Shown in pieces: positions 1 to 64,000 of a stretch of 64,000 bases of DNA. The translations under genes and the position numbers were made by a program. Position 1 is the first letter of the stretch. Each line of letters begins with the position of its first letter. The stretch spans positions 883,988-947,987 of the forward strand of contig CAJFCJ010000005.1 of the NCBI GenBank assembly GCA_904063045.1. The letters run 5' to 3'. This DNA is from Dimorphilus gyrociliatus. Lineage: Eukaryota > Animalia > Annelida. The notes under the pieces were generated by a model. It did no database searches and was not told the DNA's origin. It saw nothing but the letters and a program-made list of their open reading frames with translations.

Positions 1-662
1 TATCACTCACTATATACATATACTGTCAAGTTACCATGAAAAACTTTCGAGAAGAACGGATGACATTGTTGAAATTCAATTGAAAATAATTTGTACAATC
101 ATATCTCTTCTCTTGTGGATATACTATACAGTACTATACGCTCAAAAATACCCATATTAAATATATGCAAAAAAGGAACAACACAAACAGAACTTGAGTA
201 AAGAGAAAAGTAAATATGACAAAACACTTGCAATGTTTATCACTTTCTAATAAGAAAACAATTTATCATTTTCATTATCAATGATAGATTTAAAAATTTT
301 AGGAATATTTAATCCTTTAATAATCGGAGAGAAATATTTACACTAAAAGTAAAAAAACGAAAGAAATCAATAATACATCGTCTCATCAATTAACTCTGAA
401 TTGAAGAATACAAAGGTTAATCAATATTAATATTAAAAACACCAGTAACAACTACTTGTAGATTTATCAAATCAAAACATAACAAATCCCCAAAAATATA
501 AACATTACATTAAAAAAAACAACTGTCACCAACTTTAATCTATCTTTTCCTAAACCCACTACAACTTTAAAATTATACAATAGATATTCTCAAAATTCAA
601 AACGAACACTATTAAAAGATTGAATAATTTAATGTCATCATTAAGAACATTTCCAACAACAG

Positions 663-3600
663 ATTGTAAATTTGATGAATATCCAAGAAGATATCTCAGA
701 GGCTATGACAGCGAAAGTGTTAAAGTTGAAAGTAAAGACGAATGTTGGAAAATATGTGAACAGGATGATAATAAACATTGCCAGTAAGTTCGTCAAAAGA
801 TTGATATTTCTGCATTTTCCACAAGGAACATTACCCAATGTTCTCTTAAAATATTTCAGAGCTGCAGATTTTAATGGCAATAATAACATGTGTTATCTAA
901 ATTCTGGTACAAAGGATACATACAAAACTGCATTTTTAATTGCCAATAAATGGTCATATTTCCAGAAAAACTGTGGAGAAAAGCAAGGTAACGTTGTTCT
1001 GTTATTAAACATTACAAGATTAAAGCGTTATCAATATTTACTCAGGATGTGGACAATTTGAAACATTCCCCATGAGATACTTGAATGGTTTTGACCAATC
1101 TTCAATATCGGGAATAACCAAAGATCAATGTTTAGACATGTGTGCACAGGATAAAAATTGCTTGTAAGTAATCTGAAAAAACTAAACACCAATTCATTCT
1201 TTTCAAAAAATCATGACAACAAATTCAGATCATTTGACTACAACATTCCATCCAAATATTGTTATTTGAACCTTGAAACGAAAGATACAAAATATTCATC
1301 CTACATTGCAAACAAAAACTTTGAATATAATCATAAAATATGCAAAAACGAAACAAGTAATTTATTAAACACAAACAAAATATCAAATTGAATAATCAAT
1401 CATTTCTTCCTATTCTTTCAAAAAGGATGCGAACAATTCGAAACATTCAAAAACAGATATTTATATTTAAATGACTTGACAAATGTTGTCACTTCAACAG
1501 CAGATCAATGTCAACAACTTTGTGCTAAAGATAAAAAATGCCCGTAAGTTTTCAGTTCCCTAATCAGAAATTAATCTACAAAGTTTCTTGTCAAAAGTTC
1601 CGTCGATTATTATATTCCTTCGAAAACCTGTTACATTAATCTGAAATCGAAAGAAACGGCCAGGAAATCATATTTGGCAAACACAAACTACATTTATCTT
1701 CATAAATCTTGTAAAAATGAAGAAAGTAATATTATTTAAAAAATCAAACGCTTTACTGACTAATTTATGACATTTATATCCAGGATGCGAGAAAATATTG
1801 GAATACGAAAACAGATATTTGAATGGTTTCCAATTAACAAATGTTGGAAAACAAACTCTGGAATCTTGTAAACAAATGTGTATAAAAGATAAAGATTGCA
1901 AGTTTGTGATCCGAAAAGTCTTTATGTTTTCATTTTATAACGAATTGAAATTTTGAACAGATCAGCTGATTTTAACACTGCAAATAAGTATTGTTATATA
2001 AGAACTGAAACGAAAGATTCAAAGCCGACTTCATATTTGGCGTCCTCTTCTTATATTCATTTAGAAAATAATTGTGAAGTTGAAGAAAGTAAGTTTTTCA
2101 ACTAAACTCTTCTGTTACTTAACAATATTGAAAATTGCATTTACAGGATGTGAAAAGTTTCAACATTTTACACAAAGACGAATGAATGGTTATTCACGAA
2201 CCAACTTGTTGGTGAAGGATTTTGAAGAATGTAAGAAATTATGTGCTGAAGATAAGAATTGCCCGTAAGTTCTTTATTCATTTGATTGTCTTCTCTATTT
2301 GACCAGTTTCCATTTGACTCTTTAATTACAGTGCAGCCGGATTTAATAATGCAAATAAATATTGCTATTTGTACTATGAAACGAGATATACGAAGCCTTC
2401 TGCATACATCATTACTGCAGGATGGGAATATATTCATAAGAACTGTAATGAAACTGTAAAAGATAGTGAGTAGCATTATATTGTTCCTATTCAGTCAAAA
2501 TATTGATTACACCAAAAATCAGATTGCACGTCGGAGAGACATTTAACAAGATATTTGAGAGGAAATGACATAACACATGTTGCTGGACAAACTGAAGAAT
2601 CATGTAGAAAATTATGTGAAGATGATGACGTCACTCATTGCAAGTAAGTGTTTGCCTCGAAATCGTCAACTCAATAAGTGTTTTTATGATGTGTCAACTT
2701 TTCCAGATCTGCCGATTACAACTCTAACAATAAATACTGTTACTTGAATAAAGAAACGAAAGAATCGAAATCCTCTGATTATCTCTACGCGAATGGATAT
2801 GTTTATCTCGAAAGAACATGCAAGCCATCTGGTAACTTAATTCTGTTCTATTTCTATAGTTTTCCAATATATTACTTGTAACAAATTAGTCTATCCTGGA
2901 TGCAAAAAGTATGATTCGTATCCAAGAAGATATATCACAGCTTATAATATAGTTTCGGCAACCAAATACACATTGGCAATGTGTATGGATCTCTGTAACA
3001 AAGATGAGAAATGCTTGTAAGTGACAATTTTCATTTCTTTACATCATTCTCAACAGCAATTGTTGTTTATAGATCATTAGATTTCTACAATAAAACAATG
3101 ACATGCAACATAAAATCTGAATCGAAAGATACAAAGTACAGTTACTTTAAAACCGATGCCAATTCTGTTCATTATCATAAAAATTGTGAAGCAGAGACAA
3201 GTAAGAAATAGTGATGTTTTAAGAGAAGATTTTCATAAGTTCTCCTATCATTTCAGAATGTACCGATATTCAAGAATCACCATCGAGATATTTGAGTGCC
3301 TACATACATGCTTCAGTAGTAACAGATAGCTTAGAAGAATGTAAAGAACTTTGTGCTCAAGATCGAAACTGCTCGTAAGCTTTACTTATAAAGATATTAA
3401 ATTAAACGTTATCCCTTTTGAATTGAAATTTTGTGTTTCAGTGCTGGATACTTCGTTAAATCTTCCAAATCGTGTTCAATTAGTCTTTTCAATAAATATG
3501 ACAAACCAGCCTATTGGAAACTAGCTGCGGGATACATCTATATTCATAAGAATTGCTCTGTTCAACCAAAAGAAGGTTGGTTATTGATCATTTCTAATTT

Positions 3601-6600
3601 TTTAAATATCAAAATTTTGTATTCGGAAAATTGAATTGAATGAATAATTATACAGATTGTAAATTTGATGAATATCCAAAGAGATACCTTACAGGGTATG
3701 ACAGCGAAAGTGTTAAAGTTGAAAGTAAAGACGAATGTTGGAAAATATGTGAACAGGATGATATTAAATATTGCAAGTCAGTTGTTTTCTTCGAATTTCT
3801 CAATAATTACCATGTTTGATGTTTAAAGGGCCGCTGATTTCAATGGAAACAACAATATGTGTTATCTAAATTCTGGTACAAAGGATACATATAAAACATC
3901 ATTTTTAATTGCAAACAAATGGTCATATTTCCAGAAAAACTGTGGTGAAAAGAAAGGTAATTTAATATTTCGTTTTAAATCATAACTCCTAGTGAATATC
4001 GCTTACCTCTTGATAGGATGTGAACAGTTCGAAACTTTCCCAATGAGATATTTGAATGGATTTGACCAAGCGTCAATATCAGGAATATCAAAAGAGGAAT
4101 GTGAAGAAATGTGTGCAAAAGATAAAAACTGCTTGTTAGTATTATTTTGTAAAAAATTTTCTTTTTAATGCAAATTATCTTTGATATTTTTCCAGATCAT
4201 TTGATTTCTATATCCCTTCGAAATATTGTTATTTGAGCCTGGAAACTAAAGATACGAAATACACATCATATCTCTCTTCTAACAACTATGAATACAACCA
4301 AAAACTGTGCAAAAATGAGACAAGTGAGCTTTGCTAGTTTTTTCTCATATTTTCATTTCTTTAATCAAACAAAAATATAAAATATTTTTACTTTCAGGAT
4401 GCGAGAAATTCGAAAGATTCAATAATAGATATTTAAACGGAAATGATTTAACAAGTATTGTCACTGGAACTGTTGAGAAATGTCAGGAATTATGTGCTGA
4501 AGATAAATCATGCTCGTCTGTGTTACATCTTTTTTTGATTCGCATTGCATCATATAATGATATATCATTTAAATGTAAATTTTTAACTGCTCAATTATAG
4601 ATCTGCCGATTTTTATATACCTTCGAAAACTTGCTATTTGAATTTGAAATCCAAGAATACGGCTCGAACATCATATTTGGCAAACACAAATTACATATAT
4701 CTTCACAAAACCTGCGAAAATGAAGAAAGTAATATCACAAGTCCCTTTTATCTTTCTTATATGAAATAAAACATATTTCGATTACAGGATGTGACAAGAT
4801 ATTTGAATACGAACATAGATACTTGAATGGGTTCGAATTAACCAATGTTGGAAAACAAACATTGGAATCTTGTAAACAAATGTGTATAAAAGATAAAGAT
4901 TGCAAGTATGTGTAATTTTAATATAATTGAATATCTATTCTTTAAATGATCTGATCCGAAAAGTCATTATGTTTTCATTTTATAACGAATTGAAATTTTA
5001 AACAGATCAGCTGATTTTAACACTGCCAATAAGTATTGTTATATAAGAATTGAAACGAAGGATTCAAAGCCGACTTCATATTTGGCGTCCTCTTCTTATA
5101 TTCATTTAGAAAATAATTGCGAAGTTGAAGAAAGCAAGTTTTTCAACTAGACTCTTCTGTTACCTAACAATATTAAAAAATGCGTTTACAGGATGCGAAA
5201 AGTTTCAACATTTTACACAAAGACGAATGAATGGTTTTTCACGAACCAACTTGTTGGTGAAGGATTTTGAAGAATGTAAAAAATTATGTGCTGAAGATAA
5301 GAATTGCCCGTAAGTTTTAAACTTTTGTTTTTTAGAAAGTGTATTAGGTACGAACGAAATATTTCAAAGTCTGTAGTATTTTGGAGAAAAATCGGTAACA
5401 AAATTTAATAATTTGATTTTACTATAACCTACAGATTACTCTAAAAGGTTAACAAGCAGATCGTTACTTTTCTAATAAAATTAAGACATTTTTGTCCTCA
5501 AAAAAGACCCTAATATCTTTTTTCGTGTTGTCTAAATTTTCATAGTGAGCCCTTTAGATGTGATCCTTTAATTTTTCTTAAAGAATACTGTCAGATATTA
5601 TCACATTAATGATATATGAAGCATGTGAAATAATAAGCATCACTGAACTAGAAATCTCTGTTATAAAGAGACTAGTTAGAGGTCTCACATTGCCATACAA
5701 AATATGCATCTTTTTTCCTGGTTAAATTTGTGTAACTTTTTTCTTAACTACTTCTGATTATCAATTTTTCTATAGAGTTGATTGTTTCTCTCTACACTAT
5801 GAATTTCATATGAATTTTACATGAATGATAATAGAACATTGAACACAGCAGTTTCACAGCCATGGACATGAATTACCCTTATTTACACCTAAATTCTAAC
5901 GTAATGGCTTAACCAAACAAAATTTTTCACAAGGAAAAAGTACAAATAGTACAAGACAATTGAAGAGTGACATTAGCAACATTAGCATTAACTAGGCGTT
6001 TTTGAAATAAAAGCAAAGTTTATCAAATATTTCATTCGAAATTGATATTAAAAGAATCTTGACTATGATAAAATTTTCACACTTAGAGCCGCTGGTTTCA
6101 ACAATGGAAACAAATATTGCTACTTGTACTATGAAACGAGACATACAAAACCGTCTTCTTATATTATTACTGCAGGATGGGAATATATTCATAAGAACTG
6201 TAACCAAACTGTAAAAGATAGTGAGTTTTGTAATATTGTTTTGTTTCAATTAAAAAGTTGATTATTCAAAAAAACAGATTGCACATCAGAGAGACATTTA
6301 ACAAGATATTTGAGAGGAAATGACATAACATATGTCGCTGGACAAACTGAAGAATCCTGCAGGAAGTTATGTGAAGATGATGATGTGACAAATTGCAAGT
6401 AGGTTTTTCACTAGTTGAAAATAGTACATTCTAATTATTGTTAATTATCTTTTGCTACTAAAAATCACTTTACAATTTTAATGTGGTTTAGATCTGCCGA
6501 TTACAACTCTAACAATAAATACTGTTACTTGAATAAAGAAACGAAAGAATCGAAATCCTCTGATTATCTCTATGCGAATGGATATGTTTATCTCGAAAGA

Positions 6601-9600
6601 ACATGCAAGCCATCTGGTAACTTAATTCTTTTTGATTTCTACAGTTTTTTCAATGTATTACTTTTGACAAATCAGTCTATCCTGGATGCAAAAAGTATGA
6701 TTCGTATCCAAGAAGATATATCACAGCCTATAATATAGTTTCGGCAACCAAATACACATTGGCAATGTGTATGGATCTCTGTAATAAAGATGAGAAATGC
6801 TTGTAAGTGACAATTATCATTTCTTTACATCATTCTCAACAGCAATTGTTGTTTATAGATCATTTGATTTCTACAATAAAACAATGACATGCAACATAAA
6901 ATCTGAATCGAAAGATACAAAGTACAGTTACTTTAAAACCGATGCCAATTCTGTTCATTATCATAAAAATTGTGAAGCAGAGACAAGTAAGAAATAGTGA
7001 TGTTTTAAGAGAAGATTTTCATAAGTTCTCCTATCATTTCAGAATGTACCGATATTCAAGAATCACCATCGAGATATTTGAGTGCCTACATACATGCTTC
7101 AGTAGTAACAGATAGCTTAGAAGAATGTAAAGAACTTTGTGCTCAAGATCGAAACTGCTCGTAAGCTTTAATTATAAAGATATTAAATTAAACGTTATCT
7201 CTTTTGAATTGAAATTTTGTGTTTCAGTGCTGGATACTTCGTTAAATCTTCCAAATCGTGTTCAATTAGTCTTTTCAATAAATATGACAAACCTGCCTAT
7301 TGGAAACTAGCTGCGGGATACATCTATATTCATAAGAATTGTTCTGTTCAACCAAAAGAAGGTCGGTTATTGATAATTACTAATTTTCTAAATATCAAAA
7401 ATATGTATTCGGAAAATTGAATTGAAAGAATGTAATATACAGATTGTAAATTTGATGAATATCCAAGACGATATCTAAATGGGTATGATAGTGAAAGTTT
7501 GAGAGTTGAGAGTAAAGAAGCTTGTTGGAAACTATGCGAAGAAGACGATATTAAACATTGCAAGTCAGTTGATTATTTGAAATGTTGCTATATTTAACCT
7601 TTTTAATATTTATGAACTATTTTTGAAATTCAAAGAGCCGCTGATTTCAATGGAAACAACAATATGTGTTATCTAAATTCTGGTACAAAGGATACATATA
7701 AAACATCATTTTTAATTGCAAACAAATGGTCATATTTCCAGAAAAACTGTGGAGAAAAGAAAGGTAATTTAATATTTCGTTTTAAATCATAACTCCTAGT
7801 GAAAATCTTGTCTCTATAGGATGCGAGGAATTTGAAACATTCCCATCGAGATACTTGAATGGACTTGATCAAGCTTCGATATCATCAGTATCAAAAGAAG
7901 AGTGCCAGGAAATGTGTGCAATAGATAAAAACTGCTTGTACGTTTGTTTTCATTTAAGAACTAAATACATTGCTAAATAGTCATATCTTTCTTTCAGATC
8001 ATTTGACTATAACCTTCCTTCGAAATATTGTTATTTGAGCCTTGAAACTAAAGATACGAAATACAACTCATATCTCTCTTCTAACAACTTTGAATATAAT
8101 CAAAAACTTTGTAAAAATGAAACAAGTATATTTCATTCAAACTCCTTTAATTGTAGATTTTTAAAGATTTAATATCAATGAAATATCTTCATTTACAGGA
8201 TGTGAAAAATTTGAAAGATTTAATAATAGATATTTGACCGGAAATGATTTAACAAGTATTGTCATGGAAACAGTTGAAAAATGTCAAGAATTTTGCGCCA
8301 AAGATAAATCATGCCCGTTTGTATTATGTTTTTTTTAATAAATTTCATGTCATATTGTTTGAGAAATATTTTAAAATGTATTTTCTAAATTGCGCATTTA
8401 TAGATCTGCCGATTTTTATATACCTTCGAAAACTTGCTATATCAATCTGAAATCCAAGAATACGGCTCGAACATCATATTTGGCAAACACAAATTACATA
8501 TATCTTCACAAAACCTGCGAAAATGAAGAAAGTAATATCACAAGTCCTTTTTATCTTTCTTATATGAAATAAAACTTATTTCGATTACAGGATGTGACAA
8601 GATATTTGAATACGAACATAGATACTTGAATGGGTTCGAATTAACCAATGTTGGAAAACAAACATTGGAATCTTGTAAACAAATGTGTGTCAGAGACAAA
8701 GATTGCAAGTCGGTGAATTTAAATAGAATTGATTATTGATACTTAAAATGATATGAAACCAAATACAGATCAGCTGATTTTAACACTGCAAATAAGTATT
8801 GTTATATAAGAACTGAAACGAAAGATTCAAAGCCGACTTCATATTTGGCGTCCTCTTCTTATATTCATTTAGAAAATAATTGCGAAGTTGAAGAAAGCAA
8901 GTTTTTCAACTAAACTCTTCTGTTACTTAACATATATTGAAATTTGCATTTACAGGATGTGAAAAGTTTCAACATTTTACACAAAGACGAATGAATGGTT
9001 ATTCACGAACCAACTTGTTGGTGAAGGATTTTGAAGAGTGTAAGAAATTATGTGCTGAAGATAAGAATTGCCCGTAAGTTTATAGTTCATTCATTTGTTT
9101 TGCGTAATTGAGCAGTTTTCATGTTGCTGATATGTTAATTACAGTGCAGCTGGATTCAATACTGCAAACAAATATTGCTATTTGTACTTTGAAACGAGAA
9201 AAACTAAACCTGCTTCGTTTATCATTACTGCTGGATGGGAATACATCCATAAAAATTGCAACGAGACAACAAGAGATAGTCAGTTTTTCTGTTGAAACGA
9301 ATTCTATATCTTAGATAGCGTTTTTTATTTTTTTCTGTAGATTGTACTTTTGAGAGACAGCCATCTCGATATTTGAGTGGAAACGATAGAGTGTCTGTCA
9401 GCGGACAAACAGAAGAGTCATGCAGAAGACTTTGTGAAGAGGATGATGTTCATAATTGCCAGTAATTGCTTTAGGTTCAAAAGTTAAGTTTTGTTTAAGG
9501 AAGGTTTTATTTGTAGAGCGGCTGACTTTAATTCCAATAATGGCTATTGTTATTTGAATAAAGAAACGAAAGATTCGAAGCCTGGCTCGTATGTTTACGG

Positions 9601-10405
9601 AAGTGGTTGGGTTTATCTTTACAAGAGCTGCAAAGCTGAAGGTAATATGCTGTGAAATTGTAAGTTACTCAATAATTTCAATATTATTTTGTTGCAGTTG
9701 TTGCTGGATGTAAAAAGTACCGAGTTTTTCCGAAGCGAGTTATGTCAAGTTTTGTCATAGCAACACTCACAAAGCAAACTAACGAGACGTGTATGGAATT
9801 GTGTAACAAAGATAGTAAATGCTTGTATGTATCAATATTTTATAGAGTTGTAAAAACATGTATCATTTCTTTTCAAGATCTTATGCCTTTTTCCCGAATA
9901 AAAACACCTGCACTCTCTATTCGGAATCAAAAGATACGAAATACAATTATTTTAAAGCTGATATCACCGCCATTTATAATCTTAAAACTTGTAAAGAAGA
10001 GAAAGGTTTAAAGATTTTTATTGCAAATATAAAATTGTTTGTTTGTATTTTGTCCTAACTTTTCTACTATTCCTTTGTAGTTTGCAAAGAATTTGAAGTT
10101 TTCAACTCGAGATACATTTACAGCAATTACCAAACCAACTTTGTTGCAACATCTTTGGAAGAGTGTCAAGATGTTTGCGCTGCCGATAATGGTTGCTTGT
10201 ATGTATTGTAACAGTTGGAAAAACTTTCTCCGTATTGTTAGTGACGACTGCATAATTATGTCATTCCATACCAGGTCAGCTGATTTCAATGGAGCTAACA
10301 AGTATTGTTATCTAAGTACCACAAATATTAACAAAAAGAAAGCTTGGCGTATTGGTGCTGGTTGGACCTATTTACACAAAAATTGCGGCTTGAAGCGTCA
10401 AACCA
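663..10405 (+). repeat. Intragenic tandem triplication of an 8-module block (A-H): copy 1 663-3575, copy 2 3656-7361, copy 3 7443-10405 (eighth module diverged)
   Basis: The same module order ABCDEFGH recurs. About 2707-3650 and about 6492-7440 are near-identical including introns; 3829-3995 vs 7636-7800 and 4601-4880 vs 8404-8685 are near-identical. Confidence 0.92.
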
Positions 10406-13400
10406 GTAAGTGAAGAGTGTTTAAAGATTAATGTTTAAAAGAATAATAACCTTTTCAGACTGTACGTTCGTTGAATACAAGGGAAGATATCTGTATAATT
10501 TATATAAGGAATCTATTGGTGGACAAACTAGCGAAAGTTGTAAGGAGCTTTGCGATCAAGACGTTATCAATCATTGCAAGTAATGAAGTCTACATTAATG
10601 CACTATCTTTCATTTTCGCTCTATAATGATGCTCTTTTAAGATCCTCCAACTTCGCTATATCATCTAAAACTTGCTATTTGAACTACGAGAGTAAAACGA
10701 CTAAACCGAACGTTTTCTACGGTTCCGATAATTATATATATTGGCATAAAAATTGCGGAGAAGAAGAAGGTTTAATTAAAGATTTATAGTTGAATTTTGA
10801 ATGATTTCAAGAGGTTTCTTTTTTTCATCTTTAATTTTAAAGGTTGCAAGAAATTGATTGAATATCCTAAGAGATATTTGAATGGATTTGATCAAGCAAC
10901 GATTAATAAGCTATCTTTGGAGGAATGTAAATCAAGGTGTATTTTGGATTCTGCTTGTAAATCTGCCGATTACGATACAAAAAGTCAAACCTGTCGTCTA
11001 AGTCTGTTCAATAAAGACGACAAACCCGGCGAACTCAGAGTATCAAATGACGTAATCTACTTGGAGAAATCTTGTAAAAAACCCGAAAAACGTATGTGTA
11101 GATGTTAATTTTTTAAAACTGATAAAAACGGAAGCATTCTCATTATTTTCAGTTTGCGATAAGTTTGAAGAGTACCAATCAAGATATCTGGTTGGAAATG
11201 ATCAACACTCAGCAGCAGGCATAACGATCGATGAATGTAAAAAGTTCTGCGCTGAAGATAAACATTGCTTGTTAGTTATACACAACGACAATATAGATAA
11301 ACAATTCACCAAACTATCCAAATAACTGTTTTTTATCATTTTTCCTTTCACAGATCTGCTGATTATCACACACCTTCTAAAACATGCTATTTTAGTCTTT
11401 CGAGTATAGACAAACAAGGAAAATCTTGGGCTTTAGATTCCACTAGAATATATCTTCATAAAACTTGCGTACCGAGAGAAAAATCCAGTAATTAATTAAA
11501 CGTTCTCTTCCTCTTCCTAAACAACTATAATTTACAATTAATTAATTTCAGATTGCACATTTGTCGAACATAAATCGAGATATTTAAACAGTCTCTATAA
11601 GGAGTATGTTGCTGGACAGACGAAAGAAAGTTGTAAGGTTCTATGCGAGCAGGATGTTGTAAACAATTGCAAGTTTGTATTTCATCAATTTACCTCATTC
11701 CCTCTTATTTAATATACTTTTACGTTTTCTTACAAACGTCAAACAATAGGTCAGCTAATTACTATAATAAGTATTGCTATTTGAACTACGAAAGTAAGGA
11801 TACGAAACCAAAGAGTTATCTTGCCGGTGTGGGATATACTTATTGGGACAAAAAGTGCTCGAATGAAGATGGTATAAAACATAAAAATCTTAATACATTC
11901 ATACTTTAAAACATTCAAACTTTAATATTTGCAGTCTGTAAGACAATGATTGAGTACAAGTACCGATACATTTCCGGTTACAATCATGTTTGTCTCAACA
12001 ACCAAAATCTTCAGGATTGCAAAGACTATTGTATCGATGACAAAGCTTGCTTGTAAGTTTAAAAAGTAAATTTCTATGTGCTATAACTTAGAAACGTTGT
12101 TTCCATTTCTCTTCTAGATCAGCCGAATATTACACGAACAATAAGCAATGCTGTCTCAGCCACGAGAGTAAAGATACACAGCCGAAATCCTATATCGCCT
12201 CTCCTACTGTTATATACCTACAAAAGAGTTGTAAAAATGAAACTAGTAAGTTATTTAATTGAAAACGTACGCATAATTAATATTTAAATAATTTGATTTC
12301 TCGTAGGTTGCAAAAAATTCGAAATTTTCAATAGTCGAAGAGTAACTGGCTACGATCAAACATCTGTTGTTCTTCCTACTAAGGAGAGCTGCCAGAAACT
12401 TTGCGCCGAAGATAAAAATTGCCCGTACGTTGTCCTATTAGCTGTATTCTTTTACAGATTATTATTTCTATTCAAACTTTAATTGAAAATAAAGGTCTGC
12501 CGATTACGATATCGGTGGAAAGAAGTGCTATATCAATAAGGAAACCAAGAATACAGTTCACGCCAACTTTCATACTATTAAAAATTGGATCTACTTCCAT
12601 AAGACATGCGAAAATGAGACACGTAAACCTAAATTTTTAACAAATACAACTATTTCAGTATATCTCTGATGTTTTAGGTTGTACAACCTTCGAAGAATAT
12701 CCATTTAGATATATTAATGGTCTAGATCAAACTTCAATTGCTGGACAAACTAAGGAAAGTTGCTGGGCACTATGCAGTCAGGATAAGGATTGCCCGTAAG
12801 TTGGAAAATAGTTCAAATTGTAACAACAGTTACTAAATCTTACATTTCTTTCCATTCAGATCGGTCGACTATGTTGCAAGCACTAAAACATGCTATTTAA
12901 ATTCAGTAACTAAGGATACTAAACCAGCAAGTTGGTTATTAAGTAAATCATATACATATCTGCATAAGAGCTGCAACATTCAACCTGACGATGGTCTGTT
13001 TACAATAAAGTAAATGACATAGTTAAAAAAAAAACCAACTTGTATAACATTTAGGTTGTAAATTTGAGGAAATTAAATCTACTTATCTATCAAGTCTTGA
13101 CTCTAGTTGGATACATGGTCTAACTAGTGAACAATGTAGAGATCTATGCAAAAAGGACGATGTATTAAATTGCACGTAAGCTAGAGATAATTTATCAATG
13201 GTATTACATAGATATCTTTTTATATTAAAACATTTGTGAATTTTATATAGGTCTGCCGACTATAACACTGGGAATAAATGGTGTTATCTAAATAAGGGTT
13301 CAAAGGATACACATCCTGCAAATTACATATATAATAAAGACTTTGTTTACTGGCATAAAGATTGCGATAATAGACCAGGTACCTACTATTCGTAGTTAAT

Positions 13401-14972
13401 TCGAAAAAATCTATTAATATACTAATAAACCTTTTGATCAATAGTATGCAAGAAAATGATTGAATATAAATATAGATACATAAGTAAAGCAAGCTTCGTA
13501 TTCCCATCAATTAGCGGTCAAACAGCCGATAAATGCTCGAATGATTGTGCAGACAACAAGGCATGCTTGTATGTTTTTAAAATATTCAATAAAGCAAATT
13601 TGGAGGATAAAGATTAATCTCTATTTACTACTCTCCTAATAGATCTGCTTCGTTTAATTCAAAGACAAAGGTTTGCTATCATAGCTTCCATAATAAAGAT
13701 ACAGTTTATAAAGAATATAAATTGGGAGTTGATTGGACATATTTCCATAAATCTTGTACAGAAGAGCAAAGTAATTATTTTATCATTTCGCGAGTCTTAG
13801 GAGAATAATTGAATAACTTTCGTCTCCTTTTATAGAATGCAAAAATATGGAAAAGTTCGAATATAGATATCTAACGGGCACAGACGGTTTATCTGTAAAG
13901 GTTAATACGGTAGAGGAATGCGAGAAGATATGCTTTGAAGACAAGGAATGCCCGTAGGATATTTTTTAAAATCCGTGTAAAGGATACATTATATTTTAAT
14001 CGGATTTTCTTTTCTAGATCGGCTAATTATCTTACAACTACAAAAGTTTGCTATTTAAAAACCTCTGATAAAGACAAATCACCAAATAACTATAAAGCAC
14101 ATGCCAAGTATATCTACATCCATAAATCATGTTCAAAAGAGAATAGTAAGAATTATTAGTATAAATCTAATTATAAGTCCTAATCCTATCTTGTCTTAGG
14201 ATGTTCCCAATTCGAAAAGTTCGAATCACGTTATATAAGATCAAATGATTGGACCTATCTTTCAAGTCAAACTGAAGAAAGCTGCCAAAAACTCTGTTCA
14301 CAAGATATTAAATGCCAGTAAGATGAATGATTATAAAAGGAAGATAAATTCATTTTTTTGAATTTTCATTCTTTATTTTCTAATTAGCTCGGCTGATTTT
14401 AATCATGTCCGGAAAGTTTGCTATTTGAACAAAGGAGAGATAAATTCTATACCTAAGACTTGGGCCCTAGATAACAACTATATTCTTTTATTAAAGAACT
14501 GTAAACCATCCACAACGAAAGGTAAGAACGAATTATATAACTATTTGCGGCTGTCATTAAAATTCATGTTATCTGTCCATTAGAATGCAAAATGGTGAAA
14601 TATAAAGAAAAGTTCCTGAGAAGTTTCGATAAGGAAACTGTTAGAGGACAGACTGAAGAGAGCTGTATGAGATTGTGCCTGAACGATATTGTCAATAATT
14701 GCCCGTAAGATGATATTTTTAAAACTTGCTTGTATTTCTATTAAACGCAAAATTCTATAACCAGATCCGCTGAATATAATAAAAACTCCAAAATATGTTA
14801 TCTCAACTATGAAACAAAGGATACAAAGCCTCAAAATTATAAATCTTCCACTATCTACTCCTATTTCCATCGTGATTGTTCAGGTAAAGATGTAACTGTT
14901 TTGACAAAGGAACAATTAAAAAAAACCAATCTAATTAAATTTTTCATTAATTCAGGTCAAACTAATATCTAA
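663..14972 (+). CDS. Giant tandem PAN/Apple-domain protein, 36 modules, about 2,990 aa in window; 5' end (signal exon) presumably upstream of the window; probably secreted
   Basis: Spliced by hand with GT/GC-AG boundaries into one continuous stop-free frame. Exons: A1 663-783,860-987; B1 1046-1163,1229-1356; C1 1426-1543,1598-1725; D1 1784-1901,1961-2088; E1 2147-2264,2332-2465; F1 2523-2643,2707-2831; G1 2890-3016,3073-3200; H1 3257-3374,3442-3575; A2 3656-3776,3829-3956; B2 4017-4134,4196-4323; C2 4398-4515,4601-4728; D2 4788-4905,5006-5133; E2 5192-5309,6087-6220; F2 6278-6398,6492-6616; G2 6676-6802,6859-6986; H2 7043-7160,7228-7361; A3 7443-7563,7636-7763; B3 7820-7937,7998-8125; C3 8199-8316,8404-8531; D3 8591-8708,8769-8896; E3 8956-9073,9145-9278; F3 9341-9461,9517-9641; G3 9698-9824,9878-10005; I 10081-10198,10275-10405; J 10459-10579,10642-10769; K 10843-11091; L 11153-11270,11354-11487; M 11552-11672,11750-11871; N 11935-12052,12118-12245; O 12307-12424,12495-12622; P 12678-12795,12860-12993; Q 13055-13175,13251-13378; R 13445-13568,13643-13770; S 13836-13953,14018-14145; T 14200-14317,14388-14521; U 14584-14704,14765-14883; terminal 14956-14972 (GQTNI*). 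Each 80-85 aa module reads C..F..Y..RYL.G.D....C-x3-C-x5/7-C-x-SADY....CYL....K.....Y.HK.C, the PAN/Apple pattern. The many short + strand entries in the ORF track are these exons running into introns. Confidence 0.9.
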
Positions 14973-15405
14973 TTAATTCTGAAACAAAGAAACAAGAAAT
15001 CGATGAATATATTTAGACATTTTGAAAATTATTAAAATATCTAATCAATGAAATATTATTAAAAAGAATGCTATTATTCAATGATTATTCTCTTTCCTTC
15101 CTTTATGGGTCATACTTTCTTCGGGAATTCATCTAAAAAGAGAATGCAATCTATATAGTAAAAGAAACAGAAAAAAAAAACAATAAAATGATTGCTATTC
15201 GTACTTTTCTATTATCTAATTCAGTAGTTAAAACATTCATTACTCCCATAAACATTGACATTCACAGGATTAGAGGATGATATATAGTTTTGATAAGTTT
15301 ATTTATCTTTACAGTCTAAAGAGACAAATAATTTAAACCGTTGTAATTTATCTTCCTAATTTTTTATCTCTTCAACTCTTTCGTTCGTAAAAATTACAAG
15401 AGCAA

Positions 15406-15413
15406 TGACGTCA
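15406..15413. promoter_or_regulatory. Perfect CRE palindrome TGACGTCA, about 1 kb upstream of the CARD gene start
   Basis: Exact 8-mer in intergenic DNA; function not shown. Confidence 0.25.
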
Positions 15414-15635
15414 CAGTCGTTTTGGATAGGGAGGTGATTTTCTGTTGAATATAATTTAGAGTCGAAAAAGTAAGCAGATATTCTTTAACTAGAAACAATT
15501 AGATATAAATAATAATTTAAAGTTAACAATTAGCAAAAAAGCGAAATAGGAATTCAATGATTGAACTGTCATTCACCATACCTAATTTAATAGAGAGAAA
15601 TAGAAGACTAGCACTAATTGGATATAACTAAGAGC

Positions 15636-15695
<60 letters not shown>
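15636..15695. repeat. Compound (TA)n(GA)n microsatellite
   Basis: Directly visible; a similar compound repeat lies at about 27415-27470. Confidence 0.95.
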
Positions 15696-15705
<10 letters not shown>

Positions 15706-16413
15706 GAAAGATTAGGATTTAGTATAAAATAGATTTTCTAATAATAAATATAGTAAATAAGTTAGGTAATAAACTATATTAGGGGCAACTGCAAACTGTT
15801 ACTGTAATATATCCTTCATAGGCCTTGAATTTATACTTCTGGTCTAGTGTTTTCCTATCTAATCCCTACAATATTTTACGACATATTTATCAATATTATT
15901 ATCATTAATATAAGCTTTATTGCATAAATAAAAAGAGAGTTTTCTTCGTAATTTCTCAGAATTTATTACAATACTATCTTGAACTACGAAGAGAAAGTAG
16001 ACTTACTCCAAACTAGACCTAAAAGTTAAATTAATTAATTCTTTTATGTAAATATTGTTCCATATATTATTTTTTTTTTGAAGTTATAAATTTTGAGTAA
16101 TTAAGAAATTATTGTTTGTAAATCGTTGTGTAATAGATGGTGTTAAAGTAAACAATTGAAGAATGGTCGTATCTGATCGTTTACAGCGACTGCTGTCGTT
16201 AGATAAAACACTGATTAAAACCAGTAAATCCATATCAGATTTCACATTGCTCACAACTTACCAACGACTTGTTTGGACTCGTAGACCTTTCCCTTTCATT
16301 CTTCTATTTATACAAAGGTGAGCGGTGGCCATTAGCTGAGTATAAAAAATATTTATTAATTTTATCAGTCCGTTTTGCAGTTGGAGAATAGTAGAGAAGA
16401 AGAAGAAGAAATT

Positions 16414-17203
16414 ATGGACGAACTTGAATTGAGAGTTTTTAGAAAGAAAAGATCTGTTTTTGTTGAAAATGTTGAAATGAACAGCACATTAATGGAATCG
16501 TTGAAAAATCACGAAATATTTAATAGCGAGGAATGTACTGCAATTATGGTAGGCCTAATATTAAGTTACCACCTTTCTATCCTTTTACCGATGGATTATA
16601 TATTAGCAATAAAAGAGTTAAAAAAAAACAACAATGAATTTTTTTCTACTTAGAATGAAAGAACGCAAAATTCAAAAGTTATGAAATTTTATGAACTTTT
16701 AACAACAAGTTCAAAGAATGGCCTCTTTGAACAAATTTGCATGGCATTAATGAGATCTTACCCGTGGTTATCTAAGGAATTACAATCCGATTTAAAGAAC
16801 GAAAGGGGTAATTTGGTTATTGATCAAGATGTGCAAAAAGAAGCTTCCATGCTTGTTCACAGGTTTAAATTTCTCATAAAAAATTCAATTTTTGTTGAAT
16901 TGAAAAGCGAATAAGAAATTATAATTTTCCTATAGAAAATTCGGCACCAGTAGAAGATTATCGGAGTTAGAAAAGAAAGAAATACAAGATATGATTGCTC
17001 TTAAAATACAAATTTCTAAAGAAGAATGGAGAACCGAATTACAAGTAAATTTATGAATGTTTATTCATTTTAATAAGTCGTAGAGAAGAAGAAAACTAAA
17101 TAAAACTCTTTTTAAATGTAAATTAATCATATCTTATATGTTATATTGATAAATAGATCAGTAGGGAAGGGGGTTAATCGTAACTAGTCCGCAAAATTGT
17201 GTT

Positions 17204-17240
<37 letters not shown>

Positions 17241-18157
17241 AGTATATTATTGCCCTTAATATCTAGCCTTTAAGACGTTATACACACGCTAAAATACTTT
17301 TTAGTAAATATTAACTATATTTATGAAAATTTTAGGTCAATTGTAAAGAAATTCTTTAAATTCCAGGAACTTAGAGACGAACTTGACCATCAGTCGGCAT
17401 TGGAGAATTTAAAGAAGACTAAGTTGTCGGAAATTGCGAAAACTTTAACAAAGTTTATTAAAGATAATAAGGATGCTCTGTCGAATAACGCACACGATAT
17501 GGAATCGACAACTCAACTTTTACAATCAGCATCGGGTATCGTTAAAATAATCGATTCACGCGCAATATATTTGTAACATTTCTCCTTTTCAATCATTAAT
17601 AGACGACGAGGACCCTCTATCTCTTATTAGAAAGGAGCTAATGCTTATTCTAAAGAGATTTAATGGAGTAATTCTTGAAAAGAAAATCTTGAGCGAAGAT
17701 AGGGAGAAATGTCTCAAGGCATTGAATGTAAGTAAAGTAAATGGAAAAGGGAGAAAGTTTTTCTTGATAGTGTAATTATTTTTAGCTTCCAACCGACACT
17801 CCTTCTCTAAATGAGATATTAGACAACGAATTTACGTCACAAAAGAAGAAAATATCGACTTTGGAGAGTGAATTATTAGAAAAGGAAAAGACGTTGAAGC
17901 AAACGACAAAGGCTAAATGGGATCTCGAAGATTCAAATAGAGAAATGAATGAGAAAATGACTAAAATGAAAAATGAGCTTTCCGATAAAACCGTTAAGCT
18001 AATGAATTTTCAAGAAGACATTAGAAACAAACAAATTGAAATTGATGAATTAAAAAAGAATGTTGGCCAAAACCAACTGGAGAATGGGGCGGTAACCAAT
18101 CAAAGCAGACCCCAGTTAACTAGGCCTAAAAGTAAAAGTAAACTCAATTCGAAGTAA
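16414..18157 (+). CDS. CARD (death-fold)-like domain plus coiled-coil protein, 372 aa, 6 coding exons
   Basis: Exons 16414-16548, 16654-16862, 16936-17044, 17367-17535, 17603-17727, 17786-18157 total 1119 nt in one frame. The N-terminus MDELELRVFRKKRSVFVENVEMNSTLMESLKNHEIFNSEECTAIMNERTQNSKVMKFYELLTTSSKNGLFEQICMALMRSYPWLSKEL follows the six-helix CARD pattern (family assignment by eye). The C-terminal half is E/K/L-rich heptad sequence. A probable 5' UTR exon ends at 16317 (AG|GTGAGC), with acceptor at 16380. Confidence 0.78.
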
Positions 18158-19112
18158 ATTAAACTTACTCCAAGAAACTGTACGGTAATAAATAATTTAT
18201 AGGCTTAATGCTTATATTTACACAACTAAGAGTAGTATTTCCTTAATTTTTCCCTTATTACCCTTTACTTTATACACCTATCCTCCAACCATAGAAAAAG
18301 AACAATCTTGTATAGTATTTCATTATTTCGCCCTTTTTTTTCCGCTTTCAATAAACTCTACACAAATAATAAATTCAAAAAAACACTATCCTTTATAGTT
18401 GCAAACAAACTAAACTATCCTTATATTTTTAATAATACAAACAATAATTAATAGCTTCGTTATAGGGAAATTAGATAAAAAAAAAAGAAAAGTTTGTCAA
18501 TTGAAAAGTCATTTTAAACTTCTTTCGCTCTACTAACTACGAACCTTTTCTTCTCTTTTCTTCCCTTTTTATTTCCTCAATGGGCCTATAGTTACTGGTG
18601 AAAAAAAAAAGAAAAAGATCAATATTTCACCTAAACTAAAAAGAGGTAATGCATATTTTAAAGGGAAAAGAAATAAGTTATTATAATAATAATTATTATT
18701 ATTTTTATTAATATTGATTTATAATATTTTGTTTTTTAAAAAAAAATTTAATACTTTTTTTTATTTTTTTTAGAAAATTTTTGTTATAAGAAAGTTTTAA
18801 TTTTTTTTTTTATGGCACAGACATTTTGTTGTTGAATACAAAATATTATCATACTTTTTCTTCATTCTATTTCAACAGTTTCTCATTATTTTATTTATTT
18901 ATTTGATCTTTAACGGGCTAAAAATCAAAGATCTGTCTAGCTTCTATTCCTGTTTTCTCTCTCTCTCTCTCTCTCTTAGTGTTATTGCAGTACGTTCTAG
19001 TTTCGGCAGAGTTTTCCTTGAAAATAGCCGCAAAGACCGAAAAGAGTATGTAACTCTAGGGATATTTTTCTTTATGACTAGGCATCCTTCTGTCAATTTT
19101 ACTTGTTGTCGT

Positions 19113-19124
19113 TAGATGGCAGCA
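19113..19124. promoter_or_regulatory. CTCF-like motif TAGATGGCAGCA
   Basis: Resembles the CTCF core consensus; one of about 10 copies in the window (see findings). Confidence 0.4.
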
Positions 19125-21729
19125 CACACAACCCTTACACTTTACCGAACAGAAGCGTTCCTTTGTTCAACAGATGTACATATTTATAAAGGAAGGGTGC
19201 GAGGAAGAGAAGAGAAAAAAATGAAAGGCGATGACGTAACATTTTTCCCTAAGTAAATGCATTAAGATAAGAGGAAAAATAGAGAAAAGAAAGAGACCCT
19301 TATCTGTTGAAAAGTTAATTAATAGACAAGTGACAATAACGCTCTCTTTATAGTGTAATTAAAAGATAAATATGGAAAAAGCTTTTTCTGCCCGACCTTT
19401 TCAACTTTGATACGTAAAGTGACAGACTGATGAAATATAATCTTTCCTCGTTAAACGAATCGATTAACGATTTGTTATTATTATAATTATCAACAATTTA
19501 ATGGATGACTTATATATGTACACATAAAAAAAATGATTATATCTTCATTTTATTACCATGTTACTTTACTTTTGAACTTTTTTTTAATAATAAAGAACAT
19601 AACGCATAGATAGATAAAAAATGTTTAGTTGAATTTGTACAGATGTTATTCGTGTCCGCTTTTTTGTATTTAGTTATTAAATTTATATTGTTTATGTACA
19701 TAAGATTATAAACTGTACGGCTATTAACTTTTACAGTTATTCGAATTAGCTTTGTCCGACAATAATTGCTAACAAAATGGTTACGTAATGGTTATTACTG
19801 TCGGCTCATTGTAGCAACTTAATCCCATTATTCACTACATGTATGATTATGGACGAAACGGAGGAGAAAGAGAGGGGAAAAGTTGAATTTTAGCGCAAAT
19901 ATCCTTTTCGTTTTTTTTTTTTGTTATTTGTTTAAAGAATCCATAAACTATACAAATAATTATATAAAAGATAGCTTGAAGATATAACCAATAAACGATC
20001 AACTAAATGAATCGATTGGTTGATATCTAAATAGAAATTTACATAATTATCTTTATTTTATTCATTTAAAATTGGTTAGCTATCTTGCTCTCGATCTATC
20101 TATCTTCGTCCTATCCTACGCAAATCTTTGAATCGATTAATTAGACCTAGCTTATTAAGTCTAGTTAATACATAATTGAAAAGTGACTCTAGATAATTAA
20201 AAGTAGGTTTCCCTTTTTATATTTTCTACCATCTAAAGAAGGAGGAAAAAGTAATAAATCGTTATAAATTATGGATTATAATATCAAATTATTTCGTACT
20301 AAAAGCTTTTCTTTTATTCTTTTAATAGTTTAATTGAATAATAGAGAGAAAATGATGTGAAAAAATCTTTATTAAAATACAAACAAATGACTTAAAAGCC
20401 TTAATACTACGTTATAGAAATAATAGGGAAATATGGAAAGCTTTTTAACATGGACAAACGGAACGCAGCGCCTTCTATCTAATAAAAGAGATATTAAGAG
20501 GGGGAAAGTGGCAGTCGGTGCGGAGTACTTCTTTCAAAAACTGCACGTATCTACCGAGCTGATTAAAAAAGTTTATACTCTATTTATTTTTATTAACTGT
20601 AAACTGTATAATTACTTATTATCTCTGTTTAATTTTCAATTGATTTTTCTCATCTCTTCTCTCTCTCTCTTCTCTCTCTTTTCTCTTCTCTTTTCTTCTC
20701 TTTCTTTCTTTCTGCTTTTCTCAAAACAATTCAATTTCAACAACAACAATTTCAAGAAAATAATAAGAAAACAAGTTAGATCATTTTTTTTAAAAAAAAA
20801 AAACAAATCCCCTTTCCCACATAAACTCTATATAGAAAAAAGGAGGAGGAGAGGAAACTTTTATCAAAGAAAGATAAGATTCTTCATGAAAAGGTAAACA
20901 TCATTAAACTTTTTATAAGCTACTTAATACAGAAATCTTTTAATAAACATCTATTCTTCAAAAGCGTTAGAGGATTTAGTTAAATCGTTGAATTAAAGGT
21001 CATACATATTAATAAGCGAATAATTTAATATTTCGTCCACTCGGAATGAAATACCATAGATAGTAATAATATAACTAAAAAAATGCTAACAGATTATGCA
21101 AATTAATGTAAATTAGTAGAGAATTAATAAAATTATGTGTGTTGTGTGTGTTTATCAAAACATGTGTAGCTCTTTCATTTTCAATGAAATTGAGTTGGGT
21201 TTGTACTATTGAGTAATTCATTGTTTACTCGTGTCACTCTTCATTGATTTCATATGATTATTCTATCGATTACGAATAAAAAGTTTTTTTCCAACAAACA
21301 TCCCGCTTTTAAACGAAATCTATATTGCTGTTGGGCAGTGGAATTCAACGAATTGAAAAAATTCAATAATATCGCTGTCAACTGCAAAAGAATCTGCAAA
21401 AAAAAAAAATAGTGGACAACTTTTTTAAGAGAAACGATTGAGATTTCTGCATCGTAATGCGGGTGGAATTAAATTTTAAAGAATATATAAATTATATAGG
21501 TAAAATAATATTTGATCCTAGTTCAATTGTTGCTAACTATAAATCATTGTACAAAGATTTTTTCTTTTCCTCTCTTCTTCCCTAAAAATTTTCTATAGGC
21601 TTCGACTATAATAACAAAAATATTTTTTTCTCGTCTTGTCCATAATCGCTTATGTTTTTTTATTTTTGTATCTTTGAACGTATTAAGATTGAATGATATT
21701 CATTTTCTTCTCTTCCTTTCCATTTTAGG

Positions 21730-22233
21730 ATGAGTTCTACAAAAGTCAAATTTAAGTTACCTAAATCAAACAACAACTCTCTTCAAGATATTGACAAACT
21801 TATAGAAGGTAAAATAGAACAAGAGACAAATGGTTACCATAACAACGATTCAAGACAAGTGAAACCTTATACTCTGCACATAAATCCGGGATTAGGCAGT
21901 CATCTTTCCGAAAAGTCATGGACAACTCTTACGCAGGCTAAATTAGTTTACGATGGACTTTTAGCCGATCGCTGCTATCGGCTTGATCAAAAACTGCTTG
22001 GGAAAAAAGCCTATTTCGACGAAAAAATCAACAAATTACTAAAAAAAGATTCACAGAAGAATGAGGTGAGCGCTATGGAAACTGCGGTCAAAGGTCAATA
22101 TCAATTGCATCTTTTACAAGAGACGATTATCAAGGAATTAACAGATATGATGAAAGATTATCAGAATAAACTGGATTTATTGACAGTTAGCCTTTTACAA
22201 ACAGAAAAACATCGAAAAGACTCAAAAGAATAA
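21730..22233 (+). CDS. Uncharacterised 167-aa protein with a C-terminal coiled-coil, single coding exon
   Basis: A 504-nt ORF with ordinary globular amino-acid composition in very AT-rich DNA. A strong polypyrimidine/TTTTAG acceptor lies immediately before the ATG, and AATAAA overlaps the stop. No family recognised. Confidence 0.65.
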   Translation: MSSTKVKFKLPKSNNNSLQDIDKLIEGKIEQETNGYHNNDSRQVKPYTLHINPGLGSHLSEKSWTTLTQAKLVYDGLLADRCYRLDQKLLGKKAYFDEKINKLLKKDSQKNEVSAMETAVKGQYQLHLLQETIIKELTDMMKDYQNKLDLLTVSLLQTEKHRKDSKE

Positions 22234-24696
22234 ACTTGAGAGAAATCCTTTGCCTCCCCTACTCTTCCCACTATATATACTGTATACATCCCTTCACCTT
22301 ACCCCCGTTACAAACACTTAAAAGTTACAACTAAAAAAATAACACTTGTATTTACTCTAAATTGAATTTTTACGATTCGCATTTAAGTGAGAAATTTTCG
22401 GAACGAACTTTATTAGAAAACTCGTTTCTATCGCATTGTATGATTTTTGTTCTATTTCATTTGTTGTTATTTAAGAAGAGGAAGAAAAGAAGAGAGGAGA
22501 GAAGAGAAGAAAACAAAAACAGGAAAAACAACCGAGTTACTACAGCTATTCTTATTAATAAATTAACGCCATAAAACACTGTTTCTAATAGAGATTTTGG
22601 TGGAAGCAGTGGCGGTGGCGGCGGTGGTAGTAGTAGTAGCAGTAGTTTTAATTTTCAATAGTCTTATAGTCTTTTAATCCTTTAATCCATGAGTCAATCC
22701 TTGGTGTAATTTAGTACAATTATTATCTCGGTTTTCGTTCTCTAATTTAATGTATGCAATTGTTCTCTGGACAATAAACGAAAAATTTTTCTTTCTATAA
22801 TGAAATATACATAAAAACAAACAAAACAGACAAACATACTCATATTCATTCAATTAAATTGTAAATTGTCTCCATCTTTTATACTTTAAATTGTTTATTG
22901 TAGGCTAGTTTTCTTTCAATTATTACCCTCAATGGACTGGGGAGGATAAGCTGTATGCGTATTACGTAATAGGTTTTACAGGATTTCATAGGTTAAGAGA
23001 TTTTCTAATTACATTAATTACGTAATACGTATCGGTTTTTCTTAGAGATTAGTAAAGTGGTATATATAATCCGACTGAAGTGGAAATATGTAACGAAAGT
23101 AGCAGTTATTTAACTTTACGACTGGAGAGAACTTGACACGTTTTGTAGCAGTTTTTTTTATTGTTGCTTAAACTTTTGTTCATAACGTCCTATTCGTCAT
23201 TCTTCTGCTGTCATAAGTAGCTAAAATGCGCTTTTCTCCTATCAGTTGTTGGGAAGCGTTAGCCGTGAAGAAATTTTCCTCAATACTGCGTGCCATTTAA
23301 CGCAGCATGAGTTACATTTTCTTTTCCCTCAACTAGCTTTTTCCTATGTAAATATTCGCCAGTCGTCCCTTTCTCCCACCCCCATTTACTTTTAAGAAAT
23401 AAATAATACGCGGTTGCTCCTTCCTCTACCTTCTCCCCTCTCCCCCCTTCAACCTTTAGCCCTTCGCAACCTTCTCTAACTATGTCATTTCACATCCTTC
23501 ATTCGCTTTTCACTCATTCACTTACTCTCTCTCTCTCTCTTGTCTCTTGTTCTCCTTACCCTCTTCTCGTGGTACTTAAGTCGTTTGCAATGTTAATTAT
23601 TCCTCGCTTTTAATCTCTCGCTTTTACGTGTCCTGCACGAAGATAAAAATCAAAATGATTACTTGAGCAGATGGTTGTAAAACTGTTAAATCCGTTATTT
23701 TCTTCGCTTCGTATTAATCACTGACTACAAACGAAGAATAGTAATTAGTAGGTAATTACAAACTTGGGCAAATCACGTCTTATCGGCGAATCTCTTCGTA
23801 GGAATTCAATAGGTTTTTTGTTGTTCCATTCAAAGAGTATAAGAGTTTAATGTATAGTATTTGTTATATATGTAGTTATTTGCTAAATATTAAATTGTTA
23901 GGTGGACATGAATACTATGTTTTCTTAGTATAAAATTTCAATCGAGTAAACTGTGTTCTTAATGGAAGACAAACTAGTTGTTGCAAACTATTAAAAGCGA
24001 CATCTGTAGTCACCTTAGAGAATCGGAATAAAGGGGTGATAAACAAAGGCGGGGGCCGTCTTTGGCGGTTCAACGTTTGTTTAACGGCAAGAGTGACGGC
24101 GATAAAACGCCAAGGGAACAAAGACGTTTATTGTTTGAGGATATATTGCTTACTTATTGCTTTTCATTCGAAAAGATTAAATATAATGAAAGATGATACG
24201 ACAGGAGATTAAACCTTCAGAATGTTTTTTAAATCCTTTATTAATTTATAGTAATCCAATCGGAAATTCAAATAATGAAAATGAAAGGAAAACAGTGGTA
24301 AAAAATTTAAAGGCAAACTATACAAAGTTTGGCACGAAAAAGGGTTATAAGCACTTTATTTCTGTTTTTACAGCTTTATAAAAAAGTTTTTATTCGTTTC
24401 GTTCAGGTTCATTAAGAACTGAATAATTTAGTAATAGTACAAAGCTGTCCGTTATCGATGATGTAGAGTTTTTGATGGGTTACTATAGAATTTCATCATC
24501 CTCTCTTCAAATAAACATTCCCTAATCTATCCGGTAACGGCAATTGATATTATTGAGGTAAACATCCAAAATCAATTTTCAAATTCCTTACAGGCTTCGG
24601 GTCGGTTGCCAGAAAGGCAACCTTTCTCCCTCAATAACCTGTCTACTACATCACTTTAACGCTCCAAGCGTTTTTTTCTCTTAATACTTGTTCGGT

Positions 24697-24711
24697 TGCG
24701 CCATCTATCGG
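24697..24711. promoter_or_regulatory. CTCF-like motif (reverse complement CCGATAGATGGCGCA)
   Basis: Exact TAGATGGCG core on the - strand. Confidence 0.45.
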
Positions 24712-27410
24712 ACATTAAAAAAAATAAAATTTGATAAACACGGAAGCATTTCTCAATGGGTTTTATTAGTTTTTTTCCCCTCAAATTATTCGTAAAAAAA
24801 TTAATAAAGGACGAATTTTATTAGTTAATCTTCCAGTGATAGTATAAAAAGCCTTATCATTAGACTATCCATGATATTTAATCTTCAGTATACAAATCGC
24901 CTTAGAAGAAATAATTTCCCCTTTATACAGTGACTTTTCCCTCTGCCACTCTCCCCCTACCCGGCCCCCTTTCTCTTTCTCTTTAATTTCTTTCATAATT
25001 TTTCTTAGTATTTTCAAATAAAAAAGAAGACAACAGGTTAGCTTCCTATTATGAAAAAAAATAATTCATGCCAATTCTGTTTGTTATAACTTAATGGATT
25101 GTGATATGCTTTTTCGTGATTCTCTTAACCCTTACTATTTAGAGCATTTAATAAAATATTCCATAATTTTTAGTCTTTGGGCTTAGCGTAAACACTTGAA
25201 CAAGATATGGGTTAGACCTATTCAAAAGATATTGCCTCCATCAATTTAATAATGTAGCTTATCAACCAATAGCTCAAGGCTTTTCCTAATTATTTCTTAG
25301 TATTTCCTTTTAAACGAGACTTCCTTGACCTCTGATGAACCCTGTCAATAATTAGTTATTTCCGATAAGGAAGAGAACTCTCCAATGCTCTCTTCAAAGA
25401 TATATTCTGTATTGTGTCGAAAAAAACAATATACAAAGAAGATATACAATCGAAAGTGAATAAGATTATTCACAGTAGAAAGAGGAAGTATTCAAGAAAA
25501 GGATAATTGAATAAACAAACAAAACGTATAAAAGTTGAATCGAAAAGTGGATGAGAGAAAAGTAGAACTAGGGAAGATAAAAAGGAAACAAAAAAGCCCA
25601 AATTGACTCTACCCACTAGAATTCCCAATGAACGAAGCATTAAAATAGAGTAAATTTAAAAAAAAAAACAGTTACAAATGATATTTTCTTTTGAATGTAC
25701 AGCAAGTTTTGTTGATGGAAATTGTTTCTAAGAATATTACAATATGAAAAATGACTTTTACATTAAGTATTTTCGTGTTTAAAGAGTAAATTTCCTTGAT
25801 ATCGTGTCTCTCTCAAAAAAATCATGACTTAGCTACTGAAACGATTTAAGCGTATGACAATTTGCAAAAGCACAAAATTAATTTCTTTAATAGTACCGCT
25901 TTTAGCATTTGAAATATTAAATACTCTCTATTTGTGTTTTATGTTTAAAGAATACCCTATTAAGTTTACTTGAAACCATTGATACGAGTGTACAGTATAT
26001 CTTCTAATCGAGTAGTGAAACCCTTCGTGTTTCTTTTTTCCCTACTATTTACTCCAATAGGACTTAAATAACTTTGCCTAACAAGTTTTGTACGTTATTT
26101 ATCAATTGAAGAGTAGGCTGTTGAAAATGGTAAGCTGGAGGAGAAACTATTCCACGGTTGTTCTTTTCCCGATAGATGGCATTGTTTTAGTTTAATATAT
26201 ACGATTTGGAAATCAGCGTGAGAAGCACTTAAACGGCTTAGGCGGTTTTTGTCAATTTTCAACTTGATAAACGCATATTCGTTGTAGTAGATTGAAAATT
26301 GAAAATTTCACAAATAAAAGTAGTGGAGAGATAGGAAAAAGCTCGGCTCTCTTTTCTACAATAACATATTGTTTAATATCATTTAAAGGGAGGGTGAAGG
26401 GAATGATTTTCCCCCTCCTCCTCCCATTCTGCAGTTTTCATAATTAACTTATTTTCTTGGACTAAATTTTCATTTATAAAAGTGATTATTATAGCTTTTA
26501 TTATTAAGATTTTTAAACTCGTCATTGCCTAATGTATATATACATTGCACATCATCGATCAATAAAAAATAGTACGACATATTGAATTAGATATTGTGAA
26601 TACTGTACAACGCTTTGTTGTAATAAAAAAAAGGATGGGGGATGTGAATGAAATATACGTAAGGGGAACAGAATGGGTTACAAGAAAGAGAGAGAGAGAG
26701 AGATGGAAATGTTTCAAGTCTATTCCCTCTGTTAGATTAAGCATAGTGTTAAACTATAATTATGTTGGTGATTGGTGTTGTACTATGATAGAACGAATAA
26801 AAAGAGCTTTTCCGTTACCCTTATATATATGGGAGACAGTGAAGGATTGTTAAGAAAAAAAAAGATAACAGAGAAGTCAGAGGAAATAGAGAAAAGGAAA
26901 AGAGGAAGTAAAAGTTATTTAGTTTCAAATATGACAATTTATGAAAATATCTTTTATTAATAAAACAATTCATTTTGATCATTGCCTTTTAAACTTGTAA
27001 TATGGAAAATTATTTGAGCGTAAGATGAAACATTTGATTTTTTTAGTAATCCTAATAAGCTTAAGGCTATTTTTAGTAGCTATTCTCTTTTTTTTATTAT
27101 CTAATCTAGTTAATCCAATTATAGAATGCTGCATAATTTTACATATAATAACATACAATACTTTATATCTTTTAAAGCGTATAGGTTTCTGATAATATTT
27201 GCCATAAAACTAATCTCTATTGATGAACTAATCAGATGTTGTTTGCATGAGAGTACCAGAACTATTCTACAGTCAAAATAGTTACTGTGTTAAGTAGGTC
27301 CGCGAATTAGATCCCGTATTGGATGGTCAATTTTTGCACAGTGTTTCTAGGATGTAGAAATTCAAAAAATATAAAATTCGCTTAAGGAATCTATATTACG
27401 TAGTAAAATA

Positions 27411-27446
<36 letters not shown>

Positions 27447-30033
27447 AGACAGAGAGAGAGAGAGAGAGAGAAAAGCGTAGTCTACTCCTTAATCTAAATA
27501 AAAGCGATATACAATCTATTATACATAAATGTCTCATTGATAAAAAGATAATATTTACGCGCTAATTTGCCTGGCAATTAGAATGATTTGCATTCAAAAA
27601 GTTCTTAGAAAATAAAGTGATTAGCTGGTGACAGGGAGGTGAAGAGATACAGAGAGAGAGAGAGAAAGAGAGAGGAGAATCATAGACACGCAGTCAAACT
27701 GACATGTAGAGAAACGAAGGGAGTGAATTATGTTTATTATTCAATTGTTGTAATTTCTTTGCTACGATAAACATATTCCCATTTCCATTCTTTACCCTTA
27801 AAACATAGGATTTAACAAATTTTCGTTAGACTTCCAATAGTAATAAAAGATTGATAAAAGACGCTAGAGTTATTTATGCTGAGGAGGGGGCTGAAGAAGA
27901 CTTTTTAATGGATTTTATAGAAATATATATGTATATATATATATATCTATATATATATAGGATGATGGGAGGAGAGGGGATCGTAAAAAAATTATAATTC
28001 GTAATCGTTTTTGATGTAGTTAAACAATAGTGTAACTTTAGCAAATAGCGTCGAAACGCTTGTTCGATATGAAATGCGTATAAAAACACGGTATGTCAGC
28101 AATTGGGATTGATTGAGTGCTAGAGATCGACGACGGCCAGTTATAACTAAAGCATTTACTTATTTTTTAGCTATTTTTTGTTTTTGGGTAGCCGTCAAAA
28201 GTTTCTGTTGGAAACTAATCGAATCTGTAAAAAACAAAAAAGACGACAAGTTTCTTAATAATCATTTCTTTCTTAAACAAATAGGGAGAGTCTGTAATTA
28301 TAAAGTTTATTGAATATTGACAAACCAGAAGGTATTATATAAAAAGAATAAATATTTAAAGAGGTTAGAGAGAGAGTCATTTTTTGACGGGTGGATGATT
28401 AATGAAAATACGTTATAGACTAATATCTACAATTTTCAATTCTCTCCTGATCTTTCAATTATTTAAATTGTATAAAAATAGATGAAAAGCTATAGAATCG
28501 TGTTTAAGATATTTTTAACTATTAATTAATATTCTTTACTATCTTTCTTTTTGTTGAAAAAGAAAGAAAATAAACCATGAAGTCCGAGGGAAAGAGAAAT
28601 ATACTTTTTAATTGAGACATTCTTTCTTTTGTTTAATTAACAAAACTTTTTTCAATTTGTCTTTCGTGGTTTTTTAACAATTAGAATATATATGTTTAGA
28701 GAAGGAATGAGGAAATTCAATTGAAAATAATATGAATGTACTCTGCTGTAGTTAAGAAATACGAAAACTTTTCCGACTTCTAACTATCGGAATACGAAAC
28801 TTGTTAAGAAACCTAAAATACCATAAATAACACCATTTCATTCCTATAATATTCGTCCCGAGTATCAGGAAAGAAAAGAATCGTTTTACTTCAATTACAT
28901 AAAAAAAGAAATGTCATGAAAAGTGATTTCTAATAGTTAAAAATGATTAGGGTTAGCAAATTTGTCCTTCGAAAATCTCTGCAAAGGGAAAAGAGATCTC
29001 TAGATGGTAAAGGTCCATCTACAAATATCAAACTACAATTATCATATGTGAAACAATTATTTTTACTTAAATACTAATTCTATATTGTTTCACATATGTT
29101 GATTATTTAAATAATTAATTTAAACGGAAATAATTTCTTTATACACCTATTCCACCCGTTTATTTTTAGTTAGACCAAATATTATTCTATTTTTAATTGT
29201 AAGTACGAAACAACACTAGTTCCCTTTATATTTGTCAATGTTTTTTTTTGTTGGTTGATATGTATGTATGGAAAATTATGACATTCCAGTTCCTTCTACT
29301 TCTTTTCTAAAAAAGAGTGGAGATATTGAAAAATATTTATATATTATTATATACAGTATATATATGTACAGTATACAACTAGTATACAGCGTTTGACCAA
29401 GTGCTTCTTGACAAATTCTAGACCATTCCCTTAGTATTGATTTACTATAGATGAATATAATTTACTTTGTTTATAGGTCCGAATGAAAAGGCCTATTGGT
29501 TCTATAAAATAAATGCAAATTGAATTTATAGTTTCTCTTCTTTTTCCTATTCAATTCTCAACTAATGTTTTCTTTTCATTTAAAAAACACTTTTCCATAA
29601 ACTTACTATGCTTTTAGTTCAATGAATTAATAGTAAAATATTGAAGAGATTATTATCATTACAATATATTTATGTAGTTTATTTAAATCACTTAAAAAAA
29701 GGGATACAAATTCCTCTATCTAGTCCTTAAATCAACAATAATAATTCTGTTATTAATAGTACCCAAAACATTAAGGAATTACTTCCTTTTTTTTGCTATT
29801 AACAACTTTTTTTTAAAAAAAAAAAAAAAGACAAAGATTTTTTCTCCCTTTGTAGTCGCATTTTTATTTTTCAGGTATGCTAATTGTTTAAAAAATCTGT
29901 ATGTTTCTTTAATTATCCCTTTTAGAAAGAGATTTGTTTTTTATAATTTTCTTTGTATGTTTAGATTTGATGTCATCGGGAACAGCAGTATGGAAAGGTG
30001 CGAGAAAGAGAAAAGTACTGTATATAAAAATAG

Positions 30034-30037
<4 letters not shown>

Positions 30038-30073
<36 letters not shown>
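30038..30073. repeat. (GA)n microsatellite
   Basis: Directly visible. Confidence 0.95.
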
Positions 30074-30076
<3 letters not shown>

Positions 30077-30164
30077 GGGAGGATAAATACATATGATTTT
30101 TCTATAAAGTTAGCTATAGTATACTTTTAAAAAAAAACTGCACGTTAAGCGTTTCGTAAGTCCT

Positions 30165-30216
30165 CACTAGCGCCGCCTGATATACATATATTCCCGTCGC
30201 ATTATCTACTTCAGTT
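30165..30216 (+). promoter_or_regulatory. Probable core promoter of the AstC-like gene: CTCF-like CACTAGCGCCGCCTGA (30165-30180), TATA-like tract (about 30181-30190) and Inr-like TCAGTT (30211-30216)
   Basis: TCAGTT matches the insect-type initiator consensus TCAGTY and lies 36 nt before the ATG at 30252. The spacing is promoter-like; the TSS is inferred. Confidence 0.5.
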
Positions 30217-30251
30217 CAACACCCCAGCTGGTCCGTAAATTGTGCGGAAAA

Positions 30252-31261
30252 ATGAAAAACATTGCAATTGTAGCACTCTGTTTGGTTTTCGTTTTAAATA
30301 ACTTTACCTATGGTGCAGTTTTGAACAGAGAAGATTTGAATGAAATGGAACGAGATTTTCAAGTAAGAAATTATAAAATTCATCTGGAATTGTGAAAAAT
30401 AAATGAAGCAACCGTAAAAGTTTTGTTTCATCTTTTTTTCGCAATTAAACTAATAGTTAAATCTAATTTAAATCCTACTTTAATAGTTTTATCAAGGATT
30501 TTAGATATTCTTTTAACATTAGGCTTATAGTAACTTATGATAGGGATTGATAATTTCCGTCTAAGCAGTACAATTCTTTTTCACTATTCCCAATCTTAAA
30601 ATATAAAGGAGACGTCTCTGCGAAGAATGGAGACGGTGAGCCAGGGCTTAAAACATCCTATTTAAGCTTAAAAACTGGCACATTTACAAACCGTTCCAAG
30701 CAAAGTATTAATAAGAGATTAAGTTTGACAAGCGCCAAATACATACTTTTCTTACTCAACAAAGAAATAAAAAGTATGAAATTCTCTAAAGAGTCCGTTT
30801 CTGAAACCGGAAGTTGTGTTATAAACAATTGAGCGGGTTTGCATAATAAATAGAATGAATTGACAAAATTTGTCATCAACTTTTATGCATCAATTTGTAA
30901 CTAGAATGTCTTTTTTTTATCTATTTGTTATGTTATGCAAATACCATTTACACTCTTTTATTTATCAATAAACAAGTATAAAAAAAACAACTATCTGATC
31001 AGCCAATGAAAAGGGAAATAAACAATAAGTAGATACTTTATACAATTATATAACATTTAAAAATAGTAGAAACTTAATAACTGTTCTAATAACGTTTTGT
31101 TTTTCTTCCATATTCTTTATGGAAATCTTTAGAGTGAAGATTTTCGGCGACTTTTCAAATTTCTTCTGAGGAATAAATCGAGAGAGAATAAAGAAATGAT
31201 TGATTTAAAGAAGAAAAATAATGCTAAACAGTGTTTCTTTCACGCCATCAATTGCTGGTAG
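30252..31261 (+). CDS. AstC: Allatostatin-C / somatostatin-type neuropeptide precursor, 88 aa (79 aa if the 27-nt micro-exon is skipped)
   Basis: Exons 30252-30362 (MKNIAIVALCLVFVLNNFTYGAVLNREDLNEMERDFQ|GTAAGA), 30609-30635 (ETSLRRMET|GTGAGC) and 31133-31261 (SEDFRRLFKFLLRNKSRENKEMIDLKKKNNAKQCFFHAINCW*), all with phase-0 junctions. It has a signal peptide, an acidic pro-region, a KKK basic site and a C-terminal C-x6-C-aromatic peptide. AATAAA lies at 31297-31302. Confidence 0.8.
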
Positions 31262-31416
31262 ATGGTATAACTGTTTTGAGCTAGCTTAATGTTTTAAATA
31301 AAGGCAGATGATGATTGTTCAATGACTTCAAATAATGATTTCCTTCGTTTATGAAGAAAATTTTGCAATCAGAAATGTTGTATACATATTAGTATACAGA
31401 AAAAAATCTGTATATA

Positions 31417-31419
<3 letters not shown>

Positions 31420-31470
<51 letters not shown>
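31420..31470. repeat. (TA)n microsatellite preceded by ATATACTGTA
   Basis: Directly visible. Confidence 0.95.
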
Positions 31471-31474
<4 letters not shown>

Positions 31475-33678
31475 CATATATCTAATAATTTATCCATGTA
31501 AACAGAAATTTAGTGAAATCATTCTCTGTCTCGAAATTTTCTGGAAATTTTATTTTCATGTTTCAATTAGTAAAAAATTAATTTATTAAAACAATGCAAT
31601 TCACTCAGATTTCAATTCATAAAACTGAGAAATACTTTTCTTAATTGGCTAAATAAAAACCTATTAGAATTATGTAAAATAATATTCATGATCATTTGCA
31701 GCTGATCACAATAACTAAAAACTTAGGTATTTTTTTTTATATGAAAAAGTACGGTGTTTTCTTTTAATATACTGTACATCAAACTTTTCCCGATTTTTCC
31801 CTTATGTGAAAGAGAGAATACTACTTTAAATGCTAGAACTAAGAGCCCCCCTTCGCCTCTAAGTTAATCCGCCACGTTTTCCCCGACCTTGTAGGTAGGA
31901 GGGTCCACGACCTTGCCATTTAGAGGTCTTATATATAGTTGCTCCTCCTCCTCCTCCTACTGGACTTTACCTTTCGACGCTAAGGATAACAAAGCATTAT
32001 AGCGGCTAGGTAAAAAGTAGATAAAACCTGATGTTAATTTCTATTGACGTTAAAACACAGCTAAAGATTGAATAAGATCAAAGGTCGCTAATTAAAAAAA
32101 ATGAAAAAATAAAGTTTACGAAAAAACTTTCTTTCTAAAAAAAATTCCATTAATGTCAACGAAATTTGGCAAACAAACTAATTAGCACACTTTTTTTATA
32201 TTATAAATATAAATCTCTATACACACTTTTTGTCTATCTTCTTTAAAGAGAAATTCGAATACAATTCAACTTTTTACAAACAATGATCGAGTACTACTTA
32301 TTCTATTCATATATACTTATAATAAAATTTTAATCGACCGTCGCGGCTTTACTTCATCTCCGTGACAAAGCTGAAAATATTGCATGACCTATTTCTTTTA
32401 GACCTAGTTTAAATTACTGTCGTCTGTATTGCGTAAAGTAATATTTACGTACAACTAACGAATAAGTTGGCACTTTCAAAAGCTTTACTGGAATTAATCC
32501 ACAAACTTCTACCTTTTTGGAGATTATCATTAAATGTCGAAAACTTGTCGCACACCAAATCCCCCTTTCCCTTTTTTTTTCTTCATTTTTCTCTTACTTA
32601 AGCGTAAAATATCTTTCTCTTATAGAAAAGAAACAAAAAAACAAAAAACAAAAAGAAAACCTTCAACAAGTACGCCATCTACATTCTTTGTACGTAATTC
32701 GAAAGTATATACTGGTAGTTTTCCTTCTAGTTTTTGGATTATACAATCCGTTGATGAAGGTTACAATAAGGGGTTGTTTTGGTTGACGTTAATTCAATAC
32801 TTAAAAAGGCCGACTAGATGACAAACCTAATTGAACAAGTATAATGGTATCATTGAATTCATGAAAATGCTTTTTCAAATATTATTATCGTTGGTGTTTG
32901 ATTATGATTTTGGAGCTTACCTAGATTGGAGAAAATAGCATTTAACAGTTCAGAAAATGGCGAAAAAACTGTCGCATATTTTACAGGCCTAATGTCTGTT
33001 GTGTGCCGGGGTTAGAAATAGGAGATTATCATTAAACATTTCCAAATTGAAATAGAAGTAAACTATTGAAAAACAACTGGAGAAAGTATAGAAATTTTGA
33101 ATACCTAGAATTCTGTTTAAACAATCCTTACCAATATTTATATTCCCTGTAAAAAAACTGGAACAATAGGGTTTTATATATTTCAAAAGTGTAGCAATTA
33201 TATCTCGCACTTTATTCTATTGTTAGGAGAAACATTTCTATATTTGGAAGACTTTACCCATTCAGTTATCTTTTTTTTGCTGAACGAAATGAAAGAAAAT
33301 TCAATATATTACGTCATTTTACGTGTAAATATGATAAGACGAAAGTAATTTAATCATATACTTACTTACTGGAGGATATACTATAGTAATATTCGTTATC
33401 TATACCTATCTTAGAGATTATCTCAATGCTAATTTTAGATAACTCTCTACTAAGCTTTGTTCAATACAAATTTTTGAAACTTTGACCTTTTAGCTCTCTC
33501 ATTTTGTTTTACAACGTTATTTACTCGGTTCTTATACTGTTTTTAAGAGGAAACAAAGAACTCAGTTCAGCCATTTTTGTTTTTACCTCTCTAACATTCT
33601 ACGATCGTCCAAGTATCTTATCCTCGTTGTTTACACAGAAGATATCGTTGAGCTCTCTTCTAAAATAAGCCGAGGAAA

Positions 33679-35631
33679 ATGATTTCTTCTTACGCCAAGA
33701 TTATAACAATCATCCTTCTTATAGTAGAAACTGAAAGTTTATTCTTCGGAGGAGATACTAAAACCACAAAAAGACCGTATTATCAGCCACTTCTGTCCAG
33801 AGAATGTCCCTTATGGAGAAACACTTGTAACGCTTACAGAAATAGATGCAAATGTCCAAGAGCCGGCTGTGAGAAGTTCCCAATTGAAATCATAAAAAAC
33901 AAGGGAAATATTACTAATATTGATCTTACACTGAATAGGATATCAATGATACCAAGTTTGGCTGCTTTTCCAAAGTTGCAAATCTTACGGTTGAACGATA
34001 ATGTAATATCGAAAATTGTATCTGGAGCTTTCAATGAAAATAAAAACCTGCGCGAACTCTATTTGAAAAATAACAAATTGGAAGAATTAAATCGTAAAAA
34101 TTTTGCTTTCTTTTACAATTAAACATGAATTTTAATAATCAAATTGATTATTCATTTTTTAGCCAAACTATTTAGATATATTAGCGATCTAAAAATCCTC
34201 AATCTTGAAGGCAACAAATTGAAAAGTTTGAAGAAAGAAAACTTTCATTTTGCATATATATCAAGATTAGAAGAACTATATCTTGCAGATAATGATATTA
34301 CTGATATAGGAGAGGATGCGTTCACCGATCTTCCTCATCTAAGGTAGGAAAGAAAATTGATATTTGCCATATTAATTACCCTGCTAACAACTACAGAGAA
34401 CTAGATTTATCCGGAAATGCATTGCAAACAATAAATAAAGATTATTTTATTGGTTTGTCAAACTTGAAATATCTATATCTAAGAAATTGCAGTATACAAC
34501 ATTTAAATAACAAACCATTCGAAAGTAAAAAATTCAACTTGATTCATCTATTTCTTAAGTTAAAAGGATAATAAAAAACTTTCAGATTTGTATAATTTGA
34601 AAAAACTGGTGTTAAGCGAGAATAACGTACAACGAATTAGGCCAAACAGCTTTCATGGCTTAGATGATCTACAAATTCTTGTATTCAATAAAAATCCAAT
34701 TCAGATACTTCAGGAAGGTGTCTTTGGTCGATTAAGATCTCTTCTTACACTTTTCCTAGAAGATCTTGATATCCAGGAAATTTCGGAAAGATTCCTAAAA
34801 GGACCAACTGAAAAGGTTTTATTTTTATGATTTCTTTGTTTTATATCTCCATTTCATATACTTTTTCCCGTATAGTCGTTACAGGCGCTATCCCTCAATT
34901 ACAATCAAGATTTAAAGATCATCAAGAATTTTACTCTATCTCATTTGGATAATGTTGAAATTACAATTTCTCGAACTTTCTTCCTCTCTAAAATTGAAAG
35001 TGGCGCATTTGGTCTAAAGCAAGATTTCAGTCAAAGTAATATAACAAAATTGAGCCTAAATGATAACTCTCTATCAATTATTTCGGTTTGAACAATTTAT
35101 TTAATCATTATCTTTTGTTGAAGAGAAATTTTTATCTTCCTATCTTTCACTTAGGAAAATCTAGTGGATTGGCAAACCTTACGTCGTTTAGATTTAAGTA
35201 ATAATCCATGGAATTGCGATTGCAGGTTGAAATTTTTAAGGGATGTCGTAATGGAACGATCTGAAATACATTCTGTAATGTAAGTTTTTAAGCCTATGTC
35301 TGTTTAAAAGATGCTTTTGAAATAAACGAATTTCATGTGAGTTTTTTTGTAAACAAGATGCGATATTCCACTTCAATCAAGAGGATTGTCTATGGACGAA
35401 ATGGATTCAAGCGAATTTACCTGCTCTCATCATACAATGAGGAAGAGAATGAAAGGAATTCTAATTATTAGCGTTACAGTCGGATTCATATTCTTTTCGA
35501 TATGCCTATTCTGGAGGAAGAGAGAAACGCTTCTTGGATGTTGTTTCGGGAGGAAGAAGCAAGGTTATACTAGAGTAACATTAAATGGAATATCTAAGAA
35601 AGAGGAGCTAGTCGAACCGGTAAACGTTTAA
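33679..35631 (+). CDS. Type I transmembrane leucine-rich-repeat protein (about 14 LRRs, LRRCT, TM, short tail; Tartan/Capricious-like architecture), 520 aa
   Basis: Exons 33679-34093, 34163-34343, 34397-34524, 34586-34815, 34876-35085, 35155-35279, 35358-35631 total 1563 nt in frame. It has a signal peptide, a Cys cap, LxxLxLxxNxL repeats, NNPWNCDC...C...C, and TM GILIISVTVGFIFFSICLFW. No TIR, Ig or FN3 domain is present. Confidence 0.9.
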
Positions 35632-37181
35632 AATGGTAATCATAATAAAAATAAATTTAATATAACAAGTAATAACTCTGTTAGAATTATTGAATGAAAG
35701 GGTTTTTCTGTGATTAATGAAATGCTTATTTACTTATTTACTACTTTTCTTACAGAAAGAAAGGTAGGAATAGATGTCAATCTCATATTTAATAAAATTC
35801 TTTAATGAAAAATCTATCTTGTAGACTTTATCATTTAGTTTAGAGATTTTAATACAATCTAGTAAATATACTTGTACGTTGAAATGAATAGTAAGTTGTT
35901 AAATAGGGAATTGGAAGAGATGACTTGGGAATTTTTTTCTATCTTATATAGAACTTGTAAAAGTTTTATAAAACAATTCTTTACCAATCTGACAGATCTG
36001 GTCCGTTATTAGATTACTTTGGTTCTGTCAATGAGAATAGTCCTTAGATTTTCCATTAGCTTTTCTTTTTTTTAAAAAAAAAACACTTTTCTTTCTTTTT
36101 TTTTTTTAACCAAAAACCTTTCTTTAGGGGAAGAAATCGCTTGATTCACTTTATTTAGCTAAAAGGATGCCGTCTATTATTAAGATAAAAAGTCAATTTT
36201 AATTGACGAATTGAAGAAGATATTTCTCAAATTAATAAAATATTATCTACTATAATCTTGTAAAATAAGACATAAAAGGAGCGTTAGAACGCTTACAATT
36301 GATACAGTATGGTAAAAAAAAGAAAAAGAAAATATAACACTATCGGAAGAAGACAGACGTCAGCAGCAAATACGACTAGTCACTTTTGTCAAGCTTTATT
36401 TCCAAAAAGCGTCACATATCAGAATTTCCGCTTAAGATTTCACGTTTTTACTTTATTCTTTTATTTTTTTTAAATACATCTAAATCGGTCTTTTATTTCG
36501 GTTCTAATCCTTTAGAGTATTTTCCTCCGTTACTATGACGATGTATCCGGCTTTTGAATTTATTTTGAATTGATAAATTTTTCTTCTCTATAATCATTTT
36601 TAATAAAGATTTTGTATAGTAAATTTTTTTCTTTTATTTGTATTATTTTTTTTTTTAAGAAAAAAAAATAAAGCAATTTAGAAATTCAATGAGCGTTGTA
36701 AGTTTTTCTAGTATTACCTTTAAAATAAAGGTATTTATTCCCACGCTATTATTCTTTTACGAAGAGAATTATAGGTATATTGTATTTGTACATGCGTACG
36801 AGTATTATTGTCTGTTTTCAATAATAGGACTAACGTAATTAGTTAGAAAGGTTTAAGTAAGAAAGCTGAGCAAAATTTCTTTATAAGTAAAAATCTTGAA
36901 TATATCTTTTAAGATATAAATTCTTGAAAGATGATTGTTTTATCCCTGGAAAGAGTTAACTCTCTTCTTCGATTATCAGATAGAGTTTGTTTTTTTTTAT
37001 CACATATGGACTTTTTCTTCACTCTATTACCGTTCTCTTACTCTTTAATGCATTAAATTTTGTATAGGGGAAGAGAAAAGAGAGAGAAAGAGGTAAGAGA
37101 GATATTTGTAAATCCAGTAAAAAAAAACTCATACAGTAAGTAGGCTTAATTAGTGCTTTCTTGCTTATTTCTTGTTTAATC

Positions 37182-38216
37182 CTATACAGGGCTGTCATCT
37201 AATTGAAATAGTAATTTCTTTAAAGATTTAGCTTCAATCTCGAATTGATCCAGTTTTTGTAAGATATTTGTCAAAGATTTATTAGTCTTTGAATTTTTAT
37301 GGAATAGTAAATTCTTGAAGAACATGTCGTTGAAACGTTTCATATTAGTTTTTGCATTACTTCCAATACATCTGCTCCCAAGGCAATTAATATTATAGTC
37401 ACATTCTCCATCGTCGTTACAAGCCGGTTCATCAACCGTAAAATCATCTAAATCTGTTAATTTGATATGACTATCCTTAAGCAAAAAATGAGAATCTTTA
37501 AAATCGCTTATCCTAAGAGATCCCATAGCTGAGTTTTGTAAATAATCAAGAAAATCCGCAAGACTATATGCGGTTGTTAACCTTAATTTCCATGGCCAAT
37601 TTCGGATTGTTGATATATAGAAGCGAAGGGCATACTCGTAAACAGCAACCACTCCATGTTCGCTAAGTGACGTTGCTTCGGTTTCTTCACCTTTAACGCA
37701 GTATCCCACAAGTTTTAATAAATTCTTATGCGATAGTTGCTGGAGTAGTAATATTTCTTTCATTAATTTCATATTAGGAAAGGAGAAGCATCTATGTCTT
37801 TCCGAATGGCTTGCTGCGCCATTAGGTGAATTGAGAGCCGCCTTCTTGACACAAGTTTTAACATCTTTAACATTTCTTGTAACCATTTTAACGGCAATTT
37901 TCTCTTCAAGATACGAACCTAGGAAGACTTGTTTCGTTACGCCATGACCAATTTTCCTCTCAATTCTAATTTTTGGAATATTGGAGCAATTAAATTTATA
38001 TCGACTAATCGTTGGAAATGATTCTATATCATTAGCATGCTTTAATATAGATTGTTTTTTCTCAATTTTTGGCGTATAGTCTTCAACACTATCGTAAAGT
38101 CCATCTACTTTCGAGCAATCGTCGTTATATGACGCAAAATTGATGACTATGTGCCCCAAAAGAAGAGTAAAAAGGATTAAAAAAGACGCCATTTTCCAAT
38201 TATATTGTGATTTCAT
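37182..38216 (-). CDS. PKDCC: Extracellular (secretory-pathway) tyrosine kinase PKDCC/VLK homologue, 344 aa, intronless CDS
   Basis: N-terminal hydrophobic signal/anchor; IGHGVTKQV Gly-loop; IAVK; KLMKEILLLQQLSHKNLLKLVGYC; SAMGSLRISDFKDSHF; IKLTDLDD; Cys-rich EPAC...C...C...C. These correspond to the diagnostic PKDCC motifs (KEMVLL..L.HPNVL.LYGYC, SPLGS..LLDFRPRQF, LKVTDLDD). Confidence 0.92.
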   Translation of the reverse strand: MKSQYNWKMASFLILFTLLLGHIVINFASYNDDCSKVDGLYDSVEDYTPKIEKKQSILKHANDIESFPTISRYKFNCSNIPKIRIERKIGHGVTKQVFLGSYLEEKIAVKMVTRNVKDVKTCVKKAALNSPNGAASHSERHRCFSFPNMKLMKEILLLQQLSHKNLLKLVGYCVKGEETEATSLSEHGVVAVYEYALRFYISTIRNWPWKLRLTTAYSLADFLDYLQNSAMGSLRISDFKDSHFLLKDSHIKLTDLDDFTVDEPACNDDGECDYNINCLGSRCIGSNAKTNMKRFNDMFFKNLLFHKNSKTNKSLTNILQKLDQFEIEAKSLKKLLFQLDDSPV

Positions 38217-38463
38217 GTTGCTGGAAATACTGCAATAAGCAATAATTACTGCCTAATTGATAATTAATATGGCTATATTATTAGAAAAGTGTACCGAAAC
38301 CGCTAGTCGTTAATTACTAAAGGGTAGACTAGAAGAATGCTCAAATCTTTCTCTATCAATCACTTCTTACATCTTTTTTCTCGCCGAGTTATTAAAAAAA
38401 TATCTTAATAAATTTTTCAGCGTCTAATGGGATTGCCGGAAGAGCGTAACGCTTTACAACCAA

Positions 38464-38477
38464 TGCAGACGGCGCTC
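38464..38477. promoter_or_regulatory. CTCF-like variant TGCAGACGGCGCTC, about 250 bp upstream of the PKDCC ATG
   Basis: AGAYGGCGC core on the promoter side of PKDCC. Confidence 0.35.
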
Positions 38478-39555
38478 GAACATTAGCCCCGCAATTTAAA
38501 AAAATCTAGTTGGCTATTCTATCGTTGGCCGTGAAAGAATAAATAATCATTCCGCTTTTTAAGTAATATAAATAATATTTGGGTGAACTTGAACGTTCTT
38601 GCAAAAAAAAAAAAAGAAAAAGAGAGCAAGAACAAGATTAGAGGTCAACTAGAAGCGTTTGTCTGAATAGCAAATCAGGGAAAGGGGATAACAATAGGTC
38701 AAGATAAAAAAAATGTCGGAATAAACATTAAGAATTTAAGCTGGTTAAGCATGGTAACCAAATTTGGGTATAAAAAAAAGCTGTTATAGGACGATTTGAA
38801 AGCATTACAAGGGATTAATAGGATAAAGTAAAGTTAAAAAAAATTGGCAAACACCTAATACTTTATAAATATTGGTAGATAGTGTATATAGATATACATG
38901 TATATACTGTATAATATGTATTTAGGAGCTTTATTCTGTACAATATATGGATTTTATAGGGTATAAAATAACATGTGATACGTGTGTATCGACATATATA
39001 CATTATGTATTATACTGTATATATACTTATTTAAATCTATTGAAAATATATATATATATATACATACAAACAAAGCAGGTGTCTAAGAGAAGTAAGCAAT
39101 TCAACAAGTATTAGTTGGACTAATAAAGCAGCTGCGTGATAGGCTAAGAAGCTATGGAATGAGTCAAATTAGAACAATCAATGACGATTGACTTTCAGAG
39201 ATCGTATTATACTGTTGAACTGTTCCAAAAAGGATAGGATAAATATCGTATACTGGTTTTGTATATAATTTGCTTCTACCTTTTCGTTAGCTAATCTTCG
39301 CTTTATTTACATACTTAAGAAAGCTTTTCTGCTGATGTTTATGATAGATGTTAAGTAAGCTGTAAGAACTTAAATATAAAACAAAGAGTAAAAAATGGGA
39401 GAGAGGGGGTAGACATTACAGAAAGAATCGTGGAAAATACTTCAAGCGGAAGATACTTACGTTCAAATATAAAAATTATGTGAGTTGTTGTGTAAAAGTT
39501 GATTGGGAGAAAATCAAAGTTAACTTGCTTCGAGCTAAACTGAAAGCGAAATGAG

Positions 39556-39593
<38 letters not shown>

Positions 39594-42500
39594 AACTTGA
39601 TGCGCTTCTCGTAGCTGACAGCCAATGACCGAGCTTGAGCGCATTAACAGGAAATGTAGTCATGTTTTATTCATGCTTAAATTCCTTTAACAAAATCTCA
39701 TTTTAAACGCTTTGTTAAATTTCGTAGGCAAAACAGTTAGCATATACTTTTTACTTCCGTAATTCTGTCGACTTCTAACTACGCTTGGGGATGGAATTTA
39801 TGCAAGACTAAACAACAACAAGAGAAACAGAGAAATAACGAGAGACTTACATCTATTTAAATATTTAATAAATACAATAAAATGAAAATTATAAACTTTT
39901 ACAATCTTTCATAAGCCTATACTATAAATATTTAATTCATAACCATAATTTTCGTTCAAGTTTCTCTTTGTCAAAGTGTAATTTAAATGGTAAAACGCTG
40001 CTGATTCTATTTTATCATTACCGATTGAAGAGGAAGAAGAAGAAGAAGAAGAGGAAAACGTTGATTTCTTTGTAAATCTATTCTCGTTTGTAGGGTAAAT
40101 ATACTTTAGAAATTAATTATTTAAAATGTAATATTTACAATATAAAAGAATAGAAGTAATAGAAACCTTCAGTTTCAAGCTAATAGTATATTTATAATAT
40201 ACAAAAAACGTCAGAGTATATTAATAGCTATGTATCATTTTCAATGCTAACATCTTTAAGAAGCGAAAGTTATAATACTTTGAATCAATCCGATACGATT
40301 GGAAATCTAAAACTATATCATACTGAAGTTAGCATGTATTTCTTATATTCTAACAGAAATGTAAAACTAACTAACTATTCATACGTACTTTAATATACAT
40401 TTACCTTAAAAATAACCAATTAATTAAACGAAAATATATCAATTTATCAAATTGATTGATATACAATATACTGTATATTGAAGTTGTTTTTTTTTTTTAA
40501 AAAAAAATTAACATAATTATTCTATTTATCGATTTAATTACGTTGTAAATTTCTTTTTCTCTTCAAACTAATCAACCAATTGAAAACCGAAAAAAGAAAC
40601 ATAGTTTTCCTCTTCTCTTTCCACCCCCTCCCCGCCCCCTCTCCCTATCCACATCCACTTTTATTCTTTAACTTTTAAGTGAGTACAATAGCATTTCAAT
40701 CGAATTAGCCAAAAAAAAACAACAAAATATAGTATAAAACAAAATAAACAATACTTTATCTAATTGTTCGCTCTCTTAACTATTCCCAAGCCGAAAAAGT
40801 TAGCCTATAAAGTAATAGGCTTACAGTGAAAAAAATATATCTATATACTATTTCATGAACGAGGTATTTGCATCATGTTATAAAGAAGGTTATAGTCGTC
40901 CGAAAAAAAAGAGCTTTTAGTTTTTTATGCTATGCTATAGTGTTATGTTAATGAGTAATGCAGAGATCTAACAGCAATATAATAGACTGAAAGACAAGTG
41001 GTATTTTTTAAGTAAAGTTAATCATTTTAAATAATTTTAACTCTTTTATTCTATGGGGGAGAATATTTGCTGTTTCTCTCTCTCTCCATATATATATATA
41101 TATATATATGTACAGTGTAAAAATTTATTTTCTATAGTACGACTATATCTCGAAGAATAGATAAAGGATTTAAAAAGCACTTAAGAAGGAAAAAGTCATA
41201 AGTATTTTTCCATCATCCGAATGCTTTAATTACTATTTCTTTTTTTCCTTTGGGATTTTTATTAATAATTTAGGTAGAAGCTATTGTTTTCTTTTTTTTT
41301 TACTACTCTATCAAGTACGATATACCTTCTTAGACCATATTCGGTTGGTTATTATAAAATATTCAAAATTTTTAATATTTCATAGTAAATTATCGTTTTC
41401 TTTTTGGGATGCTCAAAATTACTTTCTTAATAGCAGCAATTTGTTATATGTATATATATATATATATATAATTTATAAAGAGCGAGAGAGAGAGAGAGAG
41501 GATACGAAGAAAAATACCAAGTATCATATTTTTTCAGTTCTTCTTAGTTTCTTCCTCAAAGAAGAGAGCTTACTAACTGTTCATCATTAAATACGGAAGT
41601 ATCTCAAAAGCCAGAATAAAAAAAAAGGGAAAAAAAAAGTTAATATTTTAAGTATTTTCTTTTTTATTACAAATTACATATCATTCATGAAATGCTCATT
41701 TGTTTATTAGGTTTTTATTATCCCTGTTTATTGTGTGTTAACGACTAAATTATTAATTATTTTATTTAATTTTCTTCTCATATGCCTATTAAATGTGAGA
41801 GAAAATTACATCTTTGATACACATATTGTTAACTTTACGACATTTGCTACATGTTTTAATCATCAATTTAAATATCATGAGGTAGGAATAGGACAATAAA
41901 TGTAATTGTAATGATATATACGCTACTGAGTTAGAGCGACAGAAAGTTACTTTCTATGATATATACTGTCTATACCGTATATATATATATATACTGTATA
42001 TACGGTATATATCTTTCTCTCTCCCTCCCTCTCTGATATACTGTATAGAAAATCAACATTATATACATGATTTACTAACAAATCTGGATAGATGTATAGA
42101 TATAACTTCATTTCCGTCACCATCTTATGCATTTGTATACTTATGTAAATAAATGTAAACAACATAATAGTACATCACGTAGTACCCATAGCACCTGCTA
42201 TCTTAGACTGATGACATACGTGATAGTCAACGCGACATAGTGTTAAATCAACATTTTATCATTGCAAATATTGCAAACTATTAATTAATAATAAAGCATT
42301 TAACAGCATTATAGTTAACTCAAATAGTATTGTACTTTCAAATAATAAAAGAAAATATTTATCTTCCTACCTCTCTTTCGCTTAGTTTATACCTTCTGTC
42401 TCTTGCTATCTCTGCCTCTCTGCCTCTCTCTCTCTCTCTCTCTCTCTCTTTCATTCACTCACCCATACTCTTTCAATAATATAGAATAGATTTTTTATTG

Positions 42501-45500
42501 ATTCTCTTACATTATTTGAAAATATGCAAATAAGGTTTCATTTTAATAGAAACTCTTCAAACAAATAAGAACTGAAGGACAAGACAAGAGATTCAATGTA
42601 AAGTTGTATAGATGAAAAACAAGAGAAACAAGGAGAAATTGATGATTTAATCGTATGTTATATATCGAGTTTTTCTATGCGTATAGTTAATTAAATATAG
42701 GCCTTTTTTGTAAATGTAAATTGTCCTCGATTTTTGGAAATAACGTAAGAGTAATAAAAGTAATAGTATAATAAAAGCTAATTGTTATAAGGACAAGAGG
42801 AAAATATAGTCTCTAATGATGCAATAAAGGAAATGAGAACATATAATAAAGCAAAGTGACGTTCCACCGTCTCCAGCGTGCGTACAATGAACAAACTAAT
42901 CTAGTTTGCCAGCATCAAATTATTATAAAGTTGACATATCTGCTTACGACCGGGTGCTAAAATTTTTTATGGACTTAATATTTCTACAGTATTCGCATAC
43001 CTATGTCAAATCAAGCAAAAACTTTTACAGCTCTCATGAATAATAATGAGATATAAAATTGTCATAGGCAAAGAACTATTTCGGAAAAACTGCAACTGAC
43101 TGCAAAAAAAAAAAAAAAAGAAAAACTGTTATTTCTTAGAAATAGCTTTTTCGTCTTTAAGAGTTTATTTAGTTGATTGAATTAAAAATCATCCGTCATT
43201 AGATTTAACTATTTTTTCTCTTAATTAATTACCTCACTGTAAATTTACTTGCTTTATTATTCTTTATACATTTTGTAACATCATCTATCTTTATCTAAAC
43301 AAAGGTGGCAAAGATTTGATAAAGAATGAATCAAGTTTTTCCCGGTCTAGTTCTATAATTTCTTTTACTGCTTTTATGATATAATACAAATAATTCCAGT
43401 TTCTATTCAAAGTGAATAAATCTTTTTCTGTATAGTTTAATCTCTTTGTGAGCGTCTTTTTTCTCCCCGCAAGATGGAGAAAGAAGATAATGAATAGAAT
43501 AGGAAGAGAGAAAGAGCTTAAGCCTAGAAGTAAAATTTATGATAAATATCTAAATATTTGTTCTGCGAAATATACAGTAAATGTACCGTACTTAGACACT
43601 TATACCAGTTTTGGGTATATATTCAACGTGGGTGTAGAGGCCTCGTTACTTAAGAAAATATCAGAAAGGGTTCATTTGTGAGTTAATTTACTATTTCACG
43701 AAGAAGGAAAGGGAATAAATTGAATTGTAGACAAAAATCCGGTTTTTATTATACCAGTAAGGAAATAATGAAGTTAACAGAAACGTGCCTCGCGATACTA
43801 TTTCCACATATAATAAAAAGATTGTTATTTATTTTCATCCATTTTCTATGACTTCTTCCAGTTCTTATCTATGATTTTCTAAGCTCTCGTTCTTTAAATT
43901 GATATATCCTGAAACTGAGAGTCATATTAAAAGGAATCACTTTTCCTCTTTGATAACAGCTCCCGTTTATTCGTTGGAATTCTATACTTAATTAGAATTA
44001 TCGTCTAAAAAACTCTCTTCTATCTATACTTTATATCTTCCTTATTCCCTATCAGTTTGTCCCAAGCTACCTAAAGTACTTTAAATTCACCCATCGCCTC
44101 CATAGCAATCTTTTATATATCGCACATACTGGGAGAATAAATTCCTTGTCAAACTGAGGCGTTAAACGTAGTACGATTGTGAAAGGAAATGCGCTTTTTC
44201 GTCATATTACTCTGATAAACTGTAGATGGCGTATTATTGCTGTTTATTATGGATTTCAGAACGGTATGACATTTACAAATATTGTATATGGTATACAGTA
44301 TAGATGGAACTCATTGCTATAATTCAGAAAATAGCTGGAATAGTTAAAATTAAAGCATTATGCCTTTTCATCAAACAAAGCTTATTAATAAATGCTGTAG
44401 AAAATTTAAAGGTTCAATCTGGCCCATTTAGTCATTGTAGATAAGATATTTGCAATTCTTGTATTTTTACCTATTTCTTATCATTTATTGCTTAATAAAT
44501 AATTTTTTGGAGAGAGTACACATTCCTTTCGATTTTATTTCTATTTTTCAGCTAAAAAGTGATTAAAATGCTTATGTTTGGAAAACAAATTTGAATGGAA
44601 AATTCCGTCTCCTTGCCCTTGTTCCCTAAAATTGAATTGATTTCCAATGTAAAGTTATAATTTTAAAGAACCCTTTGAATTTTTTGTTTTTAAACTAGAA
44701 AAAAGTCCCTTAGTCAGCTAAAAAAAAAGAAGAAGGAGAATATTATTCGATTTAAATGTCGTTTCTTTTTGTTTGCAATAAAAGAATGAAGAAAAATGTG
44801 AAAGAAACGATTCGTAATACTTTTATAATTAGTTGAATAAAAAAAAGTGTGGAAAGAAAGATATGATAGAAGTTCTACATGACAGATTTTAAATATCTAC
44901 TGTGTATGTTTATTAGTATGCTGAAGCCCACTTACATTGCGTATATACTTTACATTAATAACTTTTCTTATTAGTCAAAGGTTAGTCATTTTGTTGAATT
45001 GAATTTGTAAAGGTACCGCCTAAGGTTAGAGGTTAGGTCGGAAAACACGGTTTTGACTAGACAGCGCCTCTCGTCCGACAGGAGAATTAGATATTTTTTG
45101 TTTTTGGGACGAGAAGGAAAATATTGAATGAATGGATCATCTAAAGCTGAGAAATTAGTTTTAACTGCTTTAATCTATATTTCTCAAAAAAAAAACAAAT
45201 ATTTCTCAGTGAATCACTTTCTTTGTCTTAATTTCCTGTTTTTCTTTATTTCCTGTCAATAATCTATTGAAGTGATGTTTCTTTTTCAATCGTTAACGAC
45301 TATCAGCGAAGGTGAAGGCAAAACTTCTTTTATATATTATGTTGGTGTCAGTAATTAAAACCTACCGGACAAGAAAGCTAAGGTCGATTTCTGAGAAAAG
45401 GTAGAGTAAGAGAGAGAATGAAGATAAAGAGTGAAAACTAAGAATAAGTTTTTCTGCTTCGTCCACAAAAAAAATATGACCTTGTAGTTTTTCGTCTTTC

Positions 45501-45957
45501 TTTCTAAAGGTGATTAGAGAATGAAGTGAAGTTAAAGTTTAATTCTAAATAAACGTTACTATAAACTATCTACTTAAAATCTGGCATGGTACTCTAATGA
45601 AATTCTCTATATTTAGTCGAGAAGAACAAGGACTCATTTTATACCAATCTTTCATTATCTATAGAAAATGTCAAAGGGTAACCGTTGTTCGTGAATATTA
45701 TGAATAATACATTAGATTAAAAGAAATATAGAATAATTATATGTAGGCTATTTTAATATCTTAATGGTTTGATAGACTAATTTCTTATCACTTTGAAAAA
45801 ATTTGAGGAAGTTATTAGTAATGTTATTTATTGAATTCGAATCATGAATGCAATAGCGATATACAAGTTTTAATTAAAAATAAGAATTATTAGTATTATT
45901 CCTATTTTCTTTGCCAAATTAAAAATCAATGTTAACTACCTGCTAACTTTACTTTGT

Positions 45958-46594
45958 TTAAAATTCTACAAGTGACACTCCACTTAGACCCAGAAGCAGA
46001 ATGAAATTCGTTACGCACAAACCAAAGCTTGCATGAAGATTTTTTCCAGAAAGCTGTCCAGCATAAATAGCAAAAGCTATCATTGTGCATATGGCTAGTA
46101 GGTAAAAAGGGTTTGTAAAGTATTAAGGCGATTAATGGAAATGCAAAGAAATTGTGATGATTTCAGCACTTCTCTTTTTGATTACCTGCTACGCCATAGG
46201 AAATGGCAAGGCCTATCTTCTTTCTTTGCTCTGATTGACTCGACAAAAGAGTTAAAAATGCGATGATCAGACCCAAAACTGCTATCAAGACTATCAGACC
46301 AATAAACATAAAGGCTATAACTGCTCTAATTGCGTCTATAGACAAGATATAAGACAAAGAAAATTGTCAAATAGAAACTTATTATAAAATTATTGAAAGA
46401 AAAAACTAACCTTTCTTGTATTCAACATCCCCACACACAGAGACTGAGCTTACGGTAGTACAAACTCTAAAGAGACCACTATATAAATATGGGGTCTTGG
46501 TCCAGTATGGTAAAGCCAAAGACAAAATATGCAAAAGAATTACAAGTGAGGTAGAGCCTAAGAGAACAACTTGTTTCAAAGGTACTTTCTGCAT
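45958..46594 (-). CDS. PMP22/EMP/claudin-superfamily four-TM protein, 156 aa, 3 coding exons
   Basis: Exons 46594-46411, 46335-46186 and 46094-45958 (phase-1 introns, 471 nt). ECL1 YWTKTPYLYSGLFRVCTTVSSVSVC matches the W...GL[WF]xxC-x8-C signature. There are four hydrophobic segments, and the protein ends ...FGLCVTNFILLLGLSGVSLVEF*. Confidence 0.88.
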
Positions 46595-49500
46595 TATTGA
46601 GAATTGATCTAAATAGAATTTCGCAGTGTTAAATAAGTGTTTCTATTGTAGAGGAGAGAACTATTTTAATTCAATATCCTTTTCTCCTCTAGCGTAACCT
46701 TTCCTATCAGCAGAATCGCATAAAGTGAGCAATATATTTGTAAACTATTCGTATGAAATTGGAGTCATCATTTAGAGATAGCGATAAACGATATCAGTTT
46801 TTGTTATTCACTGTAGACTATTCTGTCAACCAGAAAAAAATCGTTAGTGGCCTTATTATATATTAGATAAGTAATAAGGGATATTTTGTATTACGACTGT
46901 AATATATATTTATAAAATAAGAAAGAAACAAGAAATAAGCACTCTATTATATTATTGGTATGTAAAAAGAAACGCAAAGATACGTAAACCTCAATATTAA
47001 CCTTTGCCTGATTCAGAAGATATAATAAATTTAATCAAAAAGGATAGGTCTATATTAAATTATTAATAAACTTATGTAATATATATATATATATATATAT
47101 ATACTGTATATATACAGAATATATTTAAATCATTAATGAAAAGTTTGATATATGATAGAGGGAAGATTAACATTATTTAAATCCAAATTGATAAATACTA
47201 TTTGCTGTATATACAATATATAAATGTATATATCTATATATCTGAATAGGTATAGTTATACACAACAGATGACGCTATAAAAGTATAAAACAAACAGTAC
47301 ATACAGTGTATATTACTATACTTATTAAATAATAGATATTTTTTTTTATATGCTAAATAGCATTGATTATATAGAGATAGAAGATGCTATTACTTGTCAT
47401 GCAATTAACTTTAATGTGAAATTTATAATTAAAGCTTAAAGAGGAATTAATTTTATTTCAGTAAAGACATTAAATTCAATTCTATAATGTATATTAACTT
47501 TATATTCTCATGTTTAGAATTAATTAGCTCCCTCTATAAAGAAAACATCTCTTTTTGAAGAGGTTTTCGTCTACTTTAATATATGGTTTATTTCCAAAAT
47601 ATAAATAAATATGAACATTTAACACTAAACAATAAAATAATGACTGGTAAGCAAATATAGAAAATGGCACTTGTAATGTTGTGATAACTACAGAAGAAGT
47701 TACTCAATAGTTTGAACAATAGTTTTATTACCAATACAACAAAAAATGTATTAATTACTTCGATTTCGTTTCAAAAGTATATATTGATTTCTCTCTCTCT
47801 CTCTTTTCTTGGAAACAACTTCGTATATTTAAATAATGGTCAAATCTAATTTGAAGTATAGCTATTCTCATTATTAATTATTTAGTATTCTAAGGAAGAA
47901 AACAGAATTTGATAAGACTCTTTAAAGATTAATAAGAGTAAAACGAATGAGAGAGAAAGGAAAAAAGAAAGAATTACAAGAAACTTAGGACTAGCGGAAA
48001 TCCTTGAGCAAGAAAAAAAATAGTATAAGAGTATGGCTGGCTGTGGTTGTTCACTTAGTAAATGCTCCACAAGTATAAACTTTCATCAAATAATATCAAA
48101 ATATGGCAATAGATTCCTATAAAAATATTTTTCCTGTTATAATCTAAAGAGTATGGCATTAAATAGATTATTGAATATAATATGTTAAGAGACGCTTTCC
48201 TGTGTCACGATACATTTTACCTATGCAATGTAAACATAAAAATAGAAAGAAAAAAATGTGTCTTTTTCAATAAAAATAAAAAATATCTATTGACAATCTA
48301 CGGAATTGACCATAAAGCCGTTTTAACTAACATCTGACATACATACATTATATACTGTGTAGTCGTGTATTAAACTTTTACCTTTGTTATATGATTAAAC
48401 AAAGGCTTATATAGAGTTTGTTATTTTAAATCAATTATATATACTCCTTGAAGAGATGTAATATATGAATATACATATATATATATATGAATATACATAT
48501 ATATATATATATATATATATTGTACGAGAATATGCAAATTATATCTGAAAAACTCTTCAATAGACATTATTTCAATCAGTAAATTAATAAGAGAATGGTA
48601 TTGTATGAAAATTAAGTCATTTACAAATGAATCTTTAATAAAGGGATTCTCATCTTTTCTCGTTATTTCACTTCTCTCTTCTATTACCAATCTATGTTAT
48701 CATACTAATCAAAACGATAATAAAGATATCTTGTATAATTAACCTTACTTTATTCTTTTCCCATACCCGACCAATTGTATAAGATTTTTATGAAAAGAAC
48801 ATTTATCTCTAGTGTAGTCGGACATTTTTCTTTAGTACGTAGAAAGAAGAATAAGATATCATCGGGATGGGAAACGTTTTAATGCTTTTGTCCAATATAT
48901 ATATATATATAATTATTAAATAAGAAAGGAAGAGAGAGAGAAAATCTTGTGTTTCTTTTTCAACATAACCCTTCTAAATGTATTCTTTTCAATCATTCTC
49001 CTGATAAATTTCTATCATAGTTGACCTCCTCAGAAGTCAATATCCTCATTACAAAGCGTCTAGTTTGCTTATATCTGTGTATTTTACCTAATTTTGTTTG
49101 TTAAACCTGCAGAATAACGAGGGGAGAAATTTTATAAGCGAAAGTTTTAAGTCACGAGTTCATTGGTGGACAGATAAAAATAATGTGAAAGAAAAGAAAG
49201 AAGAGTCTTTTAAAAAACTAAGGCCTTGTAAGATGTAATGAGCGGATAAATCCAAACAAAGATGTCCTTAAAACATTAAAACATTGACCTTAAAATATAT
49301 ATTAATATAGAGATTTAATAAGAATTTTTCATCATAACCTTAGGATTTTCAATGATTTTTAATCAAACATGATAAAGAAGATGTAACGCTGCTTAATGAA
49401 ACAATTAAATTGATGTATCGTTCGTAAGGTGGAGTAGTTTATTTAAGGAAATTGCAAAAAAAAGGATAACATGCTTCTCTCTCTCTCTCTCTGTCGTTCT

Positions 49501-50526
49501 CTTCCTCATATTCTACTTTTTCTTCCCTTCCATTCGTTCATTCATTCATCTATAATATCTTTTCTAGTTGTTTTTCTTATAATCATTCTGTGCAGGTTAT
49601 TTAACAATTCTAACCATGAATCAATGCACGAAATACTTATTCAGAAACTATGCTTTCTCCTTTTTTCTAATGCGTGTTAGGTATCTCAAATTTCTATTGC
49701 TAAATAAGAGAATATGTATATTCTTAAACAGAAAATATTCCTAACAAATATATGAGAAAGTGTACAATTTCCAACAAGTTTTCATCAACTTTCTACTCGA
49801 ATTTTCTTCCTAAACGTTCCTTAGCTTTTCCCTTTTGCTTTCTTCCCGCATCATTATTATTTTACTCTTAAAGGAATGTATACAAGATGTTTGTTTATAT
49901 ATATTTTATATTATTGTTTCATCTTATTCTCTCCAATTACCAAATCGGTTTACTGTCTATTGATTTTGCAGTATTTTTAAGTCTTGATGAAAAGATATAA
50001 CCCTATGAAAGAATGATCGAATAAATGAAATAGAACAAGAGTTTATAATCTTTTATCGATATAATTTCAATGGGAAAGCAATTAAGAAGGGTATAGAAGT
50101 ATCGGGGGAAAAAAGGGAGGTGGTGGGGGGGGGGAGCTAGAAGAGAAGGTAAAGAATAGAAAAAGACAGTTTAAAAAGAAAGTTTATATTAATTCGGTTC
50201 TTGGATGAATAGATGTTTGGATATTTGCGCAGGTTCTCTTGTTGATAAACAAAAAAAGTAGTAGACGCAGCTTTTGAAAACTAACAAAATAAAGAGGAAA
50301 AGAAAAAACACCAAGTATAGATCACGTAATATTTTCTTAGATATGTGATTGATCATTTGCGGTTTATAAGCCTAATTTATCATTACTTAAGATATTGGTT
50401 TGGATAGTAACTGTTCCTGTCCTTTTAAGAGTAATAGAGCAACAATTAATCGACAAACCACCAAAGAACACACAATTAACTAGAGACTTGAGTTAATTGG
50501 CTATGATATAATATTTCAAATACAAG

Positions 50527-50679
50527 TAGATGGCGCATTGTATATTGATCAGACTACTACTGCTGTGCACGTTCAAAATTATGAATATTAATGAACTCTC
50601 AATTAAAATTTCTAAAGCATTTGTTTCCTACTCTGTTGAGTGCACACACGCGAGAACCTCACACTACCAGCGCCATCTA
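50527..50679. promoter_or_regulatory. Pair of oppositely oriented CTCF-like motifs (TAGATGGCG 50527-50535; CGCCATCTA 50671-50679) just upstream of the F-BAR gene start
   Basis: Two exact cores 135 bp apart in a CpG-richer patch; the second ends 53 bp before ATG 50733. Confidence 0.5.
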
Positions 50680-50732
50680 GTTAAAATTGACCGGCCGTAG
50701 GCTTTCAAACGCTTCGTGCACTGATCTAGACA

Positions 50733-50952
50733 ATGGCGAACTGGCAGGAAACGGATGATGCTTTAACTTTAGCTAGTACAAGTAAGATGCATATTCTTTT
50801 TTTTTTAATTTTACACTAAAATAACTATTCATTTGTATACTATAAAAGAAAAATAATAATTAAACTAAGCAAATCCTACCTGTTATGTATATGCACACAT
50901 TGATATCGATCCGTTCTGCAAATTTTTTCTGCATCGAATTCTCTTTTTAGTT

Positions 50953-50985
<33 letters not shown>

Positions 50986-51844
50986 CTTCAATCACCAAAC
51001 CCTGCTTAAGTCATCTCTTCCTCTTCCCATTCTTCTTTATATTCATTTTTCACATCTTTTACGCCAGCAGTTATCGTTTTCCTTTGCGTCCGCTCCATAT
51101 TTTTCTCTCTTCTTATTTCTCACCTTTTTCTTTCTCTTTGTACTTAGGATATTTATTTCCTTCATTCCGTCTCATTCTCTAGCCGTATCTGTCTCCAGCT
51201 TCTTTACGTTATCAATTATTCAGTACGTACCTTTTCCCATTGCACCTGACCGCTTTGCAAAATTTTTCCAGATTACTCCATAATCAGTAACCAACTATGT
51301 GTTTGGAAAACGAACAAAATGGTTTCCCTATTTTCCTTTCCTTTTACATTGTTTTGTGTTTGTAGGCCGATTGATGAGTTGCTTTCTCAACCTTTTTTTT
51401 ATTACCTTCTTCCTTTTTTGCAATAAGTTACTTAGCGGCTGCTAAGACGAAAAGAGCAGTTCTTCTAGCAATTGCTTTAACATAATTTTTCGTTTGCTTT
51501 TATTATGACCCGAGCAATATTAAATCTTTCCTTTATTCTTCACTTATCTATTCTACTATCTGACTAGATGTGGAAACATGAACATCTTTTTAATTTAAAG
51601 CAGTTAAAAGACTTTTAGTTGAGAAATATATATCTTATATAACGTTTGATTGGTTCAGCTGCCCTCATTTTTTTTAAAGAATTCTGCGTGAGATAATAGC
51701 TATTCATAAGATATTGTTACTGATTATATTATTGAATGTTTCCATTATTGAAATAAGAGATAGAAGTCGATTAATGTAATTTAAAAAAAATGGACACCAT
51801 TTCTGTATTCGTTCGAAAAAGTCTTTACTCTTGCCTGTTAGCTT

Positions 51845-51880
<36 letters not shown>

Positions 51881-54764
51881 AAACTTGTTTATTCTACACC
51901 TACAAAGGTGTATAGTATGTACATGTCAGTCTCTATTACCTATTCTCTTTTACTATCAACAGTTTGTAGCGAATACCTTTTCCATTCAATAAATCCCACA
52001 TACGGTAGTATTATCTACAAACTTAGATATATTATATAATATATCCTACCTACTATTTGAACCCAAAGCAATTCGTCGTTAATAGTTTACGTAGCTAATA
52101 GTGAATTATTCAAATATTTTATAGACTATTACAAAAAACATTTTTTGTTTTATTCTTATTTATAATTTATTACAAAGTGAAAATGATCTTTGTCAAAATT
52201 TAGATTATGAGTAGATTATCAATCGTTTTTCAGTTAATTATTACATAGAAAAATTTCGTTATACACTCTATATATAAATGAATAGATGAAAGAATATCCT
52301 ATACATTTAAATATAGTATATAAGCATCTACAAAATCCCAACTTTATATTTAAGGATTTAATAGTTTTTAATAATAGATAATTTAATTACCTAAAAACCT
52401 TCATATATGGTTTAAGTTGACTATTAAACTCTATATTATATAAAAATAGAGAGTTTTTGATTTCTAATAAACATTACGTCTAGTCTAGAATATATCAATT
52501 TTTTATATAAAAACTAATTCGTTTTATAGTTGTTTATTAGATAAAAAAAATTTGAATTTCTCTTTTTTATTAAATACTAAACTATATATTTAGATGAAAA
52601 TACAAGAAGTATATTTATATAATAATAATAAAAATCTATTCATAGACATTTAATGTGAGACGAGTAACGACAAAAAAAATAAGTAATAAAAAAGGACACT
52701 GGTATTATTTTAATATTTGTACAACAACGGCTATTAAGTAGAATATATACGCAATATATTACTTTATATATATATATATATATATATATACTGTATATAC
52801 TATATGTGTATGTATGTATACTCTATCGATGTCGACTAATTTATTAATACGCACAGTTTACCTATGTAATCTTTAAAAACAAAATTAAAAAAATAGACTT
52901 AGTCTTATGTTTAAGATCAAATAGGCATTTTTTTCTTTCATATACTGTATGGCTATATAGCTACTGATTATCATTAGTCGTTTTCTTCAATATTGTCCCA
53001 TAATAAAGATTGACTCTTATTCCTAAGGTTATTGTTATTATTTTAAGATACTTAATCTGAATATCTAAATAAATATCTGCTCTTGAGAGTTTCAAGTAAA
53101 TTCATATAAACAAAGAGAGAGAGAGAGAGAGAGAGAGAAGAAAACGCAAGAAAAAATGATTTGCAATAGTTTACAGTGAATAGAGACGTTTCTTTATAAT
53201 TGAAAAAAAAATACGGTTTATTACGATATTAAATGGTGTGAAAAGTAAAAAAATGATATCTTAGCCAAGTTCTAAAGATATCAATCGTAAATTTTTAATT
53301 AATAATCATAGATAGTGTTCTTTAGGGATAAACTCGTTAACTTTCTTACCTGTACCTTAATCTTTTGATTTACGAATATTTGAGTGTGTTTTTAATGTTT
53401 AGCGGTAATAGAATAAAGGTACTCTTTGCGCACTTGGTTTGAAAGGAATACATTCGTAAGGTAATAAATCATGGAAGGGTCTGAGTGAAAAGGGGAAATT
53501 TGATAATAAGCTAGCTTTTAATAATTCTGGGTCCTATCATATATATTAATAAAAAGGAAAGGGACTGAATTACAATATAATTCCTTCTTAGGGAAGTTGT
53601 TTATATTTGAGACTCGAACTAATGAAGTCGAAAGGCATTTCCTTACGTGCTACTACTTTCTATTACTCCTTCCTAAGACATCTCTGTCGCTTCCTCGCCC
53701 TATTACGTATATAAAAAACGTTATATTCTATAAAAGTTATTTATTAAAATAATACATTGAATTAATTGCTCAAAGTATCCATGACTTTATTATAGTCTTT
53801 ACTATTTGTAGACTAAACTAATTTGATGGAAATATATTAGTCTTTATCACCGGTAAAGCCAATTTCTCTCTTATTTCATTTTATACTAAACTATGAATAA
53901 AACTAACTATAATTTATTTCCCCCTTCTCTCTCTCTCTCTCTCTCTCTCACAGACAAATAAAAAGCAAACTTTCTTCTTTATGCTCTTTAAATTAATTAA
54001 ACTTACAAAGTTTCTATTTAAATAAATTTATTTATTTAAGCATTTTATACCCAAAAAAACTGCAAAATACTTAACAAAACCAAGATAAGTAATTGGTAAA
54101 ATGATTTGGAAAGAAGTTAATAACAAAGTAGAATAATTTCACATATAAAATTCTATTTGATACACTCTTTATTCCGTTAATCAGTGTATTTCATTTTGTC
54201 TTTGATGAGACTTTTAAATTCAAGAGATATCCTGCAATAAGTCTCTTTGGAGTTTATATTCTCTCTCTCTCTCTCTCTCTTTCTACCTTCATATTCGCTG
54301 TTTGTTTTAGCAAAATAAAAAATAAATAACTGCAACACTATTTATTGATTATATATTATATTGGAATTATCAGTTTATCGATCATTTGGAACCATCTAAA
54401 ATATTACTTTATTCTTTATCATAACGATTATCTTTTCACTGATATTTTGTCTTCCTATTCAGCTTGTAGCTATTAGTTAATTCTTTTGTCCGATTATGTT
54501 TTTCAGTGCTATGTTGCTAATGTATTGGAAAGTTGAGAGTATTTTCTAAGAACGTTAAGTATGAACCGTAGGAGAAAACTTTCCAGATGTCACGTGTTTA
54601 TAGATGAGAGACCGCACTATATGTTTTTATAGCGCATAGTTGGCTTCACAACTGTGCGCAAAATACGCTACTTAAGAGAAAAGACGAGAGAAGCAAACAA
54701 GTTTAACAGCGTTGTATAATAAAGAAAAATGGAATGCTGACACCAGCAGTGAGAAAAGTAGGAG

Positions 54765-54819
<55 letters not shown>

Positions 54820-54845
54820 CTCCGATTGTATAAATACAGTATATA

Positions 54846-54882
<37 letters not shown>

Positions 54883-55501
54883 AGAAAATTTAATGAGGAT
54901 TTTCTATTCCTGTACGAAAACATTAGTTACAGTTAAATTTCAAGAAAAATAATAAGACAACTGCTATTTGATATTTACAGTTATACATTTTTTATTCATT
55001 CGCCCTTTAAAGTCCTGCAAAATAATGTAATATTCATCTCAAAAACCTCCATATACGACTTATACGACTCGTTACTTGTCGGATTAATTTCGCCCCTTTT
55101 TCCATTAAAAAAAAAAAGACACATTACATTATTTTTTAGCCTATCAGTTTACTTTTATGAAACTATCTAATGATTTTATAGTGTGTCGTAAATTGCATTT
55201 AACAGATGTTTAAAAAGAATTATGAATTATTGTAAAGTAATACATTTGATATAAATGCGATCTGCATAAGGTTTACAAATAACTATAAGGAGTATTTTTT
55301 CATTCTAAGTGCTGCGTATTACACAGTGAGATATCTACCTAGCTGTGGTCTTGGGTTAAATTAAAAAAGGCGTATACCCGGGGGGGAAAATAACGTAAAT
55401 TATGCTAAATGGCATTCTCCTTTCTATCCTTCTGTCATATCTTGCCTTCTTGCGGCCCCTCTTCCTCCGCTTTACCCTACTCTCGCTCCTCCAGTGTCTT
55501 G

Positions 55502-55536
<35 letters not shown>

Positions 55537-56159
55537 CCACCCTGTCTTCCTCTTCTCTTCTCTTCTCCATCATACGGTGTCATAATTGTATCCATTTGCT
55601 AATGGTTATGAGTTATTATGTAGAAAGAATGTGATTAAAATTGTAAAGTAAACAAGGAAGCATTAAAAGAAAAGTGTTGTTTTAACCTCAATTTACGAAA
55701 AGAACAACCCCATATATCGGACGGCTATACGCTTAATATTACTGTCAACATTTGTTATATGGTGTTTCGTTTTGATTGTTAATCTATACGGCAAATATGA
55801 TTAAATATCTCAATAATTTCTCTTTCACTTTCATTAATATTTCTTTGCTTTTTGGTTCTAACATCTTAAACTTCATTATTTAATCGAATTAAAATTATTG
55901 ATCTGTATCAAAGAAAGTATTTGTTTACGTTATTAGAGTAATCATCTCTTCTGTTGAAAATTGAAATAGTAATAATAAGCAGCTCCGATAAAGGAAGGCT
56001 TGTAGGGGATATTATGCAAATAAACAGTACTTTTTCCTTAGCCCGCAAACAAAGCGAGACCTCCTCCAGATTCGAAGTAAGAGCACGCTATTACGACTAA
56101 AGAACAAGGTTATACGGGAATCAAACTAACCTATTAATAAATATGAAAAAATTGTATAT

Positions 56160-56195
<36 letters not shown>

Positions 56196-57622
56196 TAAAA
56201 ATTATGTTAATAAACAACTATAGGGGGCAAAATATACGATTTATTATAAATCAACTTATAAACGATATTATATAAGAATAGTTGAGAGATAGTTGATAAG
56301 TGGATTTAGAAGAAGGAAGCGTGAGAGCAGAAGGAAAGAGACGTTGATTAAGTTCCTGGTAATTTTTTTCTCAACAAAAATTAGTAAATGCCAATATGAC
56401 CTGCAAATATGTCAAAATTATCTTGACATTAAAGAGAAAATAAGTGAGAATGGCATAAATAAAAACCATACGATGTTTAGTTGATTATTTTTGGCCCTGC
56501 TAAGGCGAATAAACAGCGTTTCAAAGTTTTCATAAAACATTTAGAAGAGAAAAGGATAAAGATAAGCGAAACTTGCACGTCTTATGAATATATTTTTAGC
56601 TGTAAGGTCAAGTGGAAAGTTTCTTGGCTCTTCTTATTTCACAAATATTCTATCTACAAATTGAAATGTACAAGCTTTTCCGTTTACATCGTGATTACGC
56701 TTAAAAAAGCTAAATAAGGTCACGTGATAAAGCCATGAGTCACTTCTTAAACAACCAATCTCATCTCTTTTATTAGCTATACTTACCTTTGTTTCTTTGA
56801 ATTTTCTGAGGCAAAAACAAATATATACGAAGCATTTAAGCATATATTTTATTGTTGGGGAAAATAGAGTATAACAAGAAAATGAATAGATAAAGATTAG
56901 GGGATAAGAAGAAAAAGAAGAGATATTTTCATTTATGGTAAAATTTCTATAAGAATAATAGCACTTTTATTGATATATGTATAATAAGGTCTGTTTTTTT
57001 GTCACAAAGGATATTTAAATAGGCAATAATTTTCACCTCGCTTTACTCTTTTCATCTAATTAGCAAAGAGAAAACGAAATGGTGAAAAAAATATGTACCA
57101 GGTTATAATTATAGAAAATATTAGTATGAATTCACGTAAGAAAGATGCTAAGAGATAATGAAATCAGATTTAAATTAAGAGCGAAGAAGATTCTTTTTCC
57201 AGTGCAAGATGTGAATGAACTATGAAATGAAATAAAGAAAAAAAAACTAGCTGACAATAATATACATTTTTAATAGGCTGCACTTACAAGCGTGTCATAT
57301 AAATGTAAGATAAATAACCGTATTCGGACTATTTTTCCTGATATGCGTATATGTTTATATATATATATATATATGCGTGTGTGTATCTACATATCTAGTC
57401 TATTCCCAGATGCTTTATAAATGAGATGCAGAATCAATACATTTTTGAAATCGTTATTATCATATTCTGTTGTTGTTTTTTAACAAACTAAAAATTTTGT
57501 TGGAAAATGATTGTCCAAAATAAATATTTATCTAGTAAAAAATTGCATTTAGACTTGCAAAAATCTCAAAGATTTGATGGAAAATATTCATAGGATTGAT
57601 ACTATTTCTCTTCCCCCATCTC

Positions 57623-57659
<37 letters not shown>

Positions 57660-60600
57660 TCCTTCCTTAAATATTTTTAAAACACATACGTAGGCTTAAA
57701 TAATACAGCGAAAACCTTTTCTTTTAATTTACATGTATGCGTTTAAAGTAAACATATAAAAACTTATTATTGTTTTAGTATTCGTGTATATAATTTTCAA
57801 ATTTTTACTTTTCTTTCAACTTAAAACAGCCGCCTCGTTTGCCGAAAATGTTTCACGAGTGTATTCACAATTTGCCAGCCAACTGCAAAGTGTTGTTGAT
57901 GGTTTCATGAAAAAAAATGCCCGATTTCAACGTAATGGTGCAAGGTAAGTAATCAACCGTATTAAAAGATTAAAAAAGACAAACCGCTAAAAACAATCTA
58001 TCTATTTAGTAAAAAGTTATTTATTTAGAGAGAAAGAAAACACGATTGTCTCTTTTTTATTGTTTAGTTTTATTGAAAAACAAAAAGAAACATCGTAAAA
58101 ATGAAAAATCACACGGTTAATGAACTAAAACTGTTTACAAAAGTGCTAAGTGGTTTGCGAATTCTTTCATTTATGTCCCATGAGGTAGTATTTTCATTTG
58201 ACTTGATACCTCATTATATATACTGTAAATATACAGTATATTTTATATGATTCTCCCATATAAACCTTATATTAATTTTCACCAAGGACAATTTTCTTGG
58301 TTTTTCAATATTTTAAGAGAAGCTTTTTAAAATAGAATTTTCATTATTCAGAAGAAGGATCATGTGATTAAGAGATGAAATCATTAAATTTGTAGAAGTC
58401 AAATAAAATTGAATTGACATTAACTAACCTCATAAGCCTCGTAAGGATATAATGTAACTGCTTACAACCTAGGAGAAGGAATTTAGATATAATATCAAAC
58501 TACTTATGAAATACTGCCTTGCCTTAAAAGCTTTAAGTACTTACTCTTCGTATTTTTACGAAGAAGGTGGAGTGAACGCGTACAATTATCTATTAGAGGC
58601 TCAGATGTCAAAATTTCTCGGATTATCTTTTAAGGATTTTTCAATGTTTTCATCAGTATTCGTTATCACACTATTTGGCTAGATTAAAGGAAGTGGAACG
58701 AAATATCGTGACTCCTTTTAAGACCATTAAGTTTCTCTTTTGCTTCCGTCTCCAATTCAAAATATTGCTACATGTGCGAGAAGAGAAAACTGACGAATAG
58801 AGTGATTTCACAGTTGAAGAAATAAAGAGAACTGTATAAAAGTCGAGTATATAGACTGTCTTCCTTCATTTTTCACTTTGAAACGTTTTTAATAGTACAA
58901 CTGTAGGATTGTTGCCCTCGTATGCCTGTAGGAAGTACCTTAATTAGAATGTAAGAATCCTTAAAAGAACAGCTATTTTCTAGTTTACAAGTTTTTCTTT
59001 CAGTAGAATTACAACTTTCGTAATGTTGGTATTCTACACAAGTACTTTTCTAATACTTGGACTGAAGGAAAATTGAAATTTACCAACAGAAACTCGAGTA
59101 AATAAATGTGTAGATATACGTAATATAATATTTTAGCTGTGAACTTTTCCCTAATGGGATTAAATCACTCATATTATCATAATGAATAAGCCTAATTAAT
59201 TACATTAAGTAGTAAAGTGTCAAAGAGTATAAATTGTAAAAAATTTCCTAATCAAAGGGGAAAAAATGGGTTAAAAAATAAAGACTGAGACAAATTTTTC
59301 AATAAACAACAAAAGAAAAAATAAAATATAATAGTTTTAATTTATTTTTGTTTTTTTAATAAAACAAAACAAATCGAAAGGAAAAAAATTTACATAATCC
59401 ATTATTAACTGTCAATTTAGTAGTAAAAAAAAAAGATCCAACTGAGAGTTGATTATATATTTATGAAAAATGGGGAAAAGGTGGTTATTTCATTTCCTAA
59501 AGGTGTTATTTTGTTTTTCATAATAACTCTAGAGACAGATATAAAGTAGAAATAGTCTATAAATATATACTGTATATATATATATAGTTAGAAGGAAAGA
59601 ATACAAAAAGAAGTATAGGTGTTATATACATAGAGTACATGTGCCGTACAGTGCATAAAGTGCATATTCTGTAAATAAACATAAAAATTCTATAATTCCA
59701 TAATGCCATTGTAGTATGTTTCTTATTTCTCTCACTCACTCACACTCACACACACACACGCACACTCTCTCTCTCTCTCTTCTCTATATACATTCTATAT
59801 AGTTGCAATCTTAAATACTAAACATTTACACTGCTTTTAAACAAATGTACAATATGAATTGTATATAAATATATATTATCCATTTTCTATAATATAGTAA
59901 GAAGGATTTTTATTGAAAGAGAAATTGAAAACAACAGAGTTGTTATGCAATAACCAGTGTAAATAATTCTTGATGAATAATTTATGATAATAATAGGACT
60001 ATATAATAATTTTAGTTTAACTATTCATTAGAAATACTGAACAAAGAACATGTCGACAAAATCAATAAAAGGAGTAAATATTTAAAAATACAATAGCATT
60101 ATTATACTTTAAAAACACTTAGTTTTGTCCTAAAATAAAAATGTAATAAATTAAAGAAATAAAACGGAAGTTAGTAATTAAATTATAGCTTTTTTTAATG
60201 ATAAATATTATTCCTGTCTGTAAAGCATACAACGGATATACCGTATATATAAATGTGTAAAAAACAAAAGTATAGCATTGTAAGGTTTTACATACTGCGT
60301 ATGCAGAACTATTATATATATATATACTGTATATAAAGTATACTAAATCCATTTTTAGTTATTTGCTGTATGGTCTAATTTGCCTCGGACGTATTTATTT
60401 ATTTACCTATGAAAAGAATTGTATAGAGTTATTTATATCGCTTTTTCTAGGAGAAGGGGAAAATATGTAGCTATTCTACGTAAACAATCAATTAAGAAAA
60501 ACAATGACGTATACGGCAATGAGTTGGCGACAATTAAACCTTCTTTATTAGTTACAATGAAAGAGAAAGCTGTAAATTTTTAATACCTCCTGGGTAGCTC

Positions 60601-60828
60601 TTATTTAGTCTTGCTTAGTGATAGGCTTAAAATGTCTGAAGTTGTATGAAAGCGTCTAAGAGATTAGTAAAATCTCTGGGGAATATAAAAAATAGACTGT
60701 TAATCCAGTAAATTCGTCATTCTCACTTTCCGCTTTTCCTGGAAATGGCTAAAACTTATAAAATTTTTTTACTAATTACTTAGTGAAATCGGTAAAATGA
60801 GGAGAGGTGAAGAGAAAGAGTGAGTGAG

Positions 60829-60887
<59 letters not shown>

Positions 60888-62323
60888 CAGAGAAAGAGCG
60901 AAAAAAATGGAAGAAGGATACTTGGAAGTTGGTTAATAAAAAGAAAACGTTTTACATTTTTCTTGAAAGTGACTTATAGCTATTAGCGGCACTTGGTTTC
61001 CTTTTAACGATATCAAAGATTTTACTTTGCATAAGCTATGTTATACAAATTATTCTTTCAAAAGCATAAGGCTTCGAAAGCCGACTAATTGATTGTCATA
61101 GAAAAAAATCTGTAGACTAATAATCTACTTACCTTATGCATTTATAAAAATATATACTTTATATTGTAGATATATACTAATATATATATATACTGTATAT
61201 ACTATTAAGTTATAAGAATACTATAATCGTTTTCTATATATTTTCATTTTTTTATAGTGAAATTTGGGAAAGACTTCTTCAGGAAACACTTCACGATAGC
61301 CGAAACTATGAGGAAACGGCTGATTTACTGTTGACAACTGTCAAAGCACCTCTTGCTGAAATTTCACACTATAAGCAACGTCAAACTACAAAACTGCAAA
61401 CATTTCAACGAAATTTAAATTCTTTGTGCAGTAGTTGTACAGAAAAATTGACCCAAGCCAAACTCAAATACAGTAAAGCCTTTGAAAATTACGAAACTGG
61501 AGCCAAAGATAGTAAAAATCAACTGAATGAAGCGCACAATAATTTTATACTGCAATTGTCCGCCTGCAGAACAACAAGGTAAGAAAGAAAAAAGGAAAAA
61601 ACGGAACAATGTAAGTGTATATTAATGAAGATGCTTAGGAAGACTGATACTCTGATATTGTTGGTGGGTAGGAGGGAAAGGGAGGGAGGGAAGGAGGGAT
61701 GATGGGGAAATGATCTTCTTTGGAATAAGACTATAAAATTTACTGGTGGACAATATGTACACATTAAGACCAATTTGACCTTTAGTTTCCTTTATGAAAT
61801 CGTACGAGTAAGCTAATAGCCACCTAAAACAGATATTTTGCAGACTACATAGGCCAAATTACCTTAAAGATGAACCTTTTACTAACGTATCAATTCTTTC
61901 ATCCTTTTTGTTTCTTCTTAGATTAAACTGCAAAAATTCTGTTATTACAAACGTTGGTCGGGAGTTGAGTGAAATAAGTTCTGATTTAAATTCCGCCTCG
62001 GTTGCCGCTTTTGACAATTATGTCAGATTAATGCAATCTAAATTTGTGGAGATGAACTCGAGATATACGAACTTGATGAAAATCTTCAAAAATTTCACGA
62101 TAGGGAGCCTGCAACAAGTTGATTTACATAAAATTGACGACGAGTTACCCGACTTTGAAGAGGAGAGTCCCATTTTGGATACGAATCGAATTATATTCGA
62201 TAGGTTTTCTGATGCTGAACTCAGGGAGAAGAAGGCTGTATTAGAAAAAGAGGCTTTCGAGTTATCTTCCTACTGTAAACTCAATCAGGAAGTCATTTCT
62301 ACGTTGATGACCATTTGCCAAAG
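50733..62323 (+). CDS. F-BAR (FCH)-domain protein, 5' part; the gene probably continues beyond the window
   Basis: Exons 50733-50781 (MANWQETDDALTLAST, phase 1), 57830-57944 (ASFAENVSRVYSQFASQLQSVVDGFMKKNARFQRNGA), 61258-61578 (EIWERLLQETLHDSRNYEETADLLLTTVKAPL...AKLKYSKAF...LNEAHNNFILQLSA) and 61922-62323 are phase-compatible. W.xLL.E, the AK..Y..A helix and AHNN[FY]ILQL are typical of FCHSD/srGAP-type F-BAR helices. The first two exons are less certain than the last two. Confidence 0.7.
54771..54878. repeat. (GA)n followed by (TA)n microsatellites in intron 1 of the F-BAR gene
   Basis: Directly visible. Confidence 0.9.
60826..60879. repeat. (GA)n-type microsatellite with GAAA interruptions
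   Basis: Directly visible. Confidence 0.9.
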
Positions 62324-64000
62324 GTGAGTAAGATTTCTTTAGTCTCTCTATCGGATTAGAATTTTAGAAAAGAGAATTTACTAGCTGAGTAATTAGCTCT
62401 GTTACGGAAAATTAATTAAATAATTTCTCCTTGTCTAAATAGAACACAAAAAGGATAAATGTGTCTTTTTTTTGAGGTAGAAGAAACATTTCATATATTT
62501 ATACTAATTACGAAATAATTGCAAAAAAGTAAAATGTCACGAGACATTCGCCTTCGACAATCAAAGGCAAAGAATAGAGATATATGTCATTTAAAAGCCA
62601 TATCTATGGTATACTGAACTAAATATTGTACATGTATAATTTTCTGGTTAAGATGTATACATTACGTATAATACGGTCTATTGGTAAGAGAAAAAGTTTT
62701 TATGGTAGCACTATTAAACGGTTCCCTCTCATCAAACGCAAACCTAAAATCGACCGAGTACAACTAGGGGTGCGGGGAATATTGAATAACCATTGAACTT
62801 AATTTTTATTAATAGCAGAAAGCCACCTGTAAAAATTGCTTTCTGTTTCATTTATAAGCTTTTCTACAATGAAACAACAATTGCTATAGGTTAAAAATGC
62901 AACAGACAATAATCCGATACGAGTCTTTAATGGTTTCAGACCACTCGTTCTAATGGTTGGAAGAACTTTTTAGTAAGCCTTTGAATTTTTGTTAGACAGT
63001 CGATCCTTATCTTACAGCCTATTAGAAAGATATACACGCAGAGCATTCGTCTAATTTAATCGATTATTTTTTCCATTCGTCTTTTCAATTCTAGGCTTTA
63101 TTAATTTAATTTTAAGCCAACAATTTCTTTATTTTTTTCACTCCTTGACCTTCTTGTCCCAGTTGAATTAACAATTTTCTATCAACTATTTAACAGTTTT
63201 TCTCCTACACATTGTATACAAAAAATTTTCATGAGTATAGATAAAAGAGTAGCTTCTTAAATATTTATCCTGATCTTCATTTTCTAGTGGATATTAAAGA
63301 GCGTAACACAAATTTACATGATTCATAAATGTTTATCTAAATAATGACAATCTAAATTATTGTGCAGGCCTACAAGGCCAAAGGAAAAAAAAATACTAAT
63401 TAAAACAAAGCACCCTAAAGCCGATTGAATTGGCAGTAAAGATGCTTTTCTATAGTTTCTTGAGTTTTGTTTGAAGATTCTGTAAGTTTAAATTTAGGAG
63501 TTTAAAATTACTTTTTTCCTTTTTTTAGTAGTTTTGTTTTTTAATTTTTTTAATTTAAACTAAAAAAAATAAAAGCTAATTAAAAGAGAGAAAAGGAGGA
63601 GAAGATAGTAGAAAGGTTACTCTTTAAACATCAATAGAAAACTTACGTAATAGTATATAGTAAAGATTATTGTTTTCCTTTCATTCTTCGATTACTTTCA
63701 TAATAATCTATTGATTAATCCTTAGTAGTATACAATTTAACTATTTTACACTCTCCAACTATCTTCATACATGTATGCTATCATATTTTTCCCTTTGCAT
63801 ATATTTACCTGGACCACGATACATATAATTTACATTTAGTTTACTGTACTGATTTGTCTTACAAACAAGTAAGCCTGGATCATCGACAGAAGCAATTAGT
63901 CAATGGTGTAGGTGTATTTATATAAAAATCAGTAAAGCCAACAGATTGTTAGGCAGATTGTGACAATTATTGGTTTAACAAGTAATTTATTCTTATTGGA

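Follow-up and report, generated by a model that had tools for sequence, protein, structure and literature searches.

The 36 tandem modules encoded at positions 663-14972 of the DNA analysed here probably make up the second half of a secreted Dimorphilus gyrociliatus protein of ~5,900 residues with 58 PAN modules. As the best joint explanation of the evidence we favour, at somewhat better than even odds (about 0.55), one secreted protein in which a signal peptide is followed by a glycosylated repeat brush and 58 PAN modules, and which would cross-link or anchor a matrix or agglutinate. The preliminary description of this DNA had proposed an apple-only chain of 36 modules and ~3,000 aa, which proved too short: a further 22 modules, a repeat exon and a signal peptide lie upstream, giving a model of 5,875 aa.

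A tandem array of split modules

The window (the whole 64,000-nt stretch analysed, from D. gyrociliatus, a tiny marine annelid worm) contains 36 exons for the PAN half-domain that we term A, at 663-14704 on the + strand, each with a B partner; 35 of the modules are two-exon cassettes and one is intronless. Window modules 1-36, all on the + strand, are modules 23-58 of the gene, and each is given below by its A and B exons, whose outer coordinates bound the module. The array as a whole holds four copies of an 8-module unit of ~3 kb (U1-U4), of which the last three lie in the window.

U2 starts with module 1 (663-783/860-987), continues through modules 2 (1046-1163/1229-1356), 3 (1426-1543/1598-1725), 4 (1784-1901/1961-2088, with a GT donor where the paralogous units have GC), 5 (2147-2264/2332-2465), 6 (2523-2643/2707-2831) and 7 (2890-3016/3073-3200), and is closed by module 8 (3257-3374/3442-3575). 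Module 9 (3656-3776/3829-3956) opens U3, followed by modules 10 (4017-4134/4196-4323), 11 (4398-4515/4601-4728) and 12 (4788-4905/5006-5133), the last of these leading into a GC-AG intron with GCAAGT at 5134. Module 13 (5192-5309/6087-6220) has a 777-nt intron (5310-6086) between its halves, with pieces of a dispersed repeat in it; modules 14 (6278-6398/6492-6616), 15 (6676-6802/6859-6986) and 16 (7043-7160/7228-7361) complete U3. U4 runs from module 17 (7443-7563/7636-7763) through modules 18 (7820-7937/7998-8125), 19 (8199-8316/8404-8531), 20 (8591-8708/8769-8896, again followed by a GC-AG intron, with GCAAGT at 8897), 21 (8956-9073/9145-9278), 22 (9341-9461/9517-9641) and 23 (9698-9824/9878-10005) to module 24 (10081-10198/10275-10405).

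After U4 come module 25 (10459-10579/10642-10769), the single-exon module 26 (10843-11091), modules 27 (11153-11270/11354-11487) and 28 (11552-11672/11750-11871), and module 29 (11935-12052/12118-12245), the only one with eight Cys. Modules 30 (12307-12424/12495-12622), 31 (12678-12795/12860-12993), 32 (13055-13175/13251-13378), 33 (13445-13568/13643-13770), 34 (13836-13953/14018-14145) and 35 (14200-14317/14388-14521) lead to module 36 (14584-14704/14765-14972), whose second exon also encodes the C-terminal tail and ends in TAA at 14970-14972. Candidate polyadenylation signals follow at 15031-15187 (ATTAAA at 15031 and 15058, AATAAA at 15182).

Without exception, introns between modules are in phase 1 and those within a module in phase 2. 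All acceptors in the window are AG, and all donors are GT save the two GCAAGT sites. Spliced accordingly, this part of the gene is 9,038 nt (~3,012 codons) and stays open to the terminal TAA, so that the single frame ending GQTNI*, as first described, stands. The exon count given with it does not: there are 71 exons rather than 72, because module 26 lacks an internal intron, and the supposed 72nd (14956-14972) stems from an optional in-frame 72-nt intron (14884-14955, GTAAAG...TTCAG) whose removal or retention leaves the GQTNI* ending unchanged.

The modules are PAN domains

The Pfam PAN_1 match to intronless module 26 (52.9 bits, E = 3.4e-14), the invariant six-Cys pattern and an AlphaFold model together support the identification of the modules as true PAN/Apple domains, in agreement with the initial reading. 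Even split half-domains are recognizable, as 30 A exons and 27 B exons, out of 35 each, match PAN_1 when taken singly; no other family recurred in this exon-by-exon Pfam search of the window array. The AlphaFold (AF2) model of module 26, the one module searched against proteins and folded, has a pLDDT of 88.7 and adopts the PAN/apple fold. Its top Foldseek matches were the HGF N domain, the plasminogen PAN domain, the SML-2 lectin (TM 0.68), a factor XI apple and the leech antiplatelet protein (LAPP).

A 58-module gene model

The gene model lies on the + strand at G000:C5:871733-898959 and comprises 27.2 kb, 116 exons and 5,875 codons, of which the window holds the 3′ 55%. The remainder lies within 12.3 kb upstream: a mucin-like exon encoding a signal peptide, and 22 modules spanning L002:929 to L002:9449. 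In the splicing model, exon 1 and the 58 A/B cassettes join into a single frame whose sole stop is terminal, using 112 GT and three GCAAGT donors and 115 AG acceptors, with a median intron of 64 nt. From these features we infer that the 116 exons form a single transcript. A word search with the junction exon gave no match, and the search of the representative protein library returned no protein of this locus, though it did return paralogues from the D. gyrociliatus genome. On the 5′ side the nearest gene is on the opposite strand; on the 3′ side the next + strand gene codes for a coiled-coil protein.

Exon 1 (L003:7746 to L002:857, 3.1 kb), which encodes a hydrophobic N-terminus resembling a signal peptide and closes with a GT donor in phase 1, is the upstream signal-peptide exon that the preliminary description had suggested looking for. 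Between these lies an acidic Ser/Thr/Gly repeat region of ~1,000 aa, matching no Pfam family and made of ~50 Ser/Thr/Gly/Glu repeats of 19 aa (period 57 bp, 36.2 + 13.6 copies), with 43% Ser+Thr, 21% Gly, 12% Glu, 5% Pro and 62 Ser-Gly dipeptides. The modules that follow are 81-85 aa long, with linkers of just a few residues between them; the six Cys columns are kept in 58 of 58 modules, and 57 of the 58 have exactly six Cys.

One gene or two across the 1,213-nt gap

The one-gene model requires a 1,213-nt intron between gene modules 22 and 23, from L002:9450 to window position 662, with its 3′ part at 1-662 of the + strand and its acceptor, CAACAG, at 657-662. This intron would be 19 times as long as the median one, and if it were left unspliced the upstream frame would stop two codons past the donor; moreover an in-frame ATG stands at window 632, ahead of the exon at 663. 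That stop and that ATG make a two-gene layout formally possible, in which an upstream gene (signal peptide, brush and 22 PAN modules) ends by read-through past L002:9449 and the window's 36 modules form a separate gene, or a decaying duplicate, starting at ATG 632.

We consider this unlikely. The product from 632 would lack a signal peptide, as the window-side array has none of its own, yet would bear 216 structural cysteines. Position 663 is an internal acceptor in phase 1, and the GTGAGT donor that closes module 22 is likewise in phase 1 and falls at the codon position used at the paralogous unit junctions. The module order of the super-repeat continues across the gap, whose sequence is single-copy in the genome and joined without Ns. 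Positions 1-662 contain no PAN exon and no ORF of >55 aa, and the gap has no AATAAA, whereas polyadenylation signals do follow the stop at 14972. The units flanking the gap, U1 and U2, are under strong purifying selection (Ks 0.11, Ka 0.011, Ka/Ks 0.10), as are the older units (Ka/Ks 0.10-0.18), and all 71 downstream exons retain their frame and splice sites; selection and intact exons do not fit a dead copy. Phase, donor and the Ka/Ks of 0.10 across the gap thus support the proposed intron, as judged from sequence.

Growth of the array

The array grew by tandem duplication of the 8-module, ~3-kb unit, the symmetric exon phases (1-2-1) being such that any duplication or module skip stays in frame. 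A different view of the same layout is that it serves regulated isoform diversity, exon skipping yielding many chain lengths or chimeric A/B modules. Phases are indeed invariant over the 57 split modules, and whole-module skipping would therefore always be in frame, but symmetric phases are an expected by-product of tandem exon duplication that needs no function, and chimeric modules would have to pair Cys from diverged halves; we regard such a role as doubtful.

A possible objection to the 58-module gene itself is that misassembly has inflated the number of repeats, U1 and U2 being tandem haplotypes or mis-joined reads, the gap a faulty join and the real gene shorter. The 97% exon identity of U1 and U2 and the odd long intron falling exactly between them would suit this, but their introns are only 90% identical, and the two units are set apart by substitutions at 56 exon and 87 intron positions, with 51 gapped columns in the intron alignment. 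Synonymous changes far outnumber non-synonymous ones, which is the pattern of diverged paralogues, and identity declines step by step through U3 and U4 (91%, 76%), as successive duplications would leave it. With single-copy gap sequence and no Ns at the join, we find an artefact very improbable.

The 3′ end

In the 58-module model, the last PAN module is followed by a short tail that is not hydrophobic; the protein has neither a membrane anchor nor any further domain. No TM, ZP or protease exon was found within or after the array, as first described; 14973-16300 gave no domain matches and no long ORFs, and none of ten open stretches in 15026-16388, where a downstream TM or ZP exon might have lain, passed any Pfam cut-off (the only hit, DUF6007, was sub-threshold at E = 0.067). 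There is scant likelihood that an unrecognized 3′ exon joined to the good phase-1 donor GTAAAG at 14884 anchors the protein in a membrane or matrix, as a receptor or a cuticlin like the PAN-ZP cuticle proteins: a phase-compatible open stretch at ~15067-15156 does contain a weakly hydrophobic segment with basic residues after it, but the stretch peaks at a mean Kyte-Doolittle value of 1.04 over 19 residues against the TM-segment threshold of 1.6, such runs are common in AT-rich non-coding DNA, the 72-nt intron to 14956 suits the local intron size, and annotated paralogues stop directly after their last PAN module.

Comparison with known proteins

The preliminary description knew of no protein like this one, a statement now weakened by relatives in the same genome and by one long PAN chain in ENA data. 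The best protein matches of the searched module (~30% identity) are a group of annotated PAN-only secreted D. gyrociliatus proteins that includes DgyrCDS12445 (CAD5124145.1) and DgyrCDS12447 (CAD5124147.1), encoded in a cluster on G000:C20. At 99%, the match of DgyrCDS12445 to G000 identifies the genome as that of D. gyrociliatus. In these proteins, too, a signal peptide leads into an uninterrupted row of PAN_1 modules and nothing else, and the chain ends right after the last, but they have 11-14 modules in 1,000-1,200 aa, no N-terminal repeat brush, and modules that are mostly intron-free (open frames of 500-1,200 aa). DgyrCDS10690 (CAD5122242.1, 3,398 aa) is another large secreted protein of this worm, with >20 PAN modules; it differs from ours in lacking a mucin-like exon, in carrying additional SUEL-lectin and F5/8 type C (discoidin) domains, and in having modules that match PAN_4 as well. 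The ENA protein P0002 (5,928 aa) is similar in size, a single chain of at least 53 PAN-like six-Cys modules with no TM segment and, by a module-profile scan rather than Pfam, no long stretch that lacks PAN-like sequence. However, its identity is only ~19%, charged linkers of ~40 aa separate its modules, and its model has neither signal peptide nor brush; the two proteins are unrelated.

In LET-653 of C. elegans, NompA and NOAH-1/2, all of them secreted glycoproteins of the apical matrix, PAN/Apple modules occur together with a Ser/Thr-rich, mucin-like region. Such PAN-ZP proteins carry 2-5 PAN modules and, at the C-terminus, a ZP polymerisation domain, whereas the D. gyrociliatus protein has 58 modules and no ZP. 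The apicomplexan microneme proteins TgMIC4 (6 apples) and EtMIC5 (11) and Sarcocystis SML-2, almost pure tandem apples, are soluble, multivalent, glycan-binding adhesins; they are protist proteins, however, with at most ~11 modules and no mucin region, and the sequence similarity is not significant (E = 0.19 for MIC4). The apples of factor XI and plasma prekallikrein, the N (PAN) domains of HGF and plasminogen, and LAPP share the fold, with six Cys (apple) or the core four (PAN), but this group has 1-4 modules, on kringle or serine-protease domains, neither of which the D. gyrociliatus protein has. Exon 1 alone resembles aggrecan CS1 and the secreted gel-forming mucins in its tandem 19-aa (57-bp) acidic Ser-Gly repeats with ~43% Ser+Thr beside binding modules; there is no sequence homology, the exon 1 protein has no G1/G2/G3, VWD or cystine-knot domain, and its glycosylation is predicted.

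Possible function

A multivalent secreted binder is still the best reading, as first proposed, though not as an apple-only chain. Our suggestions for the glycosylation, ligands and tissue or site of expression of the 58-PAN protein are purely speculative. The signal peptide would direct secretion, and the N-terminal repeats may be heavily O-glycosylated, with mucin-type or glycosaminoglycan chains, forming a brush that is hydrated and carries negative charge. Locked by disulfides, the 58 PAN modules could form a long chain of beads, ~0.2 micrometre as estimated from typical domain size, with dozens of sites that each bind protein or glycan weakly. Binding partners of PAN domains differ greatly from protein to protein; annelid PAN modules are able to bind matrix collagen, as in LAPP.

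With dozens of weak sites, such a molecule would act as a cross-linker or anchor of a secreted matrix, or would agglutinate particles or microbes. D. gyrociliatus deposits its eggs in cocoons and has glands of several types as well as a ciliary field on the ventral side (PMC5101659). The protein's most likely role is that of a sticky cross-linker of mucus or matrix, and the matrix concerned may be gliding mucus, a gland secretion, the cuticle or the egg cocoon.

The array and its modules

Three-frame translation of window positions 1-20000 first located the array, as two kinds of short open stretch in regular alternation. A pattern scan (AG, two bases, Cys, Cys-x3-Cys, last Cys, two bases, GT) found 36 exons of the first kind (A exons, each the first half of a PAN/Apple module), and each is followed by the second half, a B exon with two further cysteines. 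Two seemingly absent B exons end in GCAAGT, at GC-AG introns; a third has a shorter loop; and a single module in the window array (10843-11091, plus strand) has no internal intron. Spliced, the window part of the model comprises 71 exons and 9,038 nt in one frame, with the stop codon at 14970-14972. The extent, the count of 36 modules and the unbroken frame of the preliminary description are thus borne out. Its 72nd exon arose from an in-frame, stop-free 72-nt intron (14884-14955), and its C-terminus, GQTNI, is obtained whether that intron is spliced or retained. The G+C content of the window is about 30%, and the assembly amounts to 77.9 Mb in 349 contigs.

Database searches were run per exon or with the intronless module, while the joined spliced protein was analysed locally (frame, module profile, identities and Ka/Ks). 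The Pfam family PAN_1 (PF00024) matched the intronless module (10845-11090) at 52.9 bits (E 3.4e-14, profile positions 4-76 of 76), above its curated gathering score of 21.4 bits, as the Apple/PAN assignment made from sequence inspection had anticipated. A exons cover profile positions 1-37 and B exons 39-76; when each exon was scanned singly, PAN_1 was matched by 30 of the 35 A exons and by 27 of the 35 B exons, and no non-PAN family recurred in the exon-by-exon Pfam scans of the window array. Six cysteine columns are invariant in all 58 modules of the full gene model described below. Their apple-like spacing makes the modules candidate members of the apple subtype, in which the outermost two of the six conserved cysteines mark the module ends and the disulfides are C1-C6, C2-C5 and C3-C4.

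A search of PDB chains with the module sequence gave nothing significant (MIC4 at E 0.19, chance matches to AhR), and a fold search was therefore needed. The intronless module was folded with AlphaFold (AF2) on an alignment of 18 natural relatives, giving a model with pLDDT 88.7 and pTM 0.76 whose strands and one helix come in the order expected of the PAN fold (one helix against which a five-stranded sheet packs). The top Foldseek matches were HGF N, plasminogen PAN (TM 0.76, rmsd 1.8), the Sarcocystis lectin SML-2, the factor XI and prekallikrein apples, and leech antiplatelet protein (LAPP), with probability 1.00 for HGF N, plasminogen PAN, SML-2, the factor XI apple and LAPP. By profile and predicted fold, then, the modules belong to the PAN_1 (PAN/Apple) superfamily. 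Likeness to the apicomplexan galactose lectins MIC4 and SML-2, which have conserved galactose-binding pocket residues, is at the level of fold only.

Probable continuation of the gene upstream of the window

Window position 663 is an internal phase-1 acceptor, and the gene start probably lies upstream. We examined 20 kb upstream, that is, the adjoining stretch L002 and the stretch L003 beyond it. PAN cassettes built in the same way occupy L002:929-9449 and supply 22 further modules. They are preceded by exon 1 (L003:7746 to L002:857, plus strand, 3,112 nt), which has a signal-like N-terminus followed by repeats and ends in a phase-1 GT donor some 70 nt short of the first PAN exon. Judged by eye, its N-terminus reads as a methionine, a short run of polar residues, a hydrophobic core of 13 residues, a small residue and an acidic mature end, which we take as a putative signal peptide; an upstream signal-peptide exon ending in phase 1 had been predicted.

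The repeats are about 50 tandem copies of 19 aa, of the type TTSSSEGQELTTPSSGGQG; TRF gives a period of 57 bp (36.2 + 13.6 copies) and a higher-order structure of four repeats. No Pfam family matched the region, which is rich in Ser (22.5%), Thr (21%), Gly (21%) and Glu (12%), with 4.9% Pro and 0.5% Lys. This make-up fits a mucin-like or PTS domain (PTS domains are long Ser/Thr/Pro-rich tandem repeats with dense O-glycans), and O-glycans are predicted from the composition. The region also holds 62 SG dipeptides and 13 SGxG motifs. GAG-attachment sites are Ser-Gly (SGxG) motifs with acidic surroundings, to which chondroitin or heparan sulfate is linked, and the resemblance to such a region (aggrecan CS1-like) is suggestive only.

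The full model has 116 exons and a 17,628-nt CDS encoding 5,875 aa, with one stop. It uses 112 GT and three GC donors, its acceptors are all AG, and its median intron is 64 nt. Chance is excluded, because 115 consecutive splice sites are phase-compatible and 58 six-cysteine units result. In this model the protein of 36 modules alone that the preliminary description proposed gives way to one of 58 modules with a repeat exon in front.

The next gene upstream (L003:4613-5596, minus strand) is a single ORF of 327 aa whose N-terminus is hydrophobic and which contains one PAN_1 domain (22.5 bits); lying on the opposite strand, it sets the 5' border of the gene. At L003:3953-4313 (plus strand) a two-exon look-alike of a PAN module adjoins Cys-rich ORFs at L003:2331-2849.

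Super-repeat units and coding constraint

Much of the array consists of four copies of an 8-module, ~3-kb tandem unit, all on the plus strand: U1 (551 to 3,494 nt upstream of the window), U2 (window 663-3575), U3 (3656-7361) and U4 (7443-10405). Exon identity is 97% between U1 and U2, 91% between U3 and either of these, and 75-76% between U4 and either; intron identity is lower throughout (90%, 77-79% and 63-64%, respectively). Ka/Ks is 0.10-0.18 over all six pairs. U1 and the other three units lie on opposite sides of a 1,213-nt gap (L002:9450 to window 662), so these values indicate that both sides are maintained as coding sequence, and this constraint fits a secreted product from one transcript.

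Other features of the array were noted. Within the 8-module unit, the intron that follows the fourth module's B exon begins GCAAGT in U1 (L002:7929), U3 (window 5134) and U4 (8897) and GTAAGT in U2 (2089), a GT/GC donor switch among young paralogous introns. A 777-nt intron (window 5310-6086) has stretches 72-77% identical to three genome sites (on contigs C26, C7 and C45) and is probably a dispersed-repeat remnant, which would account for its unusual length. Among gene modules 1-14 (L002:929-6422), modules 2-5 correspond one by one to modules 7-10 (49-71% identity), which suggests that a block of five modules was duplicated earlier; modules 12-14 repeat, incompletely, the end of the 8-module unit.

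One gene or two

The gap, between modules 22 and 23, is the weakest point of the single-gene model. A possible objection is that it is not an intron and that two genes, an upstream and a downstream unit, lie side by side: the gap is 19 times the median intron length, leaving the donor of module 22 unspliced brings an in-frame stop two codons after it, and an ATG stands at window 632, before the downstream modules. Several observations favor an intron instead. First, module 22 ends in a phase-1 GTGAGT donor, matching the paralogous unit junctions (3575 and 7361) in its codon, and the acceptor CAACAG before window 663 is likewise in phase 1. Second, the order of module types runs on across the gap. 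Third, the gap is single-copy and holds no ORF longer than 55 aa and no AATAAA, and the half downstream of it has no signal peptide of its own. A word-index protein search with the exon following the gap (window 632-781) returned no fragment spanning the junction, a weak negative given the length window of the tool. The ends of the 1,213-nt intron weakly resemble the paralogous 80-nt introns, and we leave this out of the argument. A transposon origin of this intron was rejected, its sequence being single-copy in the genome; pieces of a dispersed repeat occur in the 777-nt intron alone. We put the probability of the single-gene model at roughly 70%.

The 3' end

Polyadenylation-type signals (ATTAAA and AATAAA) lie 60-210 nt past the stop codon, and the next plus-strand gene downstream encodes a coiled-coil protein without a PAN domain. 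None of ten open stretches at 15026-16388 rose above any Pfam family cut-off, ZP included, and the Pfam scans found no ZP domain in the window exons either. There is no hydrophobic segment of TM grade in the gene model. One phase-compatible, mildly hydrophobic stretch (about 15067-15156) was considered as a TM exon and rejected (hydrophobicity 1.04 against a TM threshold of 1.6, no Pfam match). As expected of a chain without anchor, no TM or ZP exon was thus found as far as 16388. The module profile covers the whole model bar exon 1 and a 28-aa tail, and the annotated D. gyrociliatus paralogues likewise stop right after their last PAN module.

In factor XI and prekallikrein, four apples precede a trypsin-like serine protease domain; no such protease domain occurs in the D. 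gyrociliatus model, where PAN families alone recur and nothing downstream exceeds a cut-off. PAN-ZP apical matrix proteins (LET-653, NompA, NOAH) carry a C-terminal ZP domain, usually with a TM segment or cleavage site, whereas our model is without ZP.

Elsewhere in the window, intergenic (TA)14 and then (AGAG)12 microsatellites lie 3' of the gene at 15636-15711, and a single-exon ORF of 344 aa, hydrophobic at its N-terminus and kinase-like in its middle part, lies at 37182-38216 (minus strand).

Relatives

A HMMER search with the module against 1.84 billion representative proteins gave 206 matches, none of which comes from this locus; identity to the model reached at most 50%, over 34 residues. 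Since paralogues from the same genome are present among these representatives and the locus product is not, the gene is probably missing from the public protein set. The closest relatives are PAN-only secreted proteins of D. gyrociliatus with 11-14 modules, together with a 3,398-aa protein of the same species that has PAN, SUEL-lectin and discoidin domains. The best module matches are proteins of this species, and one of them, DgyrCDS12445, maps to contig 20 of the same assembly at 99%, exon by exon, which identifies the genome as that of D. gyrociliatus or a very close strain. A 5,928-aa ENA protein from a 689,925-nt contig has at least 53 PAN-like modules; it differs from our model in sequence (~19% identity) and in having its modules set apart from one another by ~40-aa charged linkers rich in Lys, Glu and Ser.

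Genome-wide, PAN_1 matches number at least 146 and fall into several arrays. One on contig C42 (44583-51807, minus strand) has about 25 matches at ~305-nt spacing, each in its own short open frame, and others lie at C16:575-590 kb and C7:13-23 kb. The PAN-only paralogue DgyrCDS12444 (CAD5124144.1) shows a DnaJ-C28 conserved domain at residues 1150-1215, at its C-terminus, which suggests that the public model fuses two neighbouring genes.

Our literature searches turned up no described protein in which dozens of PAN modules are combined with a mucin-like brush, and no multi-PAN mucin in annelids or invertebrate adhesives. The suggestion that nothing like this protein has been described is weakened by the PAN-only paralogues, the 3,398-aa protein and the ENA protein. 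The nearest known concept is LET-653, a matrix protein with PAN, mucin-like and ZP parts.

Proposed role and significance

The protein would be exported as a secreted product. Its N-terminal region may form an O-glycosylated, acidic, hydrated brush, and the 58 PAN modules, joined by very short linkers, would bind glycans or matrix proteins weakly at many sites. Together, brush and chain could cross-link or anchor mucus, gland secretion, cuticle or cocoon, or act as an agglutinin. D. gyrociliatus uses a ventral ciliary field for gliding, possesses several types of gland and deposits its eggs in cocoons (PMC5101659); these data do not single out one of the candidate host materials. The most far-reaching version strikes us as unlikely: that one mRNA encodes a hybrid of bottle-brush and bead chain, in which a GAG- or mucin-bearing brush is fused to the longest PAN/Apple array so far known from an animal (58 modules), absent from the public gene set of a compact genome, and that this is the main cross-linking scaffold of gliding mucus or cocoon, and that its symmetric two-exon cassette lets the length be tuned over evolution and perhaps also by exon skipping.

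Neither PAN arrays nor mucin-like repeats nor tandem exon duplication is new, and the finding opens no long-standing question. If the single-gene model is true, the product would rank among the largest proteins encoded by this 78-Mb animal genome and be an extreme case of the multiplication of a small binding module, with 58 copies and four 8-module units under purifying selection. It would combine two ideas of matrix building, a glycan brush and a multivalent lectin-like rod, in one chain. It adds to the picture of PAN-only proteins greatly expanded in D. gyrociliatus, which to our knowledge nobody has studied, and it offers a concrete candidate for the molecular basis of mucus, gland secretion or cocoon material in meiofaunal annelids.

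Follow-up and report, generated by a model that had tools for sequence, protein, structure and literature searches.

A candidate two-exon gene of allatostatin-C type in the annelid Dimorphilus gyrociliatus, with one paralogue in the same genome

A small candidate neuropeptide gene lies in a stretch of 64,000 nucleotides from the annelid Dimorphilus gyrociliatus (contig CAJFCJ010000005.1, positions 883,988 to 947,987; the window, below, is this whole stretch), which is AT-rich eukaryotic DNA of about 30% GC. Positions are those of the window, and features are on the + strand unless marked otherwise. Exon 1 (30252-30362) has 37 codons for a predicted signal peptide and the start of a pro-region; its translation is MKNIAIVALCLVFVLNNFTYGAVLNREDLNEMERDFQ, and it is followed directly by GTAAGA, giving the phase-0 donor CAA|GTAAGA. 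The signal peptide was called heuristically, from KD hydrophobicity and the -3/-1 rule: the hydrophobic core reaches a maximum of 3.56 (KD) over 10 residues, and the rule holds at TYG|A, which places the predicted cut after G21 and splits the exon as MKNIAIVALCLVFVLNNFTYG|AVLNREDLNEMERDFQ. In the two-exon model a phase-0 intron of 770 bases (30363-31132, GTAAGA...TCTTTAG) follows, and then the last exon (31133-31261), with 42 codons and a TAG stop. The acceptor of this exon, tctttag, coincides exactly with the start of its open frame. An in-frame TAG (31130-31132) stands immediately 5' of the exon, so the frame cannot be entered by reading through, and from the splice signals we infer that exon 1 is the exon joined to it. 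The last exon translates as SEDFRRLFKFLLRNKSRENKEMIDLKKKNNAKQCFFHAINCW followed by TAG, and contains, in this order, an amphipathic pro-region (SEDFRRLFKFLLRNKSRENKEMIDL), three lysines (KKK, 31208-31216) that form a predicted prohormone-convertase cleavage site, a peptide, and the stop.

The flanks carry signals that would suit a small gene. The 120 bases 5' of the ATG have 45% GC, against 29.5% for the window, and this GC-enriched stretch (30132-30251), which includes a TATA-like element (ATATACATATATT, 30180-30192), may represent a promoter-like region with a short 5' leader. The start codon stands in the context gaaaaATGa, with A at -3. A polyadenylation-type AATAAA (31297-31302) is found 36 bases 3' of the stop, although in a genome of 30% GC such a hexamer is weak evidence. 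The locus is single-copy DNA, which rules out an origin from a repeat or transposon. Two microsatellites bracket the small gene, (GA)n at 30040-30075, some 180 bases upstream of the start codon, and (TA)n at 31420-31470, some 160 bases downstream of the stop.

An earlier note on this DNA had described a gene of three exons, with 37, 9 and 42 codons. All three stretches do translate as it stated; the 9-codon exon is the part that lacks support. The 770-base intron contains 24 AG..GT intervals that are in frame and free of stops, and this candidate micro-exon (30609-30635, ETSLRRMET, between ...ataaag and GTGAGC) is one of them. Its donor, ACG|GTGAGC, is the best among the 24 candidates and agrees with 5 of 7 consensus positions, while its acceptor, ataaAG (AAG), is weak and has a poor pyrimidine tract. 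No exon matching it is present in the paralogue described below. The micro-exon is no more than chance would supply, and may be alternative or spurious. As both introns of the three-exon model are in phase 0, the frame is also kept when exon 1 is joined straight to the last exon, and the precursor then has 79 residues, or 88 if the micro-exon is included. Given the weak acceptor, the 24 candidates of which this is one, and the single phase-0 intron of the paralogue and of spiralian allatostatin-C (ASTC) genes (PMC9048919), the two-exon, 79-residue model is at least as likely as the three-exon model.

The predicted mature peptide, NNAKQCFFHAINCW (31217-31258), is the 14-residue segment between KKK and the stop. 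It ends in C-x6-C-W, with the loop F-F-H-A-I-N between the cysteines (C-FFHAIN-C): the first loop residue is aromatic (Phe), the third is His, and the sixth is Asn. A disulfide between Cys6 and Cys13 is predicted to close a ring of six residues, and the predicted monoisotopic mass of the oxidised form is 1692.729 ([M+2H]2+ 847.372). There is no Gly before the stop and hence no amidation signal, and the C-terminus is predicted to be free. The signal peptide, the pro-region, the KKK and the terminal C-x6-C-W 14-mer without amidation Gly had all been listed in the earlier note and are present in the translated sequence, as are the points that it had found unusual, namely His in place of Asn, Asn before the second Cys, the terminal Trp, and KKK. 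As a cleavage site KKK is atypical and less common. Its use for processing is supported by KKR at the aligned position of the paralogue and by other precursors of the same species, as KKK and KK sites flank the repeated peptides in the published D. gyrociliatus precursors of pedal peptide 1, DLamide and achatin (PMC7854359).

The paralogue (L002) is found on contig C6 (1593561-1593695, minus strand) and ends KKR-GKPCYWSLVSCW, with the ring CYWSLVSCW. A six-frame search of the genome (77.9 Mb in 349 contigs) with the last exon of the studied gene gave one non-self match, the last exon of L002, at E 0.079, and the reverse search returned only the studied locus, at E 0.057. These searches were run exon by exon, without a joined spliced protein. 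When the two last exons are compared pairwise, E is 6e-08. Exon 1 of the one gene has no significant similarity to exon 1 of the other, and none would be expected of signal peptides. In L002 the first exon encodes a predicted signal peptide (MTAVFVILLACLFVGSS...NDIQ|GTAAGT), the intron is in phase 0, about 595 bases long, with the acceptor tttttcag, and the last exon reads KSVKPEQFAKFYNLLLKTLNENRNVEDMIDKKRGKPCYWSLVSCW-stop. The two genes thus have the same two-exon build, and exon 1 ends alike in both, DIQ|GTAAGT in L002 and DFQ|GTAAGA in the studied gene (D-[FI]-Q|GTAAG). The residues common to the two last exons are F..LL...EN..MID.KK..K.C......CW-stop, which places F..LL, EN, MID-KK, K-x-C and CW-stop in both, and the first loop residue is aromatic in both. 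Overall identity is only about 30%, and L002, which lies on another contig, differs in its canonical KKR site, its peptide of 12 residues (predicted monoisotopic mass 1425.621) and Ser as the third loop residue. By sequence comparison L002 is the closest relative of the studied gene and the sole paralogue found in the genome. Just upstream of L002 is a TATA box, TATAAAAA. A perfect cAMP-response-type palindrome, TGACGTCA (L002:2380-2410, minus strand), is found about 15 bases upstream of that box, at a distance of about 55 bases from the start codon; no element of this type is evident before the studied gene in the window.

According to Koch et al. 2022 (PMC9048919), protostome ASTC precursors always have a six-residue loop (see also PMC8786951) and a single C-terminal peptide copy, usually have an Asn in the loop, and carry an intron of phase 0 within the pro-region. 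In the studied gene the two cysteines are exactly six residues apart, there is one copy of the peptide, it stands at the C-terminus of the precursor, and an aromatic residue follows the second Cys. A heuristically called signal peptide opens the precursor, a basic site (KKK) stands directly upstream of the peptide, and the pro-region intron is in phase 0, with its donor after codon 37 and its acceptor before the first codon of the last exon. The usual Asn at loop position 3, common to most ASTCs although not to all, is replaced by His.

Two ASTC genes are already known from D. gyrociliatus, AstC1 and AstC2. Back-translated patterns of their peptides gave exactly one match each in the genome, and the open frames there reproduce the ends of the published precursors, ...RKRNPIQCLVNIVSCWKK and ...RKRDPYPCLVNIVACWQRRK. 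Their acceptors also lie at codon boundaries. AstC1 (C6:1,923,074) is on the same contig as L002 (C6:1,593,561), about 330 kb away, while the studied gene is on C5 and AstC2 on C24. AstC1 and AstC2 follow the same plan as the studied gene: a signal-peptide exon, a phase-0 intron, and then a last exon in which a helical pro-region and a basic site precede one terminal C-x6-C-W. They differ in their loop, L-V-N-I-V-[SA], in having RKR as the basic site, and in a basic extension beyond CW (CWKK, CWQRRK), whereas the studied gene has F-F-H-A-I-N, KKK, and a stop right after CW. The earlier note had given CLVNIVSCW as the annelid form, correctly, as AstC1 and AstC2 read CLVNIV[SA]CW. When an alignment of the studied gene and L002 was compared with one of AstC1 and AstC2 by hhalign, the probability was 66% and E was 5e-05, over 18 columns only; these are the last 18 columns, to which the similarity is confined. 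A search of the genome with the profile of the studied gene and L002 did not retrieve AstC1 or AstC2. None of the four ASTC-type exons, those of the genuine AstC1 and AstC2 among them, has a match in Pfam. In a protein language-model atlas the last exon of the studied gene has look-alikes among peptide-hormone precursors, which is a lead only: the top one, at 0.90, is an unnamed arthropod cluster, and somatostatin scores 0.77. The atlas gave nothing for the paralogue.

In molluscs and annelids the loop of ASTC opens with an aliphatic residue, in arthropods and nematodes with an aromatic one (PMC9048919). By this measure, and judged from their sequences, the studied gene and L002 form an aromatic-loop subgroup that ends CW-stop, distinct from the aliphatic-loop AstC1 and AstC2. 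In its aromatic first residue the studied peptide is arthropod-like. AstCCC (Apime-ASTC) is SYWKQCAFNAVSCF-amide and AstCC is GQAKGRVYWRCYFNAVTCF (PMC4704819, PMC6008092). The alignment with AstCCC proposed in the earlier note holds up, since K, Q, C, F, A, C and the aromatic end are shared with SYWKQCAFNAVSCF, in the pattern K-Q-C-x-F-x-A-x-x-C-aromatic. With AstCC the studied peptide shares an aromatic first loop residue and a non-amidated end, and the arthropod C-type allatostatins, too, are paralogous genes with one peptide each. The studied peptide differs from them in having His for the conserved Asn and an end in Trp instead of Phe, and from AstCCC, which is amidated, in having no amidation Gly. 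One-to-one orthology with any of the arthropod genes is not to be expected, as Veenstra reportedly concluded in 2016 that the triplication of ASTC in arthropods is specific to that group.

The best available reading, from gene architecture and a motif-level match, places the studied gene in the ASTC family. On these grounds we consider it probable, at roughly 60%, that the locus is a real, unannotated, two-exon neuropeptide precursor gene of ASTC type. If so, the 79-residue prepropeptide (88 residues with the micro-exon) would enter the secretory pathway by means of the signal peptide of exon 1, which would be cut off after Gly21, and a prohormone convertase would cut at KKK. This would release the C-terminal 14-mer NNAKQCFFHAINCW with a free, non-amidated C-terminus, whose two cysteines would close the six-residue disulfide ring. 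The ring peptide would then act on a GPCR of the ASTC/somatostatin type, and its effect would most likely be inhibitory. Splicing, processing, disulfide, receptor and neuronal expression are all things that we infer for this gene.

Among the other explanations, the strongest accepts a real gene for a secreted cyclic peptide and denies that it is functionally an ASTC. The gene and its CYWSLVSCW paralogue would be specific to the lineage and have another receptor or role, and the C-x6-C-W would be convergent or eroded. We regard this as unlikely. Several of the results above fit it: unlike the known annelid ASTCs, the studied peptide has a loop that opens with an aromatic residue and is without the common Asn, the two-gene profile misses AstC1 and AstC2 in the genome, Pfam is blank, and no homologue was found outside this genome among 1.84 billion representative proteins. 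Against it stand the loop size, the single C-terminal copy, the aromatic end, the phase-0 intron, the helix of the pro-region and the basic site, each of which agrees with ASTC. Koch et al. state that no motif is strictly conserved among ASTC peptides (PMC9048919), and the blank in Pfam extends to the exons of the genuine AstC1 and AstC2.

The published neuropeptide list of D. gyrociliatus has AstC1 and AstC2 as its only ASTCs (Martin-Duran et al. 2020, PMC7854359), and NNAKQCFFHAINCW is absent from that list. In the literature searched, which excluded the supplements of Koch et al. 2022 with their possible ASTC listing, the ring sequences of both genes had no match. AstC1 and AstC2 themselves are said to come originally from work by Kerbl and colleagues in 2017. 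Word searches of 5.8 billion proteins, transcript-derived ones included, with the two open frames of exon 1 (51 and 74 residues) found no match, and the same was true of the 62-residue frame of the paralogue in a search of 5.8 billion proteins. A profile of the two last exons, which scores 95-103 bits on its own loci in the genome, had zero matches among the 1.84 billion representatives, not even to itself. As a control, a neighbouring 344-residue open reading frame of the window is present in the protein collection by way of NCBI, UniRef and Logan. The collection thus covers the proteome of D. gyrociliatus, and the blank means that the studied gene and its paralogue are both unannotated in public protein sets; on distant relatives a blank profile search says little, as the query is very short. 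The earlier note was therefore right to call the gene hidden, in that neither the published list nor the public proteins searched contain it. Its suggestion of a less studied second paralogue alongside the CLVNIVSCW type holds as far as sequence can show, with a gene that is missing from the list and has a sister gene of the same build.

Absence from the records would also suit a silent or decaying duplicate, that is, a former ASTC-type gene that is expressed negligibly or not at all. The published list is based on transcriptomes, the public protein sets that lack the gene include ones derived from read assemblies, and both the atypical KKK and the His in place of Asn could be seen as signs of decay. 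This we think distinctly doubtful. The two exons and the two splice sites are intact, as are the start context and the stop, and a copy free of constraint should have gained stops by the time its identity to the paralogue had fallen to about 30%. The paralogue and the somatostatin-related (SSRP-like) genes of this species are likewise missing from the published list, so absence from it is weak evidence, and in arthropods AstCC is scarce as well (PMC4704819).

A further possibility is that short open frames in AT-rich intergenic DNA have come to lie next to each other by chance, and that there is no gene at all. The C-terminal motif on its own cannot answer this. The pattern [KR][KR]-x1-8-C-x6-C-[WFY]-stop, preceded by 20 open codons, is present once in the real window and in 1% of simulated 64-kb windows, or about a dozen times (12 expected) per genome, and is not significant alone; some 1300 windows of the D. 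gyrociliatus genome had been read. All the frames are short, and no transcript-derived protein matched those of exon 1. The case changes when the first exon is considered together with the last. An ATG exon that looks like a signal peptide and ends in a phase-0 consensus donor is found in 1.7% of simulated 3-kb stretches, and in 0.3% at the donor quality observed here. On the strand of the motif, the 3 kb upstream of it hold a single such exon, namely exon 1, 770 bases away. Over both strands of the real window (128 kb) only two loci qualify, exon 1 and the N-terminus of an annotated protein, which leaves exon 1 as the only qualifying signal-peptide exon on the + strand. The joint occurrence of the motif with such an exon is expected about 0.2 times or fewer per genome, a figure that, like the others in this test, is indicative only, as the criteria were chosen after the candidate had been seen. 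The co-occurrence of exon 1 and the last exon is far above chance. With an acceptor exactly at the start of the open frame, and a reciprocal paralogue that has the same architecture and shares motifs of the pro-region, a chance arrangement appears improbable.

The earlier note had also called the gene somatostatin-type, and this is the part of its family assignment that fails. In the SSRP-like peptides of protostomes the loop has four residues and always contains WK, and a Pro-rich tail follows whose last residue is Trp (Koch et al. 2022, PMC9048919); the group includes Aplysia urotensin II and the consomatins, an example being Capitella pQASSGAQICIWKVCPPTPW (PMC9048919). Like them, the studied gene would encode a small precursor that ends in one disulfide-ring peptide, and it has a phase-0 intron in the pro-region. 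Koch et al. report three SSRP-like genes in D. gyrociliatus, two of them without the second intron (PMC9048919), and a gene with two exons and one phase-0 intron would fit that description. The idea that the studied gene is one of these three is nonetheless effectively refuted by its six-residue loop without WK or tail, and by SSRP-like loci with CMWKVCPP and CIWKACPP found elsewhere in the genome. In one of these places (L006:1500-1566, + strand; C2:4411576) an open frame ends ...CMWKVCPPSAWKASGERRLKA, and in another (L007:1300-1533, + strand; C10:1079118) an open frame ends ...LCIWKACPPER; both are exons for SSRP-like (urotensin/somatostatin-related) peptides, and they are consistent with the genes reported by Koch et al. 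2022. A third match to the SSRP-like pattern (L005) is in a zinc-finger protein (CFWKGCP) and not in a peptide gene.

If the studied gene and its paralogue are expressed as ASTC-type precursors, this model miniature annelid would have twice as many ASTC-type ligands, four instead of two, and it would follow that neuropeptide catalogues built on transcriptomes and BLAST, as well as gene annotation, miss small precursors of two exons. The loop Phe-Phe-His, compared with the usual x-[FV]-Asn, would offer a natural variant for structure-activity work on receptors of the ASTC/somatostatin type. For the debated history of ASTC and somatostatin the gene would have a bearing only if orthologues turn up in other annelids. 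A wider conjecture, which we hold to be a long shot, is that annelids carry a second, old ASTC-type lineage that similarity searches overlook. Its genes would have a loop that opens with an aromatic residue and lacks Asn at position 3, and a peptide at the very end of the precursor. In that case a duplication in early protostomes would have given rise both to the aromatic-loop type of arthropods and nematodes and to the aliphatic-loop type found in molluscs and annelids, the two types might have separate receptors, and the pair described here would not be a recent private duplication of Dimorphilus.

Two neighbouring features of the window deserve mention. The 344-residue open reading frame used as a control (37182-38216, minus strand) is a single exon whose product has a hydrophobic segment at the N-terminus and a core like that of protein kinases (GHGVTKQVFLG...IAVKM). 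NCBI and UniRef list it unnamed, and it may be a kinase-like protein that is secreted or anchored in the membrane. On the + strand, an open reading frame of 147 residues (33679-34122) combines a start resembling a signal peptide with a Cys-rich cap and leucine-rich repeats (NKISKI.., LRELYLKNNKLEEL), and is probably the first exon of a leucine-rich repeat protein.
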